A stretch of 64,000 bases of DNA. It comes from a virus. The stretch lies in the IMG/VR virus record IMGVR_UViG_641228504_000001; one strand, 5' to 3'. The notes below the pieces were generated by a model. It saw nothing but the letters and a program-made list of their open reading frames with translations. It had not been told where the DNA came from and made no database searches. Positions 1 to 64,000 of this stretch are shown here, piece after piece (within the stretch, counting starts at the first letter, position 1; every line of letters starts with the position of its first letter). The position numbers and the translations under genes are program-made.

Positions 1-425
1 ATGGCCCGCGGGCCTCGAGGTTCGCCGTCCTCGAGTAACTCCACGACCATGCCGTCGGATACGACAAGGCCGAGCAGCTGCGCCAGATCCGCCCCGGACC
101 GTGCGGCCTGCAGGGTCCACCCGGAGGGCAACCCTTCCTGATCTTCAGCGGTGGCTAGACCCATAATCGTCGTGCCGGCAAGCTCCTTGATCGTCACGGA
201 CGTAGCACCGTCGGCGAGGCGGTTCGGGGCAAGCGTGGTGACGAGGCTACCGAGGCGCACCTCGGTGAAACCCCACGAGGTGTGGCCGCGGGAGACAGGC
301 CGTTTAAGGGTGGCGTCTTCGAGGCGTCCGAGCAGGGTGAGGAACCGGTCAAGCACCGCGAGCGCGCGCCGCGCATCTGCCGATCCCTCCGGACCCGGCA
401 GCGTGACCCGCAGTTCCGTGCTCAT
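1..425 (-). CDS. Hypothetical protein, truncated at window edge (MSTELRVTLPGPEGSADARR...)
   Basis: ATG at 425; I translated it manually and it stays open to position 3. Absent from the ORF track because it has no stop in the window. Confidence 0.55.
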   Translation of the reverse strand, partial: MSTELRVTLPGPEGSADARRALAVLDRFLTLLGRLEDATLKRPVSRGHTSWGFTEVRLGSLVTTLAPNRLADGATSVTIKELAGTTIMGLATAEDQEGLPSGWTLQAARSGADLAQLLGLVVSDGMVVELLEDGEPRGPRA

Positions 426-520
426 ACCACCCACCATGTCACAGTCGTCCGACCCGGGGTACCGGCATAACGGCCTACTGTGCCCCGAGGTCACGCGCAG
501 CTCGGAGCGGAAAAACGACA

Positions 521-550
521 GCCCCGCCTGGCCTCACGGCCGGGCGGGGC
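521..550. terminator. Intrinsic terminator hairpin
   Basis: GCCCCGCCTGGCC-TCAC-GGCCGGGCGGGGC after the small-ORF operon; homolog at 9533-9568. Confidence 0.7.
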
Positions 551-608
551 GCTTCGTCGTGTCTGGGGTCAGCGAAGCACAACGCCCCACATGGACCAAC
601 GGCCGGAC

Positions 609-827
609 TCAGGCCCGACCCCGCCGCCGCGGTCGACGTCGACCCGGCCCACACCCCGGCTCCTGACACCCGCAGTACCCACCCGCAAGCCGTAGTAGCT
701 CCTGGTCCCCGGCGCACTGGTGCGTCTTCACCACGATCCCGGGGGCGCAACCCAGGCAGCGCAGCGCCGGATCGACGGCCGGTCCTGGGGGCGGCGCCGG
801 CGGGCTGTCGCCGGTCGCTCCGGTCAC
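609..827 (-). CDS. Small Cys-rich protein (CLGC..HQC..CGC..C), 72 aa
   Basis: GTG overlaps upstream TGA (GTGA); homolog of 9276-9515. Confidence 0.5.
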   Translation of the reverse strand: MTGATGDSPPAPPPGPAVDPALRCLGCAPGIVVKTHQCAGDQELLRLAGGYCGCQEPGCGPGRRRPRRRGRA

Positions 828-943
828 CAGTGACCTTCGTTCAGCCGGTCCGGATCCGGCGGAGGGTTGGGCGGACCATCCTTCCGGATCCGTTGGGGTA
901 GCGGTGGTGGTGGCGGATTGCAACGCCAGGACCGGACACGCAT
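824..943 (-). CDS. Pro-rich microprotein, 39 aa (MRVRSWRCNPPPPPLPQRIRK...HW)
   Basis: AGGGGA RBS 9 nt upstream; GTGA coupling to next ORF; homolog 9142-9279 differs by synonymous changes and an in-frame indel. Confidence 0.5.
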   Translation of the reverse strand: MRVRSWRCNPPPPPLPQRIRKDGPPNPPPDPDRLNEGHW

Positions 944-996
944 GACAGGACATCCCCTTCCAGTTATCGGACGAGTGAGGGTCGTGGCAGTCGGGC

Positions 997-1227
997 TTAC
1001 TGCCGACCCAGGACGTGCTCAGGTGGCGCCCAATCGCCCTGACCCACCGAGGTCAGGTAGTCGTAGGCGTAGCCGGTGGGCCTGCAGGGCCACTCGGATC
1101 CGCACATCGGGCATCGGTCCACACGTGGCCAGTGTTCGACGATGATCCTGCGGGCGGACCGGATCATCCGGTTGCGTAGCTGCGCTGGCGACAGGCCAAT
1201 CGGAGTAGGCCGGACGTGGGCGGCCAT
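997..1227 (-). CDS. Small protein with CPxC..WPC putative Zn-binding motif, 76 aa
   Basis: Conserved with 8864-9097; start overlaps upstream stop. Confidence 0.65.
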   Translation of the reverse strand: MAAHVRPTPIGLSPAQLRNRMIRSARRIIVEHWPRVDRCPMCGSEWPCRPTGYAYDYLTSVGQGDWAPPEHVLGRQ

Positions 1228-1409
1228 CACCGGGAGCAGGCCCGCTGCCGGGCCAACCGGGTCATCAACGGCCGCGTATCCAGGATCACCGTCGGCTGGT
1301 CGCGCAGCGGCCGGTAGGCACCGGCCCGCCCGGCGTACACGGTGGCGGGACCGGTGGCGTCCAGCCGCGCGGAACGACGGCGTCGGCGTTGGCGGAACAG
1401 CCGGAACAT
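1227..1409 (-). CDS. Arg-rich microprotein, 60 aa (MFRLFRQRRRRR...)
   Basis: GGAGG RBS; near-identical homolog at 8688-8867. Confidence 0.6.
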   Translation of the reverse strand: MFRLFRQRRRRRSARLDATGPATVYAGRAGAYRPLRDQPTVILDTRPLMTRLARQRACSR

Positions 1410-1559
1410 GCGCTGCGCACCTCCTACGAGTCGGAGTGCCGCCCGGCCAGGCATCGGGGGAAGCCAGCCAGGCGACACACACGCAACGTAGGTGCGGCGA
1501 AGGCGCACAGTAGCCACGAAGTGTGGTGGTACCCCGCGGTGTGGTACCCGCTTGTCAGA

Positions 1560-2768
1560 TCAGGCGACCCCGACCTGATCGGCCAGACTCCGAAGCTCTG
1601 GCCGGGTCGTCGGAGTCTCCCGAGCCAGAAGCTCTCGCAGCAACGCCCGCATAGTCAGGCTTAGCCGGGAATCCTCGGGTGACTCCTGGTGTGCGCGGCT
1701 CAACATGAGCGAGGCGGCCACGTCGTCGCGTTGCGTGGCGTACCCACGCGCCAGGTGCAGCAGGTGCGAGTGCCGGCGCTCGATGCTCGGCGATCCAGTC
1801 ACGTCGACCCGCTCGCCCAACTTGAGCGCCTCACCATGCCGCGACAGCTCCAGCGCCACCGCAGCCCGGTGAATCCCGACGTTGATCGGGCCGAAAAACA
1901 GCCAGTGGTGAGACGTTTCCCCGACGACGGCAGCGAGCTTTTCCGCCTCGCTCAGGACCACTGTGGTGTCCCGGTCGTTGTGCAGCCGAGCCGCCTGCAC
2001 AGACAGCAGCAGATTGAGCCCGCCGAGGACAGACAGCCGCACCGGGTCCTGGTCATCGATTGCGCGTAGCTCAGCGATAGCGGACCGGCATAGCTCAGCG
2101 GACTCCTCCGCGTGGCCGCGCATCGACAGCGCCTGGCCGAGGTTCCACGCCCCGGCGCCGCGGTAGATCGGATCGTCGGCGTCACGTGCAGCGGCCAGCG
2201 CCCGATCGGCGGCCACGAGCGCCACGTCATGTGCGCCGATGCGCTTGGCGTAGGAGCGCACCAGGAGATACAGGTCGGCGGAGATCCGCAGCGCGTCACG
2301 CCGTGAGTCGCCGTCGGTGCTGGCGACGGCAGCGGTAACGGCCTGGACGAGGCCGGGCAGGGCAGGGCCGGTGTAGGTGTAACGCTGCCGCGACTGGTGC
2401 CATGTCGTCCACGCCAACCGCACCGCGGCGCGTAGCTCGGGCAGCGGCATCAGCTCGACCTCTGGCGGGCCGTAGGCGTGGATGGCGGCGCGGAGCGGTC
2501 CCACTAACTCGTGGTCCACCGGGTCATCCGGGAGATGACCGACGGGGAGTCCGGTGATGCGGTACAGGTCGCGTACCCGCAGGATACGAGCGATGTCGAC
2601 CCAGTCGGAGAGGGTATTAACGGATCGTTCCCCTGACTCCCACTTACGCCAGGCGGAAACGGTGACGCCCTTGAGTTGGGCACATACTTCTTGTGTCAGG
2701 CCGGCTCGGCGGCGGTAGAGCTTGATGCGTTGGCCGGGGGTCATCCCCGGCTCGATGACGGGGTCCAT
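1560..2768 (-). CDS. XRE-family HTH regulator with helical TPR-like C-terminal region, 402 aa
   Basis: N-terminal HTH (GLTQE..A..GV..S.W.KWESGER); C-terminal F.P.NV..H...ALEL..R.....AR family pattern; GGAGAAGG RBS. Confidence 0.85.
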   Translation of the reverse strand: MDPVIEPGMTPGQRIKLYRRRAGLTQEVCAQLKGVTVSAWRKWESGERSVNTLSDWVDIARILRVRDLYRITGLPVGHLPDDPVDHELVGPLRAAIHAYGPPEVELMPLPELRAAVRLAWTTWHQSRQRYTYTGPALPGLVQAVTAAVASTDGDSRRDALRISADLYLLVRSYAKRIGAHDVALVAADRALAAARDADDPIYRGAGAWNLGQALSMRGHAEESAELCRSAIAELRAIDDQDPVRLSVLGGLNLLLSVQAARLHNDRDTTVVLSEAEKLAAVVGETSHHWLFFGPINVGIHRAAVALELSRHGEALKLGERVDVTGSPSIERRHSHLLHLARGYATQRDDVAASLMLSRAHQESPEDSRLSLTMRALLRELLARETPTTRPELRSLADQVGVA

Positions 2769-3021
2769 AGCCTTCTCCAGGTAGAGGACTGGGCGGCGGG
2801 CCGCCAGCCTCTACCCCGGCGGGCCGCCACAGTCGACGGTACTCCCCGCCCACCAGGTCACGCCGTCAGTAACAGACCGTGTTGTATTGTGGATACCTCG
2901 CGCGCAATAACACGGCCCCGCAATTCTGGCTAGCCTTCAAACCGGTCATTGCTCCGGCCGGAGATACGTGTCGGACATTTAACAAGACACAGAAGACGCG
3001 AATCCCATTCGTGGATATTGC

Positions 3022-3049
3022 TTGTCGATTATCAATCTGGTACTAAACT
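3022..3049 (+). promoter_or_regulatory. Putative housekeeping-sigma promoter TTGTCG-N16-TAAACT
   Basis: In the AT-rich intergenic block; identical in inverted orientation in the prophage homolog. Confidence 0.4.
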
Positions 3050-3222
3050 TGATCCGGCCAAGTGATCATCCGGTGACGGGCCGTCACAACCCAACGTGAC
3101 CCGTTGCGCACCATCACCCCACCCCCGCCCACGACACGCGGCGAGAAGTCTTCCCATTTCATTCGTACACGTGTTCTACTCGCACGCTCCGTTAGGCACC
3201 CGAGGAGGTCATCCACTCCGCC

Positions 3223-3831
3223 ATGCGCAGCCAGCCCACCCGCCACCCATCCCCACCCCTACGCGCCGCGATCTACGGACCCACGCGGCAGATCGGACGC
3301 TGGCAGCCAACCTGCACCGCCTGGTGCACAGACCGCGGCTACGACCTGACGTCCATCGTCGACGAAGACGCCGCCGCCACCCGCTGGAGCGACCTGCTCG
3401 TCATGATGGCCGACGGCGACGTCGACGTGGTCGTGGTGGCCACCCTTGCGGACCTGCCGCCAAAAAGGATGGCCAGAGTCGAGACCATCAACCGGGGGCA
3501 GCCAGCGCGACGGCCAGGACTACGCGCCGTGGTCTACGGCCCGCCCTGGGACGTCAAACGGTGGGGGCGCCGGGGCATGAAGTGGTGTCAGCAGGCGGAG
3601 CTGGACGTTCGCCGCCTCATCGTCGAGACGCCCGCCGCGAGCGAGTGGCCCGGCGTGGTCGAGGGAATGGCCGACGGAACGGTCGACGTGGTGGTGATGG
3701 GCAGTTGGGGTCATCTACCCCCGCATCGCCTGCCACGAATCGAGGTAGCAGGCACCACACCGGCAGGGCTACTGCAACCCCGCCTGGCCCGCTGGTACCC
3801 GATTACAGGTCACTTGCGTCCGTCCGGATAG
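3223..3831 (+). CDS. Protein with two tandem degenerate resolvase-like (serine recombinase fold) domains, 202 aa
   Basis: Internal duplication RAAIYGP...MADGDVDVVVV / RAVVYGP...MADGTVDVVVM; YxRVS catalytic motif absent. Confidence 0.7.
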   Translation: MRSQPTRHPSPPLRAAIYGPTRQIGRWQPTCTAWCTDRGYDLTSIVDEDAAATRWSDLLVMMADGDVDVVVVATLADLPPKRMARVETINRGQPARRPGLRAVVYGPPWDVKRWGRRGMKWCQQAELDVRRLIVETPAASEWPGVVEGMADGTVDVVVMGSWGHLPPHRLPRIEVAGTTPAGLLQPRLARWYPITGHLRPSG

Positions 3832-4098
3832 GACCCTCGGTGGTCGGAGGATGCGGACTATCGGTCAAAGACCCGCTTGACTGGTGCAGGCCTTTTGATC
3901 TAGTAGCACTTTCGGTCACCTCGAACAATACCCAACCGCCAGTTTTACGCACGGTCACTAGAAATGATCGCCGAGTCGGAGTCTGATCAGAGGCCCACCC
4001 CGAAACGCAGAGGCTGGTGGGGATCGAATGGGGAGGGAATAGCTGTGGAGGACCGCAAGCGCGTCACTCACAGTAAGAGCAATGTAGCGCACACCTGT

Positions 4099-4482
4099 GT
4101 GACGGTCGCAGCCATCGCCGGACTCATCCTCTGCGCGAGGTCCCTCCGCCGCACCCTCCAGACCGTCGAGGCTGAAGTCTCAGCCATGCGAACGGACTTT
4201 ACCGACGTGCTGACCATCGCCGATGCTGACGCCGAGCTGCGCCAGCGACGCAACGGCACGTACGTCGGCGCCGACGTCACTCCACTCGTACCAGCGGTTA
4301 GAAGCGGTCCGCCTGGGAGACCCGCCGAGCGGCCCGCTGCGCCCGCTCAACCTGCGCCGACCGGCCATACCGGCGAGGCATCTCCGCCGAGGACCAACCG
4401 AACAGTGCCATCGCGTCGCCCTCGGAACCGCCGGCGTCAGCCCACAGGTGCGCGGCGAGGTGCCGCAGCTTATGAGGGTTGA
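4099..4482 (+). CDS. Hypothetical protein with hydrophobic N-terminus; 3' part overlaps recombinase antisense
   Basis: GTG after the conserved leader; true end uncertain. Confidence 0.35.
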   Translation: MTVAAIAGLILCARSLRRTLQTVEAEVSAMRTDFTDVLTIADADAELRQRRNGTYVGADVTPLVPAVRSGPPGRPAERPAAPAQPAPTGHTGEASPPRTNRTVPSRRPRNRRRQPTGARRGAAAYEG

Positions 4483-5188
4483 TCTTCGGGATCTTCGCCT
4501 CCTCGCAACGGCGTTCCAGCATCTGATACGCACCGGAAGACGTGAGCGCCCCTCCCCGCTCGGCCAGCCACAGCGCCTCAAGTCTGCCCGCATCTCGGTG
4601 CTTGGACCTCACGCGTAGGTAACGATCGATTGCCTGCCCCGTCTTCGCACCGAAGGGCACAGAACGAATCTTGTCGCCCTTGCCATGAAGGGTGACAAGG
4701 TCGTGGCGCATGTCCAGGGCGTCGAGGGTGATACCCACCATCTCTGAGACCCTGGGGGACCCCGCCTCACACCACAACCGGATCATCGCTGTATCGCGAC
4801 GCTCGGTAAAGCCTTTGCCGCCGCATGCCTTAAGCAGCAGCGCCATATGGTCAGCGGGGACAATGGGGATGGGTTTGCTGGTGACAGCGGGCTCGGCGAT
4901 CCGGGCCATCGGGTTACTGTCGACGATCTCCTCCACCTCGCACCACCGATAGAACGCTCGTAGGTTGCGAAACTTCTTGTGCACCGTGGCGCTGGAGTTG
5001 CCGATCTCCTGAGCATCGATTAGGAACTCCTCCACGTCGACGCGAGTAACCTCAGCCAGGTCACGCCCGGAGCAGAACCCGGCGAGTTGGCGCAGGGTGG
5101 TGACGTAGCTGTCGACGGTCTCGGGAGAGGTACGGCGGGCGCGGTGGTACCGCTCATAGGAGGCGATGTGCGTCTCGTTGGCATCCAT
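4298..5188 (-). CDS. Tyrosine recombinase/integrase (XerC-like), 296 aa
   Basis: Catalytic R (PRVSEM), K (GKGDK), HKLRH, GW (Trp for His), Y (RRYG); N-terminal core-binding domain. Confidence 0.92.
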   Translation of the reverse strand: MDANETHIASYERYHRARRTSPETVDSYVTTLRQLAGFCSGRDLAEVTRVDVEEFLIDAQEIGNSSATVHKKFRNLRAFYRWCEVEEIVDSNPMARIAEPAVTSKPIPIVPADHMALLLKACGGKGFTERRDTAMIRLWCEAGSPRVSEMVGITLDALDMRHDLVTLHGKGDKIRSVPFGAKTGQAIDRYLRVRSKHRDAGRLEALWLAERGGALTSSGAYQMLERRCEEAKIPKINPHKLRHLAAHLWADAGGSEGDAMALFGWSSAEMPRRYGRSAQVERAQRAARRVSQADRF

Positions 5189-5297
5189 GGCGGGGCCTCC
5201 CTGGTCGCTACAGCGCTAAGTCAGGGAGGAAAGAATACTCTCCTCCACCATCGCTGTGGCGACCCCCGCCGCCCGATTCGATCTCTATTTGTGCTGG

Positions 5298-5342
5298 TGG
5301 TGGGGCGGGCGGGACTTGAACCCGCGACCGAGGGATTATGAG
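5298..5342 (-). repeat. att core (prophage left junction): 3' half of tRNA(CAT), probably tRNA-Ile2
   Basis: Minus strand CTCATAATCCCTCGGTCGCGGGTTCAAGTCCCGCCCGCCCCACCA: anticodon loop, T-arm and CCA; 5' half absent; repeated at 40424. Confidence 0.9.
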
Positions 5343-5417
5343 ACTCCCGGGTAAAGGTGCACGACACTGCACAGCCTACGTATTCGTTAGCCGTGCAGTG
5401 TCAAACAAGGGGGTGCA

Positions 5418-5446
5418 GTACACCCTGATATACACCCTTGATCTTG
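5418..5446 (+). repeat. Putative integrase arm-type site pair GTACACCCTGATATACACCCTTGATCTTG
   Basis: 27/29 identical to 40376-40404 on the other side of the core in attP. Confidence 0.7.
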
Positions 5447-5474
5447 CACAGACAGTAGCCAAGGATCGGACAAC

Positions 5475-5876
5475 CTACGTCACGTCGCCCAGCAGCCTCC
5501 GCGCGATCGCCCGTGCCGCCGCGATCACCTCCGGCGTCAGACCAACGCCACCCGTCGGCAGCCCCGCCACTCCCCTCCCCGCCTCGAACCCTCGCGCCAA
5601 TGCCTCATCAACGGCGCGCTGCTGCTCAGCATGAGCAGTTACGGTCGCGGCAGCCACACCACGTAGGTACGCCTGTTCCACCTCCCGCGCATGGTGGTCC
5701 TCGTCCGCCTCGCGGCAGCGCCGAACTTCGCCTCGGAGCCACTGATTCTCCTGCCTGAGTCGCTGATTTGTCGCGGCTGCCCTCGATCCGCGTTGGTAGA
5801 TGGCGGCGGCAGCGTGTGCGGCGCGGACAATCAATGGCACGGTGGGCGGGCGCCGGCGTCGAGCTATCAGCTCCAC
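5475..5876 (-). CDS. Hypothetical coiled-coil protein
   Basis: GTG start after the conserved leader; Ala/Arg/Glu-rich. Confidence 0.55.
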   Translation of the reverse strand: MELIARRRRPPTVPLIVRAAHAAAAIYQRGSRAAATNQRLRQENQWLRGEVRRCREADEDHHAREVEQAYLRGVAAATVTAHAEQQRAVDEALARGFEAGRGVAGLPTGGVGLTPEVIAAARAIARRLLGDVT

Positions 5877-6176
5877 GAATCCCCATGTGTGTGCAACAGT
5901 GGTCTTACTGCGAGTGACGCGCTTACGCTTCACCACAGCTATTCCCTCCCCATTCGGTCCCCCCACCAGCCTCTGCGTTTCGGGGTGGGCCTCTGATCAG
6001 ACTCCGACTCGGCGATCATTTCTAGTGACCGTGCGTAAAACTGCCGGTTGGGATGTCGCCGCGCATGACCGAAAGTGCTACTAGAACAACGGGCTCGCAC
6101 GGCACAACCCCTGTTTGAGCGAAAGCGGCATCCCATAGCCGGCTATCTGTCCTGACAGGACGGCAGCACATCGCCA

Positions 6177-6767
6177 CTACTGGGCCGGGTACCAGTCCAC
6201 CGCACGGGGCTGCAGCAGTCCCGGCAGCGTTGCGCCTGCCACCTCTACTCGTGGGAGACGGTGCGGGGGTAGGTGGCCCCAGCTGCCCATCACCACCAGC
6301 TGGACCTCATCGGCGGCCATCATTCGGACCACGCCTGGCCACTCGTGCGCGTCGGGTGTCTCGACCACGAGGTCGCGCACGGTCAGGCCGGCGCGGTCTG
6401 CCCATGTCAGGCCCCGACGTCTCCACAGCTCCACATCCCAGGGTGGGACGTAGACGAGCGTGCGCAGCCCGCGTCCATGGCGCACTGGCTGCCGCCGGCC
6501 GATGGTCTCGACCCGCGCCATGCGGTCGGCTGGTAGGTCAGCCAGGCTGGCTACCACGACGATGTCGATGTCGCCGTCGGCCATCATGACGAGCAGATCA
6601 CCCCACCGGGTGGCGTCGGGGGTCTCGTCGATGACGGACACCAGTTCGTAGCCGCATTCCGTGGACCAGGCGGTGCAGGTTGGCTGCCAGCGTCCGATCT
6701 GCCGCGTGGGTCCGTAGATCGCGGCGCGTAGGGGTGGGGATGGGTGGCGGGTGGGCTGGCTTCGCAT
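6177..6767 (-). CDS. Tandem degenerate resolvase-like domain protein, 196 aa
   Basis: Homolog of 3223-3831. Confidence 0.7.
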   Translation of the reverse strand: MRSQPTRHPSPPLRAAIYGPTRQIGRWQPTCTAWSTECGYELVSVIDETPDATRWGDLLVMMADGDIDIVVVASLADLPADRMARVETIGRRQPVRHGRGLRTLVYVPPWDVELWRRRGLTWADRAGLTVRDLVVETPDAHEWPGVVRMMAADEVQLVVMGSWGHLPPHRLPRVEVAGATLPGLLQPRAVDWYPAQ

Positions 6768-7349
6768 GGCGGAGTGGATGACCTCCTCGGATGCCTGGCG
6801 GGAGCGTGCGAGTAGAACACATGTACGAATGAAATGGGAAGAGTTCTCCCGGTGTGTCGTGGGCGGGGGTGGGGTGGTGGTGCGCAACGGGTCACGTTGG
6901 GTTGTGACGGCCCGTCACCGGATGATCACTTGGCCGGATCAAGTTTAGTACCAGATTGATAATCGACAAGCAATATCCACGAATGGGATTCGCATGATCC
7001 GTGTCTTGTTAAATGTCCGACACGTATCTCCGGTCGACGGCGTGACCGATTTAGAGGCTAGCCAGAATTGCTGCCTCATGTTATTGCGCGCGAAGTATCC
7101 ACAATACAACACGGTCTGTTACTGACGGCGTGACGTGGTGGGCGGGGAGTACCGTCGACTGTGGCGGCCTGCCGGGGGTCGATGCCGGCGGCAGCGCCTG
7201 GATCGGGGCGACAAAGTAGGGGCCGGATGTGCGGTCCGACCCCTTGCGCGCCCCGCCACGGTAGCAGGAGACATCGACGCGACGTACTGTGCCAATGGAC
7301 GCCGGTTTCGTGCGGGAACCGGCACTTCACCCTCGTGCGGGAGGGCACC

Positions 7350-8543
7350 ATGAGTGACTACATCGGATTGCGCGTCGCTCGGTGGCGCGACATCAGCGGC
7401 ATGACCCAACACGACCTGGCCAGCGCTGTCGGTGTGACTCCGGCCTACATCAGCATGCTGGAGAACGGGCGCCGGCCGGTGGCCAAACGGTCACTGCTTA
7501 TCGCGCTGGCCAGCGCGCTGCAGGTCAGCATCACCGATCTGACCGGTCAACCCGCGACGCCCCGCAGCTCCGACGACCTCGCGATCTACGGTGCCGTCCC
7601 TGCCCTACGCGGCGCGCTCGACGACGAACCCGAGGCCGGCCCGCTGCCGTCGCTGGCCGACGTCGCCTCCCGCACGGACGCGGTCATGTCCGCGCGGATG
7701 GCCTGCGACTACCAGAGCCTGGCCCGGCTCCTGCCCCCGCTGGTCGCTGATACCCGCCAGCTCGCCAACTCCGGAGACGAGCACGCGTTGGCGCTGTTCG
7801 TGCGGACCGCGGTCACCGCAGCATTGGCGATCAAGCCGTTTGGGTACGTCGATCTGAGCGCGCGGTACGCAGAGCGCGCCGACGTCGCCGCCGATCGCCT
7901 CGGTAGGCAAATCGAGTCGGCGGCGGCGGCGTTCGCGCTCGCACAGACCGCGCTGGCATCCGGCACCACCGGTGGGCGCCGCCGGTCGCTGATGACCGCG
8001 GTCGCCGCTGCCGAACGTCTCGGTGACGACGGTGACGACGCCGCCCTCACGTGGTACGGCATGCTGCACCTGCACGCCGCCCTGTCGGCGGCCTCACTCG
8101 ACATCGGCGACTCCGACAGTCATCTCGCCGAGGCGGGTGCCGCGGCTCGTCGCGCGGGATCGGATCCGTGGCGGATGGAGTTCACCTCCACAAACGTCGA
8201 CATCTGGCGTATCGGGGTGGCGGTTGAGAACGGCGAGCCCGAGCGGGCTCCCGAGTACGCCCGCCAGGTCGACCGGTCCCGTATCCGCACCGCGAACCGC
8301 CGCGCCCGGATGCACATCGACACGGGGCGCGGCTGGTACGCCGCCGGCGACCAGGACCGCGCCATCCTGTCGTGGCTGGAGGCTGACGAGGCGTCACCGG
8401 CGGAGCTGCGGTCCCGGCCGAGTGTGCGGGAGTTGGTCGGACAGATGATCCGTGACTCTCGTCGACGCGGCTCCGATGAGCTGCGGGACCTGGCGACACG
8501 GGTTGGTGTCGACCCGCTCGATCCCGACCACGACCAGACTTAA
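7350..8543 (+). CDS. XRE-family HTH regulator with TPR-like C-terminal region, 397 aa
   Basis: GMTQHDLA..VGVT..YISMLENGRR HTH; GGAGGG RBS before ATG 7350. Confidence 0.85.
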   Translation: MSDYIGLRVARWRDISGMTQHDLASAVGVTPAYISMLENGRRPVAKRSLLIALASALQVSITDLTGQPATPRSSDDLAIYGAVPALRGALDDEPEAGPLPSLADVASRTDAVMSARMACDYQSLARLLPPLVADTRQLANSGDEHALALFVRTAVTAALAIKPFGYVDLSARYAERADVAADRLGRQIESAAAAFALAQTALASGTTGGRRRSLMTAVAAAERLGDDGDDAALTWYGMLHLHAALSAASLDIGDSDSHLAEAGAAARRAGSDPWRMEFTSTNVDIWRIGVAVENGEPERAPEYARQVDRSRIRTANRRARMHIDTGRGWYAAGDQDRAILSWLEADEASPAELRSRPSVRELVGQMIRDSRRRGSDELRDLATRVGVDPLDPDHDQT

Positions 8544-8687
8544 CTAGCAGTTACTCTCCCGATACCGCCGTCGGTCGATAGTCCGTGTGACGGCGGTTTC
8601 CGGTCTTCCCTCCCCGTAACTGGGTAGGGGCGGTCGCAGCCAGAGAGCCGGCCGTCTCGCCACCATCGAGGGTGAGGGAGTACGCGC

Positions 8688-8867
8688 ATGTTCCGGCTGT
8701 TCCGCAAACGCCGCCGCCGTTCCGGGCGGCTGGATGCGACCGGCCCGGCCACGGTGTACGCCGGGCGGGCCGGCGCCTACCGGCCGCTACGCGATCAGCC
8801 GACGGTGATCCTTGATACGCGGCCGTTGATGACCCGGTTGGCCCGGCAGCGGGCCTGCTCCCGGTGA
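8688..8867 (+). CDS. Arg-rich microprotein, 59 aa
   Basis: GAGGGAG RBS; homolog 1227-1409; below the ORF-track cutoff. Confidence 0.6.
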   Translation: MFRLFRKRRRRSGRLDATGPATVYAGRAGAYRPLRDQPTVILDTRPLMTRLARQRACSR

Positions 8868-9097
8868 TGGCCACCCACGCCCGGCCTACCCCGATCGGCC
8901 TGTCGCCGGCGCAGCTGCGTAACCGGATGATCGTGTCGGCCCGGCGGATCATCGTCGAGCACTGGCCCCGGGTGGACCGGTGCCCGGTGTGCGGATCCAC
9001 CTGGCCGTGCACGCCCACCGGCTACGCCTACGACTACCTGGCCTCGGTGGGGCAGGGCGATTGGGCGCCACCTGAGCAGGTCCTGGGCCGGCGGTAG
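8864..9097 (+). CDS. Small CPxC..WPC putative Zn-binding protein
   Basis: GTGATG overlap with upstream stop; homolog 997-1227. Confidence 0.65.
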   Translation: MMATHARPTPIGLSPAQLRNRMIVSARRIIVEHWPRVDRCPVCGSTWPCTPTGYAYDYLASVGQGDWAPPEQVLGRR

Positions 9098-9141
9098 TCC
9101 CGGCCCTCGTTCATCCGACAACTGGAAGGGGATGGCCTGTC

Positions 9142-9279
9142 ATGCGTGTCCGGTCCTGGCGTTGCAATCCGCCGCCACCACCGCTACCCCAACGGATCCG
9201 GAAGGATCACCAGCCGACCACGACATCGAACCCGACACCGAATCCGGATCCGGACCGGCTGAACGGGGGCCACTGGTGA
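9142..9279 (+). CDS. Pro-rich microprotein, 45 aa
   Basis: RBS spacing and substitution pattern favour this frame over ATG 9132. Confidence 0.5.
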   Translation: MRVRSWRCNPPPPPLPQRIRKDHQPTTTSNPTPNPDPDRLNGGHW

Positions 9280-9515
9280 CCGGGACAACCGGCGACAGCC
9301 CGCCGGCGCCGCCCCCAGGACCGGCCGTCGATCCGGCGCTGCGCTGCCTGGGTTGCGCCCCCGGGATCGTGGTCAAGACGCACCAGTGCGCCGGGGACCA
9401 GGAACTACTACGGCCTGCCGGTGGGTACTGCGGCTGCCAGGAACCGGGGTGTGGGCCGGGTCGACGTCGGCCACAGCGGCGTCGCCGGCTGAGTCCGGCC
9501 GCTGACGAACTCTGA
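9276..9515 (+). CDS. Small Cys-rich protein, 79 aa
   Basis: GTGA overlap; homolog 609-827. Confidence 0.5.
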   Translation: MTGTTGDSPPAPPPGPAVDPALRCLGCAPGIVVKTHQCAGDQELLRPAGGYCGCQEPGCGPGRRRPQRRRRLSPAADEL

Positions 9516-9532
9516 CCGACCGCAGACACGAC

Positions 9533-9568
9533 AACGCCCCGCCCGGCCGTGAGGCCAGGCGGGGCGTT
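9533..9568. terminator. Bidirectional terminator hairpin
   Basis: 16-bp stem with one mismatch and GTGA loop, between the + operon and mini-array 1. Confidence 0.75.
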
Positions 9569-9572
9569 TGTG

Positions 9573-9645
9573 CGACCCAACCCCACATACGTGGGGAGCA
9601 TGTCGCGAAGCGACAGTGGGTCATCCCCGCCTATGCGGGGACCAA
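9573..9645 (-). CRISPR. Mini-array 1: two type I-E-like 29-nt repeats with a 15-nt spacer
   Basis: TTGGT-CCCCGC-ATAG-GCGGGG-ATGACCCA / CTGTCGCTTCGCGAC / ATGCT-CCCCAC-GTAT-GTGGGG-TTGGGTCG; 5+6+4+6+8 geometry; first repeat 19/29 identical to the E. coli I-E repeat. Confidence 0.75.
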
Positions 9646-9652
9646 TGAACGG

Positions 9653-9681
9653 AGCGTACCCCCAAGCGTCTCGGCTGTCAG
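9653..9681 (-). promoter_or_regulatory. Putative promoter of mini-array 1, CTGACA-N17-TACGCT
   Basis: Predicted TSS near 9646, at the first base of the upstream repeat. Confidence 0.6.
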
Positions 9682-9728
9682 GCCCCGCCGGGGGCGGGTC
9701 GTTGTGGCAGGTCCGCACCACAGCCGTT

Positions 9729-9769
9729 CTATAGCATGCTTGACGTGTAGCTATAGCAGGCTATAGGCT
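9729..9769 (+). promoter_or_regulatory. Promoter TTGACG-N18-TAGGCT with three CTATAG palindromic operator candidates
   Basis: CTATAG at 9729, 9751 and 9761, overlapping the -35/-10 region. Confidence 0.6.
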
Positions 9770-9797
9770 GTTGGTATCCGAGCCACAGGAGGAAGCG

Positions 9798-10202
9798 ATG
9801 ACCACCGGAACCAGCATCGACGATCTCGCCCGGACCCTCGCCGACCATCACGGCATTGACACCCACGCTGCTGCCGTCGACACGGTGCGGGTGCATGTGG
9901 ATGAGATTCGCGACGACCCGGAGCTGTGGGACACCGCGACCCGAACCCTCACTTCGGCCGGCGTCGAGGTGATCACCCGTGCAGTTGACGCGTCGTACAG
10001 TGTCGGAGCCGTCGCCACAGCGGCTGCGCAGGTGCTGGTGGAGCTGGAAGAGGTGACCAGCGAGATCGGCCGCCTGACCGCCCGCCGCGAAGTGCTGGTG
10101 CGGACGGCAATGCGGCGGCATGAGCTGCGGCGAGACGATATCGCCGCAGCCGCCGGCGTGACGCCCGCCCGGCTCTACCAGATCCGCGACGGACGCCGCT
10201 GA
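9798..10202 (+). CDS. Two-domain protein: unknown N-terminus plus C-terminal HTH, 134 aa
   Basis: AGGAGG RBS; RDDIAAAAGVTPARLYQI HTH. Confidence 0.8.
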   Translation: MTTGTSIDDLARTLADHHGIDTHAAAVDTVRVHVDEIRDDPELWDTATRTLTSAGVEVITRAVDASYSVGAVATAAAQVLVELEEVTSEIGRLTARREVLVRTAMRRHELRRDDIAAAAGVTPARLYQIRDGRR

Positions 10203-10243
10203 GCCACTCATCACGTAAACAACTACACCTTAGGGTTCAGATT

Positions 10244-10675
10244 ATGGGTGACAAGATTATGGACAACAAATTCGACATCGAAGACGCCTCCGGTCGCCTA
10301 GGTGAGCTGGTTTGGGCTGCGGGGGAAGGGACGGACATTATCCTCACTCGCGATGGTGTACCTGCCGCCCGTCTGACGGCCACCGAAACCGAATATCTAG
10401 ACGGTGACGAGTACGAGAAACTCCTCCGGGATATCCATCTGTACAGCCGCGCGATGGCCGCGTTCGCGGTGGCTGAACATCCCAGCGGATACGACTTCGC
10501 GCGGGTCATCAACGCCCTCTGGCAGCGCATCCGTTTCAAGCTAGATGAGGTTGCGGCGGTGCCCCCTGGGGAGGTTCGCGAGCCGTTCGCCGACGAGGCC
10601 CGGGGTGTCCGGGAGGTGGCCCGTGCGGACGCCGAGGCAATCGCGGCTAGGCCATCAGCGCGGTGGGCCGACTGA
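10244..10675 (+). CDS. Phd/YefM antitoxin-like domain fused to unknown C-terminal domain, 143 aa
   Basis: IEDASGRLGELVWAAGEGTDIILTRDGVPAARL matches the Phd/YefM pattern; TAGGGT -10 lies 7 nt before ATG (leaderless). Confidence 0.7.
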   Translation: MGDKIMDNKFDIEDASGRLGELVWAAGEGTDIILTRDGVPAARLTATETEYLDGDEYEKLLRDIHLYSRAMAAFAVAEHPSGYDFARVINALWQRIRFKLDEVAAVPPGEVREPFADEARGVREVARADAEAIAARPSARWAD

Positions 10676-10682
10676 ACACAGA

Positions 10683-10719
10683 GACAGCCAGACCCCCGAC
10701 ATTCGGGGGTCTGGCTGTC
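10683..10719. terminator. Perfect 17-bp bidirectional hairpin
   Basis: GACAGCCAGACCCCCGA-CAT-TCGGGGGTCTGGCTGTC. Confidence 0.85.
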
Positions 10720-10720
10720 A

Positions 10721-10808
10721 CGATTAACCCACATGCATGGAGAGGTGTCTCCTATAGGAGACGGTATCCGGCCTACGACCGTGACACCTCCACATACGTG
10801 GAGAGGTG
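10721..10808 (-). CRISPR. Mini-array 2: I-E-like 29-nt repeat, 32-nt spacer, degenerate 27-nt repeat
   Basis: CACCT-CTCCAC-GTAT-GTGGAG-GTGTCACG / GTCGTAGGCCGGATACCGTCTCCTATAGGAGA / CACCTCTCCATGCATGTGGGTTAATCG. Confidence 0.75.
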
Positions 10809-10832
10809 GTGCTTCGGCCGTGGTAGCAGTTG

Positions 10833-10851
10833 CCTGCCCCATCGGGGCAGG
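10833..10851 (-). terminator. Hairpin downstream of holin
   Basis: CCTGCCCC-ATC-GGGGCAGG. Confidence 0.5.
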
Positions 10852-10868
10852 GGCGACATGCTCCGACC

Positions 10869-11123
10869 CTACCGCCCCGACACCTCGTACTTCGGCGCGG
10901 CCGGCGTGCCGAGTAGGACGCCCAGCCGTGGCCAGCGTGCCTCGGCCACCCGGACGAGGGCGTAGTAGCCGGCCATCGCCAGCGCCATCACGCCCACGGT
11001 GAGTGCGGTGGACGAGTCGGCGTCGATGACGATGCCCGCCGTCGAGGCCAGCCAGGCGAGCAGGGCGCCGACGGCGGCGGGGACCGCGGTGCGGATCAGG
11101 CTGATCAGGTAGTCGTGGGTCAT
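10869..11123 (-). CDS. Holin, 84 aa
   Basis: Two hydrophobic segments; IRT.VP..VG..L.WL and E.RWP.LG.LLG patterns; lies in the lysis cassette. Confidence 0.75.
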   Translation of the reverse strand: MTHDYLISLIRTAVPAAVGALLAWLASTAGIVIDADSSTALTVGVMALAMAGYYALVRVAEARWPRLGVLLGTPAAPKYEVSGR

Positions 11124-11458
11124 TGAATCTCCTCGTTCGGATAGGACCACTGGCCGCGGCCCTGGCCGTAGGGCACCGCGTACTCGCGGTATGTCTGGCC
11201 GAGCCCGAGGACGAGTAGGTCCACGGTGTCGTCGGGCAGCTCGGCGACGACGCCGTCCGGGCGGGCGGCTGTCTCGTGGGTCACGGTGGGGTCGCTGGCG
11301 CTGGCCACGGTGCGAGGCGTCGGCCCCCACCGCTCGATCACGGCGGGCACCGTCGTGTCGCGGGTGCGGATCACGATGGCGGGCGACACGACGTCGCCGA
11401 GCTGCCCGTTGTCGATCTTCGATTTGTAGTGGACGATGTGGCCGATGGTGGGCGGCAT
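11120..11458 (-). CDS. Conserved phage hypothetical (PTIGHIVHY)
   Basis: GGAGG RBS; coupled to holin. Confidence 0.7.
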   Translation of the reverse strand: MPPTIGHIVHYKSKIDNGQLGDVVSPAIVIRTRDTTVPAVIERWGPTPRTVASASDPTVTHETAARPDGVVAELPDDTVDLLVLGLGQTYREYAVPYGQGRGQWSYPNEEIQ

Positions 11459-11483
11459 GGTGCCTCCTGGTTAGGGTCAGGGG

Positions 11484-11783
11484 ATGGATGTGCCGTCACT
11501 GCCGCAGCGACAGCGGCTGCTCCTGGCCGAGCTGTCCGGCGTGGCCCGCCGGCACGGCACCGGCGATCGACGGGACGTGCCCCGCGAGGTGGCGGTTGCC
11601 GCGGTGCGGGCGGTCACCGACGATCCCGTGCTGCTGGGTATCCAGGCCGGGGTGGCGCTGGTGGACCCGCACGGCATCAACCGACCGATCGTGGAGCTGC
11701 TCCAGGCCGCTGGTGCGGACATGACGATCGCGCAGCAGCATGCGGCCGAGGTACGTGAACGGCTCGGCAGAAGCCTGCTGTAG
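11484..11783 (+). CDS. Opposite-strand moron in lysis cassette, 99 aa, unknown function
   Basis: TAGGGT -10 lies 6 nt before ATG; fits exactly in the intergenic gap. Confidence 0.6.
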   Translation: MDVPSLPQRQRLLLAELSGVARRHGTGDRRDVPREVAVAAVRAVTDDPVLLGIQAGVALVDPHGINRPIVELLQAAGADMTIAQQHAAEVRERLGRSLL

Positions 11784-11790
11784 CACGGGG

Positions 11791-12084
11791 TCAGTGCCCG
11801 GCCTGGTCGGCACCGGTGGCCTGGGCGATCCGGTCCACCTGGTCCTTGATCGAGCTGCCGCCGTTGGGGCGCAACTCCTCCAGGGCGTCCAGGCGGCCCT
11901 CGATGCGGACCACCCGGTCCATCAACCCGGGGCGCCCCTTGGAGAGGCCGGGCCGGGGTGGCTCGCCGAGCAGGTCGTCCGCGAGCCTGGCCAGCTTGCG
12001 GCTGGTGGCCAGCGTGCCGCGGACAGCGCGGCGAAGTACCTCGGCAGCGGTGCCGACGGCGGCGATTAAGAGCAGCATCTCCAC
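11791..12084 (-). CDS. Membrane-anchored lysis-cassette protein (PNGGSS motif)
   Basis: N-terminal hydrophobic segment; motif typical of actinophage genes next to the lysin. Confidence 0.65.
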   Translation of the reverse strand: MEMLLLIAAVGTAAEVLRRAVRGTLATSRKLARLADDLLGEPPRPGLSKGRPGLMDRVVRIEGRLDALEELRPNGGSSIKDQVDRIAQATGADQAGH

Positions 12085-12102
12085 CGTGAATCTCCCAGCG
12101 GG

Positions 12103-12921
12103 TTATCGAATCGGGTTTCGGAATGCGGCGTCCCACGTCTTACGGCCCAGCAGCCCATCCCGGGTGAGGCCCTGGTCCGCCTGGAACGCCTTGATCAGCG
12201 CCTGGTATTCCGGCCCGTACAGGCCATCGGCGCCGGCCTTGCGCAGGTAGCGGCGGCCCTTGCCCGCCGGCCAGCCGCGGCGGACAAGCTGCCTGGTCCA
12301 GGCGGTCAGCCATTGCCGGTCGGCCTTGCCCCGGAAGCGGCGACGGTAGTAGCCGGACACGGACCGGTTACCACGCTCGCGTGGGCCGAAGTAGTGCCCG
12401 GCCGGGAGCGGGAACGCCACCGCGGGCCTGGGCGCCGGCCGTGGCGGCACCGGTGCCGGCGTGCCGAGCTGGTCGAGTCGCCAGTCCGTACCCCGCACCG
12501 TGTCCGCAGCCTGGGTGAACTCCGACGTCACATGGCAGTGCCCGGTGTGCCGGTTCGACCCGGTGTAGGTGCGGGTGGTGAAGTCGTACCGGCGGTGCCA
12601 GATGCGGCCGTTGAAGATGATGTACCGCACCCACCACAAGGAACCGGTGCGGGCCAGTGTCACCCACAGTTGCACGACCTGCTCCATCGTGACGCCGTCC
12701 GGGTCGTTCAGGTCGGCGTCGAAGTCCCGGGCGCGTACCTCGTCGGCCGGGTCGCCGTCGCGGTGTTCGGGTCGGCCGGTCCGGTCCGGGTTGTGCGACG
12801 ACGGGTAGCCCTGGTGGGCGGTGTCGCCGATCGAACCGTCCGACCTTGTGTCGCGCCCCGGGAACCGCTGGTTGAGCTGATCGCGCGCTTCATTCAGATT
12901 CGGTACTACCGTCCACGTCAT
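12103..12921 (-). CDS. Endolysin (N-terminal peptidase-like catalytic domain, C-terminal peptidoglycan-binding domain)
   Basis: S.HNPD, RARDFD, YIIFNGRIW, H..H.HV motifs; DGLYG..A.KAFQ..DG.LG..TW binding domain. Confidence 0.88.
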   Translation of the reverse strand: MTWTVVPNLNEARDQLNQRFPGRDTRSDGSIGDTAHQGYPSSHNPDRTGRPEHRDGDPADEVRARDFDADLNDPDGVTMEQVVQLWVTLARTGSLWWVRYIIFNGRIWHRRYDFTTRTYTGSNRHTGHCHVTSEFTQAADTVRGTDWRLDQLGTPAPVPPRPAPRPAVAFPLPAGHYFGPRERGNRSVSGYYRRRFRGKADRQWLTAWTRQLVRRGWPAGKGRRYLRKAGADGLYGPEYQALIKAFQADQGLTRDGLLGRKTWDAAFRNPIR

Positions 12922-13045
12922 CGATGTTCACCTCCGTTGCTGGCCAGTCGGTCTGTTCGGGGTCGCTCCATGGGTCCGGGAGTTGGGGTCCGATGTGCTG
13001 CTCCGGGCTCTCGTCCGGGACCGGATGTGGAAATGTGGTGGGCAT
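12890..13045 (-). CDS. Small acidic protein, 51 aa (MPTTFPHPVPDESPEQHIG...)
   Basis: AGGGAG RBS; translated manually. Confidence 0.5.
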   Translation of the reverse strand: MPTTFPHPVPDESPEQHIGPQLPDPWSDPEQTDWPATEVNIDDVDGSTESE

Positions 13046-13083
13046 AGGTGTCTCCCTGTGGATTTACGGAAAAGGATCTGCGC

Positions 13084-13542
13084 TTAGGTCGCCTCATACG
13101 TGCCGGTGATAATCCATTGATCCCCGGCGGCCCACGCCATCGGAACTGCACTGCTGATATTGACAGTGGTCCCGTTATTGGTGGAGCTGCGCATGAAGTC
13201 GCCTGAGGTCGCGAAAACGCGGATCATGCCCATGTACGTCACTGATCCGATGCAAATGCAGGACAGCATGGTCGGCACCACCGGGGTAACCGGCAGGGAC
13301 ACATTCCAGGCACCCGTTCCAAGCGTGGACGTACTGCCGATGGTCAGCACAGTCCTGATCATGACAAGTTTGCCGGCCTGCATGTAATGGCCGGTCAACG
13401 TGCCATTACCTAGACTCGGCGCGGTGCCGGATGATCCCCACGTCGGGGCGTATGATTGCCATGCCGATGTCAAATTCTCGTACGAATCAAGATTTGACGC
13501 AAAAATTGTGCTTCCTGCCGGTAAATTCACTGGTGATGTCAC
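13084..13542 (-). CDS. Minor tail / tail-tip protein
   Basis: W.SYAPTWG..GNGTL.G.Y beta-rich pattern; follows the tail gene. Confidence 0.7.
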   Translation of the reverse strand: MTSPVNLPAGSTIFASNLDSYENLTSAWQSYAPTWGSSGTAPSLGNGTLTGHYMQAGKLVMIRTVLTIGSTSTLGTGAWNVSLPVTPVVPTMLSCICIGSVTYMGMIRVFATSGDFMRSSTNNGTTVNISSAVPMAWAAGDQWIITGTYEAT

Positions 13543-13551
13543 AGATCCTCC

Positions 13552-15657
13552 TCACAAGGCCGCTATCGCTGGCGCCCAGACCTGCACCGAGGTGCCGTCC
13601 GGCCACGCCCGGCCGACCCCGTTGACGGCCCGCCCGGACAGGGTCACGGTTTGGGTAAGTCCCGTGCCGGTGATGCCGGTGGCGGTGACGCGTTCCCCGC
13701 CGCCGATCAATAAGTCCAGCGGAAAGTCCGCGGCGCCTGTTGTCCAGGCGCCGTTTTCGGTGGTCGAGGTCATCGTCAGCGTCAACGTGGCAGCGTCCAC
13801 GGCGGCGATGGTGGAGCCGTCCGCCGCAACGCGTTGCGGGCCGTCGACGACGGCCACCGCGTACGGACCTGCGGGCACGCATACCAACCGCAGATCCCAG
13901 GTGTACTGGTCGATGGTCTCGGTGTACCCCTCGCTGTGCTGATCGATGGCGTCCGGGGGCAGCCACACGGGCGGGGAACCGATGGTCAGCCGGTCCCCGA
14001 CGTCCACTGCGGCGGCGGCGGTGATCAGCGTGGGTTTGCCCGCATGGCTGAGGGCGGCCAGGTCGACGCGGATGGTGGGGTAGCGGGCCTCATCCCATGT
14101 GCCGAGGTGGGTGCGCCATGACGCCTGGTCGGCGAGGTGGGAGTCGGAGGGGACGTTGACGGTCACTCGGTGGTCGTAGCGGCCGACACCATCCGGCGGC
14201 GCCGCCGTGGACAGCGGACCCGACGTCACCTCGGCCCGGTATGACGACCCGCCGGACCGTGAGGCAGTAACGTCGTTGCGGACGTGCCGGTCGTCGTCGA
14301 CGGGCTCCAGCGGCGGCGCTACCTCCCCGTCCGCGCCAAAGGTCAACGCGAGGGTGACGGGCTGGTTGTATCGGGACCGCACGGTTCGATAGGCCAGCCC
14401 CAGCACCTCACGCGGCTCGTAGAGGATGCCCTGGTCAACGTCCTCGCACTGCCTGATTAGCTCTAGCAGCGTGCCCGTGGGTTGCGCGCCCATCGTCACG
14501 GTGTCGTCGGGGTCGCCCACGATGTGACAGGTGGTGCCTTCCTCGTGGCACAGCCGCTCGATTCGCCGGCCAGCCGTCTCGCCAGCGTGTCCCGTGACGG
14601 CCGGAGCGACGGTTGTCCAGGTATCCGTGGATGGGGCCCGCCACACACCGATGTGGCCCAGCGCGGCCGTGCCATCCGTCCGTGGGCCGATATGTAGACG
14701 GTGCGGCACACCCGGTGATCCGGCCGTGGTGGTGGAGCTCCGGAGGGCACCGTCAATCCGCAGCGTGTAGGTGACGGTTCCGCCGCCGGCGTCGGCCGCC
14801 CCCACCTCAAGCCAATGCGGCAGCTCGTCGCTGTAGTCGGTAAAGTCAGTGAGAATATAGGTAAGGCTAGATGAATCGGGCCCGTAGGCCACCGCTGCCA
14901 CCAGCACGGACGACGCCGACAGCTCTATCCGCAGCTCGTCGTAGATGCTGTCGCCGGTCACCGCTGCCACCAGCACGTCCCAGGTCGCCCCGGTGCCGAA
15001 CTGGACCAGGACCCGGATAGCCCAATCGTCACCATCCGTGACGCCGGTGACCGGACCGGTCAGACCACCGGCGTCCCGCGACCAGTCCGGCAGGGGTGAC
15101 GAACCCGGCGATGTCACAGATGCCCAGGCGATCTCACCCGTCGCGGTCAGTGGGGTGCCACCAGGCAGCCCAGACGCGGCCTGGGTGGAACCGGAGCCGT
15201 CCTCAACCGGCCAGTACGACACCGGACCGGTCCCGGTGATCGCCCGATGCAGAGGGGACCTGAGCGGCGAGGCTCCCTGCCCGAGGCGACGCAGGACCCC
15301 CGACGCAGTGATGTCGACATACCGGTCAACCCCGGTCACCGACCACTGCGGCGGCCACGACGACACCTCCCCATAGAACCGGTCGTGAAGGGTTCCACCG
15401 GCGAGGCCAGCGGATACCCGCAGCGGAGTGTTGCGGCCAATCACGCCGTAGTAGGCACCGGTCGGCCGCCGTGGCGAGTAGCTACCGCTGCTGTTGTCCA
15501 GCCGCATCGAAGCGGTACCCCGGTCGACGCGGCGACCCTCGGCGGTCCGTCCCCGTGTGATCTTTACCGAGCCCCGCACATCCGCGGTGATGTCCACCCA
15601 CCCCAACGCCCCGAGATGGATCTCCACCCGGAACTCGAACCGAGCGGGGGCGCTCAT
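13552..15657 (-). CDS. Large minor tail protein, 701 aa (LamG-like insert)
   Basis: Directly after tape measure; WVDIT..V..I.RGR N-terminus; YWP.EDG motif. Confidence 0.8.
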   Translation of the reverse strand: MSAPARFEFRVEIHLGALGWVDITADVRGSVKITRGRTAEGRRVDRGTASMRLDNSSGSYSPRRPTGAYYGVIGRNTPLRVSAGLAGGTLHDRFYGEVSSWPPQWSVTGVDRYVDITASGVLRRLGQGASPLRSPLHRAITGTGPVSYWPVEDGSGSTQAASGLPGGTPLTATGEIAWASVTSPGSSPLPDWSRDAGGLTGPVTGVTDGDDWAIRVLVQFGTGATWDVLVAAVTGDSIYDELRIELSASSVLVAAVAYGPDSSSLTYILTDFTDYSDELPHWLEVGAADAGGGTVTYTLRIDGALRSSTTTAGSPGVPHRLHIGPRTDGTAALGHIGVWRAPSTDTWTTVAPAVTGHAGETAGRRIERLCHEEGTTCHIVGDPDDTVTMGAQPTGTLLELIRQCEDVDQGILYEPREVLGLAYRTVRSRYNQPVTLALTFGADGEVAPPLEPVDDDRHVRNDVTASRSGGSSYRAEVTSGPLSTAAPPDGVGRYDHRVTVNVPSDSHLADQASWRTHLGTWDEARYPTIRVDLAALSHAGKPTLITAAAAVDVGDRLTIGSPPVWLPPDAIDQHSEGYTETIDQYTWDLRLVCVPAGPYAVAVVDGPQRVAADGSTIAAVDAATLTLTMTSTTENGAWTTGAADFPLDLLIGGGERVTATGITGTGLTQTVTLSGRAVNGVGRAWPDGTSVQVWAPAIAAL

Positions 15658-16682
15658 ACCTCACCGCCGAGAACGAGCTGCACGTTTCCGCCCCGCACAC
15701 CGATCGCCAGGCGCAGCACCTCTACCAGCAGGTCATCCAGCCGCGCCCCAGCAGAGTCGATCACGAGTGTGACCACACCCCCGCCGGACCGGCCCGGCGG
15801 TCTCACCTCCTCGCCCGCCAGGGCCATGATCGGCACCTGCTGTCCGGGGCTGCCGGGTACCACACCGCCGGTGTGGTAAGTGGGCAGCCTCGGCGCGCTG
15901 ATACTGCCGACGCCCGGCAGCGAGAACGACAACCGCCCCACCGTGCGATTCCAGGCCCGCGAAACAGCGTTAAACCCAGCCCGGAACGGGGCAGAAATAA
16001 GACTACCGACGCGAGAAAACGCATTGCCAATCTTCCTGGGAAGGCCAGTAATCCAGCCGGACGCGCTGCTGGAGAACCGTTTCACGGCCGCCCATCCGGC
16101 CTCAACCGGGTCACCAATTTTGCCCCATACCGCCCGCCACAGATCCTGAAACCACGTGGTTTTCGTCGCTATCAGTACCACCACGGCGACCAGGGCAACA
16201 ATCGCGGCAATGACTAGACCGATAGGATTCGCCAATAGGGCGGTGTTGAGTAGCCAGGTAGCACCCGCCCACGCTTTCGAACCGACTGCGGCGCCCTTTT
16301 GTGCTGCTGCTGCGGCGAGGGTTCCGACCCGCGTTGCCCGTAGCCAGCGCACGCCGGATTTCATGGCTGGGATCAAGAAATTGTACAAACCGCTGGCCAA
16401 ATCACCGATGGCGAAACCCATCAGCAGTAGGGCTTCAAATCCAATGCCGTCCTGGGCTACCTTGACCCCCTCCATACCGTCCTGAACACCCGTTAGCGTG
16501 TCCCGGAAACCCATCGCACGGGTGTCGACGTCATCGGCGGCCTGGCCGACACGGTCGAACCCGTCAGCCGATGCGCGGACATCACGGTCCATTGACCGGG
16601 CGGCGGAACCAACCCGGTCGAATGCGGATTCGAGCTGCGCCGAATCGCCCGCGAAGGTCATCGTGACCGTGTTGCCGGCCAT
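15654..16682 (-). CDS. Tape measure protein (short, 342 aa)
   Basis: Ala/Gly-rich; NPIGLVIAAIVAL and YHTGGVVPG motifs; position. Confidence 0.8.
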   Translation of the reverse strand: MAGNTVTMTFAGDSAQLESAFDRVGSAARSMDRDVRASADGFDRVGQAADDVDTRAMGFRDTLTGVQDGMEGVKVAQDGIGFEALLLMGFAIGDLASGLYNFLIPAMKSGVRWLRATRVGTLAAAAAQKGAAVGSKAWAGATWLLNTALLANPIGLVIAAIVALVAVVVLIATKTTWFQDLWRAVWGKIGDPVEAGWAAVKRFSSSASGWITGLPRKIGNAFSRVGSLISAPFRAGFNAVSRAWNRTVGRLSFSLPGVGSISAPRLPTYHTGGVVPGSPGQQVPIMALAGEEVRPPGRSGGGVVTLVIDSAGARLDDLLVEVLRLAIGVRGGNVQLVLGGEV

Positions 16683-17092
16683 CAGTCGACCTCCACCCCA
16701 GCAGATTTCGCGGCGTCCAGTAGCGCCCGTTCGGTTCTCCGCCGCACTTCGTCACTTTTCGCGGCGTACCCGGCCCACAGATAGCGGCCCTGCTTGCGAT
16801 ACGGCCGCGATACCGACCGGCCACGACCGACCCGTCCGCCGAAGTCCAGCCACGGGTAGTAGGGCACCCGCGCCCCTCCGGCACGCACCCGAACTGCCCG
16901 GCCGGTTGAGGCGACCCGCAGGGACCGAGCTGCCCGTCCGGACCGGCGCGACACGCGAGGACGCGCCCAGTCCACGACCACCTGGGCGGCGTCGTTCATG
17001 GCCACGCGGAGAGTCTTCGGCAGGTCGCTGTCGAGCTTGCGGAGGTTGCGGGTAAACGCCGCCAAACCGTCGATTTTGATCGGGTCAATCAT
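16682..17092 (-). CDS. HK97 gp10-like neck/tail protein
   Basis: IDGLAAF.R.L..., SGRAARSL, Y..W.DFG basic protein. Confidence 0.7.
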   Translation of the reverse strand: MIDPIKIDGLAAFTRNLRKLDSDLPKTLRVAMNDAAQVVVDWARPRVSRRSGRAARSLRVASTGRAVRVRAGGARVPYYPWLDFGGRVGRGRSVSRPYRKQGRYLWAGYAAKSDEVRRRTERALLDAAKSAGVEVD

Positions 17093-17270
17093 TCATCTGC
17101 CCCCTTCCGCTTTCAGCCGTCCCAACTCTTCTCGCTGCGCTTTACGGGCGTAGTAAACGGCCCATTGCACAAATTCGTAGTTGCTCATCTGCTCGCGCAG
17201 CTCGGCAACCGTTCTGCCTAGCTGCGCGGCTAGGAAGAACTCAAACTCAGTCGTTGGATCCGTCTCGAAA
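17093..17270 (-). CDS. Tail assembly chaperone frameshift extension (gpT-like)
   Basis: FFLAAQLGRTVAELREQMSNYEFVQWAVYY; no own start or RBS; in +1 frame relative to the chaperone. Confidence 0.65.
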
Positions 17271-17582
17271 GGTCTGCATCGCCTCTTTATCCGCCCCGCT
17301 GAGCAGCCCAGACAGCTTGGCGATCTGCTCGGAAACGGCAACGAGGTCCCCGGCGTCGCCGGACGCGCCCCAGGCCGCCACGTCTTCTTCTGTCATCCGC
17401 GGGGAGGTCATGCCCGTAGCGATGATGAAGTTATCCCTGTCGGTCAACGTCGCCTTGTCATTGGAGACCAAAATCTCGTTCCGGGTCAGTGACCGGATGC
17501 CGACCGTGGAACCGTCGGGAAGGGTAGCGATGCCCTTGCCGGTCTTGCGGGCAAGGATCTCGTCGCGGGTCAGATGTGCCAT
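17247..17582 (-). CDS. Tail assembly chaperone (gpG-like), 111 aa
   Basis: Between major tail and tape measure; LTRDEIL N-terminus. Confidence 0.75.
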   Translation of the reverse strand: MAHLTRDEILARKTGKGIATLPDGSTVGIRSLTRNEILVSNDKATLTDRDNFIIATGMTSPRMTEEDVAAWGASGDAGDLVAVSEQIAKLSGLLSGADKEAMQTFRDGSND

Positions 17583-17593
17583 GGTCTCTCCCG

Positions 17594-17998
17594 TCACGCC
17601 TGGGTGGAGTGGGTGACGTCGCCGGAATGCTGCAATTTGCAGGTCCACATCACGTAGTCGGCGACCGGATGCGTCTCTTTATACTCGCCCACGACGACAT
17701 CAACCGATCTTTCCGGCAGGCCGGTGCCGGTCCCCTCGGGGCGATACACGAAAACGGCATTAGTGCCGATCAACGGCTCGATCACCGCCCGGGGTCCGGT
17801 GACGGCAGTGTTGTCGTAGGTGCCCGACAGGTCGGTTGACCCGTCGCCGAGACCACCGGCATAAACCTCGTTGTTATTGCCGTAGGTGGTGAGTTTCCGA
17901 ATGTCGGTTGATCGTGTCCAGTCTGAATCATTCAGGTACTGCGACAGGTCATTTCCCGCCAACGATGCGTACGTGTGTTTGCTGTGTACGCGGGCCAT
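17594..17998 (-). CDS. Major tail protein, 134 aa
   Basis: DLSQY..D..TTYG..GLGDG...SG.YD pattern; GGGAG RBS. Confidence 0.75.
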   Translation of the reverse strand: MARVHSKHTYASLAGNDLSQYLNDSDWTRSTDIRKLTTYGNNNEVYAGGLGDGSTDLSGTYDNTAVTGPRAVIEPLIGTNAVFVYRPEGTGTGLPERSVDVVVGEYKETHPVADYVMWTCKLQHSGDVTHSTQA

Positions 17999-18011
17999 AT
18001 CTTTGCTCCCC

Positions 18012-18428
18012 TCACTGGCCGCCCTGGCCTGCGATCCGGACCTCAACTAGCGCGACCATGTGGGTGTTACTGCCGATGGTGGTGGTGTCGAACTCCACGC
18101 CGGCGACGTGGATGGAGTCGAACGCGGTGTAGTTGCCCTCGTCTGCCTCGAGGCCGGCCTTGACCGAGGTGTCGCCGGTGCCGGCGAGCCAGGTGGATAG
18201 CTGGTCGCGGGTGGAGTCGTCGTGCACGCGGCCGGCGACCAGGGCGACGGTGAGGGTCAGCTCGTCGCTGCCGCGGCCGTAGGTGGCGTCGTAGGTGTAG
18301 GTGTCGGGGTAGGAGACCACCGCGGCCGGCGCCGACACGGTGCCTGGCGGGTAGGGGTAGACCGACCATGAGTCGTCGATGGTGGCGAGTCGGGCGGCGA
18401 TGTCGCGCATCACGTCGGTGAGGTTCAC
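18012..18428 (-). CDS. Tail terminator/completion protein
   Basis: Synteny; P..V.APAAVV.YP pattern. Confidence 0.6.
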   Translation of the reverse strand: MNLTDVMRDIAARLATIDDSWSVYPYPPGTVSAPAAVVSYPDTYTYDATYGRGSDELTLTVALVAGRVHDDSTRDQLSTWLAGTGDTSVKAGLEADEGNYTAFDSIHVAGVEFDTTTIGSNTHMVALVEVRIAGQGGQ

Positions 18429-18438
18429 CGGCTGCTCC

Positions 18439-19017
18439 CTATGCGATTGCGGGCAGGACGAACGGGGAGAGCAGGGCGTGCACGTCGGGGTCGATGCGGG
18501 TCACCCGCAGCGCGCCCCAGTCGGCGGACCCGGCGATGCCCTCGGGGCTGGACCGGCGTTGGTGCAGCCGTGCCGCTTGGAGTAGTGCGGCTTGGGTGAC
18601 CTCGTCGGGGACCGCGGGCCATCCCCATACGGCGGTGATCCGGGTGTGGGTGCCTGACCAGGTGCCCCGTAGGACGGTCACGGGCCAGCCCGGTTTGGGG
18701 TCGTCGGCGTACCAGCTGGTGTAGCTGGTCCAGGTGGACGGGGCTCTGCCGAGTTCGACTGTCAGCCCGGTGGTGGTGGCGATGTCGTCGACGAGCAGTT
18801 GTGACTGCCCGGGGTCGGACCAGGGGTCGGGAATGACGCGGTGCTGTAGTGGCACGACAGCAACCCGCGTCGTGCCGGCGTCGGTGTGGAAGCGTCGGCC
18901 GCAGTGTCGGTCGATCCATCGGGAGGCGGTGTGGATTGTCTGGTTGAGTAGGTCGTCGGTTGAGGTGGTGGTGACGCCGAGGTGGGCCTTCAGCGTGGCG
19001 AGGTCGACGTAGTTCAT
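18439..19017 (-). CDS. Head-tail connector/adaptor (gp6/gp15-like)
   Basis: YVDLA.LK.HL..ASRWID..CGRRF; WGWPAVP.EV.QA.L. Confidence 0.8.
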   Translation of the reverse strand: MNYVDLATLKAHLGVTTTSTDDLLNQTIHTASRWIDRHCGRRFHTDAGTTRVAVVPLQHRVIPDPWSDPGQSQLLVDDIATTTGLTVELGRAPSTWTSYTSWYADDPKPGWPVTVLRGTWSGTHTRITAVWGWPAVPDEVTQAALLQAARLHQRRSSPEGIAGSADWGALRVTRIDPDVHALLSPFVLPAIA

Positions 19018-19310
19018 CGCCGGGTAGGGCGCTTCTTGGTGGCGTTGGCCAGTTCGCCCACCTCGGCGACCGCGGCGCGTAGCCTTTTCGCGGCGGTCCG
19101 GGCCTGGGCGGCGAGCACGTCTTGGCCGTCGTCGGCGTGGCCGGCGGCCTTGGCGTCGAGCATGTCGGCCTCGACGCTGATCGCCGCGGCCACGCGCGCA
19201 AGTTCTGCGCCGGCTGCCGCGGCCCGCTCGGCGCGGCCATCCCGGGCGTACCGGGACCGCTCGTCCCGGTACGCCCGCAGTTCCGCGATGAGATCGTGAG
19301 ACATGATCAT
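19014..19310 (-). CDS. Small helical protein after capsid gene
   Basis: Synteny; stop overlaps next start. Confidence 0.55.
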   Translation of the reverse strand: MIMSHDLIAELRAYRDERSRYARDGRAERAAAAGAELARVAAAISVEADMLDAKAAGHADDGQDVLAAQARTAAKRLRAAVAEVGELANATKKRPTRR

Positions 19311-19318
19311 GCCGCCGG

Positions 19319-20815
19319 TCAGTAGCCGGAGGTCGGGATCATGCCGGTGCCCGAGACGATCGAAATCGCCTTCGGTAGCCGGGTGGCCATGAACGCCGCG
19401 TACCGGTACACCTGGAAGCGGACCTGCAGCGTCCCCGACAGCACCTCGGTGAGGACACGGGTCTGGATCGCGCCCTCCCACAGGTACAGGTCGGAGGTGC
19501 GTAGCGTGATGATCCGCGTTTCGTCGGTGCCGGCGCCGAGGTTCTCCGGGATGTTGCCGTCGAGGATCACCGGTGTGCCGACGGTCAGTTTGCCGACCGG
19601 GCCCTCAGCGATTTCGCCGGTCTGTAAGGCCATGGGGTTGAACGGCGCCTCCTGTGACGGCTGGATCAGCGGCCGGTTTGTGGTATCGAGACCGGCAGTC
19701 GCCCAGAACCAGATCTTCGGCAACGCAAAGGTGGCTGTGGCGGGCCGCTTGCGGTTGGTGAAGATCTGGGAGACCGACTGGACCCACGGCACGTACATCT
19801 CCGGCAGCGTCGGCGACGCGTCCGTGTAGGTGATCGCGTTCGGCGAGCTGACGTTGAGGATGCCGGTCGGCTGCCCGGCAGTCCCGGAGCCGTTGATCAC
19901 GTACACGTCCTGCCGAACCGCGAGGTCGGCGAGTAGGTCGGCGAAGATGATTTCGTCGAAGCCCGGCGCCGGGGACTGGTCGAGTAGCTGCATGGACGCG
20001 TCCTGCTGGCCGGCGACCGTGTAGACCGATGCGGACACGCTGGTATCGGTCATGTCGGTGCTGGTCACCGGGGCACCATCGGCGGTCTGCGCGGCGGTTG
20101 ACGTGCCGGTGGCGACCTTCGGCAGGTTCACGGAGTCGGTGCCGCCCGGCAGTGCCATGTTGCGCACGGCGTTGGCGATCGGCCGACCGAAGCGCGGCAG
20201 GTCGATGTACTGGTCGATCAGCCACAGCGGCGGCACGAAGTAGCCGCCCTGGCCGTCGGTCCGGTTCGGGTTGACCCGCTTCTCGAACACGCGGCTGCGC
20301 TGCTCCTCGTGCCAGCGCTCGGCCGTGCCCATGCCGTCCATCTCCCGCTGGGCGCGCTCCTCGCGGCGCCGCTCCCGGGCGGGTAGTTCGACCCGTAGTT
20401 CGGCGGCGTGCCGCTGCAGGCGTTCCGCGGCGCTGGAGTCGGCGCGCAGTTGCGCCTTGGCCAGGTCGTGGAAGTAGGAGTTTCCGGAGCCGTTGCCGTA
20501 CACCTGCGGCTCACTGGTGACCACGGCGCCGCCGGTGCGGTGCTCGCCCACCTGGCCGGACTCGGCGCGGGCGCCCGCCGCGACCTGCTCGCGGTGTTCG
20601 GTCTCCTCCGCCTCGCGGATCTGGCTATTCAGGCCGTCCTCGTCACCGTTGAGCTTGCGCAGCTGCTCGGTTCCCGCGACGAGGCGAGCCTGCTCGTCGT
20701 CGGTCAGGTCGCGGCTTGCCGACCGGGCGCCGCTGATGACGGCGTCGAGTTCGGCACGCAGCGCGGCCCGCCGCTCGCGCAGCTGGACAAGCTGCGCGCG
20801 AAGGTACTCCAACAT
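19319..20815 (-). CDS. Major capsid protein (HK97 fold, coiled-coil delta domain), 498 aa
   Basis: GGYFVPP, NGSGT.GQPTGILN motifs. Confidence 0.93.
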   Translation of the reverse strand: MLEYLRAQLVQLRERRAALRAELDAVISGARSASRDLTDDEQARLVAGTEQLRKLNGDEDGLNSQIREAEETEHREQVAAGARAESGQVGEHRTGGAVVTSEPQVYGNGSGNSYFHDLAKAQLRADSSAAERLQRHAAELRVELPARERRREERAQREMDGMGTAERWHEEQRSRVFEKRVNPNRTDGQGGYFVPPLWLIDQYIDLPRFGRPIANAVRNMALPGGTDSVNLPKVATGTSTAAQTADGAPVTSTDMTDTSVSASVYTVAGQQDASMQLLDQSPAPGFDEIIFADLLADLAVRQDVYVINGSGTAGQPTGILNVSSPNAITYTDASPTLPEMYVPWVQSVSQIFTNRKRPATATFALPKIWFWATAGLDTTNRPLIQPSQEAPFNPMALQTGEIAEGPVGKLTVGTPVILDGNIPENLGAGTDETRIITLRTSDLYLWEGAIQTRVLTEVLSGTLQVRFQVYRYAAFMATRLPKAISIVSGTGMIPTSGY

Positions 20816-20932
20816 GGAGGCCCCTTTCGGTTCGTTTGTTGAATGGGTCGCGCCCGCGTCGCGCGAGTGGTGCCGCCGAGTGGTGGCCTCATGTGGCTCC
20901 GGCTCGGGGTCCGGCTTGCCGTGCGGGCAAGA

Positions 20933-21598
20933 TCAGCCGAGAAGCGCGATCTCGGCTGCGAACAGCTCCAGCGCGGGGCCGAGCTGAGACTGGGGTGCGA
21001 GCCTGCGGCCGAGCCGCTCATACAGCTCGCGGGCGGCGGCCTCGTCCATCTGGTCGAGGTCCTGGGCGCGCACCGCCGCGGTCGTGGCCGGGTTCGCGCC
21101 GAAGTTGACCACCGACACGTCGCCGCGGTGGATGTCCACCTCGAGGATGTCGCGCTGGTCGTAGTCCGGGGACCACTGGCTTTTCCCGGCCGGCACGCGG
21201 AACGCGAACGACATCTCGTCGACGTTGCCGTCGGCGAGCGCCGAGACCATGTCGCGCACGTCGGATCGGGTGGTGTTGACGTCAGCGGCGATGTGTAGGC
21301 CGGTAGAGTCCTCCGACAGGCGCAGCGTCCCGGCTCGGGTGTAGGCCATGGACAGGCCGCCGTGGTTAAGTAGCAGCTGAACTTGAGGATTCTCCGCCAG
21401 GGTCTTGGCGAACGCGCCGTTGCGGACCAGCTCGGTGTAGCTACCGAGGAAGTCGTACATCTCGTACGGAGCCTCGGTGACCGACGCGTAGCCCTCGATT
21501 CTGGCCTGCTCGGAGCCAGCCGCCCGGACCTCCAGTCGCACCGGGTACGCGCGGTGTTCGGTGCCGCCGCGGGTAGCCCGCTCAGCCTTACTTCGCAC
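20933..21598 (-). CDS. HK97-family prohead protease
   Basis: IEGYASV, GAFAKTL, LLLNHG, MSFAF, DVSVV.F.ANP. Confidence 0.9.
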   Translation of the reverse strand: MRSKAERATRGGTEHRAYPVRLEVRAAGSEQARIEGYASVTEAPYEMYDFLGSYTELVRNGAFAKTLAENPQVQLLLNHGGLSMAYTRAGTLRLSEDSTGLHIAADVNTTRSDVRDMVSALADGNVDEMSFAFRVPAGKSQWSPDYDQRDILEVDIHRGDVSVVNFGANPATTAAVRAQDLDQMDEAAARELYERLGRRLAPQSQLGPALELFAAEIALLG

Positions 21599-22802
21599 TG
21601 GGGTCTCCCATCGGTTCGTTCGGGTCGGGATCGGCCGGCTGTTGAGTGGGCATCGACACGGCTGGTTGTTCGCCCCATGGCACGGGCGTCCAGTCCTCGT
21701 CGTCGCGCACCTCGTTGATCGCCCGCGCTTTGGTAGCAAGCTGAATCTGGTAGACGCGCCACCGGTCGAGCACGGTCGGCTCCAGCAGGGCGGAGCGATT
21801 GAGACGAGCACATTGACCACGCGGCAGCATCGAGCTGAGCACACGTTCGACCCGGCGCATCCACTTGTTCAGCGCGTACACCAACAGGTGCTGCGAGCGT
21901 CCCTCAACAGTGGAGTAGGTCAATGATCCGCCGGATTCGTAGCCGAGGATTTCGGCCATTCCCGGGCCGAAGATCCGCGCGACCTGGGCCTGCGAGAACT
22001 TGTTGGTCTCCAGGAACTGGGACTCCTCGGGGTTGATCTGGATTGGCGTGTATTGCCAGTCCCCATCGATCACCACGGGTTCACGGCCGCGGATCGCCGC
22101 CATGAACCGCTGTTTCGCGGTCGTCGCGCCATCGGGGCCTAGGTTGCGGGACTTCGACTGCATCACCGCCGACGGGTGGGCGCCTTCGGTAAACCAGTCG
22201 AGGCCGAAGCGGGTAGCGCTGAGCGTGAGACCGAGCGTGGCGGCCTGCTGCTGCACCGGCGACAGGCCCATCAGCCGACCGGGAACGGTGTGCACCCGGC
22301 GATGCCACATTTGCCCGGGCGGTATGTCGCCGCCGGCCACACGCCACACCGGACGGCCGCCCTCGTCGTACCAGCCGGCTACCGAGTCCGGGTGTAGCAG
22401 TTGGATCTGTGTCGGCCAGGCGCTGTCGGAGTCACGCGACCAGCCGAGTACCCGCCCGTTGATGTTGCCGCGCAGCACCCACGACATGAGTAGCTGCGAG
22501 ATCCAGTCCTCAACGCCGTACCCCTCGCCACCCGGGTCCTGCAGGTACGACGGCACCGCAAGGATCTTCTTGCCGGCTCCGGACCCACGGAGCACGTCGA
22601 TCGGCAGCTCGGAGACGAGCGAACAGATCAGGTCGGCGGCCGACCACATGGCCACTGTCTGCAAGCTCACCTCAGATGAGGCGGTCAGCGCGGCCAGCGA
22701 GTTACGGGCGCCGGCGGCCGGCGACACAGGCGCGGTGGATGCCCAGGACGTGATCGAGAAGCCGTTGAGGCGGCGCTCGGTCTGACGGAACCAGATCCCC
22801 AT
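21588..22802 (-). CDS. Portal protein (HK97 family)
   Basis: V.ELPI, L.GN, GLSPV, FLET..FS..QVARIFG. Confidence 0.92.
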   Translation of the reverse strand: MGIWFRQTERRLNGFSITSWASTAPVSPAAGARNSLAALTASSEVSLQTVAMWSAADLICSLVSELPIDVLRGSGAGKKILAVPSYLQDPGGEGYGVEDWISQLLMSWVLRGNINGRVLGWSRDSDSAWPTQIQLLHPDSVAGWYDEGGRPVWRVAGGDIPPGQMWHRRVHTVPGRLMGLSPVQQQAATLGLTLSATRFGLDWFTEGAHPSAVMQSKSRNLGPDGATTAKQRFMAAIRGREPVVIDGDWQYTPIQINPEESQFLETNKFSQAQVARIFGPGMAEILGYESGGSLTYSTVEGRSQHLLVYALNKWMRRVERVLSSMLPRGQCARLNRSALLEPTVLDRWRVYQIQLATKARAINEVRDDEDWTPVPWGEQPAVSMPTQQPADPDPNEPMGDPSAK

Positions 22803-23014
22803 CAGACCCGCCGATCCAGGGCCCACAGCACGGCCCCGGCGAAGATGACGCCGAGCGGCCGATAGACCATCCACAGGCCGCCGGCCACGAGCAGCGGCCC
22901 GGCCACGCCGGGCAGGCTCCGACCGACCAGCCGGACGGCCGTGCCGGCTGCGGCGGCGACCCATCCCATTACGGCGTCCCAACGAGGACGTAGCGCAGCC
23001 GTCAGCACCGTCAC
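22802..23014 (-). CDS. Small membrane protein between terminase and portal, 70 aa
   Basis: Hydrophobic; GAGGGGG RBS; TGATG overlap. Confidence 0.65.
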   Translation of the reverse strand: MTVLTAALRPRWDAVMGWVAAAAGTAVRLVGRSLPGVAGPLLVAGGLWMVYRPLGVIFAGAVLWALDRRV

Positions 23015-23024
23015 CGGTTCCCCC

Positions 23025-24566
23025 TCACCAGACCCCCACCGGGTCCTGCCTCTTGCTGGTGCCCACGTCGGCGCGGGCGTAGTACGCCCATCGGGCCTCG
23101 GTGACCGCGACCAGGCCGGTGATGTCGACCGCCCGGTCCTGCCGCGCCCACGCAACCGCATCGCCGGTGCGCCTGGTCTTCGCCGTCGCCACCGCAGCGT
23201 CGAGCTGGGCGGCCGGCACGTACCGCAGGTCGGCCTGCCGGGTCGCGTCGAGCATCTGCCCACACGCGGCGGCCATGTCGGCGCCACCAAGCACCACCAG
23301 ATCGCCGCGGCGAGGTTCCTTGTCCTCGTCACGGTCCTCGGGCCGTTCGATACCCCGGGCCCGCAGGTCCTCCCTCAGAGAGGCGTGGGTGCCTCGGGCC
23401 ATTCCGACCGCGACCGGGTCAAGCGCCGACCGGAACTCGGCGATCTTGTCGACGAGCCCGGCGACCGGACCGTAGTAGACCAGCTGCAGATGCCCGAGGC
23501 CGTCAGCGCGATGCCCGTACAGTCCAATGGCCGCCCAGTCCCGCTCCGGGGCGATGTCAACAGCGATCGCCACAACGCCCTCGCGCCGCGATTCCGGGTC
23601 GGCCAGCTGCCGCCAGGTCGCCTGGTCGATTGCCGCCCCGGTCTCCAACTCCGAATACACGCCGAGGCGTTCGCGCAGGAACTGCGCGACACCAGTAGCG
23701 CGAACCTCACGCAGAATCGACGACTCGAAGATTCGCACCCCGAACGCCCGGTTGGCCTCGGCCACCGCGGCGAACAACCGGCCGCGCAGCGCCCGGCCCT
23801 CAGTGGTGTCCTCGGCCTCGTCCGACAACGCCTTGTTCGCCTCGACCAGCGTAAACAGGTCGTCGTAGCGGCCGGACGCCGACCACTCGTAGTAGACCAG
23901 ACCACGCGTGCCGCGCCGGCCGCGTGTGACCACCTCGCGCAGCACCTCGGAGCCGCCGAGCGGCGCCGAGGACATGTACCACACCTGCGGGTTCGCCGCC
24001 GCGGACGTCGCGTACACGATCGCCGCTACCTGCTCGGCCGTCAACGCGAACGCCTCGTCGAGGAACAGCGGACTCACGCCGGCGAAACCCCGACCCGAAC
24101 CGCCGGACCGGGCCAGGAACGCCAGGGTCTGCCCGGTTTTGAGAATGATCTCCGTCGAATGGGTCGACGACCGGATCGTGCGAACCCGCTTACGCAGATG
24201 ATCGAAGTTGTCGAAGTAGCCGCGCATCCGCACGAAGCCCTGATGCGCGGTCTTAAACTCGTGCGCCGTCCAGACAATCAGCGGCTCCTTGACCAGCAGC
24301 AAGCCGGCCAGCGCCCGAACCTCAAGGTCGACGCCCTTACCATTCTGCCGCGGCTCGAGGTCGGCGACCTCGCTCGCAAGCCACTTACCGTCAGCGCCCC
24401 GGGCGAGCCCATCGTGGATAATCGCTGCCTGGCCCTCATCGAGCCGGACACCGACGGTGGCCGCCAGGTCGACGGCCTCCGGCCCCCAGCTACCGGCCGC
24501 CCCCTGCGGCACGGTCCGGAACCGGGGCGTCTGTGATCCGATCGGCACCGCGCCGGCTGAGTTCAT
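23025..24566 (-). CDS. Terminase large subunit
   Basis: PRQNGK Walker A, LFLDEA Walker B, AIAVDIAP nuclease motif. Confidence 0.92.
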   Translation of the reverse strand: MNSAGAVPIGSQTPRFRTVPQGAAGSWGPEAVDLAATVGVRLDEGQAAIIHDGLARGADGKWLASEVADLEPRQNGKGVDLEVRALAGLLLVKEPLIVWTAHEFKTAHQGFVRMRGYFDNFDHLRKRVRTIRSSTHSTEIILKTGQTLAFLARSGGSGRGFAGVSPLFLDEAFALTAEQVAAIVYATSAAANPQVWYMSSAPLGGSEVLREVVTRGRRGTRGLVYYEWSASGRYDDLFTLVEANKALSDEAEDTTEGRALRGRLFAAVAEANRAFGVRIFESSILREVRATGVAQFLRERLGVYSELETGAAIDQATWRQLADPESRREGVVAIAVDIAPERDWAAIGLYGHRADGLGHLQLVYYGPVAGLVDKIAEFRSALDPVAVGMARGTHASLREDLRARGIERPEDRDEDKEPRRGDLVVLGGADMAAACGQMLDATRQADLRYVPAAQLDAAVATAKTRRTGDAVAWARQDRAVDITGLVAVTEARWAYYARADVGTSKRQDPVGVW

Positions 24567-24786
24567 CGATCGGATCAGCCTCCCCCGGCACCCTGTCGGC
24601 CATCGTGCGCAACTCGGCAAGCACGACCCGGATCTCCTTGGCTACAGCAGCGCAATCGCGGGCCCCGCAACCGGCGTCGAGGGTGTCAGCCAAGTTCCGG
24701 GCGACCGCGGCCAAGGCGCTATCCCGCACCGCCGGCGGCATCTCACCTAGGTCTGCCTCAAGGGCATCACGAACACTCATTGTCAC
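24490..24786 (-). CDS. Terminase small subunit (probable)
   Basis: Position; A..LA..LD...A.VAKE.R..L.EL...DPIDEL pattern. Confidence 0.65.
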   Translation of the reverse strand: MTMSVRDALEADLGEMPPAVRDSALAAVARNLADTLDAGCGARDCAAVAKEIRVVLAELRTMADRVPGEADPIDELSRRGADRITDAPVPDRAAGGGR

Positions 24787-24925
24787 CCCTCACCCTGAGT
24801 CACCAGTCACCGTGAGTAGTGGACGGCTTGGGCTTATTCACCCCCGCACACAAGTGAGGAACAAGGCGGCGGGTGTTCCGCTTGCCCCTGCTCAAAAAAT
24901 CTTGGCTTGCAAACCTATGACCTGC
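24787..24925. other. Probable cos/packaging region
   Basis: Non-coding gap with an A6 tract between HNH and terS, the usual cos position in HK97-like phages (inference). Confidence 0.35.
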
Positions 24926-25231
24926 TCAAATACAGCTCGGGTCAATGCTCAGTGGTTGTCTCTCAATCACTGGCCTTCGGTTGCGCTCCTGGTTGCAGCA
25001 TCGCGCACGCCCTGTAGTGGGACTTACGCAGACTGGGCACGGGCTGTTACTGCCGTGCGATGGGCGAAGATTGGCCACATCATACGGTGACCCTCCGTCG
25101 CTTAGCCTGGTTATGTGGTCTACCTCGTGGGCCTCTGGGTGTCCGCACCAGTGACAGTCAGTGCCCCATGCCCGGAAGGTTGCTATGCGCGCACGCTGCC
25201 ATGGCCGGCGTGATTGGCGTGGGTCCACCAT
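24926..25231 (-). CDS. HNH endonuclease (packaging-associated)
   Basis: CHWCG...VDH...GG......NL...H....C...CN. Confidence 0.88.
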   Translation of the reverse strand: MVDPRQSRRPWQRARIATFRAWGTDCHWCGHPEAHEVDHITRLSDGGSPYDVANLRPSHGSNSPCPVCVSPTTGRARCCNQERNRRPVIERQPLSIDPSCI

Positions 25232-25270
25232 GAGCTACCTCCACCGGGCACGCGCCGCAGAAGCAGGAAG

Positions 25271-26413
25271 TCACCGCACGTAGCTGAGACCGTCGAAGCT
25301 GAGGGAGAACGCGCCGGCCTGGGTGCGGCGTACCACGATGTCACCGGTGGAGGCCATCACCTCGCAGGGGGCGGCGATACCACCGGTGGTGGGCACCGAC
25401 AGCAGTTGGCTGTGGGTGGGTGCGTGGCCGGTGGGCAGGGTGGCCACCACATGCCCCGAGGTGGTGCCACTGGAGGTAACAGCGATCCTGCCGCGCAGCC
25501 AACTGCGGTCGTCGCTTTCCTGGCGCACGGCCAGGGACGCGACGCCGGTACTGGTGTCCTCGCTGTACCGGCCGGTCGCGTCGGGGTCGACGGCGGTGAT
25601 GGCCTGCCAGGCGTACAGGCTGGTTTGGATCCGCCCGTCCTGGTCGATCCCACCGGTGGTGACACGCTGGTCGGCGCCGTCGCGGCGCTCGAAGCGAAGG
25701 AGAACCCCTGTAGCTGCGGCGTAGGAGCCGATGAGGGTGATGAGGTGGTCGTAGCCGAACCCGCCGGGCTGCTGCTCGGCCCGGTAACGCAGGGCCTCAT
25801 TGAGCCACGCGGCGAGTCTGAGCTGCCCGCCGATGGTGATGTGTCCCTCGGCGAGGTTGACGGCGCTGCCACCGGGCACGTCGCTGAAACGCACCGACAG
25901 CAGCGGGGCGGTCAGTGCGGTGGATGGGCCCACGTAGGCCCGCGGCGTGTAGGTGCCGGACAGGTCAGGCACCTGCCCGGCGGGCAGCAGCGCACTGCCG
26001 TCGAGGGGCCCGGCCGGGCCGGTGGCAGTGCCGACCGACGCTTTGGTGACGTAGGTACTCGCCGGGTCCGGCGCCGTGGTGGTCGTCGGCACCAGGTCGG
26101 CGAGGCTCGCGGGCGGGCCGGCGGGGATAGCGATGTCCGCCCGGTACCGCCAGGCGGTGGTGTCCACGTCGAGCGTGTACGCCCACCCGGACGGCGACCA
26201 GTCACCATCGTCGGCGACGGGCACGGTCAAGCTGTACGCGCCGGCGGCGTCGAGTGTGGCCGTGTGCGCGCCAGGCTGGATCGTCACATCGTCGGCGGGG
26301 CCTTGTAGAGGGACGGCCCGGGTCAGCCGGATGGTGCCGGCGGCCGGGTTGCCGTCGGCGGTGAGGATGACACCGGTGATGGTGCGGGTGCCGAGACTCG
26401 CCGGATACGTCAC
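25271..26413 (-). CDS. Tail-fibre/receptor-binding-like protein upstream of the packaging genes, 380 aa
   Basis: N-terminal ATLDAAGAYSLTV..D..SPSGWAY domain; C-terminal VATLPTGHAP...SFDGLSY fibre-tip pattern. Confidence 0.6.
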   Translation of the reverse strand: MTYPASLGTRTITGVILTADGNPAAGTIRLTRAVPLQGPADDVTIQPGAHTATLDAAGAYSLTVPVADDGDWSPSGWAYTLDVDTTAWRYRADIAIPAGPPASLADLVPTTTTAPDPASTYVTKASVGTATGPAGPLDGSALLPAGQVPDLSGTYTPRAYVGPSTALTAPLLSVRFSDVPGGSAVNLAEGHITIGGQLRLAAWLNEALRYRAEQQPGGFGYDHLITLIGSYAAATGVLLRFERRDGADQRVTTGGIDQDGRIQTSLYAWQAITAVDPDATGRYSEDTSTGVASLAVRQESDDRSWLRGRIAVTSSGTTSGHVVATLPTGHAPTHSQLLSVPTTGGIAAPCEVMASTGDIVVRRTQAGAFSLSFDGLSYVR

Positions 26414-26578
26414 GACCGCCCCCTGTACTGGTGTGTGGTGTGCGGGCAGGCCATCCCAGCCTGTGACCTGCCCGCACCCCCCTCGCGCGTCCCGGTCCTG
26501 GGTACGCGAAAGCCCGGCGCCACTGAGTGGACTACCGGGCTGTGGGCACACTCCGCCTAGTGGGAGTGACTGATCAAA

Positions 26579-26893
26579 TCATGCGGCAGTAAGCGGGATG
26601 GCGTCAAGCTGACGTGCCCGACCGCGGTTTGACAGCCGCTTGTTGCGCTCGATGGTCGCGGCGTCGTCGAGGGCGTGGTAGACGCTGCGGGCGAAGCGGT
26701 AGCAGGTCAGGCCGTCACGTCGCCGCCAGTTGACCACCATGGCCTCGGAAACGTCCCCGAGGTATCCGAGGTGGTGGGCGATCTGCGCGGCGGTGCCGTA
26801 GTGGCGGCCGTCGCGCTCGATGAGTGGTGCAGTGCCGGTGCATGTGCCGTTGGCGGGCAGGTGGGCGCGGCAGGTCGGGCAGCGGTCGCTCAC
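26579..26893 (-). CDS. Small HTH DNA-binding protein (putative late regulator)
   Basis: TAAQIA...VSEAMVVNWRRR; last gene before the late operon. Confidence 0.55.
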   Translation of the reverse strand: MSDRCPTCRAHLPANGTCTGTAPLIERDGRHYGTAAQIAHHLGYLGDVSEAMVVNWRRRDGLTCYRFARSVYHALDDAATIERNKRLSNRGRARQLDAIPLTAA

Positions 26894-27531
26894 GCGTACC
26901 CCGCATCTCTGACCACGCTGAGGACGCCTGCCCGTGGCCAGATGTGCCGTACGCCCTCCAGGCCGCCGGGGCATCGACAGCCGGGGGTGTGTCGGCAGTC
27001 GGCGGCGCAGACGACGGTGCGGGCGGCGGCGGGTCCGACGGTGGCCGCCTCGAGGCTGCGGCGCCGGCATCCGGGGCAGTCGCCGGGTATCCGCGTGCGG
27101 TAGGGCGGCTGGTTGAGCCAGCCGCGGGCCAGCTCGTCCTCGTCGCTCAGGTGCAGGGCGAGGAGGCCGAGGGCTCGGGGTGGCAGGGTGAGGGCGGGTA
27201 GGGCGGTGAGGATGCGCTCCAGCGGATCGGGTCCGGCCGGGAGCCGGTACATGTCGGCGAGCCAGGTCAGCCGGCCGGTCAGGCGTCGGATGCGCTGCGC
27301 CCACGTCTGCACAAGCGGTGGGGGCCGGTCGGCGGTCAGTGTGGCGACAGGGTCGGCGTGTCCGCCGATCGGGTGGATGGTGCCGTGGATGGGGCTACGC
27401 AGGATCGGCGCGGCGGCGGTGAGGGTGTCACCTCGCTGCCGGGCCTCGGCGGCAGCGAGCGCGCCCAGTTGCTGCATGGCGGTGTGGATGGACCAGGCGG
27501 TGGCGGTGGCGTGTAGGTGGTGCGGTGTCAC
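26890..27531 (-). CDS. Hypothetical protein with C-terminal Zn ribbon (CPGC...VC..C..C.C)
   Basis: Cys motifs; coupled to the downstream HTH gene. Confidence 0.65.
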   Translation of the reverse strand: MTPHHLHATATAWSIHTAMQQLGALAAAEARQRGDTLTAAAPILRSPIHGTIHPIGGHADPVATLTADRPPPLVQTWAQRIRRLTGRLTWLADMYRLPAGPDPLERILTALPALTLPPRALGLLALHLSDEDELARGWLNQPPYRTRIPGDCPGCRRRSLEAATVGPAAARTVVCAADCRHTPGCRCPGGLEGVRHIWPRAGVLSVVRDAGYA

Positions 27532-27635
27532 TGGGCGACCTTTCGGCGAGGGTCCACAGCAACGACGGGCGTAGGTGGCATGTTGACTACCGCCAGTACG
27601 GTGCGATGGGTCCGTGTGGATGGGTGGAGGTGCCG

Positions 27636-28046
27636 GTGGTCCGACGCGTGACGGCCTCGGTTGTCGGGGTCATCGTGGGCCTGGCGGCCACGTGGCTGAT
27701 CGTCGTCGCTGTCCAGGGCAGGCCTACGCCGGACACGGTGTGGGGGCCTCGGCCTCCGACCCCAGCGGCGCACCAGACCGTGTTCGGGGTGGTGTCGTTG
27801 ATGTGGTCCGCTGGGTGTGAGGGCGGGCAGGTGATCGCCGAGGAGCCGGGTGTCCACGAGGTGGGGATGTGCACCATCGACGGCCACGAGGTAGCGGCGG
27901 CGGTTTTTGCCGACGAGGGCGAGCGCGACGAGTGGGTGAGCCATATGGCTGGGATCGGTAGTGTCACGGCCACCGGTAGTCGGTGGGCTGTCGCCGGTGA
28001 TGAGGCGGCGGGGGTGGAGGCGTTCGCTGCCGCCGTGCCGCGCTGA
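27636..28046 (+). CDS. Opposite-strand membrane-anchored moron with a Cys pair
   Basis: GGAGG RBS; N-terminal TM helix; extracytoplasmic domain. Confidence 0.6.
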   Translation: MVRRVTASVVGVIVGLAATWLIVVAVQGRPTPDTVWGPRPPTPAAHQTVFGVVSLMWSAGCEGGQVIAEEPGVHEVGMCTIDGHEVAAAVFADEGERDEWVSHMAGIGSVTATGSRWAVAGDEAAGVEAFAAAVPR

Positions 28047-28113
28047 TCCCGGCGCCGTTGGGGCGCGCGTTGTTGCCGCCGGGCGCTGGTGCTGCCGGCC
28101 TGCCAGCTGCTAC

Positions 28114-28305
28114 TCACGGCGCGGCCTCGGGATATTGGATGCGCCAGGTCGGGTGGTGGGCGGTGGACCGGGTGTCGCCGGCGAGGCGGACGCGGAGTCG
28201 GGCGCCGTCGGTGCTGGTGATGGTGCCGGGCCTGCCGTTGGCGATGACGCGGACACCGCGTTTGGCGGGGACGCCGTAGTGACGGCGGATGTAGGCCATG
28301 CTCAC
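28114..28305 (-). CDS. Small conserved phage protein (YIRRHYGVPAKRG)
   Basis: Recognisable phage small-protein pattern; stop/start overlap. Confidence 0.65.
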   Translation of the reverse strand: MSMAYIRRHYGVPAKRGVRVIANGRPGTITSTDGARLRVRLAGDTRSTAHHPTWRIQYPEAAP

Positions 28306-29186
28306 TGGTCGCTCCTCAGGTGGGCGGCGGGTTGAGATCCACTGTGAGCGGTTGGGAGGGCGCCACCCACGCCCACACTCGCGCCGGGGTCTCCAGGCGA
28401 CCGTGTGTGGCTCTCAGCGGGCTCGGTGGTGTCCTGCTCGCGGCCGGTGGCGGGGGTGCTGTGGTCTGGGCAGAGCACCGTGAGGCCGCGGAGGCGCATC
28501 CAGCCGCGGTCCTGTGGGCCGACGTCTGCGCGGTAGGTGCGCGGGCACCCCGGGTAGACGCAGCGGCGGATCAGGGTCTCCGCGGTGCCTTCCGACGCGT
28601 GGGCTTCGGCGGTGGTGATGAGGGCGACCAGGTGGCGGGCGATGCCGTCGTACTCGTCGGTGACGGCGGTGGCGTAGTAGGCGTCCCAGCGGTCATGCCA
28701 GCCCTCCAGGAGGTCACGGATGACCTCCACGCGGTCGTCGTCGGTGCGGGCGGCGGTGAACTCCGCCGTGGAGTGGTCGAGGAACGCCTGCATGCCGATT
28801 GGGGGGTATGTGGTGTCGTGGTCCCGCTCGGGGCCTACGCGGGCCTGTGCGTGGCTCTCAGCGGGCGGCACGGCATCCTGCGCGCCGCCGGGCCGGGAAC
28901 CGGGGCGGGTGGCGTACCGCGCCCGCGCCCGGTCGATGCGCTCGACAGCGTCGTCGAGGGTGGCGATCAGCTCTTGGACGTTGGCGAGGGCGGCGCGGGC
29001 CTGGTCCCGGTCGCCGGCGAGCTGGTCGATCAGCTCGGCGGCGGTGGCGTGGCCTGTAGCGCCGGCGCGGTTGAGGGCTGCCCACACGTCGGTGAGGGTT
29101 TCGAGTGCCTGCTGGCAGTCGTCGGTGACGTGGTGGCCGTGGTGGCACTCGCGGTGGATGGGCAGGCGGTGGGCGGGCGTGGTCAT
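28302..29186 (-). CDS. Hypothetical mosaic protein with CxxxxC..LCPDH motif
   Basis: GAGGAGG RBS at ATG 29186. Confidence 0.6.
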   Translation of the reverse strand: MTTPAHRLPIHRECHHGHHVTDDCQQALETLTDVWAALNRAGATGHATAAELIDQLAGDRDQARAALANVQELIATLDDAVERIDRARARYATRPGSRPGGAQDAVPPAESHAQARVGPERDHDTTYPPIGMQAFLDHSTAEFTAARTDDDRVEVIRDLLEGWHDRWDAYYATAVTDEYDGIARHLVALITTAEAHASEGTAETLIRRCVYPGCPRTYRADVGPQDRGWMRLRGLTVLCPDHSTPATGREQDTTEPAESHTRSPGDPGASVGVGGALPTAHSGSQPAAHLRSDQ

Positions 29187-29196
29187 GGCGGCCTCC

Positions 29197-29655
29197 TCAG
29201 GCGGCGGCGGCGGGTTGGGGTTGGCCGTAGCCGGCGGCGTGCAGGAGGGTGGCGGCGTCGCCGAGCAGCATCCGCACGGGCCAGTGCATCCGGAGCGCCG
29301 GCTCAACGCCTGTGGCGAGTGCGATGACCTGGTGGGCGGGCATGACGGCCCACCAGCGGCCGGCGTTGGCGGGGCCGATCCCGGCGCGTTGCACGACCAG
29401 GACGCCGATGTTGGCGTGGGCGTTGGTGACCTCAACCGCGAGTTCGAGCATCCAGCGGCTGATGGTGAGGTCGGAGGCGTTGCGGGCCGCGTCGCCGCCT
29501 TTGATCTCCCAGCAGATGCCGGGGGTGCCGGTGATGTCTCCGGCGTCGTGGGCGCCGCGGAGGCTGCGCCGTTCTGCGTGGGGCCAGCCGTGGGGTTGGA
29601 GGTAGCGGACGACGGCGGTTTCGGTTCGGGTGCCGATGTCGCGGGGGCGTGCCAT
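29197..29655 (-). CDS. Holliday junction resolvase (PD-(D/E)XK type)
   Basis: GT..E..VV.YL..G...AERR..G..D.GDI.G...EIK. Confidence 0.8.
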   Translation of the reverse strand: MARPRDIGTRTETAVVRYLQPHGWPHAERRSLRGAHDAGDITGTPGICWEIKGGDAARNASDLTISRWMLELAVEVTNAHANIGVLVVQRAGIGPANAGRWWAVMPAHQVIALATGVEPALRMHWPVRMLLGDAATLLHAAGYGQPQPAAAA

Positions 29656-29669
29656 TAGGTCAGGTCTCC

Positions 29670-30005
29670 TCAGTAGGGGCAGCCGTCGGCGACGACGGCC
29701 GGGGCGGTCGGTGGGCTGGGCTGGCGGTAGTGGGCCGGCACCAGGCGGTGGCAGCGGTGTTCGGCGAGGACTGGTCCGGTGAGGGCGGTGCCGGCGATGC
29801 GGGTGGCGTCACGGTGGACGAGTCCGCCGCGGGTGAGGGTGTAGGTCTGGAGGTTGTCGAGCAGGGCGGCGATTTCGCCGGCCCGGTTGAGTGGGGTGAG
29901 GTCGACGCGGGCGTGAAGCCCTTCGGCGTGGCCGGTGAGGACGGTGGCGCCGCAGCGGGGATGGGTGCCGCTGGTGATGGGAGTGGTGATCAGGTGGGCG
30001 GTCAT
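29670..30005 (-). CDS. Conserved phage hypothetical (CG..VL.G..EG...RVD...VLAEHRC)
   Basis: ORF and typical position downstream of primase. Confidence 0.6.
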   Translation of the reverse strand: MTAHLITTPITSGTHPRCGATVLTGHAEGLHARVDLTPLNRAGEIAALLDNLQTYTLTRGGLVHRDATRIAGTALTGPVLAEHRCHRLVPAHYRQPSPPTAPAVVADGCPY

Positions 30006-30019
30006 GCGGTGGCCTGCCC

Positions 30020-30291
30020 ATGACGCATGACGCATGACGCGTCTTCTCCGGTTGGGCTGCCATGTGCGTGTGCATGCGTGCGCGCGCGTTCGAGGGGAAC
30101 GGGAGGAAACGCGTCATGCGTCATGATCATGCTTGTGTCGTAGGCTAGTCGTGCTGTCTGAGCTGCGGAAACTTGCCCTGACAAGATCATGACGCATGCG
30201 TCATTCGATGACGCGTTTTGAGCGACGGGCGAGGCGATCATGGTCACCACCCGCCCTGCTCGTCGCGAGTCGATGACGCATCCGATGACGC
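30020..30291. repeat. Iteron-like ATGACGC cluster; probable replication origin
   Basis: 7 direct (30020, 30027, 30034, 30189, 30208, 30273, 30285) and 3 inverted (30111, 30118, 30198) copies at the primase 3' end. Confidence 0.65.
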
Positions 30292-32868
30292 ATCCTCGTC
30301 GATCAAGAGCGACAGATTGCCGTACAAGCGGGCGGCGGGAGTGCGCAACCGCAGCACCTTGAAACGCTTCTCCAGCGCGGTGCCGAGGGCCTTGGCGCTG
30401 ACCGGTGTCTCACCTTCGGCGTAGCAGAACTGCTCGTACGCCTCGCGTACCTTCGCGGTCTTGATGGTGACGTGCTCGCCGCCTCCGAGGTGGCAGCACT
30501 CCTGCACGAATTTCGCGACGGAGTCCTGATCGTGGGCGTACTCGGCCGTCGCGGCCTTCACGCTGTCGGGCTCCTGGAGGCCACTGGCGTGGTACTGCGT
30601 GGTGCCAGCCGTGATCCAGGCGAGCAGCGCCGGCCCGTGGTCGCGGACGAGGATGCCCTGGAGGTCGTCGACGATCTTCTCCTCGGGTACCTCGTGGTTG
30701 AAGGGGATTAGTCGCAGGCGCCGCCAGAACGAGCGCCCGCCGGAGCGCACAGCGGGCTGGTGGTTGCCCATCAGCCAGAGCTGGTGGGTGGGCGTGAAGG
30801 TGAAGTGGTCTTGGCGCATGAAGCGGGCGGTGAGGCTGTCCCCGCCGGTGAGCATCTTGACTTTCGCCTCGTCGAAGCGGTCGTCTTCGTTGACCTCGGA
30901 GCAGATGACCATGCGGGAGCCGGCGAGGCGGGCGATCTCGGTTTCGTGGCCGGGGTGGGACTGGGCCATCAGGAAGCCGACGGGAGCGGTGGTGGCGTAG
31001 TCGCCGAGCACTCCGGCGAGTGCCTCAAGGAAGACGCCTTTGCCGTTGCCGCCGGAGCCGTGACAGAACGGCAGCACATGCGGACCGACGTGTCCAACGA
31101 CGGAGTAGCCGACGAGCCGCCGCAAGTAGGTGATGAGTTCATCGTTGTCGCCGAACGTGTCGGCGAGGAATTCGTTCCATCGGCCCGGGTCGGCGGTGAG
31201 GTCGACGGGGACCGCGGTGCTACGGGTGTGCAGGGCGGCGGGCTCAGCCGCCCGGACGGTGCCGGTACGTAGGTCGACAATGCCGGCGGGGGTGTTGAGT
31301 TCCCACGCGTTGGCGTCGAGGTCGTCGAAGTGGGCGACGACGTGCGGGTTGTGCTGGGCAAGGCGGGCGATGCCGGTGACACCGGCGGCGGACATGGCTC
31401 GCTTGCGGAAGGTGGCCCATTCCTTGTCGTTGGGAATCCGGTCAGCGAGGGCCAGGAGGAGTTCACGGTGCTGCTCTGCGTCGTCCCACGTCCAGCGGTG
31501 CCCGTCCCACATGAGCCAGCGGGCACGCTGCGGGCAGTAGCGGAGGACTTCGCCGTGGTTGGCTACGAGGGCGCGGGCCATACCCGCCTCGGTGGGGCCG
31601 AACTGCTCGGGATTCGGTGACGGTTCAGCGAGTACCCGCGCGGCGGTGCCATCGACAGCGGCGAGGACGCGGGCGGCTTGTCCGGGTGGGAGTAGGTCGG
31701 CGATGGCGGCGCGTTGCTCGGCGGCCGGGTCGGTTTTCTCGGTGGGGGTGCCGTAGCCGAGGCGGGCGAGGTGGCGGGTAGCGGCCTTGTGGTCGCCGCC
31801 GTGGTGGAGCACGGCGTAGGCGCCGGGCTTGGTGTACACCTGGCCTTGTTCGAATTCGGTGGCGTCGGTGAACACTTTGAGGCGGTCGCGGGTCGGGTCG
31901 TGTCCAGTGGTGGCGGAGATACCGGGGTCGGTTTTGCCGGGGCGGCGCCATTCGCAGTAGGAGCCGGGGGTGCCTTTGGTGAGGGTCCAGTCGGCGCCGC
32001 CAAGTAGCAGTGGGTCGTCCCAGCCGGCGCGGGCCTCGAAGTGGTCGTTGGGGGTGATGTGTCCGGCGGGTCGTACCACCTCCAGGCGGCGGGGTGCCGG
32101 CGGCGGGCCGGGTTGCGGGTCGGGGTGGCGGCTGATGGCGTCGCGCAGGCCGGCGTGGAGTTGGTCGAGGCTGTACCGCTCGGGGCGGGCGTCGATGATG
32201 CGACAGGGGCGCTCCAGGCGGGCCTTGCGGTTGATGGTTCCGGGGATGCGTAGCACGCGGGCGAGGTCGCCGACGCCGGTGCCGTAGTGCCAGCCGAGGG
32301 CGGCGGCTGACCGGCCGATGACGGCCTGCCAGCGGCCGGTCAGCTGTTCCAGGTCGGAGAGGTTGTCGTTGGTGATGTCGGTGTGCTGGTCGAGCAGCCA
32401 CCATGGGTAGAGTCCGCCGCCGGAGTGCACCCACAGCGTGGGGTCGGGTAGCCCGGCCTCGGTGATGATGTGTCGGGCGTCGACCTCGGTGGGGGGCAGG
32501 GGCCGGGTGATGTGCCCATGACCTTTGGTGCAGTCGTCGGGACACACGTCGTGTTTGTGGCCGGGGCCGGCGATGTCGAGGTCGGCCCAGAGGCCGGGCA
32601 GGGCGAGGCTGTCGGCGGCGCCGCCCCGACCTCCCTTGCCGGGCTGGCCCCTGAGGGTGGTGGCGCGCAGGTAGATGCCCTCCGGTTGGGCTTTGTCGAG
32701 CTCGGTGACGTAGTCGGTGGCCTGGTCGTAGTCGGTGAAGGCGCGGCCGGACCAGTTACCTGTGGATGAGATGTGGACGAGGCCGGGGGTGTTGACGTAG
32801 AGCACGTCGAGCCACGTCCTGACCATGGTGTGGTCGAGGCCGGTGGCCGTCTGCTCGGTGCTCGTCAT
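30244..32868 (-). CDS. Primase-helicase (RepB-like primase plus P4/D5 SF3 helicase), 874 aa
   Basis: LWADLD and VHSGGGLY primase motifs; GSGGNGKG Walker A; KMLTGGD.LTARF. Confidence 0.9.
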   Translation of the reverse strand: MTSTEQTATGLDHTMVRTWLDVLYVNTPGLVHISSTGNWSGRAFTDYDQATDYVTELDKAQPEGIYLRATTLRGQPGKGGRGGAADSLALPGLWADLDIAGPGHKHDVCPDDCTKGHGHITRPLPPTEVDARHIITEAGLPDPTLWVHSGGGLYPWWLLDQHTDITNDNLSDLEQLTGRWQAVIGRSAAALGWHYGTGVGDLARVLRIPGTINRKARLERPCRIIDARPERYSLDQLHAGLRDAISRHPDPQPGPPPAPRRLEVVRPAGHITPNDHFEARAGWDDPLLLGGADWTLTKGTPGSYCEWRRPGKTDPGISATTGHDPTRDRLKVFTDATEFEQGQVYTKPGAYAVLHHGGDHKAATRHLARLGYGTPTEKTDPAAEQRAAIADLLPPGQAARVLAAVDGTAARVLAEPSPNPEQFGPTEAGMARALVANHGEVLRYCPQRARWLMWDGHRWTWDDAEQHRELLLALADRIPNDKEWATFRKRAMSAAGVTGIARLAQHNPHVVAHFDDLDANAWELNTPAGIVDLRTGTVRAAEPAALHTRSTAVPVDLTADPGRWNEFLADTFGDNDELITYLRRLVGYSVVGHVGPHVLPFCHGSGGNGKGVFLEALAGVLGDYATTAPVGFLMAQSHPGHETEIARLAGSRMVICSEVNEDDRFDEAKVKMLTGGDSLTARFMRQDHFTFTPTHQLWLMGNHQPAVRSGGRSFWRRLRLIPFNHEVPEEKIVDDLQGILVRDHGPALLAWITAGTTQYHASGLQEPDSVKAATAEYAHDQDSVAKFVQECCHLGGGEHVTIKTAKVREAYEQFCYAEGETPVSAKALGTALEKRFKVLRLRTPAARLYGNLSLLIDEDASSDASSTRDEQGGW

Positions 32869-32974
32869 CTATCTGACTCCTGCGCTTGTCTGTCCGGGGT
32901 GGGTGTGCCGGGGCTCCGGGGCCGCCGGCCAGTCCCGGGCGATGGGGCTGGCCGGCGACGCGGGGGCACCGGAA

Positions 32975-33547
32975 CTACTGGCCCATCGCGGCGCGGAGCT
33001 TGGCGCGCTGGTCGGTGCTCATCTGCGCCCACAGCGCCGGGTCCACGCCGGCCGGCGCGGTGTCGGCCGGCGGCGGCGTGGCCGGGACAGCCTGGGGCGC
33101 TGGCGTGGTCGGCTGGCCCATGAGGATGTTGTTCGCCGGTGCGGGTGGGGCGATGTAGGTGGCGCTGTAGAGCTTCGGCGCGCTCCAGGCGGCGCGTTTC
33201 TTCTCCCCGTCGCCGGTGTAGGTGACGGTCAGGGTCGCGCCGACCTCGATGCCCTTGGCGCCGGACTTGCGGACGGCGTCGCGGACAGCGGACAGCATGT
33301 TGCCCTTGATGTAGAGGGCGCGCACACCGTCGTCGTCGGCGTCCTGCGGATCCCGAGCGTCGGTGTGGACCTGGACGATGATCTGCATCATCGGGTCGCC
33401 GTTGTCGAAGGTCTTCGCCACACCTTCGGGTGTGGTCTGCTGCCGGGCTTCCGGTTCACGGACGACGCGACCCGACACGCAGGTGCCGACGGTGGGGAAA
33501 GCGGCGGACTTGACGCCGCCGCCCATGAGCAGTTCGTTGGCGTTCAT
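32975..33547 (-). CDS. Putative ssDNA-binding protein
   Basis: SAAF...G..V.G.V, G..L.VTYTG.G, PKLY.A.Y; Pro/Ala tail; located between exonuclease and primase. Confidence 0.6.
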   Translation of the reverse strand: MNANELLMGGGVKSAAFPTVGTCVSGRVVREPEARQQTTPEGVAKTFDNGDPMMQIIVQVHTDARDPQDADDDGVRALYIKGNMLSAVRDAVRKSGAKGIEVGATLTVTYTGDGEKKRAAWSAPKLYSATYIAPPAPANNILMGQPTTPAPQAVPATPPPADTAPAGVDPALWAQMSTDQRAKLRAAMGQ

Positions 33548-33615
33548 TCTGTGGTTCTCCTTTGTTCCGGTGTTCCGGTGCTCGGTTGACCGGCCACCAG
33601 CAGGCGGCCGGAGGT

Positions 33616-34677
33616 TCAGGAGGCGATGAGCCCGTCGGTGAAGCGGTCAACGCGTCGCTTGTGCGCGGCGGCGTCACCGGCGCACCCGTCCCAGCCGGTG
33701 GGTTGGCCGGGCCGATGGAACGGGCACCACTTGCAGCTGTCGGCGCTGGCCGTGGCCGGGACGGCGGCGATGAACGCCGGGTTGGCGGCCACGTCCAGGT
33801 CGAGGAGCAGTTGCACGGTGGCGTAGTAGCGGTCGATCGCCCGGTGGGCGATGTCCGGGTCGTACGGCTCGGTCCACTCGTCGGAGTCGTCGTACTGCCA
33901 CGACCGGGCCAACAGGACGAGACGGACGTGACGCACCCGCCGGCCCTTACGTTCGTGGCCGAGCCCGTACAGGTGGCCCTGCACCCGGTAGTCGGGCGAC
34001 ACCTGCTCGGCCGGCGGCCTACCGGACCGTTTGGCGGTACGCAGTTTGGTCAGGGCGGTGGTGCCGACGTGTTTCCAGTCGACGACCATGTGGTGGTCGG
34101 TGTCGAACGCGTCACCGTGACCACGGATACCGTCCACGTCGGGTAGTCCTGGGTCCACCTCAAGGTCGTCCTCGGCCAGCCAGCGTTCCCGGCCGAGCTG
34201 GGCGTTCCAGAACGCCACGACCTGCTCCATCTCGGCGTGCACGGCGGTGCCCTGAAACGGCGCCCACGTGGGGGCGTTGACCGGGCGGCGCGGTGCCCCG
34301 GCGAGTTTGCGGGCCATCTGCTGCTGACACGGCGTACCCAACTCCGACGGGCCGAGCCGCCGCTGCACCGAGCGGGGACGGCTGGCGTCGTAGTCGATCA
34401 ACACCGGTCGAAGTTCGCCGACTGTTGACGGCGGATCGGCGTCCGGCTCTCCCGCCGACTCCGTGGTGGGGGTGGTGAACAGGTCAGCCGGCGGCGGCGT
34501 TGGTGTTGGTACCGGCGCCGGCTCGCACCCGATGTGCCAGCCGGCGCCGGTACCTGGATCTGTGACCAGCATCGGGTCAAGACGCTCCCCGCACCGAGCG
34601 AGGCAATGCGGCTGCGGCGCTTTGCCGCCGGTCAGGGCCGCGATGACCGCGTCGAGGGTCGCCTGGTCCACACTCAC
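33616..34677 (-). CDS. Cas4/RecB-like PD-(D/E)XK exonuclease
   Basis: PSELG.PC, GTAVH, GHGD..D....VDWK, QGHLYG, C.WCPF....C. Confidence 0.82.
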   Translation of the reverse strand: MSVDQATLDAVIAALTGGKAPQPHCLARCGERLDPMLVTDPGTGAGWHIGCEPAPVPTPTPPPADLFTTPTTESAGEPDADPPSTVGELRPVLIDYDASRPRSVQRRLGPSELGTPCQQQMARKLAGAPRRPVNAPTWAPFQGTAVHAEMEQVVAFWNAQLGRERWLAEDDLEVDPGLPDVDGIRGHGDAFDTDHHMVVDWKHVGTTALTKLRTAKRSGRPPAEQVSPDYRVQGHLYGLGHERKGRRVRHVRLVLLARSWQYDDSDEWTEPYDPDIAHRAIDRYYATVQLLLDLDVAANPAFIAAVPATASADSCKWCPFHRPGQPTGWDGCAGDAAAHKRRVDRFTDGLIAS

Positions 34678-34832
34678 GCCGCCGCCTCCTGCTCGTCGCG
34701 ATGGTCAAGCCGCCGGTCCTGGTCGAGGTCGACGCGGATGCAGCCGGGGCACTGGACGCCGCCGCGCACGTGCAGCGGGTCAGCCGGATCCCACCGGTTC
34801 TCGGGCAGGCCACAGGTAACACAGCCAGTCAT
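34674..34832 (-). CDS. Small CxxC...CxxC Zn-finger protein, 52 aa
   Basis: Translated manually; ATGA/GTGA overlaps on both sides. Confidence 0.55.
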   Translation of the reverse strand: MTGCVTCGLPENRWDPADPLHVRGGVQCPGCIRVDLDQDRRLDHRDEQEAAA

Positions 34833-35032
34833 GACCGCCTTCCCGGAACTGCGCGTAGCTGCTGGCCGCCGGGTTCACACCCGGGATGCCGGTCATAGAC
34901 GCCTGGCTCCCCACCAGGCCCGGCCGTGGCGGCGGGATGCACCGGCCACCGGCACCCGCCAGCACACGGTCGCCCGCCGGTGATCGCGGCCTGGGTCGCG
35001 GCGGCGACATCCGCCCACCGCCCGGCCCTCAC
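34829..35032 (-). CDS. Small hypothetical (CAGGC..HPGC), 67 aa
   Basis: Chain of GTGA/ATGA overlaps. Confidence 0.5.
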   Translation of the reverse strand: MRAGRWADVAAATQAAITGGRPCAGGCRWPVHPAATAGPGGEPGVYDRHPGCEPGGQQLRAVPGRRS

Positions 35033-35208
35033 CGCGGCCTCGCTTCCGGGTAGCGGTGCCGCCAGACGGTCCGTACTCGCGACACCCGGGGCAGATCCCC
35101 CGGGGTGCGCCGGTGCCGGCCAGCCGTCCGGACCTCGGCCTGGACCGGCCGGGGCAGGGGCAGGGTGCGCGGGGCGGGCAGCCAGCCCCGCCAGATGGTC
35201 GGGATCAC
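35029..35208 (-). CDS. Small basic hypothetical, 59 aa
   Basis: GTGA overlaps on both sides. Confidence 0.45.
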   Translation of the reverse strand: MIPTIWRGWLPAPRTLPLPRPVQAEVRTAGRHRRTPGDLPRVSRVRTVWRHRYPEARPR

Positions 35209-35480
35209 CGCCCCGCCCCCTCACGGCCGGCGAGCCGCTCCCGCGCGGCCACCAGACCCACCCGCAGCCGCTGGGAGGTGCTGATCGCCTGGTCCCGGTC
35301 GGCGCAGGCCTGCCGCAGGTCGGCGGACAGACCGCGGGCCAGGTCCCGCCACTGGGCGGCCTGCCGGGTCCGCCGCTCATAGGCGGCCGTCGTGGTGTCC
35401 AGCTCGTCCTTCAGGCGGGCCCGCTCGGCATCCGCCTTATCCAGCTCGGCGGTCAGCTCCCGCACCATGTCGTCAGTCAT
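35205..35480 (-). CDS. Coiled-coil hypothetical, 91 aa
   Basis: ATG overlaps the pentapeptide gene stop. Confidence 0.55.
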   Translation of the reverse strand: MTDDMVRELTAELDKADAERARLKDELDTTTAAYERRTRQAAQWRDLARGLSADLRQACADRDQAISTSQRLRVGLVAARERLAGREGAGR

Positions 35481-36100
35481 CACAGGTCCGCGCCCCACAG
35501 ATTCGCGTCCGTCAGGTCCGCGTCCGTCAGGTCCGCGTCCGTCAGGTCCGCGCCCGTCAGGTCCGCGCCCGACAGGCCCGCGCCCCGCAGATTTGCGCCC
35601 CGCAGATTTGCGCCCGACAGGTCCGCGTCCCACAGGCCCGCGCCCCGCAGATTTGCGCCCGACAGGTCCGCGCCCCGCAGATTTGCGCCCCACAGGTCCG
35701 CGTCCCGCAGGTTCGCGCCGCAGCCGTGCTCACGGACCAGACGCGCGCCATCCACGATGTCCACGACGTACGCCCGCCTCAGCCGCCACGTATCCCCGCA
35801 GGCGTCGGAGAGCAGGTCAGCGGTCGACCACGCGCACAGCAGCAGAGTCACCGCCGGCACACAGCCGGAGGCCATCGCCCTCCAGGTCCGCGCCAGACAG
35901 ATTCCGTCCCCGGGTGAGGTCGGGGACTCGCTGGTGTTGTCGGTGTCGATCGGCCCCGGCGCGTGAGCCCACTGGCTGGGCCCAGGCCACCGGTACGCGT
36001 GCTGCGAGCGCAGATCGGCGGTGACGGTGCGGATCCCCCACCGGTCGCAGCCGGCAGGCAGAGCGCGGTCGGCAGTCAGGACATCAAGCAAGCTCTTCAC
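35480..36100 (-). CDS. Pentapeptide-repeat protein with N-terminal domain, 206 aa
   Basis: C-terminal run of A(D/N/G)Lxx repeats; GTG overlaps upstream TGA. Confidence 0.85.
35482..35720. repeat. Imperfect 15-bp tandem repeats encoding pentapeptides
   Basis: e.g. CAGGTCCGCGTCCGT tandem copies. Confidence 0.85.
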
Positions 36101-36327
36101 GTGAGGCTCCAGATCAGCAGGGCGGCCACGAGGTAGATAGCGGCGCCGATCGGCACGCCGACCAGCAGGGCAGAGACGATGCGAACGGTGTCCGCGTGCG
36201 GATGCGGCGCGGCGGCGTGACGGGCTCCCTCCACCGCCGGACACGCCAGGCCATGGGTGCGGCCGGGCGCGGTCAGGCAGCCGGGGCACACCCCGGGGCC
36301 CGAGTGGGTCTGCTCGTGACGTGCCAT
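36097..36327 (-). CDS. Small protein with CPGC motif and C-terminal TM helix
   Basis: ORF track; overlaps. Confidence 0.55.
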
Positions 36328-36328
36328 G

Positions 36329-36568
36329 TCAGACCACCTCCCGCAGAGCCGGATCAGTCAGCGGCTCCAGCCCGGGGCAGTGCGGCGGCAGCGTCACCGG
36401 CTCCATGTAGGCCTCCGGCGGCGGGTACTCGCCGGTCGCGACCCCCCGCCAGTAGGCGCACACCTCGCCGTCGTGGGGCTCCCCGGGCAGATGCCCACAC
36501 AGCGGGTCCTCGACGGTGATCGGCTCGGCGGCGGCGTCGGCCGTGAGCGGCCACGTGGAGGCGCTCAT
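36329..36568 (-). CDS. Small hypothetical, 79 aa
   Basis: ATGA overlap. Confidence 0.5.
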   Translation of the reverse strand: MSASTWPLTADAAAEPITVEDPLCGHLPGEPHDGEVCAYWRGVATGEYPPPEAYMEPVTLPPHCPGLEPLTDPALREVV

Positions 36569-37008
36569 GCCGTCACCGTCCGGGCGTGCTCGGCGGCGGC
36601 CCGCAGACCAGCCACCACCTCCTGCTGGCTGTGGCTGTCACTCCACACCGTCCCACCAAGGGCGGCGGCGATCGCCTCCACCACGGGCCGGCGCTCCTCG
36701 TGTCCAGCCTCGACGACCGACCCGACACGCAGGGACAGGCTCGCGTGCACCTCGGGGGCCGGCGTGCCGGCGAGAGAGCCCACCAGGTCAGCCACCGCAC
36801 GCAGGTCGGCAGCGAGGGCCAGCCAGTAGTCCGTGTCGCACCGGCCATCGATCAGGCCGGACGAGTTGTGCTCGCGCACGTCCACCCCGCACTCACGCGG
36901 GCAGGACATGTAGCCCGGCTCGGCCAGGTGCGGCGTGGCCGGCTCAGCGTCGGCCTGGGCGGCGGCGCAGACTGGCCGCTCAGTGGTTGGGTTACTCTGC
37001 GATTGCAT
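36565..37008 (-). CDS. Hypothetical protein
   Basis: AGGAG RBS at ATG 37008. Confidence 0.55.
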   Translation of the reverse strand: MQSQSNPTTERPVCAAAQADAEPATPHLAEPGYMSCPRECGVDVREHNSSGLIDGRCDTDYWLALAADLRAVADLVGSLAGTPAPEVHASLSLRVGSVVEAGHEERRPVVEAIAAALGGTVWSDSHSQQEVVAGLRAAAEHARTVTA

Positions 37009-37079
37009 CTGGACTCCTTGGTTGATCAGGTTCTGGTCCGGGTGTCGAGCCCTTCGCCGACCGCAGATCGGCGGGGGGC

Positions 37080-37295
37080 TCACTTCATCGACCGCTTCGC
37101 GTCGATGAGGTCGAACAGGCGCTGTCGCTGCCACTCCCGCCTCTCGGCGTCGGTGGCGGAACGCCACTCCAGGCCGGGACTCGAGTCCGAGGCCGGGGCC
37201 GGCGGCACCGGTGGCGCGGTGAGACCAGCGGCGACCAGCGCCAAACCGGTCACGATCTGGGCGACCGCGCGGGCCAGCAGAGCGGCGGCGGTCAC
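37080..37295 (-). CDS. Small hydrophobic-N-terminus hypothetical
   Basis: GTGA overlap with antirepressor stop. Confidence 0.45.
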   Translation of the reverse strand: MTAAALLARAVAQIVTGLALVAAGLTAPPVPPAPASDSSPGLEWRSATDAERREWQRQRLFDLIDAKRSMK

Positions 37296-38143
37296 TGGAT
37301 CAGCGCCGTCTGCTCATGCGTCCGCAACGGCTGCGTACCGCCAAGCCGGCGGTGCAGCAGATGCAGGCCCCGGGTGGTGACCCGCACCTGAGGCGTATCG
37401 AGCACCAGCTCACCGGTGCGCGGGTGGTAGTGCGTCGAGGGCAGCTCCGACAGCCAGCCCGACTCGATCGCCCGCTGGTACGGCCGCCAACGACCGTCAG
37501 CACGCTGCCGATAGATCCACTGCTGCTCGCCGAGAACCGTGAACAGGCGTCGCTCCCCGAGGTCCAGACCCGGATCGCGCGATAGCACCTTGGCGGCGTC
37601 CCGCACGGACCAGTCGCCCTCCGCCGAGGCGAGGGTGTCCCACGACGCCGCCTTCGGCGCGGCCTCCGCCAACTCGGCGGCCTGCGCGTCAAGCTGCCGG
37701 GCCTGATCCGCGGCAAGCTGCAACGCATCCGCGTACGACTGCGGCACCGCCGGCACCGACTCGTACCGGCCCGTCGCCCGAATCGCGGGCAACACGTCGT
37801 GGGTCACCCAGCGCTTGAACGCCTTCGCCTCCGGCTTGCGACTACGGAGAATCAGTGAGTACAGCCCGGCCTCGCTGACGACGTTCGTCATGAGCACCCG
37901 GTCCGACCCGTCATCAGTAGTGACGGGTGCCTGCCGCACCTCATCGTCGTCGAGGTAGCTCACCGCTTGGCGCGGGTTGCCGATCTCCAGTGCCCTACAC
38001 ACGTCGACAGCGACGAACCACGGCTCATTGCCAACCGTGACCGTCCGCAACGGGAGATCGCCGAATTCAAAGGTTGTGATCTCGCGGCCGGGACCGGTGG
38101 TGCCGCCAGGTCCAGGTCCGGCGGGGCCTTGGGGATGAGTCAT
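37292..38143 (-). CDS. Antirepressor (BRO-N plus ANT/KilA-C)
   Basis: EPWFVA.DVCRALEI.N, VSEAGLY.LILRSRKPEAK.FKRWVT.DVLP.IR.TG.Y; VRVT.RGL. Confidence 0.9.
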   Translation of the reverse strand: MTHPQGPAGPGPGGTTGPGREITTFEFGDLPLRTVTVGNEPWFVAVDVCRALEIGNPRQAVSYLDDDEVRQAPVTTDDGSDRVLMTNVVSEAGLYSLILRSRKPEAKAFKRWVTHDVLPAIRATGRYESVPAVPQSYADALQLAADQARQLDAQAAELAEAAPKAASWDTLASAEGDWSVRDAAKVLSRDPGLDLGERRLFTVLGEQQWIYRQRADGRWRPYQRAIESGWLSELPSTHYHPRTGELVLDTPQVRVTTRGLHLLHRRLGGTQPLRTHEQTALIQ

Positions 38144-38394
38144 TCGGACACCGCCCGACCCTGGGCACGCTTCCGTTCCATAAAGGCGAGGAGGGCAGTA
38201 CGGGGCACGCGTCGGGACCAACCGACCTTGATCGACTCGATGCCAGTACCGGGTTCGTCTTCCTCGTCCTTGACGAGTTGCCAGACGGTCCGCGGGCCCA
38301 GGTCCAAGAGCTCAGCTGCACGCGGCACCTTGTAGGCGATCTGCTCCGATTCAGTGCCACTCGCAGCATTGCTGTGTGATGCGTTGCCATGCAT
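38140..38394 (-). CDS. Excisionase-like HTH protein, 84 aa
   Basis: AYKVPRAAELL.L..RTVW.L...I.S.KVG..RRVP; divergent from repressor. Confidence 0.8.
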   Translation of the reverse strand: MHGNASHSNAASGTESEQIAYKVPRAAELLDLGPRTVWQLVKDEEDEPGTGIESIKVGWSRRVPRTALLAFMERKRAQGRAVSE

Positions 38395-38398
38395 GGCA
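38385..38398. promoter_or_regulatory. Perfect 14-bp palindrome TGCCATGCATGGCA; candidate repressor operator
   Basis: Overlaps the xis start, in the genetic-switch region. Confidence 0.45.
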
Positions 38399-38614
38399 CT
38401 ACCGTATCGCAATGCCACGCATAGCATCACATCGGCCGTTCGGATGATTCTGCACCTGGCCACCAGAGCTACCCTGTAAGCCATGCATAGCCGTGCAGGA
38501 CCAAGAGTCCTCCAGCTGAGACCGCGCACTATCGGCGCACGTCACCGCAACCGTCCACGGCATCGCTGCCGTCCACGAGATAACAGGCCCGCGAATGGCA
38601 CCTACGGTGACCTC

Positions 38615-39049
38615 GTGGCAGCATCCCCATCCCCTACACCGTCACCCGAGGTCGCGCGAGCGCGCTTCGCAGCCTTCGTCGCCCGTGCTCTGGCATCCGC
38701 AGGCGACCGCGGCATGACCAACAAAGACATCGCGAAGGCAACAGGGGTAGGACCGTCCACGTTCCACCGGTGGCGTCGCGGCGAGGGACGCGAACTACCA
38801 GAGATCGAGAAGGTAAGGGCATTTTGCGCCGGCCTCGGCATCTCCCCCGCCGGTGCGCTCGCCGCACTCGGACTCGATCCCTCTCGCGACGACCCCGAGC
38901 CCGAGCCACCGCTACCACCCGAGGTCCGACAGATCCTCCGGACGCTGGCCGACCCCAACGTCTCGGAGGCAGACAAGCTCGTACTACAGGAGATGCTCAA
39001 GATGCTTGCCGACCGCGCAGACCGCGCCGGACGAGGCAGGGCACCCTAA
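38615..39049 (+). CDS. Immunity repressor (XRE HTH), probably leaderless, 144 aa
   Basis: GMTNKDIAKATGVGPSTFHRW; TACGGT -10 lies 6 nt before GTG; coupled to integrase. Confidence 0.8.
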   Translation: MAASPSPTPSPEVARARFAAFVARALASAGDRGMTNKDIAKATGVGPSTFHRWRRGEGRELPEIEKVRAFCAGLGISPAGALAALGLDPSRDDPEPEPPLPPEVRQILRTLADPNVSEADKLVLQEMLKMLADRADRAGRGRAP

Positions 39050-40386
39050 TGCCCCGCCGCCGGTATCCCACCATTAGCAAAGGCAGTGACGGGTGGTTTC
39101 ATGCCTGGGTCACGGTGGGCACGAAGAGCAACGGGCGGCCCGATCAGCGGCACATCAAACGGGCCACGGTAGAGCAGGTAGAGACACGGATAGACGAGCT
39201 ACTAGAGCAGGCCCGCACTGCTACGGTCCCGCGCGGCGGTCGCGGACCCACCGTTAACACCTGGCTGATCAGTACCTATCTGGAGACAATCGCCCCCGGA
39301 AAGATTGATCCAACGACCGTCCAGGGCTACCGGAGTAAGGTCACAAATTACGTTGTGCCAGTTATTGGTGCCCTTCGGATGGATCGCGTAATAGCTGATA
39401 ACATCGATGCCGTTTACACAGAGATGCGGCGTCGAGGTCTCGCTGATGCCACGGTACTACAGGTCCACCGTATTCTTTCCCGCGCATGGAAAGTTGCCGC
39501 TCGGCGACGTGTTGTGCCACGAAACATCATGCTCGATGTCGACCCGCCAAGTGCAAAGCGTCAAGAGATGGAACCGCTCACGGAAGACGAGGCTAAGGCG
39601 ACGCTGGCGGCAGCCCACCGACGCCGCAACTCGGCCCGCTGGTCCGTCGGGTTCGCGGTTGGCACCCGCCAGGGTGAGGCGCTCGGCCTACGTTGGCCGC
39701 ACCTCCTCGTAGAGTGCGACGACTGCGGGGCAACGGTGAAGTTGGCGGACTGGTGGGCCGGGCAACTGGTGCAGTGCCGAGGCTGCAACTCGGTGAATGT
39801 CGGCGCCGTCGCCCGGATCTGGTGGCAGCTTCACCGGCGAGCGCACGAACACGGCTGCGCTCCTCAGGCCCCATGGCCTTGTGGTCGACGTCGTGGCGGC
39901 AACTGCCCAAACAAACGACTGGTCCTGCGATCGGGCGAGATTCACGTCGGCGGCGGACTGATTCTTAAGGAACCCAAGGGAAAGAGCAAGCGGACCATTC
40001 CGATCCCGCAGGAACTTGTCGATAGCCTCCGAGCGCACTACGAAGTGCAGAACTTGGAGCGAATGGTGGCTGAGGCTGCATACGCCTCGCATGGCTTCGT
40101 CTTCGCCGACCAGCTCGGCGGCCCGATCGACCCAGCCGAAGACTGGCGGGAGTGGAAGACCCTAATCGCGGATGCCGGCGTACGGGACGCTCGGGTGCAT
40201 GACGGCCGGCATACTGCGGCAACGCTGCTTCTCGCTCAGGGAGTCGACATCCGGGTGGTCCAGGAGCTGCTTGGGCACTCCTCGATCAAGGTCACCGAGG
40301 GATACACCCACGTCGCCTCGAAGCTGGCCCGGGACGCTACGGAGCGTATGGGAAAGCGGCTGTTCGGAACGCCAGGTACACCCTGA
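39049..40386 (+). CDS. int: Phage tyrosine integrase with Cys-rich insertions, 445 aa
   Basis: GTRQGEALGL, EPK, HDGRH, LLGH, Y; arm-binding N-terminus; TAATG overlap. Confidence 0.95.
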   Translation: MPRRRYPTISKGSDGWFHAWVTVGTKSNGRPDQRHIKRATVEQVETRIDELLEQARTATVPRGGRGPTVNTWLISTYLETIAPGKIDPTTVQGYRSKVTNYVVPVIGALRMDRVIADNIDAVYTEMRRRGLADATVLQVHRILSRAWKVAARRRVVPRNIMLDVDPPSAKRQEMEPLTEDEAKATLAAAHRRRNSARWSVGFAVGTRQGEALGLRWPHLLVECDDCGATVKLADWWAGQLVQCRGCNSVNVGAVARIWWQLHRRAHEHGCAPQAPWPCGRRRGGNCPNKRLVLRSGEIHVGGGLILKEPKGKSKRTIPIPQELVDSLRAHYEVQNLERMVAEAAYASHGFVFADQLGGPIDPAEDWREWKTLIADAGVRDARVHDGRHTAATLLLAQGVDIRVVQELLGHSSIKVTEGYTHVASKLARDATERMGKRLFGTPGTP

Positions 40387-40404
40387 CGTACACCCTTGAT
40401 CTTG
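40376..40404 (+). repeat. Putative arm-type site pair GTACACCCTGACGTACACCCTTGATCTTG
   Basis: Direct repeat of 40544-40572; contains the integrase stop codon. Confidence 0.7.
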
Positions 40405-40423
40405 GCGTACGCCAGGTTTTGCC

Positions 40424-40468
40424 TGGTGGGGCGGGCGGGACTTGAACCCGCGACCGAGGGATTATGAG
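40424..40468 (-). repeat. att core at the tandem junction (reconstituted attP)
   Basis: Identical to 5298-5342; flanked by both phage arms. Confidence 0.9.
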
Positions 40469-40543
40469 ACTCCCGGGTAAAGGTGCACGACACTGCACAG
40501 CCTACGTATTCGTTAGCCGTGCAGTGTCAAACAAGGGGGTGCA

Positions 40544-40572
40544 GTACACCCTGATATACACCCTTGATCTTG
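40544..40572 (+). repeat. Arm-type site pair (copy 2)
   Basis: Copy of 5418-5446. Confidence 0.7.
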
Positions 40573-40600
40573 CACAGACAGTAGCCAAGGATCGGACAAC

Positions 40601-41002
40601 CTACGTCACGTCGCCCAGCAGCCTCCGCGCGATCGCCCGTGCCGCCGCGATCACCTCCGGCGTCAGACCAACGCCACCCGTCGGCAGCCCCGCCACTCCC
40701 CTCCCCGCCTCGAACCCTCGCGCCAATGCCTCATCAACGGCGCGCTGCTGCTCAGCATGAGCAGTTACGGTCGCGGCAGCCACACCACGTAGGTACGCCT
40801 GTTCCACCTCCCGCGCATGGTGGTCCTCGTCCGCCTCGCGGCAGCGCCGAACTTCGCCTCGGAGCCACTGATTCTCCTGCCTGAGTCGCTGATTTGTCGC
40901 GGCTGCCCTCGATCCGCGTTGGTAGATGGCGGCGGCAGCGTGTGCGGCGCGGACAATCAATGGCACGGTGGGCGGGCGCCGGCGTCGAGCTATCAGCTCC
41001 AC
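40601..41002 (-). CDS. Hypothetical coiled-coil protein (copy 2)
   Basis: Copy of 5475-5876. Confidence 0.55.
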   Translation of the reverse strand: MELIARRRRPPTVPLIVRAAHAAAAIYQRGSRAAATNQRLRQENQWLRGEVRRCREADEDHHAREVEQAYLRGVAAATVTAHAEQQRAVDEALARGFEAGRGVAGLPTGGVGLTPEVIAAARAIARRLLGDVT

Positions 41003-41302
41003 GAATCCCCATGTGTGTGCAACAGTGGTCTTACTGCGAGTGACGCGCTTACGCTTCACCACAGCTATTCCCTCCCCATTCGGTCCCCCCACCAGCCTCT
41101 GCGTTTCGGGGTGGGCCTCTGATCAGACTCCGACTCGGCGATCATTTCTAGTGACCGTGCGTAAAACTGCCGGTTGGGATGTCGCCGCGCATGACCGAAA
41201 GTGCTACTAGAACAACGGGCTCGCACGGCACAACCCCTGTTTGAGCGAAAGCGGCATCCCATAGCCGGCTATCTGTCCTGACAGGACGGCAGCACATCGC
41301 CA

Positions 41303-41893
41303 CTACTGGGCCGGGTACCAGTCCACCGCACGGGGCTGCAGCAGTCCCGGCAGCGTTGCGCCTGCCACCTCTACTCGTGGGAGACGGTGCGGGGGTAGGT
41401 GGCCCCAGCTGCCCATCACCACCAGCTGGACCTCATCGGCGGCCATCATTCGGACCACGCCTGGCCACTCGTGCGCGTCGGGTGTCTCGACCACGAGGTC
41501 GCGCACGGTCAGGCCGGCGCGGTCTGCCCATGTCAGGCCCCGACGTCTCCACAGCTCCACATCCCAGGGTGGGACGTAGACGAGCGTGCGCAGCCCGCGT
41601 CCATGGCGCACTGGCTGCCGCCGGCCGATGGTCTCGACCCGCGCCATGCGGTCGGCTGGTAGGTCAGCCAGGCTGGCTACCACGACGATGTCGATGTCGC
41701 CGTCGGCCATCATGACGAGCAGATCACCCCACCGGGTGGCGTCGGGGGTCTCGTCGATGACGGACACCAGTTCGTAGCCGCATTCCGTGGACCAGGCGGT
41801 GCAGGTTGGCTGCCAGCGTCCGATCTGCCGCGTGGGTCCGTAGATCGCGGCGCGTAGGGGTGGGGATGGGTGGCGGGTGGGCTGGCTTCGCAT
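41303..41893 (-). CDS. Tandem degenerate resolvase-like protein (copy 2)
   Basis: Copy of 6177-6767. Confidence 0.7.
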   Translation of the reverse strand: MRSQPTRHPSPPLRAAIYGPTRQIGRWQPTCTAWSTECGYELVSVIDETPDATRWGDLLVMMADGDIDIVVVASLADLPADRMARVETIGRRQPVRHGRGLRTLVYVPPWDVELWRRRGLTWADRAGLTVRDLVVETPDAHEWPGVVRMMAADEVQLVVMGSWGHLPPHRLPRVEVAGATLPGLLQPRAVDWYPAQ

Positions 41894-42475
41894 GGCGGAG
41901 TGGATGACCTCCTCGGATGCCTGGCGGGAGCGTGCGAGTAGAACACATGTACGAATGAAATGGGAAGAGTTCTCCCGGTGTGTCGTGGGCGGGGGTGGGG
42001 TGGTGGTGCGCAACGGGTCACGTTGGGTTGTGACGGCCCGTCACCGGATGATCACTTGGCCGGATCAAGTTTAGTACCAGATTGATAATCGACAAGCAAT
42101 ATCCACGAATGGGATTCGCATGATCCGTGTCTTGTTAAATGTCCGACACGTATCTCCGGTCGACGGCGTGACCGATTTAGAGGCTAGCCAGAATTGCTGC
42201 CTCATGTTATTGCGCGCGAAGTATCCACAATACAACACGGTCTGTTACTGACGGCGTGACGTGGTGGGCGGGGAGTACCGTCGACTGTGGCGGCCTGCCG
42301 GGGGTCGATGCCGGCGGCAGCGCCTGGATCGGGGCGACAAAGTAGGGGCCGGATGTGCGGTCCGACCCCTTGCGCGCCCCGCCACGGTAGCAGGAGACAT
42401 CGACGCGACGTACTGTGCCAATGGACGCCGGTTTCGTGCGGGAACCGGCACTTCACCCTCGTGCGGGAGGGCACC

Positions 42476-43669
42476 ATGAGTGACTACATCGGATTGCGCG
42501 TCGCTCGGTGGCGCGACATCAGCGGCATGACCCAACACGACCTGGCCAGCGCTGTCGGTGTGACTCCGGCCTACATCAGCATGCTGGAGAACGGGCGCCG
42601 GCCGGTGGCCAAACGGTCACTGCTTATCGCGCTGGCCAGCGCGCTGCAGGTCAGCATCACCGATCTGACCGGTCAACCCGCGACGCCCCGCAGCTCCGAC
42701 GACCTCGCGATCTACGGTGCCGTCCCTGCCCTACGCGGCGCGCTCGACGACGAACCCGAGGCCGGCCCGCTGCCGTCGCTGGCCGACGTCGCCTCCCGCA
42801 CGGACGCGGTCATGTCCGCGCGGATGGCCTGCGACTACCAGAGCCTGGCCCGGCTCCTGCCCCCGCTGGTCGCTGATACCCGCCAGCTCGCCAACTCCGG
42901 AGACGAGCACGCGTTGGCGCTGTTCGTGCGGACCGCGGTCACCGCAGCATTGGCGATCAAGCCGTTTGGGTACGTCGATCTGAGCGCGCGGTACGCAGAG
43001 CGCGCCGACGTCGCCGCCGATCGCCTCGGTAGGCAAATCGAGTCGGCGGCGGCGGCGTTCGCGCTCGCACAGACCGCGCTGGCATCCGGCACCACCGGTG
43101 GGCGCCGCCGGTCGCTGATGACCGCGGTCGCCGCTGCCGAACGTCTCGGTGACGACGGTGACGACGCCGCCCTCACGTGGTACGGCATGCTGCACCTGCA
43201 CGCCGCCCTGTCGGCGGCCTCACTCGACATCGGCGACTCCGACAGTCATCTCGCCGAGGCGGGTGCCGCGGCTCGTCGCGCGGGATCGGATCCGTGGCGG
43301 ATGGAGTTCACCTCCACAAACGTCGACATCTGGCGTATCGGGGTGGCGGTTGAGAACGGCGAGCCCGAGCGGGCTCCCGAGTACGCCCGCCAGGTCGACC
43401 GGTCCCGTATCCGCACCGCGAACCGCCGCGCCCGGATGCACATCGACACGGGGCGCGGCTGGTACGCCGCCGGCGACCAGGACCGCGCCATCCTGTCGTG
43501 GCTGGAGGCTGACGAGGCGTCACCGGCGGAGCTGCGGTCCCGGCCGAGTGTGCGGGAGTTGGTCGGACAGATGATCCGTGACTCTCGTCGACGCGGCTCC
43601 GATGAGCTGCGGGACCTGGCGACACGGGTTGGTGTCGACCCGCTCGATCCCGACCACGACCAGACTTAA
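42476..43669 (+). CDS. XRE-HTH/TPR-like regulator (copy 2)
   Basis: Copy of 7350-8543. Confidence 0.85.
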   Translation: MSDYIGLRVARWRDISGMTQHDLASAVGVTPAYISMLENGRRPVAKRSLLIALASALQVSITDLTGQPATPRSSDDLAIYGAVPALRGALDDEPEAGPLPSLADVASRTDAVMSARMACDYQSLARLLPPLVADTRQLANSGDEHALALFVRTAVTAALAIKPFGYVDLSARYAERADVAADRLGRQIESAAAAFALAQTALASGTTGGRRRSLMTAVAAAERLGDDGDDAALTWYGMLHLHAALSAASLDIGDSDSHLAEAGAAARRAGSDPWRMEFTSTNVDIWRIGVAVENGEPERAPEYARQVDRSRIRTANRRARMHIDTGRGWYAAGDQDRAILSWLEADEASPAELRSRPSVRELVGQMIRDSRRRGSDELRDLATRVGVDPLDPDHDQT

Positions 43670-43813
43670 CTAGCAGTTACTCTCCCGATACCGCCGTCGG
43701 TCGATAGTCCGTGTGACGGCGGTTTCCGGTCTTCCCTCCCCGTAACTGGGTAGGGGCGGTCGCAGCCAGAGAGCCGGCCGTCTCGCCACCATCGAGGGTG
43801 AGGGAGTACGCGC

Positions 43814-43993
43814 ATGTTCCGGCTGTTCCGCAAACGCCGCCGCCGTTCCGGGCGGCTGGATGCGACCGGCCCGGCCACGGTGTACGCCGGGCGGGCCGGC
43901 GCCTACCGGCCGCTACGCGATCAGCCGACGGTGATCCTTGATACGCGGCCGTTGATGACCCGGTTGGCCCGGCAGCGGGCCTGCTCCCGGTGA
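43814..43993 (+). CDS. Arg-rich microprotein (copy 2)
   Basis: Copy of 8688-8867. Confidence 0.6.
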   Translation: MFRLFRKRRRRSGRLDATGPATVYAGRAGAYRPLRDQPTVILDTRPLMTRLARQRACSR

Positions 43994-44223
43994 TGGCCAC
44001 CCACGCCCGGCCTACCCCGATCGGCCTGTCGCCGGCGCAGCTGCGTAACCGGATGATCGTGTCGGCCCGGCGGATCATCGTCGAGCACTGGCCCCGGGTG
44101 GACCGGTGCCCGGTGTGCGGATCCACCTGGCCGTGCACGCCCACCGGCTACGCCTACGACTACCTGGCCTCGGTGGGGCAGGGCGATTGGGCGCCACCTG
44201 AGCAGGTCCTGGGCCGGCGGTAG
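43990..44223 (+). CDS. CPxC..WPC small protein (copy 2)
   Basis: Copy of 8864-9097. Confidence 0.65.
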   Translation: MMATHARPTPIGLSPAQLRNRMIVSARRIIVEHWPRVDRCPVCGSTWPCTPTGYAYDYLASVGQGDWAPPEQVLGRR

Positions 44224-44267
44224 TCCCGGCCCTCGTTCATCCGACAACTGGAAGGGGATGGCCTGTC

Positions 44268-44405
44268 ATGCGTGTCCGGTCCTGGCGTTGCAATCCGCCG
44301 CCACCACCGCTACCCCAACGGATCCGGAAGGATCACCAGCCGACCACGACATCGAACCCGACACCGAATCCGGATCCGGACCGGCTGAACGGGGGCCACT
44401 GGTGA
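44268..44405 (+). CDS. Pro-rich microprotein (copy 2)
   Basis: Copy of 9142-9279. Confidence 0.5.
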   Translation: MRVRSWRCNPPPPPLPQRIRKDHQPTTTSNPTPNPDPDRLNGGHW

Positions 44406-44641
44406 CCGGGACAACCGGCGACAGCCCGCCGGCGCCGCCCCCAGGACCGGCCGTCGATCCGGCGCTGCGCTGCCTGGGTTGCGCCCCCGGGATCGTGGTC
44501 AAGACGCACCAGTGCGCCGGGGACCAGGAACTACTACGGCCTGCCGGTGGGTACTGCGGCTGCCAGGAACCGGGGTGTGGGCCGGGTCGACGTCGGCCAC
44601 AGCGGCGTCGCCGGCTGAGTCCGGCCGCTGACGAACTCTGA
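44402..44641 (+). CDS. Cys-rich small protein (copy 2)
   Basis: Copy of 9276-9515. Confidence 0.5.
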   Translation: MTGTTGDSPPAPPPGPAVDPALRCLGCAPGIVVKTHQCAGDQELLRPAGGYCGCQEPGCGPGRRRPQRRRRLSPAADEL

Positions 44642-44658
44642 CCGACCGCAGACACGAC

Positions 44659-44694
44659 AACGCCCCGCCCGGCCGTGAGGCCAGGCGGGGCGTT
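44659..44694. terminator. Hairpin terminator (copy 2)
   Basis: Copy of 9533-9568. Confidence 0.75.
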
Positions 44695-44698
44695 TGTG

Positions 44699-44771
44699 CG
44701 ACCCAACCCCACATACGTGGGGAGCATGTCGCGAAGCGACAGTGGGTCATCCCCGCCTATGCGGGGACCAA
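44699..44771 (-). CRISPR. Mini-array 1 (copy 2)
   Basis: Copy of 9573-9645. Confidence 0.75.
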
Positions 44772-44923
44772 TGAACGGAGCGTACCCCCAAGCGTCTCGG
44801 CTGTCAGGCCCCGCCGGGGGCGGGTCGTTGTGGCAGGTCCGCACCACAGCCGTTCTATAGCATGCTTGACGTGTAGCTATAGCAGGCTATAGGCTGTTGG
44901 TATCCGAGCCACAGGAGGAAGCG

Positions 44924-45328
44924 ATGACCACCGGAACCAGCATCGACGATCTCGCCCGGACCCTCGCCGACCATCACGGCATTGACACCCACGCTGCTGC
45001 CGTCGACACGGTGCGGGTGCATGTGGATGAGATTCGCGACGACCCGGAGCTGTGGGACACCGCGACCCGAACCCTCACTTCGGCCGGCGTCGAGGTGATC
45101 ACCCGTGCAGTTGACGCGTCGTACAGTGTCGGAGCCGTCGCCACAGCGGCTGCGCAGGTGCTGGTGGAGCTGGAAGAGGTGACCAGCGAGATCGGCCGCC
45201 TGACCGCCCGCCGCGAAGTGCTGGTGCGGACGGCAATGCGGCGGCATGAGCTGCGGCGAGACGATATCGCCGCAGCCGCCGGCGTGACGCCCGCCCGGCT
45301 CTACCAGATCCGCGACGGACGCCGCTGA
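44924..45328 (+). CDS. C-terminal HTH protein (copy 2)
   Basis: Copy of 9798-10202. Confidence 0.8.
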   Translation: MTTGTSIDDLARTLADHHGIDTHAAAVDTVRVHVDEIRDDPELWDTATRTLTSAGVEVITRAVDASYSVGAVATAAAQVLVELEEVTSEIGRLTARREVLVRTAMRRHELRRDDIAAAAGVTPARLYQIRDGRR

Positions 45329-45369
45329 GCCACTCATCACGTAAACAACTACACCTTAGGGTTCAGATT

Positions 45370-45801
45370 ATGGGTGACAAGATTATGGACAACAAATTCG
45401 ACATCGAAGACGCCTCCGGTCGCCTAGGTGAGCTGGTTTGGGCTGCGGGGGAAGGGACGGACATTATCCTCACTCGCGATGGTGTACCTGCCGCCCGTCT
45501 GACGGCCACCGAAACCGAATATCTAGACGGTGACGAGTACGAGAAACTCCTCCGGGATATCCATCTGTACAGCCGCGCGATGGCCGCGTTCGCGGTGGCT
45601 GAACATCCCAGCGGATACGACTTCGCGCGGGTCATCAACGCCCTCTGGCAGCGCATCCGTTTCAAGCTAGATGAGGTTGCGGCGGTGCCCCCTGGGGAGG
45701 TTCGCGAGCCGTTCGCCGACGAGGCCCGGGGTGTCCGGGAGGTGGCCCGTGCGGACGCCGAGGCAATCGCGGCTAGGCCATCAGCGCGGTGGGCCGACTG
45801 A
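45370..45801 (+). CDS. Phd/YefM-domain fusion (copy 2)
   Basis: Copy of 10244-10675. Confidence 0.7.
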   Translation: MGDKIMDNKFDIEDASGRLGELVWAAGEGTDIILTRDGVPAARLTATETEYLDGDEYEKLLRDIHLYSRAMAAFAVAEHPSGYDFARVINALWQRIRFKLDEVAAVPPGEVREPFADEARGVREVARADAEAIAARPSARWAD

Positions 45802-45808
45802 ACACAGA

Positions 45809-45845
45809 GACAGCCAGACCCCCGACATTCGGGGGTCTGGCTGTC
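45809..45845. terminator. 17-bp hairpin (copy 2)
   Basis: Copy of 10683-10719. Confidence 0.85.
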
Positions 45846-45846
45846 A

Positions 45847-45934
45847 CGATTAACCCACATGCATGGAGAGGTGTCTCCTATAGGAGACGGTATCCGGCCT
45901 ACGACCGTGACACCTCCACATACGTGGAGAGGTG
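45847..45934 (-). CRISPR. Mini-array 2 (copy 2)
   Basis: Copy of 10721-10808. Confidence 0.75.
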
Positions 45935-45994
45935 GTGCTTCGGCCGTGGTAGCAGTTGCCTGCCCCATCGGGGCAGGGGCGACATGCTCCGACC

Positions 45995-46249
45995 CTACCG
46001 CCCCGACACCTCGTACTTCGGCGCGGCCGGCGTGCCGAGTAGGACGCCCAGCCGTGGCCAGCGTGCCTCGGCCACCCGGACGAGGGCGTAGTAGCCGGCC
46101 ATCGCCAGCGCCATCACGCCCACGGTGAGTGCGGTGGACGAGTCGGCGTCGATGACGATGCCCGCCGTCGAGGCCAGCCAGGCGAGCAGGGCGCCGACGG
46201 CGGCGGGGACCGCGGTGCGGATCAGGCTGATCAGGTAGTCGTGGGTCAT
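45995..46249 (-). CDS. Holin (copy 2)
   Basis: Copy of 10869-11123. Confidence 0.75.
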   Translation of the reverse strand: MTHDYLISLIRTAVPAAVGALLAWLASTAGIVIDADSSTALTVGVMALAMAGYYALVRVAEARWPRLGVLLGTPAAPKYEVSGR

Positions 46250-46584
46250 TGAATCTCCTCGTTCGGATAGGACCACTGGCCGCGGCCCTGGCCGTAGGGC
46301 ACCGCGTACTCGCGGTATGTCTGGCCGAGCCCGAGGACGAGTAGGTCCACGGTGTCGTCGGGCAGCTCGGCGACGACGCCGTCCGGGCGGGCGGCTGTCT
46401 CGTGGGTCACGGTGGGGTCGCTGGCGCTGGCCACGGTGCGAGGCGTCGGCCCCCACCGCTCGATCACGGCGGGCACCGTCGTGTCGCGGGTGCGGATCAC
46501 GATGGCGGGCGACACGACGTCGCCGAGCTGCCCGTTGTCGATCTTCGATTTGTAGTGGACGATGTGGCCGATGGTGGGCGGCAT
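46246..46584 (-). CDS. Conserved phage hypothetical (copy 2)
   Basis: Copy of 11120-11458. Confidence 0.7.
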   Translation of the reverse strand: MPPTIGHIVHYKSKIDNGQLGDVVSPAIVIRTRDTTVPAVIERWGPTPRTVASASDPTVTHETAARPDGVVAELPDDTVDLLVLGLGQTYREYAVPYGQGRGQWSYPNEEIQ

Positions 46585-46609
46585 GGTGCCTCCTGGTTAG
46601 GGTCAGGGG

Positions 46610-46909
46610 ATGGATGTGCCGTCACTGCCGCAGCGACAGCGGCTGCTCCTGGCCGAGCTGTCCGGCGTGGCCCGCCGGCACGGCACCGGCGATCGACGGG
46701 ACGTGCCCCGCGAGGTGGCGGTTGCCGCGGTGCGGGCGGTCACCGACGATCCCGTGCTGCTGGGTATCCAGGCCGGGGTGGCGCTGGTGGACCCGCACGG
46801 CATCAACCGACCGATCGTGGAGCTGCTCCAGGCCGCTGGTGCGGACATGACGATCGCGCAGCAGCATGCGGCCGAGGTACGTGAACGGCTCGGCAGAAGC
46901 CTGCTGTAG
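46610..46909 (+). CDS. Moron (copy 2)
   Basis: Copy of 11484-11783. Confidence 0.6.
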   Translation: MDVPSLPQRQRLLLAELSGVARRHGTGDRRDVPREVAVAAVRAVTDDPVLLGIQAGVALVDPHGINRPIVELLQAAGADMTIAQQHAAEVRERLGRSLL

Positions 46910-46916
46910 CACGGGG

Positions 46917-47210
46917 TCAGTGCCCGGCCTGGTCGGCACCGGTGGCCTGGGCGATCCGGTCCACCTGGTCCTTGATCGAGCTGCCGCCGTTGGGGCGCAA
47001 CTCCTCCAGGGCGTCCAGGCGGCCCTCGATGCGGACCACCCGGTCCATCAACCCGGGGCGCCCCTTGGAGAGGCCGGGCCGGGGTGGCTCGCCGAGCAGG
47101 TCGTCCGCGAGCCTGGCCAGCTTGCGGCTGGTGGCCAGCGTGCCGCGGACAGCGCGGCGAAGTACCTCGGCAGCGGTGCCGACGGCGGCGATTAAGAGCA
47201 GCATCTCCAC
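46917..47210 (-). CDS. Lysis-cassette membrane protein (copy 2)
   Basis: Copy of 11791-12084. Confidence 0.65.
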   Translation of the reverse strand: MEMLLLIAAVGTAAEVLRRAVRGTLATSRKLARLADDLLGEPPRPGLSKGRPGLMDRVVRIEGRLDALEELRPNGGSSIKDQVDRIAQATGADQAGH

Positions 47211-47228
47211 CGTGAATCTCCCAGCGGG

Positions 47229-48047
47229 TTATCGAATCGGGTTTCGGAATGCGGCGTCCCACGTCTTACGGCCCAGCAGCCCATCCCGGGTGAGGCCCTG
47301 GTCCGCCTGGAACGCCTTGATCAGCGCCTGGTATTCCGGCCCGTACAGGCCATCGGCGCCGGCCTTGCGCAGGTAGCGGCGGCCCTTGCCCGCCGGCCAG
47401 CCGCGGCGGACAAGCTGCCTGGTCCAGGCGGTCAGCCATTGCCGGTCGGCCTTGCCCCGGAAGCGGCGACGGTAGTAGCCGGACACGGACCGGTTACCAC
47501 GCTCGCGTGGGCCGAAGTAGTGCCCGGCCGGGAGCGGGAACGCCACCGCGGGCCTGGGCGCCGGCCGTGGCGGCACCGGTGCCGGCGTGCCGAGCTGGTC
47601 GAGTCGCCAGTCCGTACCCCGCACCGTGTCCGCAGCCTGGGTGAACTCCGACGTCACATGGCAGTGCCCGGTGTGCCGGTTCGACCCGGTGTAGGTGCGG
47701 GTGGTGAAGTCGTACCGGCGGTGCCAGATGCGGCCGTTGAAGATGATGTACCGCACCCACCACAAGGAACCGGTGCGGGCCAGTGTCACCCACAGTTGCA
47801 CGACCTGCTCCATCGTGACGCCGTCCGGGTCGTTCAGGTCGGCGTCGAAGTCCCGGGCGCGTACCTCGTCGGCCGGGTCGCCGTCGCGGTGTTCGGGTCG
47901 GCCGGTCCGGTCCGGGTTGTGCGACGACGGGTAGCCCTGGTGGGCGGTGTCGCCGATCGAACCGTCCGACCTTGTGTCGCGCCCCGGGAACCGCTGGTTG
48001 AGCTGATCGCGCGCTTCATTCAGATTCGGTACTACCGTCCACGTCAT
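47229..48047 (-). CDS. Endolysin (copy 2)
   Basis: Copy of 12103-12921. Confidence 0.88.
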   Translation of the reverse strand: MTWTVVPNLNEARDQLNQRFPGRDTRSDGSIGDTAHQGYPSSHNPDRTGRPEHRDGDPADEVRARDFDADLNDPDGVTMEQVVQLWVTLARTGSLWWVRYIIFNGRIWHRRYDFTTRTYTGSNRHTGHCHVTSEFTQAADTVRGTDWRLDQLGTPAPVPPRPAPRPAVAFPLPAGHYFGPRERGNRSVSGYYRRRFRGKADRQWLTAWTRQLVRRGWPAGKGRRYLRKAGADGLYGPEYQALIKAFQADQGLTRDGLLGRKTWDAAFRNPIR

Positions 48048-48171
48048 CGATGTTCACCTCCGTTGCTGGCCAGTCGGTCTGTTCGGGGTCGCTCCATGGG
48101 TCCGGGAGTTGGGGTCCGATGTGCTGCTCCGGGCTCTCGTCCGGGACCGGATGTGGAAATGTGGTGGGCAT
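48016..48171 (-). CDS. Small acidic protein (copy 2)
   Basis: Copy of 12890-13045. Confidence 0.5.
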   Translation of the reverse strand: MPTTFPHPVPDESPEQHIGPQLPDPWSDPEQTDWPATEVNIDDVDGSTESE

Positions 48172-48209
48172 AGGTGTCTCCCTGTGGATTTACGGAAAAG
48201 GATCTGCGC

Positions 48210-48668
48210 TTAGGTCGCCTCATACGTGCCGGTGATAATCCATTGATCCCCGGCGGCCCACGCCATCGGAACTGCACTGCTGATATTGACAGTGGTCCCG
48301 TTATTGGTGGAGCTGCGCATGAAGTCGCCTGAGGTCGCGAAAACGCGGATCATGCCCATGTACGTCACTGATCCGATGCAAATGCAGGACAGCATGGTCG
48401 GCACCACCGGGGTAACCGGCAGGGACACATTCCAGGCACCCGTTCCAAGCGTGGACGTACTGCCGATGGTCAGCACAGTCCTGATCATGACAAGTTTGCC
48501 GGCCTGCATGTAATGGCCGGTCAACGTGCCATTACCTAGACTCGGCGCGGTGCCGGATGATCCCCACGTCGGGGCGTATGATTGCCATGCCGATGTCAAA
48601 TTCTCGTACGAATCAAGATTTGACGCAAAAATTGTGCTTCCTGCCGGTAAATTCACTGGTGATGTCAC
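48210..48668 (-). CDS. Minor tail protein (copy 2)
   Basis: Copy of 13084-13542. Confidence 0.7.
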   Translation of the reverse strand: MTSPVNLPAGSTIFASNLDSYENLTSAWQSYAPTWGSSGTAPSLGNGTLTGHYMQAGKLVMIRTVLTIGSTSTLGTGAWNVSLPVTPVVPTMLSCICIGSVTYMGMIRVFATSGDFMRSSTNNGTTVNISSAVPMAWAAGDQWIITGTYEAT

Positions 48669-48677
48669 AGATCCTCC

Positions 48678-50783
48678 TCACAAGGCCGCTATCGCTGGCG
48701 CCCAGACCTGCACCGAGGTGCCGTCCGGCCACGCCCGGCCGACCCCGTTGACGGCCCGCCCGGACAGGGTCACGGTTTGGGTAAGTCCCGTGCCGGTGAT
48801 GCCGGTGGCGGTGACGCGTTCCCCGCCGCCGATCAATAAGTCCAGCGGAAAGTCCGCGGCGCCTGTTGTCCAGGCGCCGTTTTCGGTGGTCGAGGTCATC
48901 GTCAGCGTCAACGTGGCAGCGTCCACGGCGGCGATGGTGGAGCCGTCCGCCGCAACGCGTTGCGGGCCGTCGACGACGGCCACCGCGTACGGACCTGCGG
49001 GCACGCATACCAACCGCAGATCCCAGGTGTACTGGTCGATGGTCTCGGTGTACCCCTCGCTGTGCTGATCGATGGCGTCCGGGGGCAGCCACACGGGCGG
49101 GGAACCGATGGTCAGCCGGTCCCCGACGTCCACTGCGGCGGCGGCGGTGATCAGCGTGGGTTTGCCCGCATGGCTGAGGGCGGCCAGGTCGACGCGGATG
49201 GTGGGGTAGCGGGCCTCATCCCATGTGCCGAGGTGGGTGCGCCATGACGCCTGGTCGGCGAGGTGGGAGTCGGAGGGGACGTTGACGGTCACTCGGTGGT
49301 CGTAGCGGCCGACACCATCCGGCGGCGCCGCCGTGGACAGCGGACCCGACGTCACCTCGGCCCGGTATGACGACCCGCCGGACCGTGAGGCAGTAACGTC
49401 GTTGCGGACGTGCCGGTCGTCGTCGACGGGCTCCAGCGGCGGCGCTACCTCCCCGTCCGCGCCAAAGGTCAACGCGAGGGTGACGGGCTGGTTGTATCGG
49501 GACCGCACGGTTCGATAGGCCAGCCCCAGCACCTCACGCGGCTCGTAGAGGATGCCCTGGTCAACGTCCTCGCACTGCCTGATTAGCTCTAGCAGCGTGC
49601 CCGTGGGTTGCGCGCCCATCGTCACGGTGTCGTCGGGGTCGCCCACGATGTGACAGGTGGTGCCTTCCTCGTGGCACAGCCGCTCGATTCGCCGGCCAGC
49701 CGTCTCGCCAGCGTGTCCCGTGACGGCCGGAGCGACGGTTGTCCAGGTATCCGTGGATGGGGCCCGCCACACACCGATGTGGCCCAGCGCGGCCGTGCCA
49801 TCCGTCCGTGGGCCGATATGTAGACGGTGCGGCACACCCGGTGATCCGGCCGTGGTGGTGGAGCTCCGGAGGGCACCGTCAATCCGCAGCGTGTAGGTGA
49901 CGGTTCCGCCGCCGGCGTCGGCCGCCCCCACCTCAAGCCAATGCGGCAGCTCGTCGCTGTAGTCGGTAAAGTCAGTGAGAATATAGGTAAGGCTAGATGA
50001 ATCGGGCCCGTAGGCCACCGCTGCCACCAGCACGGACGACGCCGACAGCTCTATCCGCAGCTCGTCGTAGATGCTGTCGCCGGTCACCGCTGCCACCAGC
50101 ACGTCCCAGGTCGCCCCGGTGCCGAACTGGACCAGGACCCGGATAGCCCAATCGTCACCATCCGTGACGCCGGTGACCGGACCGGTCAGACCACCGGCGT
50201 CCCGCGACCAGTCCGGCAGGGGTGACGAACCCGGCGATGTCACAGATGCCCAGGCGATCTCACCCGTCGCGGTCAGTGGGGTGCCACCAGGCAGCCCAGA
50301 CGCGGCCTGGGTGGAACCGGAGCCGTCCTCAACCGGCCAGTACGACACCGGACCGGTCCCGGTGATCGCCCGATGCAGAGGGGACCTGAGCGGCGAGGCT
50401 CCCTGCCCGAGGCGACGCAGGACCCCCGACGCAGTGATGTCGACATACCGGTCAACCCCGGTCACCGACCACTGCGGCGGCCACGACGACACCTCCCCAT
50501 AGAACCGGTCGTGAAGGGTTCCACCGGCGAGGCCAGCGGATACCCGCAGCGGAGTGTTGCGGCCAATCACGCCGTAGTAGGCACCGGTCGGCCGCCGTGG
50601 CGAGTAGCTACCGCTGCTGTTGTCCAGCCGCATCGAAGCGGTACCCCGGTCGACGCGGCGACCCTCGGCGGTCCGTCCCCGTGTGATCTTTACCGAGCCC
50701 CGCACATCCGCGGTGATGTCCACCCACCCCAACGCCCCGAGATGGATCTCCACCCGGAACTCGAACCGAGCGGGGGCGCTCAT
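48678..50783 (-). CDS. Large minor tail protein (copy 2)
   Basis: Copy of 13552-15657. Confidence 0.8.
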   Translation of the reverse strand: MSAPARFEFRVEIHLGALGWVDITADVRGSVKITRGRTAEGRRVDRGTASMRLDNSSGSYSPRRPTGAYYGVIGRNTPLRVSAGLAGGTLHDRFYGEVSSWPPQWSVTGVDRYVDITASGVLRRLGQGASPLRSPLHRAITGTGPVSYWPVEDGSGSTQAASGLPGGTPLTATGEIAWASVTSPGSSPLPDWSRDAGGLTGPVTGVTDGDDWAIRVLVQFGTGATWDVLVAAVTGDSIYDELRIELSASSVLVAAVAYGPDSSSLTYILTDFTDYSDELPHWLEVGAADAGGGTVTYTLRIDGALRSSTTTAGSPGVPHRLHIGPRTDGTAALGHIGVWRAPSTDTWTTVAPAVTGHAGETAGRRIERLCHEEGTTCHIVGDPDDTVTMGAQPTGTLLELIRQCEDVDQGILYEPREVLGLAYRTVRSRYNQPVTLALTFGADGEVAPPLEPVDDDRHVRNDVTASRSGGSSYRAEVTSGPLSTAAPPDGVGRYDHRVTVNVPSDSHLADQASWRTHLGTWDEARYPTIRVDLAALSHAGKPTLITAAAAVDVGDRLTIGSPPVWLPPDAIDQHSEGYTETIDQYTWDLRLVCVPAGPYAVAVVDGPQRVAADGSTIAAVDAATLTLTMTSTTENGAWTTGAADFPLDLLIGGGERVTATGITGTGLTQTVTLSGRAVNGVGRAWPDGTSVQVWAPAIAAL

Positions 50784-51808
50784 ACCTCACCGCCGAGAAC
50801 GAGCTGCACGTTTCCGCCCCGCACACCGATCGCCAGGCGCAGCACCTCTACCAGCAGGTCATCCAGCCGCGCCCCAGCAGAGTCGATCACGAGTGTGACC
50901 ACACCCCCGCCGGACCGGCCCGGCGGTCTCACCTCCTCGCCCGCCAGGGCCATGATCGGCACCTGCTGTCCGGGGCTGCCGGGTACCACACCGCCGGTGT
51001 GGTAAGTGGGCAGCCTCGGCGCGCTGATACTGCCGACGCCCGGCAGCGAGAACGACAACCGCCCCACCGTGCGATTCCAGGCCCGCGAAACAGCGTTAAA
51101 CCCAGCCCGGAACGGGGCAGAAATAAGACTACCGACGCGAGAAAACGCATTGCCAATCTTCCTGGGAAGGCCAGTAATCCAGCCGGACGCGCTGCTGGAG
51201 AACCGTTTCACGGCCGCCCATCCGGCCTCAACCGGGTCACCAATTTTGCCCCATACCGCCCGCCACAGATCCTGAAACCACGTGGTTTTCGTCGCTATCA
51301 GTACCACCACGGCGACCAGGGCAACAATCGCGGCAATGACTAGACCGATAGGATTCGCCAATAGGGCGGTGTTGAGTAGCCAGGTAGCACCCGCCCACGC
51401 TTTCGAACCGACTGCGGCGCCCTTTTGTGCTGCTGCTGCGGCGAGGGTTCCGACCCGCGTTGCCCGTAGCCAGCGCACGCCGGATTTCATGGCTGGGATC
51501 AAGAAATTGTACAAACCGCTGGCCAAATCACCGATGGCGAAACCCATCAGCAGTAGGGCTTCAAATCCAATGCCGTCCTGGGCTACCTTGACCCCCTCCA
51601 TACCGTCCTGAACACCCGTTAGCGTGTCCCGGAAACCCATCGCACGGGTGTCGACGTCATCGGCGGCCTGGCCGACACGGTCGAACCCGTCAGCCGATGC
51701 GCGGACATCACGGTCCATTGACCGGGCGGCGGAACCAACCCGGTCGAATGCGGATTCGAGCTGCGCCGAATCGCCCGCGAAGGTCATCGTGACCGTGTTG
51801 CCGGCCAT
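50780..51808 (-). CDS. Tape measure (copy 2)
   Basis: Copy of 15654-16682. Confidence 0.8.
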   Translation of the reverse strand: MAGNTVTMTFAGDSAQLESAFDRVGSAARSMDRDVRASADGFDRVGQAADDVDTRAMGFRDTLTGVQDGMEGVKVAQDGIGFEALLLMGFAIGDLASGLYNFLIPAMKSGVRWLRATRVGTLAAAAAQKGAAVGSKAWAGATWLLNTALLANPIGLVIAAIVALVAVVVLIATKTTWFQDLWRAVWGKIGDPVEAGWAAVKRFSSSASGWITGLPRKIGNAFSRVGSLISAPFRAGFNAVSRAWNRTVGRLSFSLPGVGSISAPRLPTYHTGGVVPGSPGQQVPIMALAGEEVRPPGRSGGGVVTLVIDSAGARLDDLLVEVLRLAIGVRGGNVQLVLGGEV

Positions 51809-52218
51809 CAGTCGACCTCCACCCCAGCAGATTTCGCGGCGTCCAGTAGCGCCCGTTCGGTTCTCCGCCGCACTTCGTCACTTTTCGCGGCGTACCCGGC
51901 CCACAGATAGCGGCCCTGCTTGCGATACGGCCGCGATACCGACCGGCCACGACCGACCCGTCCGCCGAAGTCCAGCCACGGGTAGTAGGGCACCCGCGCC
52001 CCTCCGGCACGCACCCGAACTGCCCGGCCGGTTGAGGCGACCCGCAGGGACCGAGCTGCCCGTCCGGACCGGCGCGACACGCGAGGACGCGCCCAGTCCA
52101 CGACCACCTGGGCGGCGTCGTTCATGGCCACGCGGAGAGTCTTCGGCAGGTCGCTGTCGAGCTTGCGGAGGTTGCGGGTAAACGCCGCCAAACCGTCGAT
52201 TTTGATCGGGTCAATCAT
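51808..52218 (-). CDS. HK97 gp10-like (copy 2)
   Basis: Copy of 16682-17092. Confidence 0.7.
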   Translation of the reverse strand: MIDPIKIDGLAAFTRNLRKLDSDLPKTLRVAMNDAAQVVVDWARPRVSRRSGRAARSLRVASTGRAVRVRAGGARVPYYPWLDFGGRVGRGRSVSRPYRKQGRYLWAGYAAKSDEVRRRTERALLDAAKSAGVEVD

Positions 52219-52396
52219 TCATCTGCCCCCTTCCGCTTTCAGCCGTCCCAACTCTTCTCGCTGCGCTTTACGGGCGTAGTAAACGGCCCATTGCACAAAT
52301 TCGTAGTTGCTCATCTGCTCGCGCAGCTCGGCAACCGTTCTGCCTAGCTGCGCGGCTAGGAAGAACTCAAACTCAGTCGTTGGATCCGTCTCGAAA
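52219..52396 (-). CDS. Chaperone frameshift extension (copy 2)
   Basis: Copy of 17093-17270. Confidence 0.65.
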
Positions 52397-52708
52397 GGTC
52401 TGCATCGCCTCTTTATCCGCCCCGCTGAGCAGCCCAGACAGCTTGGCGATCTGCTCGGAAACGGCAACGAGGTCCCCGGCGTCGCCGGACGCGCCCCAGG
52501 CCGCCACGTCTTCTTCTGTCATCCGCGGGGAGGTCATGCCCGTAGCGATGATGAAGTTATCCCTGTCGGTCAACGTCGCCTTGTCATTGGAGACCAAAAT
52601 CTCGTTCCGGGTCAGTGACCGGATGCCGACCGTGGAACCGTCGGGAAGGGTAGCGATGCCCTTGCCGGTCTTGCGGGCAAGGATCTCGTCGCGGGTCAGA
52701 TGTGCCAT
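52373..52708 (-). CDS. Tail assembly chaperone (copy 2)
   Basis: Copy of 17247-17582. Confidence 0.75.
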   Translation of the reverse strand: MAHLTRDEILARKTGKGIATLPDGSTVGIRSLTRNEILVSNDKATLTDRDNFIIATGMTSPRMTEEDVAAWGASGDAGDLVAVSEQIAKLSGLLSGADKEAMQTFRDGSND

Positions 52709-52719
52709 GGTCTCTCCCG

Positions 52720-53124
52720 TCACGCCTGGGTGGAGTGGGTGACGTCGCCGGAATGCTGCAATTTGCAGGTCCACATCACGTAGTCGGCGACCGGATGCGT
52801 CTCTTTATACTCGCCCACGACGACATCAACCGATCTTTCCGGCAGGCCGGTGCCGGTCCCCTCGGGGCGATACACGAAAACGGCATTAGTGCCGATCAAC
52901 GGCTCGATCACCGCCCGGGGTCCGGTGACGGCAGTGTTGTCGTAGGTGCCCGACAGGTCGGTTGACCCGTCGCCGAGACCACCGGCATAAACCTCGTTGT
53001 TATTGCCGTAGGTGGTGAGTTTCCGAATGTCGGTTGATCGTGTCCAGTCTGAATCATTCAGGTACTGCGACAGGTCATTTCCCGCCAACGATGCGTACGT
53101 GTGTTTGCTGTGTACGCGGGCCAT
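52720..53124 (-). CDS. Major tail protein (copy 2)
   Basis: Copy of 17594-17998. Confidence 0.75.
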   Translation of the reverse strand: MARVHSKHTYASLAGNDLSQYLNDSDWTRSTDIRKLTTYGNNNEVYAGGLGDGSTDLSGTYDNTAVTGPRAVIEPLIGTNAVFVYRPEGTGTGLPERSVDVVVGEYKETHPVADYVMWTCKLQHSGDVTHSTQA

Positions 53125-53137
53125 ATCTTTGCTCCCC

Positions 53138-53554
53138 TCACTGGCCGCCCTGGCCTGCGATCCGGACCTCAACTAGCGCGACCATGTGGGTGTTACTGCC
53201 GATGGTGGTGGTGTCGAACTCCACGCCGGCGACGTGGATGGAGTCGAACGCGGTGTAGTTGCCCTCGTCTGCCTCGAGGCCGGCCTTGACCGAGGTGTCG
53301 CCGGTGCCGGCGAGCCAGGTGGATAGCTGGTCGCGGGTGGAGTCGTCGTGCACGCGGCCGGCGACCAGGGCGACGGTGAGGGTCAGCTCGTCGCTGCCGC
53401 GGCCGTAGGTGGCGTCGTAGGTGTAGGTGTCGGGGTAGGAGACCACCGCGGCCGGCGCCGACACGGTGCCTGGCGGGTAGGGGTAGACCGACCATGAGTC
53501 GTCGATGGTGGCGAGTCGGGCGGCGATGTCGCGCATCACGTCGGTGAGGTTCAC
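53138..53554 (-). CDS. Tail terminator (copy 2)
   Basis: Copy of 18012-18428. Confidence 0.6.
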   Translation of the reverse strand: MNLTDVMRDIAARLATIDDSWSVYPYPPGTVSAPAAVVSYPDTYTYDATYGRGSDELTLTVALVAGRVHDDSTRDQLSTWLAGTGDTSVKAGLEADEGNYTAFDSIHVAGVEFDTTTIGSNTHMVALVEVRIAGQGGQ

Positions 53555-53564
53555 CGGCTGCTCC

Positions 53565-54143
53565 CTATGCGATTGCGGGCAGGACGAACGGGGAGAGCAG
53601 GGCGTGCACGTCGGGGTCGATGCGGGTCACCCGCAGCGCGCCCCAGTCGGCGGACCCGGCGATGCCCTCGGGGCTGGACCGGCGTTGGTGCAGCCGTGCC
53701 GCTTGGAGTAGTGCGGCTTGGGTGACCTCGTCGGGGACCGCGGGCCATCCCCATACGGCGGTGATCCGGGTGTGGGTGCCTGACCAGGTGCCCCGTAGGA
53801 CGGTCACGGGCCAGCCCGGTTTGGGGTCGTCGGCGTACCAGCTGGTGTAGCTGGTCCAGGTGGACGGGGCTCTGCCGAGTTCGACTGTCAGCCCGGTGGT
53901 GGTGGCGATGTCGTCGACGAGCAGTTGTGACTGCCCGGGGTCGGACCAGGGGTCGGGAATGACGCGGTGCTGTAGTGGCACGACAGCAACCCGCGTCGTG
54001 CCGGCGTCGGTGTGGAAGCGTCGGCCGCAGTGTCGGTCGATCCATCGGGAGGCGGTGTGGATTGTCTGGTTGAGTAGGTCGTCGGTTGAGGTGGTGGTGA
54101 CGCCGAGGTGGGCCTTCAGCGTGGCGAGGTCGACGTAGTTCAT
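53565..54143 (-). CDS. Head-tail adaptor (copy 2)
   Basis: Copy of 18439-19017. Confidence 0.8.
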   Translation of the reverse strand: MNYVDLATLKAHLGVTTTSTDDLLNQTIHTASRWIDRHCGRRFHTDAGTTRVAVVPLQHRVIPDPWSDPGQSQLLVDDIATTTGLTVELGRAPSTWTSYTSWYADDPKPGWPVTVLRGTWSGTHTRITAVWGWPAVPDEVTQAALLQAARLHQRRSSPEGIAGSADWGALRVTRIDPDVHALLSPFVLPAIA

Positions 54144-54436
54144 CGCCGGGTAGGGCGCTTCTTGGTGGCGTTGGCCAGTTCGCCCACCTCGGCGACCGCG
54201 GCGCGTAGCCTTTTCGCGGCGGTCCGGGCCTGGGCGGCGAGCACGTCTTGGCCGTCGTCGGCGTGGCCGGCGGCCTTGGCGTCGAGCATGTCGGCCTCGA
54301 CGCTGATCGCCGCGGCCACGCGCGCAAGTTCTGCGCCGGCTGCCGCGGCCCGCTCGGCGCGGCCATCCCGGGCGTACCGGGACCGCTCGTCCCGGTACGC
54401 CCGCAGTTCCGCGATGAGATCGTGAGACATGATCAT
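54140..54436 (-). CDS. Small helical protein (copy 2)
   Basis: Copy of 19014-19310. Confidence 0.55.
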   Translation of the reverse strand: MIMSHDLIAELRAYRDERSRYARDGRAERAAAAGAELARVAAAISVEADMLDAKAAGHADDGQDVLAAQARTAAKRLRAAVAEVGELANATKKRPTRR

Positions 54437-54444
54437 GCCGCCGG

Positions 54445-55941
54445 TCAGTAGCCGGAGGTCGGGATCATGCCGGTGCCCGAGACGATCGAAATCGCCTTCG
54501 GTAGCCGGGTGGCCATGAACGCCGCGTACCGGTACACCTGGAAGCGGACCTGCAGCGTCCCCGACAGCACCTCGGTGAGGACACGGGTCTGGATCGCGCC
54601 CTCCCACAGGTACAGGTCGGAGGTGCGTAGCGTGATGATCCGCGTTTCGTCGGTGCCGGCGCCGAGGTTCTCCGGGATGTTGCCGTCGAGGATCACCGGT
54701 GTGCCGACGGTCAGTTTGCCGACCGGGCCCTCAGCGATTTCGCCGGTCTGTAAGGCCATGGGGTTGAACGGCGCCTCCTGTGACGGCTGGATCAGCGGCC
54801 GGTTTGTGGTATCGAGACCGGCAGTCGCCCAGAACCAGATCTTCGGCAACGCAAAGGTGGCTGTGGCGGGCCGCTTGCGGTTGGTGAAGATCTGGGAGAC
54901 CGACTGGACCCACGGCACGTACATCTCCGGCAGCGTCGGCGACGCGTCCGTGTAGGTGATCGCGTTCGGCGAGCTGACGTTGAGGATGCCGGTCGGCTGC
55001 CCGGCAGTCCCGGAGCCGTTGATCACGTACACGTCCTGCCGAACCGCGAGGTCGGCGAGTAGGTCGGCGAAGATGATTTCGTCGAAGCCCGGCGCCGGGG
55101 ACTGGTCGAGTAGCTGCATGGACGCGTCCTGCTGGCCGGCGACCGTGTAGACCGATGCGGACACGCTGGTATCGGTCATGTCGGTGCTGGTCACCGGGGC
55201 ACCATCGGCGGTCTGCGCGGCGGTTGACGTGCCGGTGGCGACCTTCGGCAGGTTCACGGAGTCGGTGCCGCCCGGCAGTGCCATGTTGCGCACGGCGTTG
55301 GCGATCGGCCGACCGAAGCGCGGCAGGTCGATGTACTGGTCGATCAGCCACAGCGGCGGCACGAAGTAGCCGCCCTGGCCGTCGGTCCGGTTCGGGTTGA
55401 CCCGCTTCTCGAACACGCGGCTGCGCTGCTCCTCGTGCCAGCGCTCGGCCGTGCCCATGCCGTCCATCTCCCGCTGGGCGCGCTCCTCGCGGCGCCGCTC
55501 CCGGGCGGGTAGTTCGACCCGTAGTTCGGCGGCGTGCCGCTGCAGGCGTTCCGCGGCGCTGGAGTCGGCGCGCAGTTGCGCCTTGGCCAGGTCGTGGAAG
55601 TAGGAGTTTCCGGAGCCGTTGCCGTACACCTGCGGCTCACTGGTGACCACGGCGCCGCCGGTGCGGTGCTCGCCCACCTGGCCGGACTCGGCGCGGGCGC
55701 CCGCCGCGACCTGCTCGCGGTGTTCGGTCTCCTCCGCCTCGCGGATCTGGCTATTCAGGCCGTCCTCGTCACCGTTGAGCTTGCGCAGCTGCTCGGTTCC
55801 CGCGACGAGGCGAGCCTGCTCGTCGTCGGTCAGGTCGCGGCTTGCCGACCGGGCGCCGCTGATGACGGCGTCGAGTTCGGCACGCAGCGCGGCCCGCCGC
55901 TCGCGCAGCTGGACAAGCTGCGCGCGAAGGTACTCCAACAT
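54445..55941 (-). CDS. Major capsid protein (copy 2)
   Basis: Copy of 19319-20815. Confidence 0.93.
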   Translation of the reverse strand: MLEYLRAQLVQLRERRAALRAELDAVISGARSASRDLTDDEQARLVAGTEQLRKLNGDEDGLNSQIREAEETEHREQVAAGARAESGQVGEHRTGGAVVTSEPQVYGNGSGNSYFHDLAKAQLRADSSAAERLQRHAAELRVELPARERRREERAQREMDGMGTAERWHEEQRSRVFEKRVNPNRTDGQGGYFVPPLWLIDQYIDLPRFGRPIANAVRNMALPGGTDSVNLPKVATGTSTAAQTADGAPVTSTDMTDTSVSASVYTVAGQQDASMQLLDQSPAPGFDEIIFADLLADLAVRQDVYVINGSGTAGQPTGILNVSSPNAITYTDASPTLPEMYVPWVQSVSQIFTNRKRPATATFALPKIWFWATAGLDTTNRPLIQPSQEAPFNPMALQTGEIAEGPVGKLTVGTPVILDGNIPENLGAGTDETRIITLRTSDLYLWEGAIQTRVLTEVLSGTLQVRFQVYRYAAFMATRLPKAISIVSGTGMIPTSGY

Positions 55942-56058
55942 GGAGGCCCCTTTCGGTTCGTTTGTTGAATGGGTCGCGCCCGCGTCGCGCGAGTGGTGCC
56001 GCCGAGTGGTGGCCTCATGTGGCTCCGGCTCGGGGTCCGGCTTGCCGTGCGGGCAAGA

Positions 56059-56724
56059 TCAGCCGAGAAGCGCGATCTCGGCTGCGAACAGCTCCAGCGC
56101 GGGGCCGAGCTGAGACTGGGGTGCGAGCCTGCGGCCGAGCCGCTCATACAGCTCGCGGGCGGCGGCCTCGTCCATCTGGTCGAGGTCCTGGGCGCGCACC
56201 GCCGCGGTCGTGGCCGGGTTCGCGCCGAAGTTGACCACCGACACGTCGCCGCGGTGGATGTCCACCTCGAGGATGTCGCGCTGGTCGTAGTCCGGGGACC
56301 ACTGGCTTTTCCCGGCCGGCACGCGGAACGCGAACGACATCTCGTCGACGTTGCCGTCGGCGAGCGCCGAGACCATGTCGCGCACGTCGGATCGGGTGGT
56401 GTTGACGTCAGCGGCGATGTGTAGGCCGGTAGAGTCCTCCGACAGGCGCAGCGTCCCGGCTCGGGTGTAGGCCATGGACAGGCCGCCGTGGTTAAGTAGC
56501 AGCTGAACTTGAGGATTCTCCGCCAGGGTCTTGGCGAACGCGCCGTTGCGGACCAGCTCGGTGTAGCTACCGAGGAAGTCGTACATCTCGTACGGAGCCT
56601 CGGTGACCGACGCGTAGCCCTCGATTCTGGCCTGCTCGGAGCCAGCCGCCCGGACCTCCAGTCGCACCGGGTACGCGCGGTGTTCGGTGCCGCCGCGGGT
56701 AGCCCGCTCAGCCTTACTTCGCAC
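56059..56724 (-). CDS. Prohead protease (copy 2)
   Basis: Copy of 20933-21598. Confidence 0.9.
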   Translation of the reverse strand: MRSKAERATRGGTEHRAYPVRLEVRAAGSEQARIEGYASVTEAPYEMYDFLGSYTELVRNGAFAKTLAENPQVQLLLNHGGLSMAYTRAGTLRLSEDSTGLHIAADVNTTRSDVRDMVSALADGNVDEMSFAFRVPAGKSQWSPDYDQRDILEVDIHRGDVSVVNFGANPATTAAVRAQDLDQMDEAAARELYERLGRRLAPQSQLGPALELFAAEIALLG

Positions 56725-57928
56725 TGGGGTCTCCCATCGGTTCGTTCGGGTCGGGATCGGCCGGCTGTTGAGTGGGCATCGACACGGCTGGTTGTTCGCC
56801 CCATGGCACGGGCGTCCAGTCCTCGTCGTCGCGCACCTCGTTGATCGCCCGCGCTTTGGTAGCAAGCTGAATCTGGTAGACGCGCCACCGGTCGAGCACG
56901 GTCGGCTCCAGCAGGGCGGAGCGATTGAGACGAGCACATTGACCACGCGGCAGCATCGAGCTGAGCACACGTTCGACCCGGCGCATCCACTTGTTCAGCG
57001 CGTACACCAACAGGTGCTGCGAGCGTCCCTCAACAGTGGAGTAGGTCAATGATCCGCCGGATTCGTAGCCGAGGATTTCGGCCATTCCCGGGCCGAAGAT
57101 CCGCGCGACCTGGGCCTGCGAGAACTTGTTGGTCTCCAGGAACTGGGACTCCTCGGGGTTGATCTGGATTGGCGTGTATTGCCAGTCCCCATCGATCACC
57201 ACGGGTTCACGGCCGCGGATCGCCGCCATGAACCGCTGTTTCGCGGTCGTCGCGCCATCGGGGCCTAGGTTGCGGGACTTCGACTGCATCACCGCCGACG
57301 GGTGGGCGCCTTCGGTAAACCAGTCGAGGCCGAAGCGGGTAGCGCTGAGCGTGAGACCGAGCGTGGCGGCCTGCTGCTGCACCGGCGACAGGCCCATCAG
57401 CCGACCGGGAACGGTGTGCACCCGGCGATGCCACATTTGCCCGGGCGGTATGTCGCCGCCGGCCACACGCCACACCGGACGGCCGCCCTCGTCGTACCAG
57501 CCGGCTACCGAGTCCGGGTGTAGCAGTTGGATCTGTGTCGGCCAGGCGCTGTCGGAGTCACGCGACCAGCCGAGTACCCGCCCGTTGATGTTGCCGCGCA
57601 GCACCCACGACATGAGTAGCTGCGAGATCCAGTCCTCAACGCCGTACCCCTCGCCACCCGGGTCCTGCAGGTACGACGGCACCGCAAGGATCTTCTTGCC
57701 GGCTCCGGACCCACGGAGCACGTCGATCGGCAGCTCGGAGACGAGCGAACAGATCAGGTCGGCGGCCGACCACATGGCCACTGTCTGCAAGCTCACCTCA
57801 GATGAGGCGGTCAGCGCGGCCAGCGAGTTACGGGCGCCGGCGGCCGGCGACACAGGCGCGGTGGATGCCCAGGACGTGATCGAGAAGCCGTTGAGGCGGC
57901 GCTCGGTCTGACGGAACCAGATCCCCAT
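56714..57928 (-). CDS. Portal (copy 2)
   Basis: Copy of 21588-22802. Confidence 0.92.
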   Translation of the reverse strand: MGIWFRQTERRLNGFSITSWASTAPVSPAAGARNSLAALTASSEVSLQTVAMWSAADLICSLVSELPIDVLRGSGAGKKILAVPSYLQDPGGEGYGVEDWISQLLMSWVLRGNINGRVLGWSRDSDSAWPTQIQLLHPDSVAGWYDEGGRPVWRVAGGDIPPGQMWHRRVHTVPGRLMGLSPVQQQAATLGLTLSATRFGLDWFTEGAHPSAVMQSKSRNLGPDGATTAKQRFMAAIRGREPVVIDGDWQYTPIQINPEESQFLETNKFSQAQVARIFGPGMAEILGYESGGSLTYSTVEGRSQHLLVYALNKWMRRVERVLSSMLPRGQCARLNRSALLEPTVLDRWRVYQIQLATKARAINEVRDDEDWTPVPWGEQPAVSMPTQQPADPDPNEPMGDPSAK

Positions 57929-58140
57929 CAGACCCGCCGATCCAGGGCCCACAGCACGGCCCCGGCGAAGATGACGCCGAGCGGCCGATAGACCATCCAC
58001 AGGCCGCCGGCCACGAGCAGCGGCCCGGCCACGCCGGGCAGGCTCCGACCGACCAGCCGGACGGCCGTGCCGGCTGCGGCGGCGACCCATCCCATTACGG
58101 CGTCCCAACGAGGACGTAGCGCAGCCGTCAGCACCGTCAC
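57928..58140 (-). CDS. Small membrane protein (copy 2)
   Basis: Copy of 22802-23014. Confidence 0.65.
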   Translation of the reverse strand: MTVLTAALRPRWDAVMGWVAAAAGTAVRLVGRSLPGVAGPLLVAGGLWMVYRPLGVIFAGAVLWALDRRV

Positions 58141-58150
58141 CGGTTCCCCC

Positions 58151-59692
58151 TCACCAGACCCCCACCGGGTCCTGCCTCTTGCTGGTGCCCACGTCGGCGC
58201 GGGCGTAGTACGCCCATCGGGCCTCGGTGACCGCGACCAGGCCGGTGATGTCGACCGCCCGGTCCTGCCGCGCCCACGCAACCGCATCGCCGGTGCGCCT
58301 GGTCTTCGCCGTCGCCACCGCAGCGTCGAGCTGGGCGGCCGGCACGTACCGCAGGTCGGCCTGCCGGGTCGCGTCGAGCATCTGCCCACACGCGGCGGCC
58401 ATGTCGGCGCCACCAAGCACCACCAGATCGCCGCGGCGAGGTTCCTTGTCCTCGTCACGGTCCTCGGGCCGTTCGATACCCCGGGCCCGCAGGTCCTCCC
58501 TCAGAGAGGCGTGGGTGCCTCGGGCCATTCCGACCGCGACCGGGTCAAGCGCCGACCGGAACTCGGCGATCTTGTCGACGAGCCCGGCGACCGGACCGTA
58601 GTAGACCAGCTGCAGATGCCCGAGGCCGTCAGCGCGATGCCCGTACAGTCCAATGGCCGCCCAGTCCCGCTCCGGGGCGATGTCAACAGCGATCGCCACA
58701 ACGCCCTCGCGCCGCGATTCCGGGTCGGCCAGCTGCCGCCAGGTCGCCTGGTCGATTGCCGCCCCGGTCTCCAACTCCGAATACACGCCGAGGCGTTCGC
58801 GCAGGAACTGCGCGACACCAGTAGCGCGAACCTCACGCAGAATCGACGACTCGAAGATTCGCACCCCGAACGCCCGGTTGGCCTCGGCCACCGCGGCGAA
58901 CAACCGGCCGCGCAGCGCCCGGCCCTCAGTGGTGTCCTCGGCCTCGTCCGACAACGCCTTGTTCGCCTCGACCAGCGTAAACAGGTCGTCGTAGCGGCCG
59001 GACGCCGACCACTCGTAGTAGACCAGACCACGCGTGCCGCGCCGGCCGCGTGTGACCACCTCGCGCAGCACCTCGGAGCCGCCGAGCGGCGCCGAGGACA
59101 TGTACCACACCTGCGGGTTCGCCGCCGCGGACGTCGCGTACACGATCGCCGCTACCTGCTCGGCCGTCAACGCGAACGCCTCGTCGAGGAACAGCGGACT
59201 CACGCCGGCGAAACCCCGACCCGAACCGCCGGACCGGGCCAGGAACGCCAGGGTCTGCCCGGTTTTGAGAATGATCTCCGTCGAATGGGTCGACGACCGG
59301 ATCGTGCGAACCCGCTTACGCAGATGATCGAAGTTGTCGAAGTAGCCGCGCATCCGCACGAAGCCCTGATGCGCGGTCTTAAACTCGTGCGCCGTCCAGA
59401 CAATCAGCGGCTCCTTGACCAGCAGCAAGCCGGCCAGCGCCCGAACCTCAAGGTCGACGCCCTTACCATTCTGCCGCGGCTCGAGGTCGGCGACCTCGCT
59501 CGCAAGCCACTTACCGTCAGCGCCCCGGGCGAGCCCATCGTGGATAATCGCTGCCTGGCCCTCATCGAGCCGGACACCGACGGTGGCCGCCAGGTCGACG
59601 GCCTCCGGCCCCCAGCTACCGGCCGCCCCCTGCGGCACGGTCCGGAACCGGGGCGTCTGTGATCCGATCGGCACCGCGCCGGCTGAGTTCAT
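58151..59692 (-). CDS. Terminase large subunit (copy 2)
   Basis: Copy of 23025-24566. Confidence 0.92.
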   Translation of the reverse strand: MNSAGAVPIGSQTPRFRTVPQGAAGSWGPEAVDLAATVGVRLDEGQAAIIHDGLARGADGKWLASEVADLEPRQNGKGVDLEVRALAGLLLVKEPLIVWTAHEFKTAHQGFVRMRGYFDNFDHLRKRVRTIRSSTHSTEIILKTGQTLAFLARSGGSGRGFAGVSPLFLDEAFALTAEQVAAIVYATSAAANPQVWYMSSAPLGGSEVLREVVTRGRRGTRGLVYYEWSASGRYDDLFTLVEANKALSDEAEDTTEGRALRGRLFAAVAEANRAFGVRIFESSILREVRATGVAQFLRERLGVYSELETGAAIDQATWRQLADPESRREGVVAIAVDIAPERDWAAIGLYGHRADGLGHLQLVYYGPVAGLVDKIAEFRSALDPVAVGMARGTHASLREDLRARGIERPEDRDEDKEPRRGDLVVLGGADMAAACGQMLDATRQADLRYVPAAQLDAAVATAKTRRTGDAVAWARQDRAVDITGLVAVTEARWAYYARADVGTSKRQDPVGVW

Positions 59693-59912
59693 CGATCGGA
59701 TCAGCCTCCCCCGGCACCCTGTCGGCCATCGTGCGCAACTCGGCAAGCACGACCCGGATCTCCTTGGCTACAGCAGCGCAATCGCGGGCCCCGCAACCGG
59801 CGTCGAGGGTGTCAGCCAAGTTCCGGGCGACCGCGGCCAAGGCGCTATCCCGCACCGCCGGCGGCATCTCACCTAGGTCTGCCTCAAGGGCATCACGAAC
59901 ACTCATTGTCAC
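59616..59912 (-). CDS. Terminase small subunit (copy 2)
   Basis: Copy of 24490-24786. Confidence 0.65.
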   Translation of the reverse strand: MTMSVRDALEADLGEMPPAVRDSALAAVARNLADTLDAGCGARDCAAVAKEIRVVLAELRTMADRVPGEADPIDELSRRGADRITDAPVPDRAAGGGR

Positions 59913-60051
59913 CCCTCACCCTGAGTCACCAGTCACCGTGAGTAGTGGACGGCTTGGGCTTATTCACCCCCGCACACAAGTGAGGAACAAGGCGGCGGGT
60001 GTTCCGCTTGCCCCTGCTCAAAAAATCTTGGCTTGCAAACCTATGACCTGC

Positions 60052-60357
60052 TCAAATACAGCTCGGGTCAATGCTCAGTGGTTGTCTCTCAATCACTGGC
60101 CTTCGGTTGCGCTCCTGGTTGCAGCATCGCGCACGCCCTGTAGTGGGACTTACGCAGACTGGGCACGGGCTGTTACTGCCGTGCGATGGGCGAAGATTGG
60201 CCACATCATACGGTGACCCTCCGTCGCTTAGCCTGGTTATGTGGTCTACCTCGTGGGCCTCTGGGTGTCCGCACCAGTGACAGTCAGTGCCCCATGCCCG
60301 GAAGGTTGCTATGCGCGCACGCTGCCATGGCCGGCGTGATTGGCGTGGGTCCACCAT
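60052..60357 (-). CDS. HNH endonuclease (copy 2)
   Basis: Copy of 24926-25231. Confidence 0.88.
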   Translation of the reverse strand: MVDPRQSRRPWQRARIATFRAWGTDCHWCGHPEAHEVDHITRLSDGGSPYDVANLRPSHGSNSPCPVCVSPTTGRARCCNQERNRRPVIERQPLSIDPSCI

Positions 60358-60396
60358 GAGCTACCTCCACCGGGCACGCGCCGCAGAAGCAGGAAG

Positions 60397-61539
60397 TCAC
60401 CGCACGTAGCTGAGACCGTCGAAGCTGAGGGAGAACGCGCCGGCCTGGGTGCGGCGTACCACGATGTCACCGGTGGAGGCCATCACCTCGCAGGGGGCGG
60501 CGATACCACCGGTGGTGGGCACCGACAGCAGTTGGCTGTGGGTGGGTGCGTGGCCGGTGGGCAGGGTGGCCACCACATGCCCCGAGGTGGTGCCACTGGA
60601 GGTAACAGCGATCCTGCCGCGCAGCCAACTGCGGTCGTCGCTTTCCTGGCGCACGGCCAGGGACGCGACGCCGGTACTGGTGTCCTCGCTGTACCGGCCG
60701 GTCGCGTCGGGGTCGACGGCGGTGATGGCCTGCCAGGCGTACAGGCTGGTTTGGATCCGCCCGTCCTGGTCGATCCCACCGGTGGTGACACGCTGGTCGG
60801 CGCCGTCGCGGCGCTCGAAGCGAAGGAGAACCCCTGTAGCTGCGGCGTAGGAGCCGATGAGGGTGATGAGGTGGTCGTAGCCGAACCCGCCGGGCTGCTG
60901 CTCGGCCCGGTAACGCAGGGCCTCATTGAGCCACGCGGCGAGTCTGAGCTGCCCGCCGATGGTGATGTGTCCCTCGGCGAGGTTGACGGCGCTGCCACCG
61001 GGCACGTCGCTGAAACGCACCGACAGCAGCGGGGCGGTCAGTGCGGTGGATGGGCCCACGTAGGCCCGCGGCGTGTAGGTGCCGGACAGGTCAGGCACCT
61101 GCCCGGCGGGCAGCAGCGCACTGCCGTCGAGGGGCCCGGCCGGGCCGGTGGCAGTGCCGACCGACGCTTTGGTGACGTAGGTACTCGCCGGGTCCGGCGC
61201 CGTGGTGGTCGTCGGCACCAGGTCGGCGAGGCTCGCGGGCGGGCCGGCGGGGATAGCGATGTCCGCCCGGTACCGCCAGGCGGTGGTGTCCACGTCGAGC
61301 GTGTACGCCCACCCGGACGGCGACCAGTCACCATCGTCGGCGACGGGCACGGTCAAGCTGTACGCGCCGGCGGCGTCGAGTGTGGCCGTGTGCGCGCCAG
61401 GCTGGATCGTCACATCGTCGGCGGGGCCTTGTAGAGGGACGGCCCGGGTCAGCCGGATGGTGCCGGCGGCCGGGTTGCCGTCGGCGGTGAGGATGACACC
61501 GGTGATGGTGCGGGTGCCGAGACTCGCCGGATACGTCAC
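60397..61539 (-). CDS. Tail-fibre-like protein (copy 2)
   Basis: Copy of 25271-26413. Confidence 0.6.
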   Translation of the reverse strand: MTYPASLGTRTITGVILTADGNPAAGTIRLTRAVPLQGPADDVTIQPGAHTATLDAAGAYSLTVPVADDGDWSPSGWAYTLDVDTTAWRYRADIAIPAGPPASLADLVPTTTTAPDPASTYVTKASVGTATGPAGPLDGSALLPAGQVPDLSGTYTPRAYVGPSTALTAPLLSVRFSDVPGGSAVNLAEGHITIGGQLRLAAWLNEALRYRAEQQPGGFGYDHLITLIGSYAAATGVLLRFERRDGADQRVTTGGIDQDGRIQTSLYAWQAITAVDPDATGRYSEDTSTGVASLAVRQESDDRSWLRGRIAVTSSGTTSGHVVATLPTGHAPTHSQLLSVPTTGGIAAPCEVMASTGDIVVRRTQAGAFSLSFDGLSYVR

Positions 61540-61704
61540 GACCGCCCCCTGTACTGGTGTGTGGTGTGCGGGCAGGCCATCCCAGCCTGTGACCTGCCCG
61601 CACCCCCCTCGCGCGTCCCGGTCCTGGGTACGCGAAAGCCCGGCGCCACTGAGTGGACTACCGGGCTGTGGGCACACTCCGCCTAGTGGGAGTGACTGAT
61701 CAAA

Positions 61705-62019
61705 TCATGCGGCAGTAAGCGGGATGGCGTCAAGCTGACGTGCCCGACCGCGGTTTGACAGCCGCTTGTTGCGCTCGATGGTCGCGGCGTCGTCGAGGGC
61801 GTGGTAGACGCTGCGGGCGAAGCGGTAGCAGGTCAGGCCGTCACGTCGCCGCCAGTTGACCACCATGGCCTCGGAAACGTCCCCGAGGTATCCGAGGTGG
61901 TGGGCGATCTGCGCGGCGGTGCCGTAGTGGCGGCCGTCGCGCTCGATGAGTGGTGCAGTGCCGGTGCATGTGCCGTTGGCGGGCAGGTGGGCGCGGCAGG
62001 TCGGGCAGCGGTCGCTCAC
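61705..62019 (-). CDS. Small HTH protein (copy 2)
   Basis: Copy of 26579-26893. Confidence 0.55.
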   Translation of the reverse strand: MSDRCPTCRAHLPANGTCTGTAPLIERDGRHYGTAAQIAHHLGYLGDVSEAMVVNWRRRDGLTCYRFARSVYHALDDAATIERNKRLSNRGRARQLDAIPLTAA

Positions 62020-62657
62020 GCGTACCCCGCATCTCTGACCACGCTGAGGACGCCTGCCCGTGGCCAGATGTGCCGTACGCCCTCCAGGCCGCCGGGGCAT
62101 CGACAGCCGGGGGTGTGTCGGCAGTCGGCGGCGCAGACGACGGTGCGGGCGGCGGCGGGTCCGACGGTGGCCGCCTCGAGGCTGCGGCGCCGGCATCCGG
62201 GGCAGTCGCCGGGTATCCGCGTGCGGTAGGGCGGCTGGTTGAGCCAGCCGCGGGCCAGCTCGTCCTCGTCGCTCAGGTGCAGGGCGAGGAGGCCGAGGGC
62301 TCGGGGTGGCAGGGTGAGGGCGGGTAGGGCGGTGAGGATGCGCTCCAGCGGATCGGGTCCGGCCGGGAGCCGGTACATGTCGGCGAGCCAGGTCAGCCGG
62401 CCGGTCAGGCGTCGGATGCGCTGCGCCCACGTCTGCACAAGCGGTGGGGGCCGGTCGGCGGTCAGTGTGGCGACAGGGTCGGCGTGTCCGCCGATCGGGT
62501 GGATGGTGCCGTGGATGGGGCTACGCAGGATCGGCGCGGCGGCGGTGAGGGTGTCACCTCGCTGCCGGGCCTCGGCGGCAGCGAGCGCGCCCAGTTGCTG
62601 CATGGCGGTGTGGATGGACCAGGCGGTGGCGGTGGCGTGTAGGTGGTGCGGTGTCAC
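62016..62657 (-). CDS. Zn-ribbon hypothetical (copy 2)
   Basis: Copy of 26890-27531. Confidence 0.65.
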   Translation of the reverse strand: MTPHHLHATATAWSIHTAMQQLGALAAAEARQRGDTLTAAAPILRSPIHGTIHPIGGHADPVATLTADRPPPLVQTWAQRIRRLTGRLTWLADMYRLPAGPDPLERILTALPALTLPPRALGLLALHLSDEDELARGWLNQPPYRTRIPGDCPGCRRRSLEAATVGPAAARTVVCAADCRHTPGCRCPGGLEGVRHIWPRAGVLSVVRDAGYA

Positions 62658-62761
62658 TGGGCGACCTTTCGGCGAGGGTCCACAGCAACGACGGGCGTAG
62701 GTGGCATGTTGACTACCGCCAGTACGGTGCGATGGGTCCGTGTGGATGGGTGGAGGTGCCG

Positions 62762-63172
62762 GTGGTCCGACGCGTGACGGCCTCGGTTGTCGGGGTCATC
62801 GTGGGCCTGGCGGCCACGTGGCTGATCGTCGTCGCTGTCCAGGGCAGGCCTACGCCGGACACGGTGTGGGGGCCTCGGCCTCCGACCCCAGCGGCGCACC
62901 AGACCGTGTTCGGGGTGGTGTCGTTGATGTGGTCCGCTGGGTGTGAGGGCGGGCAGGTGATCGCCGAGGAGCCGGGTGTCCACGAGGTGGGGATGTGCAC
63001 CATCGACGGCCACGAGGTAGCGGCGGCGGTTTTTGCCGACGAGGGCGAGCGCGACGAGTGGGTGAGCCATATGGCTGGGATCGGTAGTGTCACGGCCACC
63101 GGTAGTCGGTGGGCTGTCGCCGGTGATGAGGCGGCGGGGGTGGAGGCGTTCGCTGCCGCCGTGCCGCGCTGA
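62762..63172 (+). CDS. Membrane-anchored moron (copy 2)
   Basis: Copy of 27636-28046. Confidence 0.6.
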   Translation: MVRRVTASVVGVIVGLAATWLIVVAVQGRPTPDTVWGPRPPTPAAHQTVFGVVSLMWSAGCEGGQVIAEEPGVHEVGMCTIDGHEVAAAVFADEGERDEWVSHMAGIGSVTATGSRWAVAGDEAAGVEAFAAAVPR

Positions 63173-63239
63173 TCCCGGCGCCGTTGGGGCGCGCGTTGTT
63201 GCCGCCGGGCGCTGGTGCTGCCGGCCTGCCAGCTGCTAC

Positions 63240-63431
63240 TCACGGCGCGGCCTCGGGATATTGGATGCGCCAGGTCGGGTGGTGGGCGGTGGACCGGGTG
63301 TCGCCGGCGAGGCGGACGCGGAGTCGGGCGCCGTCGGTGCTGGTGATGGTGCCGGGCCTGCCGTTGGCGATGACGCGGACACCGCGTTTGGCGGGGACGC
63401 CGTAGTGACGGCGGATGTAGGCCATGCTCAC
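63240..63431 (-). CDS. Small conserved phage protein (copy 2)
   Basis: Copy of 28114-28305. Confidence 0.65.
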   Translation of the reverse strand: MSMAYIRRHYGVPAKRGVRVIANGRPGTITSTDGARLRVRLAGDTRSTAHHPTWRIQYPEAAP

Positions 63432-64000
63432 TGGTCGCTCCTCAGGTGGGCGGCGGGTTGAGATCCACTGTGAGCGGTTGGGAGGGCGCCACCCACGCCC
63501 ACACTCGCGCCGGGGTCTCCAGGCGACCGTGTGTGGCTCTCAGCGGGCTCGGTGGTGTCCTGCTCGCGGCCGGTGGCGGGGGTGCTGTGGTCTGGGCAGA
63601 GCACCGTGAGGCCGCGGAGGCGCATCCAGCCGCGGTCCTGTGGGCCGACGTCTGCGCGGTAGGTGCGCGGGCACCCCGGGTAGACGCAGCGGCGGATCAG
63701 GGTCTCCGCGGTGCCTTCCGACGCGTGGGCTTCGGCGGTGGTGATGAGGGCGACCAGGTGGCGGGCGATGCCGTCGTACTCGTCGGTGACGGCGGTGGCG
63801 TAGTAGGCGTCCCAGCGGTCATGCCAGCCCTCCAGGAGGTCACGGATGACCTCCACGCGGTCGTCGTCGGTGCGGGCGGCGGTGAACTCCGCCGTGGAGT
63901 GGTCGAGGAACGCCTGCATGCCGATTGGGGGGTATGTGGTGTCGTGGTCCCGCTCGGGGCCTACGCGGGCCTGTGCGTGGCTCTCAGCGGGCGGCACGGC
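63428..64000 (-). CDS. Hypothetical mosaic protein, 5' end outside window (copy 2)
   Basis: Partial copy of 28302-29186. Confidence 0.6.
   Translation of the reverse strand, partial: AVPPAESHAQARVGPERDHDTTYPPIGMQAFLDHSTAEFTAARTDDDRVEVIRDLLEGWHDRWDAYYATAVTDEYDGIARHLVALITTAEAHASEGTAETLIRRCVYPGCPRTYRADVGPQDRGWMRLRGLTVLCPDHSTPATGREQDTTEPAESHTRSPGDPGASVGVGGALPTAHSGSQPAAHLRSDQ

Follow-up and report, generated by a model that had tools for sequence, protein, structure and literature searches.

A small islet within a prophage carries two cas-less mini-arrays derived from CRISPR, whose transcripts probably imitate the pre-crRNA of a host type I-E system and would act as an anti-CRISPR RNA of the Racr/Cracr kind. 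The islet is present twice in the window (the whole stretch of 64,000 nucleotides analyzed here) because positions 5298-28874 are 100% identical to 40424-64000, at an offset of 35126. The host appears to be of Salinispora arenicola type, with its strain identity taken from sister proviruses and from mock-community and isolate runs with coded names, and the strongest support for CRISPR mimicry comes from these sisters rather than from the window. Counter-defense of this kind has already been described (2023-2026), such that the islet would represent a new actinobacterial type I-E member rather than a new principle, while providing a clear actinobacterial type I-E example of phage RNA mimicry of CRISPR.

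Organization of the islet

Each prophage copy contains four units organized as two repeat-spacer-repeat cassettes, each ended by a terminator, and flanking an HTH gene and a weakly Phd-like gene (Table 1).

Table 1. Coordinates of the islet features in the window
Feature	Coordinates	Strand	Description
Terminator hairpin, array 2	9533-9568	-	Stem of 16 bp; marks the left edge of the islet
U4, array 2	9573-9601	-	ATGCT CCCCAC GTAT GTGGGG TTGGGTCG; class CCCCAC/GTGGGG
Guide-like spacer, array 2	9602-9616	-	15 nt, CTGTCGCTTCGCGAC, hairpin
U3, array 2	9617-9645	-	29-nt repeat; TTGGT CCCCGC ATAG GCGGGG ATGACCCA
Candidate array 2 promoter	9653-9681	-	CTGACA, 17 nt, TACGCT (TANNNT-type -10); read directly from the sequence
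Three CTATAG palindromes	9729-9734, 9751-9756, 9761-9766		Located 5' of the HTH gene; candidate operators
HTH gene	9798-10202	+	134 aa, C-terminal HTH; phrog_686 'HTH DNA binding protein', E=4.9e-6
Phd-like gene	10244-10675	+	143 aa, weak N-terminal Phd/YefM-like domain
Terminator hairpin, array 1	10683-10719	-	17-bp stem, T-rich tail
U2, array 1	10719-10747	-	Degenerate terminal repeat; CTCCAT GCAT GTGGGT TAATCGTG
Guide-like spacer, array 1	10748-10779	-	32 nt; 3' half is the palindrome GTCTCC-TATA-GGAGAC
U1, array 1	10780-10808	-	29-nt type I-E-like repeat; CACCT CTCCAC GTAT GTGGAG GTGTCACG (stem CTCCAC/GTGGAG, loop GTAT, 8-nt handle)
Second islet copy	44699-45934	-	Identical; islet coordinates + 35126; second tandem prophage copy

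All four of the minus-strand units described in a sequence-only reading of this DNA are present, and the second copy of the islet that it reported is exact. U1, U3, and U4 have precisely the type I-E repeat geometry ascribed to them (lead of 5 nt, stem of 6 bp, loop of 4 nt, and 3' handle of 8 nt), type I-E repeats being units of ~29 nt with GC-rich stems of 6-7 bp and a 61-nt period with 32-nt spacers; U2, previously given as 27 nt, is read here as an aligned but degenerate 29-nt unit in which 5/6 stem pairs are formed, wobbles included. The start-to-start distance between units is 61 nt in array 1 and 44 nt in array 2. The upstream and downstream repeats of array 2 belong to different repeat classes, and the U3 stem CCCCGC/GCGGGG (followed by handle ATGACCCA) is of the host type. 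Both spacers fold into the hairpins described earlier (z = -6.0 and -6.6), and a terminator hairpin follows each cassette, as had been claimed, with that of array 1 also lying directly 3' of the convergent Phd-like gene. The core pattern CYCCRC-N4-GYGGRG has six matches in the window compared with 0.70 expected, and 0/100 shuffles reach six. An Rfam gathering search of the window matched no family.

The prophage encodes capsid, portal, D5-type primase, integrase, lysin, and holin-like proteins, and no cas family was found among the ~28 ORFs scanned, in agreement with its earlier description as lacking cas genes apart from a Cas4-like recombination nuclease. The element to its left is homologous to it (521-1413 with 9565-8684, inverted, 85.6%), and since this homology stops at the terminator the left element does not have the islet, which bears out what was reported of the neighboring element.

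The candidate array 2 promoter ends 7 nt ahead of U3 and is kept in the sister loci L001 and L003; it was not called in a consensus promoter scan of the window. TANNNT hexamers also precede the sister array, a mini-array of M. maritima, and the host CreR-like element discussed below, with comparable spacing. Array 1 has no evident promoter. In RNA-Seq assemblies of the source organism the islet is found in 3/3 runs (array 1 in 3/3, array 2 in 1/3), in contigs that give no strand, ends, or size and may reflect DNA carry-over. The surroundings of the M. maritima mini-array consist of ORFans and one weak spanin match.

Four S. arenicola proviruses encode the HTH protein with 85-92% identity, and no relatives were found in species-representative genomes. 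The CTATAG sites are kept in L001, L002, and L003, and because L002 is without array 2, they belong to the HTH promoter rather than to array 2; the HTH protein probably autoregulates through these candidate operators. The Phd-like protein has matches to PF02604 (E=9e-4, 19.3 bits with a cut-off of 29.8) and TIGR01552 (E=4.5e-4, 19.5 bits with a cut-off of 20.8), and its atlas leads are also Phd/YefM. A Phd/YefM antitoxin is recognized by a match above the curated cut-off together with an adjacent toxin, and the 10244-10675 protein has neither, there being no toxin ORF beside the gene, which is followed by the terminator. No relatives of this protein were found in IMG/VR. The Phd-like and HTH genes are always paired on exact-match contigs, and their position suggests a link of both proteins to the arrays.

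Similarity to host type I-E repeats

The host genus Salinispora has type I-E systems, a point the sequence-only reading had proposed checking. The S. arenicola species representative has arrays of the form CTGTT-CCCCGC-N4-GCGGGG-GTGATCCC, in addition to cas-linked arrays with handle GTCTTCCC. S. tropica has one CCCCAC-class array, which is cas-less, and no cas-linked CCCCAC-class array was found in Salinispora. The core CCCCAC-GYAT-GTGGGG is a true I-E repeat core, present at >120 genome loci in many bacteria, most of which are long arrays with a 61-nt period. The window units have stems in common with arrays of S. arenicola (CCCCGC) and S. tropica (CCCCAC), in Salinispora strains other than the source. 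Sister units contain the exact host handle GTGATCCG, and the window handles of U3 and U4 agree with it at ~5/8 positions. A metagenome scan for CCCCAC-class arrays returned unrelated environmental contigs only, and a metagenomic I-E operon with repeat GTGCTCCCCGCGTACGCGGGGGTGATCCG was set aside when its assignment to Salinispora was not achieved.

All of the units are palindromic as DNA and adjoin an HTH gene and terminators, as would be expected of protein-binding sites (e.g. for the HTH protein), REP-like elements, or stacked terminators with no relation to CRISPR. Such an origin is extremely improbable, however, as the 29-nt geometry, the 61-nt period, and the stems are common to host I-E repeats, whose 8-nt handle is reproduced exactly in the sisters, and the core pattern has no matches in the prophage outside the islet units (window scan). 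Moreover, the HTH gene is present without any repeat unit in L004 and L005, and the CTATAG sites provide the conserved candidate operators. REP or terminator stacks and operator palindromes were rejected on the shared I-E geometry, period, and stems; homologs that kept nothing beyond generic hairpins had earlier been named as the outcome to be expected of such elements, but the geometry, the 61-nt spacing, and the handle are kept as well. An attP or packaging site was also rejected.

Sister proviruses and the host cas3-cse1 regulator

Sister proviruses are present in S. arenicola strains CNH-941, CNP-105, and CNP-193, identified through their IMG ids in Wietz 2014. Cas1 accessions for both I-E-1 and I-E-2 are given for these three strains and for CNS-205, and CNT-859 is listed with I-C only (Wietz 2014), the I-E status of the strains being taken here from the cas accession list. 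The sister proviruses of strains listed with two I-E systems contain 3-7 units (counts 7, 4, 5; controls 1) compared with 0 in the CNT-859 provirus, and the units co-occur with I-E hosts.

The second cassette of a four-unit sister array is homologous to array 1 of the window. Its unit, sister U3 (CCCCAC/GTGGGG), is orthologous to window U1, and a compensatory change in the stem separates the two. Over its first 14 nt, the array 1 guide of the sisters departs from that of the window at position 6, with the hairpin retained. The window, L001, and L003 have exactly the same 15-nt spacer in array 2, with variation in the flanking loops; in the sister versions of window U3 (array 2 of L001 and L003) the loop is GCAG, which is also that of S. 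arenicola array C. Stem covariation in related prophages, proposed earlier as a check, is found: in a comparison of 23 distinct units, paired cells make up 99.3%, double-sided changes occur in 3/6 pairs, and 0/500 shuffles reach the score. The content of the region differs among sister proviruses, and the arrays are modular, with cassettes gained, lost, and fused between close provirus relatives.

The variable content of the region, the degeneracy of one unit, and handles unlike those of the host are features that could be accounted for if the units were fragments of host arrays introduced by illegitimate recombination and now decaying without function in a variable part of the prophage. We view such inert relics as very improbable, because the same guides are kept in several proviruses, in strains from different isolation sites, the stem changes are compensated, and a promoter-like element and a strong terminator frame each cassette. 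The guide also differs from the host element described next only at three unpaired positions.

Over its full length, sister array (i) can be aligned with a degenerate mini-array that the S. arenicola I-E locus carries in its 600-nt cas3-cse1 spacer (80 nt at 76%, E=6e-14, compared with 2e-6 or worse for ordinary repeats). A 17-mer of the sister guide has a single match (<=2 mismatches) in the 5.6-Mb S. arenicola genome, and this lies inside the cas3-cse1 spacer. Over guide positions 1-18 the sister and host sequences differ only at 6, 12, and 18 (chance 1 in 816), which are the bases flipped out by Cascade, and the restriction of differences to three unpaired positions indicates selection on pairing. 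Sister arrays (i) and (ii) agree with the host CreR-like element at 15/15 paired positions, and an AAG-flanked site matched at 13/15 paired positions is situated 108 nt away within the same spacer. In the four-unit sister array, the first cassette copies the host CreR-like regulator and the second half is orthologous to array 1 of the window, which itself has no CreR-homologous cassette. The CreR-bearing spacer was not recovered from runs of the source organism, in a search that finds near-identical DNA only and is hence weak.

The CRISPR-prophage ecology of Salinispora was surveyed in 75 strains by Wietz et al. (2014), who noted self-targeting spacers against resident prophages. The guide differences at flipped-out positions and the presence of units by strain I-E status are directly usable as tests, and both comparative observations may help explain how such self-targeting spacers are tolerated.

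Guides, possible modes of action, and related elements

No counterpart or target of the window guides was found at the I-E locus of S. arenicola, in a further type of I-E operon (metagenome contigs), or in four Micromonospora I-E loci; comparisons with the S. arenicola and S. tropica genomes gave nothing above control level, the prophage itself contains no target, and there is no host counterpart of array 1 in five further small genomes of the genus. In IMG/VR an exact 20-mer of the array 1 spacer has 0 matches and the array 2 15-mer (exact words) has chance-level matches only, and INPHARED blastn gave no match with the islet or with array 1 (50,697 phage records for the latter). Two candidates were discarded, a 17-mer match at chance level in a metagenomic phage C5-methyltransferase gene and a weak 13-nt guide match in L001.

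These searches bear on whether the islet encodes working mini-CRISPR arrays for interviral conflict, in which borrowed host Cascade and Cas3 would cut rival phages (superinfection exclusion). Array 1 has the canonical 32-nt spacer and 61-nt period that this would call for, but no protospacer was found in IMG/VR (exact 15-20-mers) or INPHARED (one blastn run), the guides are conserved across proviruses and largely palindromic, and what the linked cassette of the sisters copies is a host regulator rather than a phage. A 15-nt spacer is too short for I-E interference, and that of array 2 is thus below the usable length. We consider such a role unlikely. Viral mini-arrays are already known (Medvedeva et al. 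2019, PMC6858448; Iranzo et al. 2020, PMC7099407); they resemble the islet in being cas-less repeat-spacer-repeat elements that need host Cas proteins, but have spacers that match related viruses, whereas none were found for the window guides.

In the preferred reading, mimicry of host type I-E pre-crRNA, the arrays would be transcribed into small RNAs whose repeat hairpins are bound and cut by host Cas6e. The products would load into Cascade and draw Cas proteins off the real crRNAs, in Racr-like sequestration; a guide partly matching a cas promoter would cause Cascade to repress its own operon, in Cracr-like reprogramming, with inhibition of immunity as the presumed outcome. Array 1 would provide a canonical 32-nt guide in a crRNA-like transcript, and array 2, with its own candidate promoter and 15-nt hairpin guide, is most likely a decoy giving undersized or mixed complexes. 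The core of the sequence-only reading, that the phage makes crRNA-like RNAs that decoy, hijack, or redirect I-E Cascade, is supported by the I-E hosts, the shared stems and partly shared handle, and the CreR homology of the sisters. Quite unlikely, in our estimate, is that the window cassettes are not CreR copies but a trap, in which the 5' handle of one I-E class and the 3' hairpin of another are joined by a stable hairpin guide, such that one RNA ties up Cas6e of one I-E system and Cas5/Cas7 of a second, or stalls Cascade assembly on the structured guide. If so, two co-resident I-E systems would be disabled at once with no target needed.

Cracr arrays are cas-less prophage cassettes of degenerate repeat-guide-repeat organization, multi-guide and with type I-E included, and their guides copy host CreR guides and aim at cas promoters (Liu et al., bioRxiv 10.1101/2024.10.29.618823). 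Prophage multi-guide I-E arrays are therefore already in that preprint, and the suggestion that the islet has an unusual architecture does not stand. Salinispora and Micromonospora are unnamed in the main text of the preprint. The window islet shares the cassette layout and is virus-encoded and cas-less, and the sister proviruses match fully, with a guide that copies the host CreR-like element; an array that mixes repeat variants is also in keeping with the preprint's observation of co-encoded Cracrs addressing different variants of one type. In contrast to Cracrs, the window guides are without a CreR counterpart or promoter target in the loci searched, both are hairpins and one is only 15 nt, and the cassettes are separate transcription units either side of the HTH and Phd-like genes.

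Racrs are solitary viral repeat mimics, frequently without cas genes and close to a promoter; they sequester both Cas6 and Cas7, and type I-E Racrs have been validated (Camara-Wilpert et al. 2023, PMC10651486). Both they and the islet are viral, cas-less mimics of host repeats, and array 2 with its 15-nt guide would act similarly. Racrs are solitary and guide-less, however, whereas the window units are paired with a guide between them and so are not solitary repeats, though a Racr-like action may still hold.

The CreR/CreA mini-arrays of hosts have degenerate repeats around a guide partly complementary to a promoter, and in ~20% of I-E loci the cas3-cas8 spacer is long and able to hold a mini-array (Shmakov et al. 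2023, bioRxiv 10.1101/2023.03.03.530964). The S. arenicola I-E locus has such a mini-array, and it is this that the sister phage array copies. CreR/CreA elements are host-encoded inside cas loci, whereas the window elements are phage-encoded and situated far from cas genes.

Organization of the islet within the prophage

Self-comparison of the window shows 100% identity between 5298-28874 and 40424-64000 at an offset of 35126, and it therefore contains two tandem copies of one ~35-kb prophage, with genes for capsid, portal, a D5-type primase, an antirepressor, a tyrosine-integrase, a holin-like protein and a lysin that contains a PG_binding_1 domain. The S. arenicola CNP-193 provirus in IMG/VR has precisely the length of one copy, 35,126 bp, which we assume to be coincidental, and has another array set. 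The islet has attL-side accessory genes on one side and the lysis cassette on the other, and its repetition reported in the sequence-only reading holds, with the second islet at +35126 inside the identical stretch. A different integrated element lies to the left of the prophage, and its 521-1413 segment is homologous to 9565-8684 in inverted orientation (85.6%). This homology stops at the terminator, so the left element lacks the islet, as had been claimed. It contains inverted homologs (82-86%) of two prophage accessory modules flanking the att junction (window 1-5297 and 5884-9565), with an XRE-type regulator of a different kind between them.

Reading along the minus strand, the islet runs from the holin stop codon through U1, a spacer, U2 and a terminator (array 1), two genes on the opposite strand, a promoter-like element, and then U3, a spacer, U4 and a terminator (array 2). 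The motif CYCCRC-N4-GYGGRG occurs six times in the window against 0.70 expected, a count reached by 0 of 100 shuffles, and a hairpin scan with relaxed settings yields no units of such make-up per prophage copy other than these four. Both array regions fold with z about -6 relative to shuffles, and the spacer hairpins noted earlier are present in both predicted folds.

Coordinates of features in the window and in the S. arenicola cas locus stretch (L226)
Feature	Coordinates	Strand	Remarks
First prophage copy	5298-40423		35,126 bp
Second prophage copy	40424-64000
Integrase	38770-40386		at junction of prophage copies
U1	10808-10780	minus	array 1, first unit
Array 1 spacer	between U1 and U2	minus	32 nt
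U2	10747-10719	minus	array 1, second unit
Terminator after U2	10719-10683	minus	17 bp
Phd-like gene	10244-10675	opposite to arrays
HTH gene	9798-10202	opposite to arrays	three CTATAG palindromes upstream
Promoter-like CTGACA-N17-TACGCT	9681-9653	minus	before U3
U3	9645-9617	minus	array 2, first unit
Array 2 spacer	between U3 and U4	minus	15 nt
U4	9601-9573	minus	array 2, second unit
Terminator after U4	9568-9533	minus	16 bp
RNA-Seq X7 contigs	9583-10692 and 10727-11070
RNA-Seq X8 contig	9650-11070
RNA-Seq X9 contigs	9649-10681 and 10727-11100
Host CreR-like degenerate mini-array	L226:12643-12732	opposite to cas genes	cas3-cse1 spacer
AAG-flanked 13/15 site	L226:12564-12581		cas3-cse1 spacer

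Repeat units and their host counterparts

An exact scan of species-representative genomes for TCYCCACGYATGTGGRG gives at least 120 loci; most among the matches listed are long arrays of 61-nt period (the array-bearing genomes include Lactobacillus, Thermus, Methylocaldum and Pantoea), which marks the CCCCAC stem as a true type I-E repeat core. When 26 units, comprising phage units together with repeats and pseudo-repeats of hosts, are aligned, 99.3% of cells in the 6-bp stem are paired and three stem pairs carry two-sided changes (G-C to A-U, C-G to U-A), a pairing score that shuffled or register-shifted alignments do not approach; the stem covariation sought in related prophages is thus present. 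One compensated change separates U1 (CTCCAC/GTGGAG) from its sister ortholog (CCCCAC/GTGGGG). From the genome scan and the alignment we take the units to be CRISPR-derived.

Host genomes were reached through the host-flank DNA of one of the sister proviruses, the related S. arenicola proviruses in IMG/VR. The S. arenicola species representative (5,632,046 bp, 98% identity) has three arrays of CTGTT-CCCCGC-N4-GCGGGG-GTGATCCC with loops ATAC, ACGT and GCAG, and an I-E cas locus between two inverted arrays with handle GTCTTCCC, providing the I-E cas operon looked for in the host genus. The second genome (5,183,331 bp, 86-88% identity), which is S. tropica-like and presumably S. tropica CNB-440, has a cas-less array of the CCCCAC class, GTCCT-CCCCAC-GCAC-GTGGGG-GTGCTCCG. 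This genome (G386; L152, L155) has its nine-repeat cas-less I-E-type array next to iron-transport genes, and a solitary repeat of its class lies at about 1,211,523 bp. Metagenome contigs yield a second I-E operon type with repeat GTGCT-CCCCGC-GTAC-GCGGGG-GTGATCCG, whose assignment to Salinispora was tried and not obtained. The unpublished genome G436 underlies none of the conclusions drawn here.

Stems of the phage units are common to Salinispora arrays (CCCCGC and CCCCAC classes), several sister units have exactly the handle GTGATCCG, and the array-2 unit of two sister provirus stretches (L001 and L003) has the GCAG loop of S. arenicola array C. The window handles match at only about 5/8 positions.

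Relatives of the HTH protein with 85-92% identity are found in four IMG/VR proviruses, with IMG genome ids matching S. arenicola CNH-941, CNP-105 and CNT-859 in Wietz et al. 2014 (PMC4223832, Additional file 1), and a fifth related provirus is from S. arenicola CNP-193. The DNA of the window occurs in isolate runs of a single coded organism, in several synthetic (mock-community) metagenomes and in six RNA-Seq runs of the coded organism; together with the sister proviruses, these runs indicate an S. arenicola-type strain as the window host. Type I-E is the commonest CRISPR subtype of Salinispora, and I-E-1 and I-E-2 cas1 accessions are given for CNS-205, CNH-941, CNP-105 and CNP-193, and only an I-C cas1 accession for CNT-859 (PMC4223832). 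The proviruses contain 7 units in CNH-941, 4 in CNP-105, 5 in CNP-193 and 3 in one further strain (control 1 in each), and 0 in CNT-859 (control 0), counts that appear to track the I-E listing in the expected direction in this small sample.

Guides and a host CreR-like element

Array (i) of the sister proviruses has four units and begins with a TATGGT -10-like element. Its first cassette (repeat, 34-nt guide, shortened repeat) is fused to a second (CCCCAC repeat, 32-nt guide, second CCCCAC repeat, terminator). Right after its hairpin, the shortened repeat of the first cassette passes directly into the first repeat of the second cassette (L147:316-480, L002:7195-7360), which looks like a recombination joint of two once separate mini-arrays. 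Array (ii), a second sister cassette, agrees with array (i) in the first 17 guide bases, and this 17-mer has a single match at ≤2 mismatches in the S. arenicola genome, within the 600-nt cas3-cse1 spacer. The match belongs to a degenerate mini-array in which two pseudo-repeats, one with handle GTCTTCCC and the other overlapping the cas3 stop codon, enclose a 34-nt guide. This anatomy and location are shared with those reported for the CreR-type mini-array regulators of hosts; a long cas3-cas8 spacer is present in about 20% of I-E loci (Shmakov et al. 2023, bioRxiv 10.1101/2023.03.03.530964).

Array (i) aligns with this element along its whole length, including the -10-like upstream region (80 nt, 76%, E=6e-14; ordinary repeats reach 2e-6 at best). 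Across guide positions 1-18 the two differ only at 6, 12 and 18, leaving 15/15 paired positions identical; three random differences would land on these with a chance of 1 in 816. Type I-E Cascade flips guide positions 6, 12 and 18 out of the duplex, and confinement of the differences to them therefore suggests that guide pairing has been under selection. Within the 19-kb locus, the site ranking second for this guide lies 108 nt from the first and in the same spacer, with AAG before it and 13/15 positions matching, and would overlap a candidate promoter facing cse1. Shuffled guides score 13 in ~1/8 trials, so this site counts only together with its PAM and position. As a copy of the CreR-like element, array (i) corresponds to the crRNA-like anti-CRISPR RNAs termed Cracr (Liu et al., bioRxiv 10.1101/2024.10.29.618823).

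The hairpin scan finds no CreR-copying cassette in the window. Array 1 is orthologous to the second array (i) cassette, with handle GTGTCACG common to both, and within the first 14 nt its guide differs from the sister's at position 6, the hairpin being kept. In array 2 a 15-nt hairpin connects a repeat of the CCCCGC class with one of the CCCCAC class, and in L001 and L003 this guide is identical and the repeat loops vary. A guide of 15 nt is too short for interference, which suggests that array 2 would act by sequestration. For the window guides we found no counterpart or target in two Salinispora genomes, the S. arenicola cas locus, the second I-E operon type, four Micromonospora loci or another five small genomes of the genus, and no target within the prophage, IMG/VR (exact 15-20-mers) or INPHARED (blastn). 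Sequencing runs of the source organism are not among the carriers of the CreR-bearing spacer, which fits, weakly, a strain whose I-E variants differ. The window cassettes may have been copied from regulators in such variants, or may be guide-independent decoys.

Expression, associated proteins and related mini-arrays

In each of the three RNA-Seq runs of the source organism that were compared, the islet is covered by assembled contigs, which give no strand, ends or abundance. The 9531-9648 segment (array 2 and its terminator) is absent from two of these assemblies and is on one contig in the DNA run. The two RNA-Seq assemblies lacking array 2, which are independent, each begin a contig at 9649-9650, just 3-4 nt before U3 starts at 9645. 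The contigs are compatible with transcription of the islet without proving small RNAs, and DNA carry-over is possible.

The HTH protein matches phrog_686 (E=4.9e-6), and its gene occurs without any repeat unit in two sister stretches (L004 and L005). The CTATAG sites are retained in L002, a provirus without array 2, and are read as candidate operators of the HTH gene itself. The 143-aa Phd-like protein has Phd/YefM signals, all sub-threshold, and no toxin gene is beside it. Position alone ties the two proteins to CRISPR, and an Aca-like role for either is hypothetical.

Judging by its sequence, the islet would work like viral crRNA-like anti-CRISPR RNAs (Racrs, 2023; Cracr arrays, 2024/2026), a kind already known. 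Prophage I-E arrays of two or three guides are among the Cracr arrays described, whose targets include Actinomycetota (bioRxiv 10.1101/2024.10.29.618823). The sister arrays have the sequence-level features of Cracr, whereas the guides of the window cassettes match no host guide among the loci examined; Racrs are solitary units, whereas those of the window are paired.

Micromonospora maritima JCM 17013 contains a three-unit mini-array of mixed CCCCGC and CCCCAC units (L048:2160-2390), preceded by a TATGGT element as in array (i) and followed by a terminator; its neighbors are ORFans and one weak spanin match. This genome has no Cas6e Pfam match and no long array of the mini-array's class. Streptomyces sp. 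NPDC000594 has some five I-E-like units in a row, with mixed stem classes and irregular spacing (L065:7230-7440, minus), which may represent a further mini-array or an array in decay.

Follow-up and report, generated by a model that had tools for sequence, protein, structure and literature searches.

A type I-E crRNA mimic with a 15-nt guide in a tandem actinomycete prophage: a candidate anti-CRISPR RNA

The cassette described here lies in a 64,000-nt stretch of viral DNA with a G+C content of 68%, which was analysed as a whole and which we call the window. Positions 5298-28874 are identical to positions 40424-64000, with a period of 35,126 bp; the repeated unit is a 35,126-bp temperate prophage integrated twice, in tandem, at a tRNA-derived att site. 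Both prophage junctions open with the 3′ portion of a tRNA-like sequence, and ARAGORN found no complete tRNA across the window. A megablast search with 20 kb of the window returned no match among GenBank phages, and the flank is present in sequencing runs of mock communities and of isolates of one organism. The main genes of the repeated unit, and the features that accompany the cassette (mini-array 1), are the following.

7161-8543, XRE regulator of 460 aa, in the repeated prophage unit
9798-10202, plus strand, gene for a 134-aa protein with a C-terminal HTH, divergent from the cassette (phrog_686, HTH DNA-binding protein, E = 5e-6)
10721-10808, minus strand, mini-array 2: two degenerate repeats, the first of CTCCAC type, on either side of a 32-33-nt spacer, with a terminator after them
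19319-20932, major head protein, in the repeated prophage unit
23025-24641, large terminase, in the repeated prophage unit
30244-32868, primase-helicase, in the repeated prophage unit
38770-40386, tyrosine integrase, in the repeated prophage unit
44699-44807, minus strand, second, identical mini-array 1 cassette, in the second tandem prophage copy

The second cassette, whose hairpins recur at +35126, exists because the prophage is duplicated in tandem. Mini-array 1 itself is laid out on the minus strand.

9681-9653, minus strand, candidate promoter: −35 CTGACA (9681-9676), a 17-nt gap and −10 TACGCT (9658-9653)
9645-9617, minus strand, R1, a 29-nt type I-E repeat mimic, TTGGTCCCCGCATAGGCGGGGATGACCCA
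9616-9602, minus strand, pseudo-spacer (psiS) of 15 nt between R1 and R2, CTGTCGCTTCGCGAC
9601-9573, minus strand, R2, a second repeat mimic of the CCCCAC/GTGGGG I-E type with loop GTAT, ATGCTCCCCACGTATGTGGGGTTGGGTCG
about 9567-9534, minus strand, terminator hairpin from fold prediction, with a 16-bp stem and the loop UCAC

The initial annotation had described promoter hexamers, a first repeat, a 15-mer, a second repeat and a terminator at this locus, and all of them are present at these coordinates. R1 is built of 5 nt, a 6-bp stem (CCCCGC/GCGGGG), a 4-nt loop (ATAG) and an 8-nt handle, ATGACCCA. Both R1 and R2 follow the layout 5 + 6 + 4 + 6 + 8, which is the exact 29-nt geometry of I-E repeats. 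The tail of R2, TTGGGTCG, is atypical and can pair with the R1 handle. The hairpin that would terminate the transcript is shared with the convergent plus-strand gene at 9132-9515.

The closest relatives of the cassette are in four IMG/VR proviruses. According to the supplement of the Salinispora CRISPR survey, the IMG genome ids of three of them are those of S. arenicola CNH-941, CNS-744 and CNY-237; the fourth is 2561511107. Type I-E systems are common in Salinispora: the survey counts them in 49 of 75 strains, with two in CNH-941 (PMC4223832). No Cse1 or Cas7 genes were found in the related proviruses. These relatives are mosaic, with a lysis cassette and immunity genes that are 84-96% identical and a rebuilt stretch between them.

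The cassette sits in an immunity and moron region, adjoining HTH or RHH regulators. In the window and in two relatives it diverges from the small HTH gene (phrog_686), and in the other two from a gene with a repressor-like domain. The 134-aa HTH protein is a candidate Aca-like regulator. Its gene, which is also called on 10 public contigs, has three CTATAG motifs in its promoter region, at about 9729-9776, and crRNA-mimic cassettes flank its homologues in the relatives too. In the CNH-941 provirus there is a unit of four repeats, driven by a promoter, which has two 33-nt spacers and two repeat subtypes with the handles GTGATCCG and GTGTCACG; a further unit there has a spacer that begins with the same 17 nt as the first of these 33-nt spacers. 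The CNH-941 homologue of mini-array 2 combines repeats of the canonical CCCCAC type with a 33-nt spacer, and mini-array 2 of the window is a degenerate homologue of one of these crRNA-like units. The cassette region is thus a small island of CRISPR mimicry inside a variable accessory region.

That R1 shares 19 of 29 positions with the E. coli I-E repeat had been claimed previously, and comparison with the K-12 repeat from NC_000913 gives the same figure. Against the actinobacterial repeats of genuine, 61-nt-periodic I-E arrays, one of which adjoins annotated I-E cas genes (casA-cas2e) on a Streptomyces globosus plasmid, the identity of R1 is 23/29, with no difference in the stem or the ATGACCC handle. 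R2 likewise matches the repeats of CCCCAC-type I-E arrays at 23/29. The reverse orientation scores only 14-19/29 against authentic repeats, with 16-19/29 for R1, and therefore the minus strand is the repeat-sense strand. The likeness of R1 and R2 to I-E repeats exceeds chance, and by layout and by similarity to real arrays both are type I-E repeat mimics. R1 and R2 agree with each other at 18/29 positions (62%), with a compensatory change in the stem from a G-C to an A-U pair. As a side observation that counts against the function proposed below, R1 and R2 belong to different repeat subtypes, and one Cas6e may not process both.

It could be argued that the region has nothing to do with CRISPR and that it consists of stacked intergenic terminators or attenuators, or of a palindromic protein operator (TGTCGC-TTC-GCGACA). 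The position between convergent and divergent genes would suit this explanation, the plus strand of the region folds almost as well as the minus strand, and Rfam reports no family at gathering score, its CRISPR-DR matches being weak and mostly over the terminator. However, it does not account for an exact 29-nt I-E geometry that is present twice, nor for a 23/29 identity to true repeats that includes the full handle and is seen in one orientation only. In addition, the same pattern retrieves real arrays and dozens of viral mini-arrays. We regard a non-CRISPR origin as very unlikely.

A conventional CRISPR array is not what is found here either, since the repeats are only 62% alike, the insert is 15 nt long, and it is kept across five prophages. 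The SRUFinder rule asks that no second repeat at ≥90% identity lie within about 100 bp; the second unit of mini-array 1 is 15 nt away and 62% identical, so that under this published filter the cassette is not classed as a mini-array, though the unit is not solitary. Among unique direct pairs of CCCCGC/ATGA-type repeats in IMG/VR, the spacing is 32-33 nt in 128, 19-24 nt in about 17, 13 nt in two and 6-7 nt in two. Therefore, short-guide I-E mimics are widespread in viral contigs, and 15 nt is at the lower edge of their range. An apparent stepping of the short spacers by 6 nt was dropped, as the 26-nt class consists of inverted-repeat pairs that match on both strands.

The five distinct versions of the cassette, from the window and its relatives, align without gaps over R1, the guide and R2. 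Only 6 of the 67 core columns vary. Two of these are in the loop of R1 and one is in that of R2, one lies in the leader, and the last two are guide positions 9 and 14. The stems, the handle and guide positions 1-8 are invariant. Position 9 of the guide is T or G and position 14 is A or G, giving the pattern CTGTCGCT(T/G)CGCG(A/G)C; the change at position 14 turns a U-A pair of the guide hairpin into U.G in the minus-strand RNA and would make a C.A mismatch on the plus strand. Upstream, the −10 element is TACGCT, TACCCT or TACAAT, always 11 nt from TCCCC in the five proviruses. In CNY-237 and CNS-744, the sequence beyond about −15, including the −35 region, is unrelated to that of the window.

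This pattern bears on the idea that the cassette is a decayed phage mini-array of the conventional kind, which once held a full spacer against a rival phage and is now truncated and functionless. In its favour, relatives and other viral contigs have mini-arrays with 32-34-nt spacers and the same pairing of a CCCCGC-type R1 with a CCCCAC-type R2. Nevertheless, the purifying pattern is strong across mosaic relatives whose flanks have been replaced, the −10 spacing and the terminator are kept, and the stems and the handle have not decayed. Decay is thus an improbable account of the cassette, if slightly less so than a non-CRISPR origin.

The predicted transcript, 9648-9532, has a folding energy of −80 kcal/mol with z = −7.4. 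Its predicted fold comprises the R1 hairpin, a helix between GACCCA of the R1 handle and UGGGUC of the R2 tail, and the terminator; the helix encloses a guide hairpin of 6 bp and the R2 hairpin. The GACCCA/UGGGUC helix is kept in four of the five cassette versions and is broken in one relative. The initial annotation had emphasised a 15-nt hairpin spacer. Such a hairpin of 5-6 bp is indeed predicted, but it is only mildly unusual, as 3% of random 18-mers from this GC-rich phage fold equally well (p about 0.03), and it may be a by-product of a coding-derived sequence.

As for the dedicated promoter, the hexamers are present and the −10 spacing is conserved, but a generic sigma-70 scan made no call. 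A start near A9646, 7 nt past the −10 element, and hence a promoter firing at the first repeat base, is a prediction from the sequence, for which the conserved −10 spacing is the single support. A generic terminator scan likewise did not list the hairpin at 9567-9534, because it lacks a clear T run. Missed calls are to be expected from a TANNNT-type actinomycete promoter and such a terminator. In Logan RNA-seq contigs from three runs of the same organism, 9571-9794 was uncovered in two and one contig spanned 9583-10692 in the third; RNAs of 44-110 nt are lost from such libraries anyway.

What, then, might the 15-mer recognise? Read in frame, it encodes L-S-L-R-D, and the N-terminus of actinobacterial Cas8e has a conserved E-L-S-L-(R/L)-x-V motif about 30 residues in. 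Three actinobacterial I-E operons were fetched blind to the guide: one from a Streptomyces plasmid, one Thermobifida-like, and one metagenomic locus of 70% G+C whose repeats have a GTGATCC handle. The best guide match in the three operons is at nt 85 of cas8e (gag CTGTCGCTGCTCGAC), with two mismatches and with GAG in front. In a second, distant cas8e, GAG and the 8-nt seed are kept at the homologous site, and the 11-mer GAGCTGTCGCT is absent elsewhere in about 1 Mb of GC-rich sequence compared. In E. coli, the I-E PAMs proficient in interference are AAG, ATG, AGG and GAG. Six of eight further plasmid cas8e genes have their best guide match within the first 240 nt at the same in-frame motif, preceded by GAG in five and by GAA in one.

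At the protein level, the motif was found at residues 21-52 in 112 of 120 Cas8e homologues, including ELSLREV (36), ELSLLEV (24), ELSLRQV (9), ELSLRGV (3), ELSLRDV (2) and DLSLRDV (1). The two guide alleles, ending in CGC GAC (R-D) and CGC GGC (R-G), both encode existing Cas8e variants. A metagenomic cas8e with ELSLRDV (gag CTGTCGCTGCGCGAC) matches the window guide at 14/15 positions, the sole difference being the Leu wobble base that also varies between the guide alleles. A Streptomyces cas8e with ELSLRGV matches the CNS-744 guide allele at 14/15, but with GAA in front. These later examples were picked by motif, and their DNA identity follows in part from codon bias. The invariant guide positions 1-8 correspond to the I-E seed; of the two variable positions, 9 coincides with the Leu wobble base and 14 lies in the motif's variable codon. 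The conservation pattern of the 15-mer fits a guide role.

As controls, 2% of random phage 15-mers reach at most two mismatches with a functional PAM in the three operons, and for 0.5% the encoded pentapeptide also occurs among the N-terminal 90 residues of the 120 Cas8e proteins. Ten other viral pseudo-spacers (the RepA type, mini-array 2 and eight from other viral contigs) had no comparable match in the cas loci compared. The guide matches cas8e 5′ coding sites in other actinobacteria, with GAG as the PAM, at 13-14 of 15 positions, not a promoter. Searches for Cas7e homologues and for the Cas8e N-terminus returned Streptomyces, Pseudonocardiaceae, Thermobifida-like bacteria, Nocardia, Bifidobacterium and metagenomes, and none from Salinispora; the cas8e genes and CRISPR repeats compared are those of bacteria other than the host. 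It also counts against cas8e as the target that a Leu-Ser-Leu-Arg codon string, from which part of the match arises, is common in GC-rich DNA.

Other sources and targets of the guide were sought more widely. A pattern of handle plus guide start, with the last base of the handle fixed, found no host CreR-like copy in 185,579 species genomes; its two hits there are chance matches in mis-binned MAG contigs. A metagenome scan for the R1 handle, gap and R2 gave mostly chance matches in coding sequences and two unrelated mini-arrays, in a collection that lacks the mock-community copies of this prophage. The spacers of the arrays in the fetched I-E loci have no match to this prophage.

Alternatively, the RNA might guide a small Cascade to the promoter of some other host or phage gene, such as another defence system or the lysis-lysogeny switch. 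One preprint reports control of other defence genes by host crlRNAs (bioRxiv 10.1101/2024.12.27.630466), and the place of the cassette beside HTH or RHH regulators in the immunity and moron region would suit such a role. On the other hand, the 35-kb prophage and the 5.3-kb flank contain no match to the 15-mer better than chance, and the sole non-random matches found are those in cas8e. This explanation is unlikely, although somewhat less so than decay.

A more serious competitor is a pure decoy. Racrs, which phages encode as solitary repeat units, inhibit CRISPR-Cas, and the I-E examples RacrIE1 and RacrIE2 have been validated (Camara-Wilpert et al., Nature 2023, PMC10651486). In the same manner, mini-array 1 might have no DNA target at all, its repeat hairpins and self-paired spacer trapping Cas6e, and Cas5 and Cas7 as well, in dead-end particles and so leaving less of them for genuine crRNAs. 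Two Cas6e-type hairpins in a compact fold, with the handle paired to the R2 tail and the 15-mer paired to itself, are what a decoy would be expected to have, and R1 and R2 mimic two I-E subtypes, as if meant for the two I-E systems of some S. arenicola strains. Moreover, the linkers between I-E repeats of other viral contigs can be shorter still (6-7 and 13 nt), and no exact target was found in the window or in viral contigs: the exact 15-mer has 36 scattered chance matches in IMG/VR, with no common gene or PAM and no phage target.

Yet a pure decoy leaves unexplained why positions 1-8 of the guide are invariant while variation falls on the wobble base and on the variable cas8e codon, and why both guide variants encode Cas8e peptides. 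Its structural support is also diminished, since the guide hairpin is not very unusual and the handle-tail helix is broken in one relative. Mini-array 1 does resemble Racrs in being a repeat mimic in a predicted transcription unit of its own, in an accessory or anti-defence region, and in that it would be expected to bind Cas6 and other Cas subunits. Unlike Racrs, it has two repeat units and a guide-like 15-nt insert, and its conservation and the cas8e match point to targeting rather than titration only. A decoy without any target is possible, but we consider it less probable than a guide against cas8e.

We propose, tentatively and with a confidence just short of even, that mini-array 1 encodes a prophage crRNA-like anti-CRISPR RNA of the Cracr/Racr class, which combines a guide against cas8e with titration of Cas proteins and acts through the host's I-E system. 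A short transcript would start at or just before R1 and end at the terminator. Host Cas6e would cut after each repeat hairpin to give a 44-nt RNA, composed of the 8-nt handle AUGACCCA, the 15-nt guide and the 21-nt R2 hairpin. The 15-base guide would assemble a shortened Cascade with about three Cas7 subunits, able to find a PAM-flanked target without licensing Cas3. In cas8e, the first Cascade gene, it would pair with the E-LSLR(D/G)-V codons about 70-100 nt into the gene, with the Glu codon GAG serving as the PAM. There the small Cascade would act as a roadblock, lowering expression of the Cascade operon without cleavage, and every transcript would also occupy two Cas6e and other Cas subunits. 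By repression or by titration, the prophage, its progeny and incoming relatives would be shielded from I-E immunity. In this scheme, that the RNA is made, processed and assembled into Cascade, which target it has in its own host, and that it represses are all inferred.

The class to which the cassette had first been assigned thus appears right, namely a Cas-less, prophage-borne I-E crRNA mimic with its own predicted promoter and a very short guide. Between the two functions that had been suggested for it, titration of Cas proteins and a repression-only guide, the evidence favours the guide and adds cas8e as a candidate target, with Racr-like titration still a possible role. It is tempting to go further and suggest that, in phages of GC-rich actinomycetes, an ultra-short guide copied from a cas8e coding motif lets one RNA silence many divergent I-E systems, with the guide alleles tracking cas8e alleles; we hold this broader idea to be conceivable rather than likely. 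If it were true, the targeting logic would be a conserved cas8e coding motif with a built-in PAM in place of a strain-specific promoter, and this would account for the use of a single fixed guide by mosaic phages across many strains.

How does mini-array 1 compare with the viral crRNA mimics with short guides that are already known, as Racrs and Cracrs, from the years 2023-2026 (PMC10651486; bioRxiv 10.1101/2024.10.29.618823)? Cracrs are viral crRNA-like RNAs with short pseudo-spacers, which compete for Cas proteins and turn them into repressors of cas or creT promoters (Liu et al., bioRxiv 10.1101/2024.10.29.618823). The array of a Salmonella prophage, of type I-E, has 24- and 21-nt guides against the casA promoter, and I-F Cracrs have a median guide of 19 nt and form Cas7-poor complexes (bioRxiv 10.1101/2024.10.29.618823). 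Mini-array 1 has two of the traits by which a Cracr is recognised: it is encoded outside a CRISPR-cas locus, on a prophage with capsid, terminase and integrase genes, and its 15-nt pseudo-spacer, shorter than a normal spacer, has repeat-like flanks on both sides. Another trait of Cracrs is a stretch of at least 9 PAM-proximal bases in common with a host CreR/CreA or with a cas or creT promoter of the host; the match seen for mini-array 1 lies in cas8e coding sequence of other actinobacteria. Like Cracrs, it is prophage-borne and Cas-less and is predicted to be processed by Cas6e. Cracrs redirect Cascade to silence the casA/cas8e operon while competing with crRNAs, and the same is predicted for mini-array 1, as is a Cas7-poor complex.

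The differences from Cracrs are of several kinds. Where Cracrs act on the casA promoter, the predicted target of mini-array 1 is a conserved coding motif whose PAM is supplied by a codon; no cognate host CreR was found for it in the species genomes; its flanking repeats are of different I-E subtypes; and its host is an actinomycete. Its guide has 15 nt, against 21-24 nt in I-E Cracrs and a median of 19 nt in I-F. Two of these observations count against the function proposed: published Cracrs target promoters and copy the host CreR, and 15 nt is shorter than any validated Cracr guide. What is new in mini-array 1 is the very short guide, the hybrid repeat subtypes and the actinomycete host, and, if the cas8e lead holds, the coding-motif target with its codon-supplied PAM. 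It would then represent a broad-spectrum, coding-directed form of viral crRNA mimicry, distinct from promoter- and CreR-derived Cracrs. So far, the validated RNA anti-CRISPRs and viral crRNA-like regulators come mainly from Proteobacteria and Firmicutes. If our reading is true, RNA anti-CRISPRs extend to marine actinomycetes, which are rich in I-E systems and prophages.

The host crlRNAs CreR and CreA are degenerate mini-arrays with which Cascade represses cas or toxin promoters through partial complementarity. Mini-array 1 shares with them the layout of a repeat-like element, a short guide and a second repeat-like element, as well as the proposed regulation without cleavage. Unlike them, it is encoded by a prophage, lies far from any cas locus and would act against the interest of the host. 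Viruses are also said to carry mini-CRISPR arrays with full-length spacers against competing viruses, reportedly described by Faure et al. in 2019 and by Medvedeva et al. in 2019. Mini-array 1 is, like these, a one-spacer unit of a virus dependent on the Cas proteins of its host, and its relatives carry 33-nt units; in contrast to them, its guide is too short for interference, is near-fixed among relatives and matches no virus.

The closest parallel to the guide itself comes from E. coli. With I-E crRNAs whose spacers were shortened down to 14 nt, Cascades with fewer Cas7 subunits recognise targets and prime adaptation, but only spacers longer than 20 nt support interference (Kuznedelov et al. 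2016, PMC5159557); the background on shortened spacers that had been invoked for mini-array 1, namely that 14-nt spacers yield Cas7-poor Cascades capable of recognition without interference, is therefore sound. In E. coli, adaptation can still be primed by a 14-nt guide (PMC5159557), and so a self-target in cas8e would be awkward. The length of the mini-array 1 guide falls in the same non-interfering range as engineered truncated-spacer crRNAs (14-20 nt, E. coli), which undergo processing and are laboratory constructs, whereas mini-array 1 is a natural, conserved phage gene. If true, 15 nt with about three Cas7 subunits would mark the natural lower limit of a guide, at a size at which the E. 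coli Cascade recognises without interfering. The cassette would then also be a small model from nature on which CRISPRi-only guides could be built for Streptomyces, Salinispora and other type I-E hosts.

The phage family of this prophage carries further crRNA-like units besides mini-array 1, the minus-strand crRNA-mimic cassette at 9573-9681. They are located as follows:

Window 10721-10808, minus strand: crRNA-like unit (mini-array 2)
Comparison locus L084, 2700-2880: crRNA-like unit
Comparison locus L084, 4890-5010: crRNA-like unit
Comparison locus L085, 2768-2900: crRNA-like unit

One unit in the provirus of Salinispora arenicola CNH-941 is promoter-driven and has two 33-nt spacers with two repeat subtypes, whose handles (the 8-nt 3′ end of the repeat, which becomes the 5′ end of the crRNA) are GTGATCCG and GTGTCACG. 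At two loci of the family a spacer begins with the same 17 nt, TCGCTAAGCACTCGGTG, and diverges after them; such identity at the start and difference beyond would fit a spacer of which the PAM-proximal part alone is important. A comparison with the available cas loci gave no target for these further units.

A metagenomic I-E locus of 70% G+C (L228/L229) has the array repeat GTGCTCCCCGCTCACGCGGGGGTGATCC(C/G), the handle of which is identical to that of the RepA-type mimic in the Salinispora proviruses. Therefore, authentic I-E systems with that handle exist.

Promoter-driven, I-E-like two-repeat units with inserts of 13-21 nt were also seen in many other viral contigs of IMG/VR; the loci grouped with such units are L088, L091, L093, L096, L107 and L113; L102 and L108; L139 and L186; and L003, which carries an array of three guides, each about 21 nt long. 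A divergent HTH gene often adjoins these two-repeat units, and several have a 5′ handle that could pair, by complementarity, with a portion of the insert or with the stretch preceding the second repeat.

Mini-array 1 converges on one common terminator with an ORF that is absent from public gene calls:

9132-9515, plus strand: Cys-rich ORF, 127 aa

Since this ORF is conserved in the CNY-237 provirus, where its indels are in-frame, it is probably a real gene; comparison with Pfam and PHROG gave no match. On the other side, an RNA-seq contig over the HTH gene, from one run, ends at 9795, where it is fused to Illumina adapter sequence. This end lies 3 nt upstream of the ATG (9798) and may be the 5′ end of a leaderless mRNA or a processing site, although a strong Shine-Dalgarno sequence is present upstream of the gene.

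The window contains the 35,126-bp prophage twice, as a perfect tandem duplication (5298-40423 and 40424-64000) in which both copies open with the same tRNA-3′-end-like att core (tggtggggcgggcgggacttgaacccgcgacc...). The duplication is either real, the host being a tandem lysogen, or produced by the assembly. The S. arenicola CNP-193 provirus in IMG/VR has exactly the same length as this prophage and different content. The left flank, window 1-5297, looks like a second integrative element, with the following genes:

1560-2768, minus strand: XRE regulator, 402 aa
4298-5188, minus strand: XerC/D-like recombinase

Its segment at about 521-1423 shares about 88-90% identity with 8676-9568 of the prophage, and contigs, RNA and DNA alike, break at this paralogy.

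Elsewhere, at 35453-35764 (and 35869-35900), a 15-nt unit (AGGTCCGCGCCCGTC-like) is repeated in tandem approximately 14-15 times within a minus-strand ORF, and would give a five-residue repeat in the protein.

Follow-up and report, generated by a model that had tools for sequence, protein, structure and literature searches.

A family of actinobacterial coiled-coil and HTH regulators with a conserved double operator that probably limits its own expression in prophage accessory regions

To our knowledge, few anti-defence loci are known from Actinobacteria; elsewhere, Acr discovery has depended on a conserved regulator to anchor the search. The Aca proteins (Aca1-Aca14) are small HTH proteins of mobile elements with inverted repeats inside their own promoters, and are linked to variable small cargo genes. 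AcrIIA1 of Listeria prophages joins an autorepressing HTH to an anti-Cas9 domain, and the controller (C) proteins of R-M systems are XRE-type (HTH_3) regulators with two tandem palindromes 5' of their own gene and a downstream cargo gene under their control. Some Aca proteins regulate a second adjacent operon (10.64898/2026.07.27.740549), and CasPR, a DNA-binding Acr that silences cas genes, possesses CapR and AP2 domains and has its sites inside cas genes (10.64898/2026.02.23.707548). The locus described here is closest in its regulatory logic to the Aca proteins, and also resembles AcrIIA1-type fusions and R-M controller proteins.

The DNA that was analysed, a stretch of 64,000 nucleotides referred to as the window, is actinobacterial DNA with a GC content of 68%. 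Positions 1-5297 are flanking sequence and are followed by a prophage of 35,126 bp in two head-to-tail copies with 100% identity (5298-40423, and 40424 to the window end at 64000), which may represent a true tandem lysogen or assembly from a circular or concatemeric form. The HTH locus at 9729-10202 is accordingly present a second time at 44855-45328 on the plus strand, at an offset of 35,126 and with 100% identity from 5298 on. The 5' edge of each prophage copy is a tRNA 3'-end-like core (TGGTGGGGCGGGCGGGACTTGAACCC), and no intact tRNA was called by ARAGORN. The prophage encodes a tyrosine integrase (38770-40386), a KilAC/Bro antirepressor, and a lysin with a PG_binding_1 domain (12103-12921). 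The HTH locus sits in an accessory region, with the left attachment site on one side and the end of the leftward lysis cassette on the other, within a hypervariable prophage island that also bears type I-E-like mini-arrays. Elsewhere in the prophage, imperfect 15-bp tandem repeats (CGCGCCCGACAGGTC-like) at ~35480-35660 lie within a coding region and suggest a pentapeptide-type repeat protein.

The regulator is a protein of 134 aa encoded on the plus strand from ATG 9798 to the stop at 10202, and homologs share its start residue. A Shine-Dalgarno sequence, AGGAGG (9787-9792, plus strand), lies 5 nt 5' of the ATG. The in-frame TTG at 9771 was rejected as a start, given that homologs begin at ATG 9798 and that the -10 would put the transcript start after 9771, at a predicted ~9775-9777. 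An AlphaFold (AF2) model based on 20 homologs (mean pLDDT 89.6) predicts three helices and a beta hairpin in residues 1-70, a single long helix of 32 residues at 75-106, and an HTH at 112-130 (helices 112-119 and 123-130), with the protein ending in ARLYQIRDGRR. The N-domain (residues 1-72) is acidic, with a pI of 4.5 and a net charge of -8, and the C-module (residues ~73-134) is basic, with a pI of 11. The first-pass annotation had described an unassigned N-terminus and a C-terminal HTH, and this division is upheld by AF2 and phrog_686, with an N-domain of ~72 aa. The match to phrog_686 ('HTH DNA binding protein') covers residues 69-132 (E 4.9e-6), and phrog_8615 also matches the C-module (E 3.8e-5), but these actinophage HTH families lack the acidic N-domain and have no described operator or function. 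The fold of the C-module resembles that of ~60-aa HTH proteins from mycobacteriophages and Arthrobacter phages, with target-normalised TM-scores of ~0.7-0.85 in BFVD. No family was matched in searches of Pfam, NCBIfam, PADLOC, and PDB sequence profiles: Pfam gives TetR_N and HTH_28 alone, at E ~0.1, with no link to Aca-type Pfam families and no match to HTH_3 or HTH_31. Foldseek against the PDB returned no match under E 1e-3, the ESM Atlas gave no usable lead when searched by shape or by features, and the phage GenBank collection contained no match to the HTH protein and only trivial DNA matches.

Upstream of the gene, CTATAG occurs at 9729-9734, 9751-9756, and 9761-9766, with a fourth occurrence at 10752-10757. 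As the first-pass annotation had reported, the first three of these cores overlap a promoter that consists of TTGACG (9740-9745), N18 spacing, and TAGGCT (9764-9769). These cores resolve into two sites on the plus strand, the putative operators O1 and O2. O1 (9729-9744) has CTATAGC as its left half and a right half that is turned into the -35 (TATAGCATGCTTGA, 9730-9743), leaving 2 mismatches to TATAGCNNGCTATA; L005, L006, L007, and L033 carry TATAGCGCGCTTGAC at the place of O1. O2 (9751-9766) is a 16-bp palindrome, CTATAGC-AG-GCTATAG, that lies over the -10 with 0 mismatches, the CTATAG cores at 9751 and 9761 being its two halves, and it is found in all aligned promoters. TTGAC is kept at the -35 position in 8 independent loci, and a -10 of the TAnnnT type is present at an equal offset in all aligned promoters, where its variants include TAGACT, TAGGAT, TAGAGT, TACGGT, and TATGAT. 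The position of the -35 and TAnnnT -10 is kept over 12 independent loci, although an E. coli-type promoter scan misses the promoter. TATAGC and GCTATA, the two half-sites, are confined to 9730-9765 in the 35-kb prophage. A literature search on the operator core returned unrelated primers only and no paper on the motif. A further operator-core-like sequence, CATAGCCGGCTATC at 6134-6147, contains a perfect inner palindrome, ATAGC-CG-GCTAT; it lies between the leftward accessory genes at 6177-6887 and 5475-5966 with no obvious adjoining promoter, and may be a chance occurrence.

Relatives of the regulator were collected by a word-based search, which found 23 in Salinispora, Micromonospora, and metagenomes, and by an exhaustive HMM search, which found 410 clusters at E <=1e-3 and 74 at E <=1e-10. 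Many clusters of the HMM search are proteins of 56-80 aa that consist of the C-module alone, others have different N-terminal domains, some relatives possess an extra domain of ~75 aa N-terminal to the acidic domain, and occasionally the acidic domain lacks an HTH partner (P0090). The protein is modular, because its domains recur in varied combinations, with the acidic domain found also without the HTH. The extra domain is conserved at residues 1-75 of P0003, P0005, P0009, and P0012 (…IWQAL…NWRVRVW…) and has no family match; in the relatives that possess it, the promoter and operators precede the long form.

The promoter alignment comprised 12 independent promoters from 11 loci (the window, L001, L003, L004, L005, L006, L007, L022 with two promoters, L033, L034, and L036), together with three close relatives; the operator design in L039, L044, L060, and L063 was seen separately, outside the alignment. 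The 12 independent promoters have in common two copies of T[AG]TAGCGCGCTATA with centres 21-23 bp apart, of which the upstream site usually merges into TTGAC and the downstream site has the TA of the TAnnnT -10 as its last bases. The proteins of the aligned loci are just 45-68% identical and their flanking DNA is unalignable. The design accompanies two-domain forms (window, L003-L006, L022, L044, and L063), three-domain forms (L001 and L007), and a 67-aa form with the C-module only (L034). It is likewise present where the HTH gene comes last in an operon, after a gene for a 107-aa zinc-ribbon protein (L033), two tiny membrane protein genes in a lower-GC phage (L036), genes for proteins of 109 aa and 85 aa (L039), or a gene for a 120-aa protein (L060). 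In the 12-kb flanks of the loci, sites with <=2 mismatches are confined to these promoters, and in the 5.1-Mb genome of Salinispora vitiensis the site (<=1 mismatch) occurs once, at the promoter of the homolog. Of 49 metagenome loci retrieved with the double-site pattern, ~8 are of the regulator type and most are unrelated AGCGCGCT-containing motifs; an over-specific operator pattern matched nothing in viral contigs.

Comparison of these loci thus shows a putative operator that accompanies the C-terminal module and is confined to its promoters. As the operator design is common to all architectures, the C-terminal coiled-coil and HTH module would be an autoregulator with a fixed operator; the comparative evidence is strong, and it is very likely that the C-module recognises the palindrome and that the unit of HTH and operator is autoregulatory. 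An autorepressed HTH cassette is an ordinary kind of device; the family itself is an undescribed actinobacterial one with an unusually well-defined operator. CTATAG occurs 8 times in the window against 1.9 expected, a count that 0 of 100 shuffles reach and that is inflated because the window contains two identical prophage copies, the true number of sites being 4. This doubling by the tandem copy speaks for reading the CTATAG cluster as a chance feature of an AT-richer promoter, but that reading is contradicted by the 12 positionally conserved promoters and by the genome-wide uniqueness of the site, and is almost certainly wrong.

Three observations on individual relatives concern the promoter and its cargo. 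In L022, two perfect TATAGCGCGCTATA sites form part of a second promoter (5175-5215) directly 3' of the HTH gene, and the same sequence is present in L071 and L074. This second operator-bearing promoter drives a gene for a very acidic 83-aa protein and a gene for a 233-aa protein. The arrangement points to a regulon of two operons and parallels those Aca proteins that control an adjacent operon. In L018, a relative with 85% identity, an insertion at 4100-4350 that carries a small, excisionase-like HTH gene on the minus strand has taken the place of array 1, of the promoter with its two operators, and of codons 1-8 of the regulator gene; the regulator gene can therefore persist, or decay, without promoter and operators. 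The first cargo genes of L039 (755-1081, minus strand) and L060 (2626-2985, minus strand), which encode 109-120 aa, exhibit sub-threshold similarity to GNAT acetyltransferases (several GNAT Pfams, E ~0.01).

The regulator and its operators probably form a self-limiting cassette, in which the C-module binds O1 and O2 and represses its own promoter together with the cargo. Operators over a core promoter usually repress, and repression is the likely direction here because the two sites cover the -35 and the -10. The C-module, comprising the long helix and the HTH, would bind O1 over the -35 and O2 over the -10, likely as one dimer per site, and since the operator centres are 21-23 bp, or two helical turns, apart, the two dimers would occupy one face of the DNA helix. 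The promoter would fire at a low protein level; as the protein accumulates, both operators would be filled and RNA polymerase would be excluded, which would cap the regulator and the co-transcribed Phd-like gene downstream. We infer repression rather than activation, dimer binding, and the role of the cargo. More broadly, the HTH and operator unit is probably a portable self-limiting expression cassette of actinobacterial prophages and integrative elements, with a cargo that would be either fused, as are the acidic N-domain here and an additional domain in certain relatives, or co-transcribed, as are small genes 5' or 3'.

A dual switch that first activates and then represses, as in the R-M controller proteins, is also conceivable by analogy. 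Similarly to C proteins, the regulator has two tandem palindromes 5' of its gene and a downstream cargo gene that would be under its control, and leaderless transcripts are predicted in the relatives L005, L006, L034, and L044; unlike C proteins, it lacks HTH_3, and both of its sites lie over core promoter elements. Identity as an R-M controller was rejected on the lack of a match to HTH_3 or HTH_31 and of an R-M gene in the HTH operon. Identity as CasPR was rejected too, as CapR and AP2 are absent and the operator in S. vitiensis lies solely at the homolog's own promoter.

A wide VIA fold search with the N-domain returned MerR-like winged-helix domains (pSK1 Par, RacA, and CvkR) at Z 5-6.5, which is in the noise range. 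The N-domain as a MerR-like winged-helix DNA binder was rejected on these noise-level scores and on the conflict with a net charge of -8, and DNA binding by the domain is disfavoured by its acidity. The acidic N-domain is most likely an effector or a sensor that binds a protein. If it is an effector, the protein could be a fusion of the AcrIIA1 kind, with an N-domain that acts against host defence, possibly against CRISPR, in a dose limited by the fused autorepressor. Both proteins would join an autoregulatory HTH to a functionally distinct second domain, and both are encoded in accessory loci of prophages, in this case an island with CRISPR mimics. The strong acidity of the N-domain and its modularity, with extra domains fused in some relatives and the HTH absent in P0090, are consistent with such a fusion, as is the gene in S. 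vitiensis, which is monocistronic and has an operator unique in the genome, so that the protein appears to be self-regulating only. However, the domain order is the reverse of that in AcrIIA1, which was not matched in the PDB-wide profile search, and no known Acr was found in that search or among the Foldseek and VIA matches of the protein, where the weak MerR-like hits are noise. The N-domain is also conserved in elements without CRISPR-related neighbours, and the architecture equally fits any one-component regulator that joins a sensor to a DNA-binding domain. A fusion of the AcrIIA1 kind is thus judged distinctly improbable, and anti-CRISPR activity of the regulator or of its N-domain is unsupported.

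The sole co-transcribed gene in the HTH operon of the window follows after a gap of 41 nt without a terminator and encodes an acidic protein of 143 aa (10244-10675, plus strand), the probable operon cargo. Its N-terminus is weakly Phd/YefM-like (Pfam PF02604 at E 9e-4 and TIGR01552 at E 4.5e-4, both below the cut-off), and it has no PADLOC assignment and no Pfam assignment above the cut-off. With only 2 matches in 5.8 billion proteins, this Phd-like protein is a near-orphan, its gene being restricted to this phage and a single relative. A hairpin with a perfect 17-bp stem (10683-10719) is the terminator at the end of the two-gene operon. Type II antitoxins, in which a DNA-binding domain is combined with a neutralising one, are similarly autoregulated two-module proteins, and the neighbouring gene is Phd-like, but the regulator has no family match and its locus has no toxin gene; no toxin partner was found beside the Phd-like gene.

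On both sides of the operon lie mini-arrays on the minus strand whose repeats are genuinely type I-E-like. Mini-array 1 (9578-9645) consists of two type I-E-like repeat hairpins 44 nt apart that match a Salinispora host repeat in L029, and a putative promoter for it, CTGACA-N17-TACGCT (9653-9681, minus strand), was read from the sequence and is kept in L015 and L017. Mini-array 2 (10724-10805) has two repeats 61 nt apart and a spacer with the palindrome GTCTCCTATAGGAGAC, inside which the fourth CTATAG is located. The host array of S. vitiensis is built of GGATCACCCCCGCGTGTGCGGGGAGCAG with a 61-nt period, and the phage and host repeats have the CCCCGC/GCGGGG stem and its flanks in common. The mini-array repeats were not recognised by Rfam at E <=10; the terminator hairpin alone matched CRISPR-DR9, at noise level. 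The crRNA sense is the minus strand of the window, and array 1 is therefore divergent from the HTH gene, as had been proposed. Two repeat types, with a CCCCGC stem and a CCCCAC stem, make up paired mini-arrays that lie back to back at 9551-9700 in L015, 8203-8350 in L016, and 1500-1670 in L031 (S. vitiensis contig 2). Spacers are partly conserved among different prophages and so appear to be under selection.

This neighbourhood raises the question of whether the regulator is a true Aca in control of an anti-CRISPR locus, to which the crRNA-like mini-arrays on either side would belong. It has the HTH domain of an Aca (AF2; phrog_686, E 4.9e-6) and inverted repeats, putatively its binding sites, in its own promoter. 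Its gene has a genuine type I-E-like mini-array on either side within an accessory island of the prophage, array 1 still adjoins it in the close relatives L015 and L017, several family members come last in operons of small genes, similarly to acr-aca operons, and control of neighbouring operons is established for Aca proteins (10.64898/2026.07.27.740549). Against this, the gene is first in its operon, and alone in some relatives, whereas aca genes lie downstream of acr; the HTH is C-terminal, behind a long helix; and no known acr gene was recognised in the operon. Neither array has an operator (<=3 mismatches) or a half-site, these being confined to 9730-9765 within 9400-11000, and the end of O1 is ~48 bp upstream of the putative array-1 -35. 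L016 has lost array 1 and its promoter but retains the HTH promoter and operators, and the arrays of L015 and L017 occupy differing positions in the island. The fourth CTATAG, which the first-pass annotation had noted in the array-2 spacer, belongs to a separate palindrome, GTCTCC-TATA-GGAGAC, and in the homologous spacer of L015 (GTCTCCATAGGAGAC) the palindrome is GTCTCC-ATA-GGAGAC (CCATAGG), without the CTATAG core. No array-like periodic repeats were found near ~25 more distant loci. Because the arrays move independently of the gene and are absent at distant loci, the link to CRISPR mimics is limited to one Salinispora prophage lineage. From the Aca-like reading, autoregulation through the operators stands, with their conservation in 12 promoters, whereas control of the neighbouring CRISPR-mimic RNAs is unsupported and, as far as the DNA indicates, wrong, which corrects the earlier idea. 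A true Aca in the full sense is accordingly quite unlikely.

A wider reading is that in Actinobacteria the coiled-coil and HTH module with TATAGC-N2-GCTATA operators plays the part of Aca, as a portable marker of anti-defence cargo in prophages of Micromonosporaceae and other actinobacteria, alongside type I-E crRNA mimics. This reading is tentative and on balance unlikely. Were it true, the fused N-domain and the co-transcribed small genes would be new anti-defence proteins, and the candidate cargo would comprise the Phd-like orphan and, in other loci, the GNAT-like, zinc-ribbon, and acidic 83-aa proteins. Apart from this reading, an unannotated regulator family of ~400 sequence clusters is now defined with an exact putative operator and promoter design. 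The protein motif and the DNA motif together provide a two-part search key for accessory cargo of actinobacterial prophages and integrative elements, and the promoter may offer a compact autoregulated element for the genetics of Micromonospora and Salinispora.

The position of the HTH gene is constant in all related Salinispora prophages and its neighbours are variable, which would also be in keeping with a regulator of the phage life cycle (Cro-like, an antirepressor, or a late activator), as would the presence of an XRE-type regulator 1.3 kb upstream. However, the operator is absent elsewhere in the prophage, which therefore offers no other direct targets, the gene is situated past the end of the lysis cassette, far from the integrase and antirepressor end, and relatives also occur in conjugative-element-like contexts with FtsK/SpdB genes. 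A life-cycle role is thus highly improbable. By these comparisons, the HTH gene marks a fixed point at the border of a variable island in one Salinispora prophage lineage. The hypervariable stretch from the HTH stop to the lysis cassette measures ~40 bp in S. vitiensis, ~670 bp in the window, ~0.95 kb in L018, at least 2.8 kb in L016, and ~4.1 kb in L015. Upstream of the locus, a GC-rich hairpin terminator (9533-9568) with an inverted repeat of 16 nt that is 94% complementary ends the upstream genes. Copies of this hairpin were found by blastn in L015 (5396-5453 and 7383-7435), L016 (5396-5453), and L017 (1346-1398); the shared hairpin follows the HTH gene and island genes, and looks like a junction for cassette exchange.

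Follow-up and report, generated by a model that had tools for sequence, protein, structure and literature searches.

Array 2, a minus-strand element downstream of the lysis genes of a Salinispora prophage, is probably a viral Cracr that mimics a CreA-like antitoxin RNA of the host and would direct the host's own Cascade to hold a guard toxin repressed. It lies in a 64,000-nt stretch of DNA (IMG/VR record IMGVR_UViG_641228504_000001), the whole of which we refer to as the window. Cracr RNAs and arrays are viral crRNA-like RNAs that repress Cas or CreT (Liu et al., bioRxiv 10.1101/2024.10.29.618823), and CreTA is the pair formed by a Cascade-repressed toxin and the CreA antitoxin RNA (bioRxiv 10.1101/2024.10.29.618823; 10.1101/2023.03.03.530964). 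As read from the sequence, array 2 appears to have the features by which a Cracr is operationally defined: it is borne by a virus, repeat-like units stand round a guide, the seed of that guide is that of a host guide, and the guide has a partial, PAM-flanked target.

The principle of such mimicry has already been published, and array 2 is a clear new example of it. What is new is a toxin-directed case in type I-E, with an identified target, a candidate peptide toxin and a full-length guide that contains a conserved hairpin. All three members of a CRISPR guard circuit are visible together in the sequences: (i) the host guide, (ii) the PAM-flanked target before the candidate toxin and (iii) several phage mimics. 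Variation within this circuit is confined to the non-pairing sixth positions.

Anatomy and setting of array 2

Array 2 consists of two repeat-like units around a guide, followed by a terminator, all on the minus strand. The first unit, PsiR1 (29 nt, 10780..10808, placed by exact match), is made up of a 5-nt flank, a 6-bp stem (CTCCAC/GTGGAG), the loop GTAT and the 8-nt handle GTGTCACG. The guide, or spacer, PsiS2 is exactly 32 nt long (10748..10779). Its conserved PAM-proximal seed occupies 10766-10779, with the first 14 guide bases reading GTCGT-N-GGCCG-N-AT, and its distal part holds a perfect 16-bp palindrome (10747..10762), identified by inverted-pair detection and RNA folding, which is predicted to form a hairpin in the RNA. 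The second unit, PsiR2 (10719..10747), is degenerate: it is identical to PsiR1 at 20 of 29 positions (17/19 within a common 19-nt core), and five stem pairs are kept only if two G-U wobbles are allowed in the minus-strand RNA. The terminator hairpin (10683..10719) has a 17-bp stem and a 3-nt loop and also ends a convergent Phd-like gene on the plus strand. The 5+6+4+6+8 nt plan of the repeat, the 32-nt spacer and the 61-nt period, which is also the start-to-start spacing of PsiR1 and PsiR2, are those of the host type I-E arrays. This geometry bears out the original prediction of a crRNA-like unit for host Cascade, and the repeat, spacer, degenerate repeat, terminator and palindrome that it listed were all recovered where it had placed them. 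Scans with Rfam and for tRNAs gave no match.

The element sits in a prophage, outside any CRISPR-cas locus, and a tblastn search with seven Cas proteins of the host's variant C system (see below) found no cas genes in the window. Genes of the prophage, which is 35,126 bp long, include those for a tyrosine integrase, a capsid protein, a D5-type primase, an endolysin and a holin. Integration is at the 3' end of a tRNA gene, and the prophage is present as a perfect tandem duplicate, with 5298-28874 identical to 40424-64000. The att core of ~45 bp, derived from the tRNA 3' end (5298-5345 and 40424-40471), joins the two copies beside the integrase gene (38770-40386). The duplication may reflect a true tandem lysogen or arise from assembly. 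The second prophage copy carries an identical array 2 on the minus strand at an offset of 35126 (45809..45934). The repeat core motif occurs four times in the window, where 0.5 occurrences are expected; this corresponds to two per prophage, because the prophage is tandemly duplicated. The full 29-nt PsiR1 sequence has one exact occurrence in each prophage copy.

Elsewhere in the window, about 20 tandem copies of a 15-nt unit (35452-35751) may encode a pentapeptide-repeat protein. The region left of the att core (1-5297), which contains an XRE-family regulator at 1560-2768, is not plain host DNA. Segments of it recur inverted inside the prophage, and many related copies are present in Salinispora genomes.

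Array 2 is located between convergent genes. Upstream on the minus strand are the endolysin gene, a holin-like gene (11791-12084), a frameshifted homologue of phrog_10742 (10869-11458) that is the last late gene before array 2, and a short hairpin; on the opposite side, the Phd-like gene and an HTH gene are oriented towards array 2. Two overlapping frames (11120-11458 and 10869-11330) make up the phrog_10742 homologue, which is indicative of a frameshift. Array 2 had been described as lying just after the holin hairpin, but the nearest upstream gene is the phrog_10742 homologue and not the holin-like gene. The hairpin that separates this gene from PsiR1 (10830..10855, minus strand) is short, rich in G+C and without a T run, and stands where relatives of array 2 have a promoter and a first unit. 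A search for a sigma-70-like promoter for array 2 found none, and the window holds no second match to the spacer; the original prediction had anticipated both the missing promoter and the lack of a target in the phage's own genome. With the Phd-like neighbour as a probe, no relatives were found in IMG/VR. The same prophage carries a companion mini-array, array 1 (9573..9681, minus strand).

The host guide, its target and the phage copies

Three variants of the type I-E repeat occur in Micromonospora, including Salinispora, all with a 61-nt period. Variant C has the stem CCCCAC/GTGGGG and the tail GTGCTCC or GTGTTCC, and its Cas8e cluster includes S. fenicalii, S. arenicola (including CNS-205), S. 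tropica, S. oceanensis and S. pacifica. Units in the relatives of array 2 carry exactly the variant C stem, and the window carries a compensated version of it. PsiR1 is identical to the variant C repeat at 19 of 28 positions, and the window handle matches the host handle at 4-5 of 7. When 185,579 species genomes were scanned for exact occurrences of the stem together with the phage handle, the result was 24 single chance matches and no arrays; the variant C host repeat, whose handle differs from that of the phage, was located through the Cas8e loci. We rejected a canonical type I-E CRISPR array as a description of array 2, since its units are only 20/29 identical, its spacer is inherited in four prophages and no protospacer was found for it in phage records or related prophages.

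A search with the holin-like protein yielded 36 related IMG/VR loci, three of which carry a homologue of array 2; scanning for the exact pattern brought in one more prophage, otherwise unrelated, for a total of four IMG/VR Salinispora prophages. In the relatives, the homologue of array 2 is the last unit of a promoter-driven, multi-unit array closed by a strong terminator. The order of elements in these arrays is promoter, hairpin with a host-type tail, S0 guide, two adjacent hairpins, S2 guide, last hairpin and terminator. The promoter is conserved (TTGAGC, 17 nt, then TATGGT or TACACT), both guides are 32 nt long, and S2 is the homologue of the guide in the window. The window copy starts at the hairpin that precedes S2 and is without the promoter and S0.

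Among the three versions of S2, positions 1-14 are invariant but for position 6, which is A, T or C. When the three prophage versions are compared with the host guide and the target described below, all 12 pairing positions are invariant and only positions 6 and 12 vary. In type I-E systems, every sixth guide base is flipped out, unpaired and free to vary (bioRxiv 10.1101/2023.03.03.530964, PMC10120712). Because conservation breaks only at guide positions 6 and 12, we interpret the conserved sequence as a guide RNA rather than a DNA operator. The original prediction had named a spacer conserved among relatives as a DNA operator or promoter as the finding that would speak against a crRNA-like role; the spacer is indeed conserved, but the restriction of change to positions 6 and 12 argues for a guide RNA and not for the operator. 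All versions of S2 are 32 nt long although one insertion and one deletion have occurred, and the relatives retain the distal hairpin as a 6-bp stem with a 3-nt loop. Judged from these alignments, the spacer of array 2 is evidently inherited rather than acquired.

S0 follows a similar pattern. In two phages its positions 1-19 are identical but for 6 and 12, with complete divergence beyond, and its positions 1-19 match those of the mimicked host guide except at 6, 12 and 18. The repeat-like units have changed in other ways. The PsiR1 stem differs from that of the relatives by one compensated base pair (C-G to U-A); in the PsiR2 stem, two C-G pairs have become U-G and one pair is broken. These changes fit an RNA that would be read from the minus strand, although the covariation spans only four sequences and is not significant (134/500 shuffles).

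The seed of PsiS2, GTCGT-N-GGCCG-N-AT, stands directly after the variant C tail in an S. fenicalii mini-array located in the interval between cas3 and cas8e (L088), which is the only genuine case of the seed following the variant C handle among 275 genomes of the genus. This mini-array has its own promoter and terminator and faces, in convergent orientation, a 34-aa hydrophobic ORF with an RBS. The same guide and module are found in S. arenicola (L137, L139) and S. tropica (L142), and the window guide agrees with the host guide of these three species at 12/12 pairing positions within 1-14. The host target, in S. arenicola and S. tropica, is AAG-flanked and lies directly upstream of the RBS of the 34-aa ORF. 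It is matched by the host guide at 13/13 pairing positions in 1-15 (at all pairing positions up to 15 or 16) and by the window guide at 12/12 in 1-14 (L137, L142). The target has T at guide position 6 and A at position 12, the host guide has C at both, and the phages have A, T or C at position 6 and G at position 12. In S. fenicalii, only a seed-mutated target site is present. Micromonospora sp. NBC_01739 has a homologous module with a different guide and its own AAG target at the same place.

These CreTA-like modules are situated between cas3 and cas8e of variant C type I-E loci in Salinispora and Micromonospora (L137:1139-1395, L142:1151-1395, L088:3560-3935 and L097:10480-10740). Each comprises a crRNA-like mini-array and a convergent hydrophobic ORF of 34-38 aa, with an AAG-flanked partial target in the promoter region of the ORF. 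The CreTA layout is seen in L137, L139, L142 and L097: a guide lies in the cas locus, and its partial target, flanked by a PAM, is at the promoter of the adjacent candidate toxin. We infer that the 34-aa hydrophobic ORF is a candidate toxin, and a type I-E CreTA-like module with a candidate peptide toxin looks undescribed. The guard module is absent from the CNS-205-type, S. oceanensis and S. pacifica loci. Among strains, some have it and others cleanly lack it (L134-L136, L140, L141, L143, L144).

The guide copied by the relatives' S0 belongs to variant B type I-E loci, which have a CreR-like mini-array and an AAG target between cas3 and cas8e. Loci of the CreR-like mini-array and of S0 are L077:7750-7960 (also L089 and L091), L006:6150-6240 and L086:2040-2170. 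In the L006 phage, a second S0-like unit is located ~2.1 kb further on (L085:9542). No guide or target resembling S2 is present in the first six I-E loci, of variants A and B. Searches for the seed throughout Salinispora genomes gave about as many matches as a reversed-pattern control, and the seed pattern with one mismatch gave noise across the genus, including three handle-like matches in coding-looking sequence without repeat structure. One seed match that is conserved in five genomes was set aside as chance; it falls in a nuoH-like coding sequence and has CGG at the place of the PAM. Another genome-wide seed match adjoins apparent DnaA boxes.

Relation to known mimics and guard modules

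Like published Cracrs, array 2 is carried by a prophage outside the cas locus, and the PAM-proximal part of its guide copies a host guide of the CreA/CreR type. The units of its relatives are stacked in one transcription unit, as in Cracr arrays, and its last repeat is degraded, as in the Salmonella type I-E Cracr. The type I-E Cracrs tested in the Cracr paper are CreR mimics that repress the casA promoter, whereas the guide mimicked by array 2 is CreA-like and directed at a small protein ORF. CreT-repressing Cracrs were shown for type I-F in the Cracr paper, whereas array 2 belongs to type I-E; unlike the I-F Cracrs reported there, which have shorter guides, it has a guide of the full 32 nt with a conserved internal hairpin. 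The main text of that paper makes no mention of Salinispora or Micromonospora (bioRxiv 10.1101/2024.10.29.618823).

Viral mini-arrays that match host regulatory mini-arrays have also been described by Shmakov et al. 2023 (bioRxiv 10.1101/2023.03.03.530964, PMC10120712). Array 2 and its host counterpart resemble those viral and host pairs in their high seed identity followed by divergence downstream, and the host type I-E mini-arrays in that study likewise adjoin cas3 and cas8 with an AAG PAM. No target was found there for a pair from Micromonospora sagamiensis and a Saccharomonospora phage, whereas the target of array 2 is identified.

The host element that array 2 copies is laid out like CreTA: inside the cas operon, a guide stands between two degenerate repeats with a terminator after them, and a PAM-flanked site at the promoter of the adjacent small candidate toxin is a partial match to this guide. 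CreTA modules in the Cracr paper are of types I-B and I-F, with RNAs as the I-F toxins; the Salinispora module is of type I-E, and its candidate toxin is a 34-aa hydrophobic peptide with an RBS. A further point of comparison is provided by the Racrs, solitary repeat units that act as RNA anti-CRISPRs (Camara-Wilpert et al. 2023, PMC10651486). Array 2 is, like them, a phage-encoded mimic of a CRISPR repeat that is predicted to engage host Cas proteins, but Racrs act by sequestration and need no guide, whereas the guide is the most constrained part of array 2.

If our interpretation is correct, CreT-repressing Cracrs would extend to type I-E and to actinomycetes, and a CreTA-like module with a small protein toxin would join the known kinds. 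It would also help to explain how Salinispora strains come to carry CRISPR spacers that match their own resident prophages (PMC4223832).

Proposed function and alternatives

In the model that we propose, array 2 would be transcribed on the minus strand. The Cas6e of the host's type I-E (variant C) system would bind the RNA and cut it at the two repeat-like hairpins, and it would be loaded into host Cascade. Bases 1-14 of the guide could then pair with the AAG-flanked site that overlaps the promoter and 5' leader of the 34-aa toxin-like gene. Because pairing would end after ~14-15 nt, Cascade is expected, by analogy with published systems, to sit on the site as a repressor without calling in Cas3. 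The phage would thus supply extra antitoxin RNA, and the toxin that guards CRISPR would stay silent while other anti-CRISPR devices of the phage, for example array 1, deplete or divert Cascade. Incidentally, the RNA of array 2 may also be in competition for Cas proteins with immune crRNAs.

Two features fit this model less readily. The target match does not account for the distal part of the guide with its conserved hairpin, which may limit R-loop extension, stabilize the RNA or bind a protein. Loading into Cascade is not assured either, because the second hairpin is degraded and the handle resembles that of the host at only 4-5 of 7 positions. A broader scheme, which we put forward tentatively and hold to be possible rather than probable, is that type I-E systems of Salinispora are guarded by a CreTA-like module with a 34-aa membrane-peptide toxin, and that the prophages pair a mimic of the antitoxin guide (array 2) with a cas-directed mimic (array 1) as a two-part RNA kit for CRISPR shutdown and suicide defusal. 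In this scheme, the distal hairpin would limit the R-loop or mark the RNA for a phage partner protein.

The main rival is that array 2 is a decaying relic of a functional Cracr array, no longer expressed or processed in the window prophage. Indeed, the window copy lacks the promoter, first unit and second hairpin of the relatives, no promoter of its own was found, and PsiR2 has three stem changes and a diverged handle. The absence of the relatives' promoter and first unit also counts against our model, as do the seed mutation of the S. fenicalii target and the lack of the guard module in CNS-205-type, S. oceanensis and S. pacifica loci. The seed, however, is intact (12/12), the change in the PsiR1 stem is compensated, G-U pairing on the minus-strand RNA is retained by two of the three changes in PsiR2, and the strong terminator is kept, so that we regard a relic as unlikely. 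Considerably less probable is a Racr-like decoy and nothing more, in which the repeat-like hairpins would soak up Cas6e or Cascade subunits and the guide would have no target. Racrs are known (PMC10651486), and two repeat-like hairpins on a phage without cas genes would suit such a role, but sequestration leaves unexplained both the invariance of 12 pairing positions next to change at positions 6 and 12 and the identity of the seed, the most conserved part, with that of a host guide that has a PAM-flanked target. The full-size decoy crRNA that was originally proposed therefore falls short: with a PAM-proximal 14 nt that copies a host regulatory guide whose target is AAG-flanked, array 2 appears to be more than a passive decoy.

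The other function first suggested, a guide against competitor phages, would make array 2 an ordinary phage mini-CRISPR array, with a spacer that turns host Cascade on rival phages or plasmids. Such mini-arrays are known from viruses (PMC6858448) and the spacer has the full length of 32 nt, yet no protospacer was found in 50,697 phage records, in the 36 related prophage loci or in the window, which leads us to disfavor an inter-phage weapon. In BLAST searches of the phage database, the window spacer had no match and that of the relatives only chance-level matches. The spacer is moreover conserved in four prophages as an inherited and not an acquired sequence, and past position 15 it holds a conserved hairpin and no target match; of all the explanations considered, we find this one the hardest to credit. 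An element that acts at the DNA level also appears very improbable, whether the palindrome is taken as an operator for the neighboring HTH protein or the unit as part of a bidirectional terminator region. In 40 kb there are only four occurrences of the motif CTATAG, three in the promoter of the HTH gene (9729-9780) and one in the palindrome (10752-10770), and at both places the 8-mer GGTATCCG follows it after 11-12 nt. The relatives, however, keep the hairpin and not CTATAG, and the palindrome core is different in a relative whose HTH promoter is the same (CTATAG twice, CTATAT once). An operator would also leave the repeat geometry and the seed identity with the host guide unexplained. An operator role may exist but would be secondary, because the relatives do not share the CTATAG/GGTATCCG likeness. 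We also rejected the HTH promoter as a target of the guide, as the similarity requires indels, misses the seed and is absent in a relative.

With no promoter found, read-through from the lysis genes, which the original prediction had already raised, is the likeliest source of any transcript of array 2. Such read-through is possible because the intervening hairpin has no T run, which also counts against a relic. RNA-library contigs from four runs cover array 2, one run having a bridging contig; they are at most weak evidence against a relic, as coverage extends to nearly the whole genome and thus carries no information on expression, RNA ends or strand. Breaks between these contigs coincide with the terminator palindrome. 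At 11553-11579 in the window, the same nine base differences are present in all four RNA-library runs, which suggests a second, slightly different copy or a strain difference.
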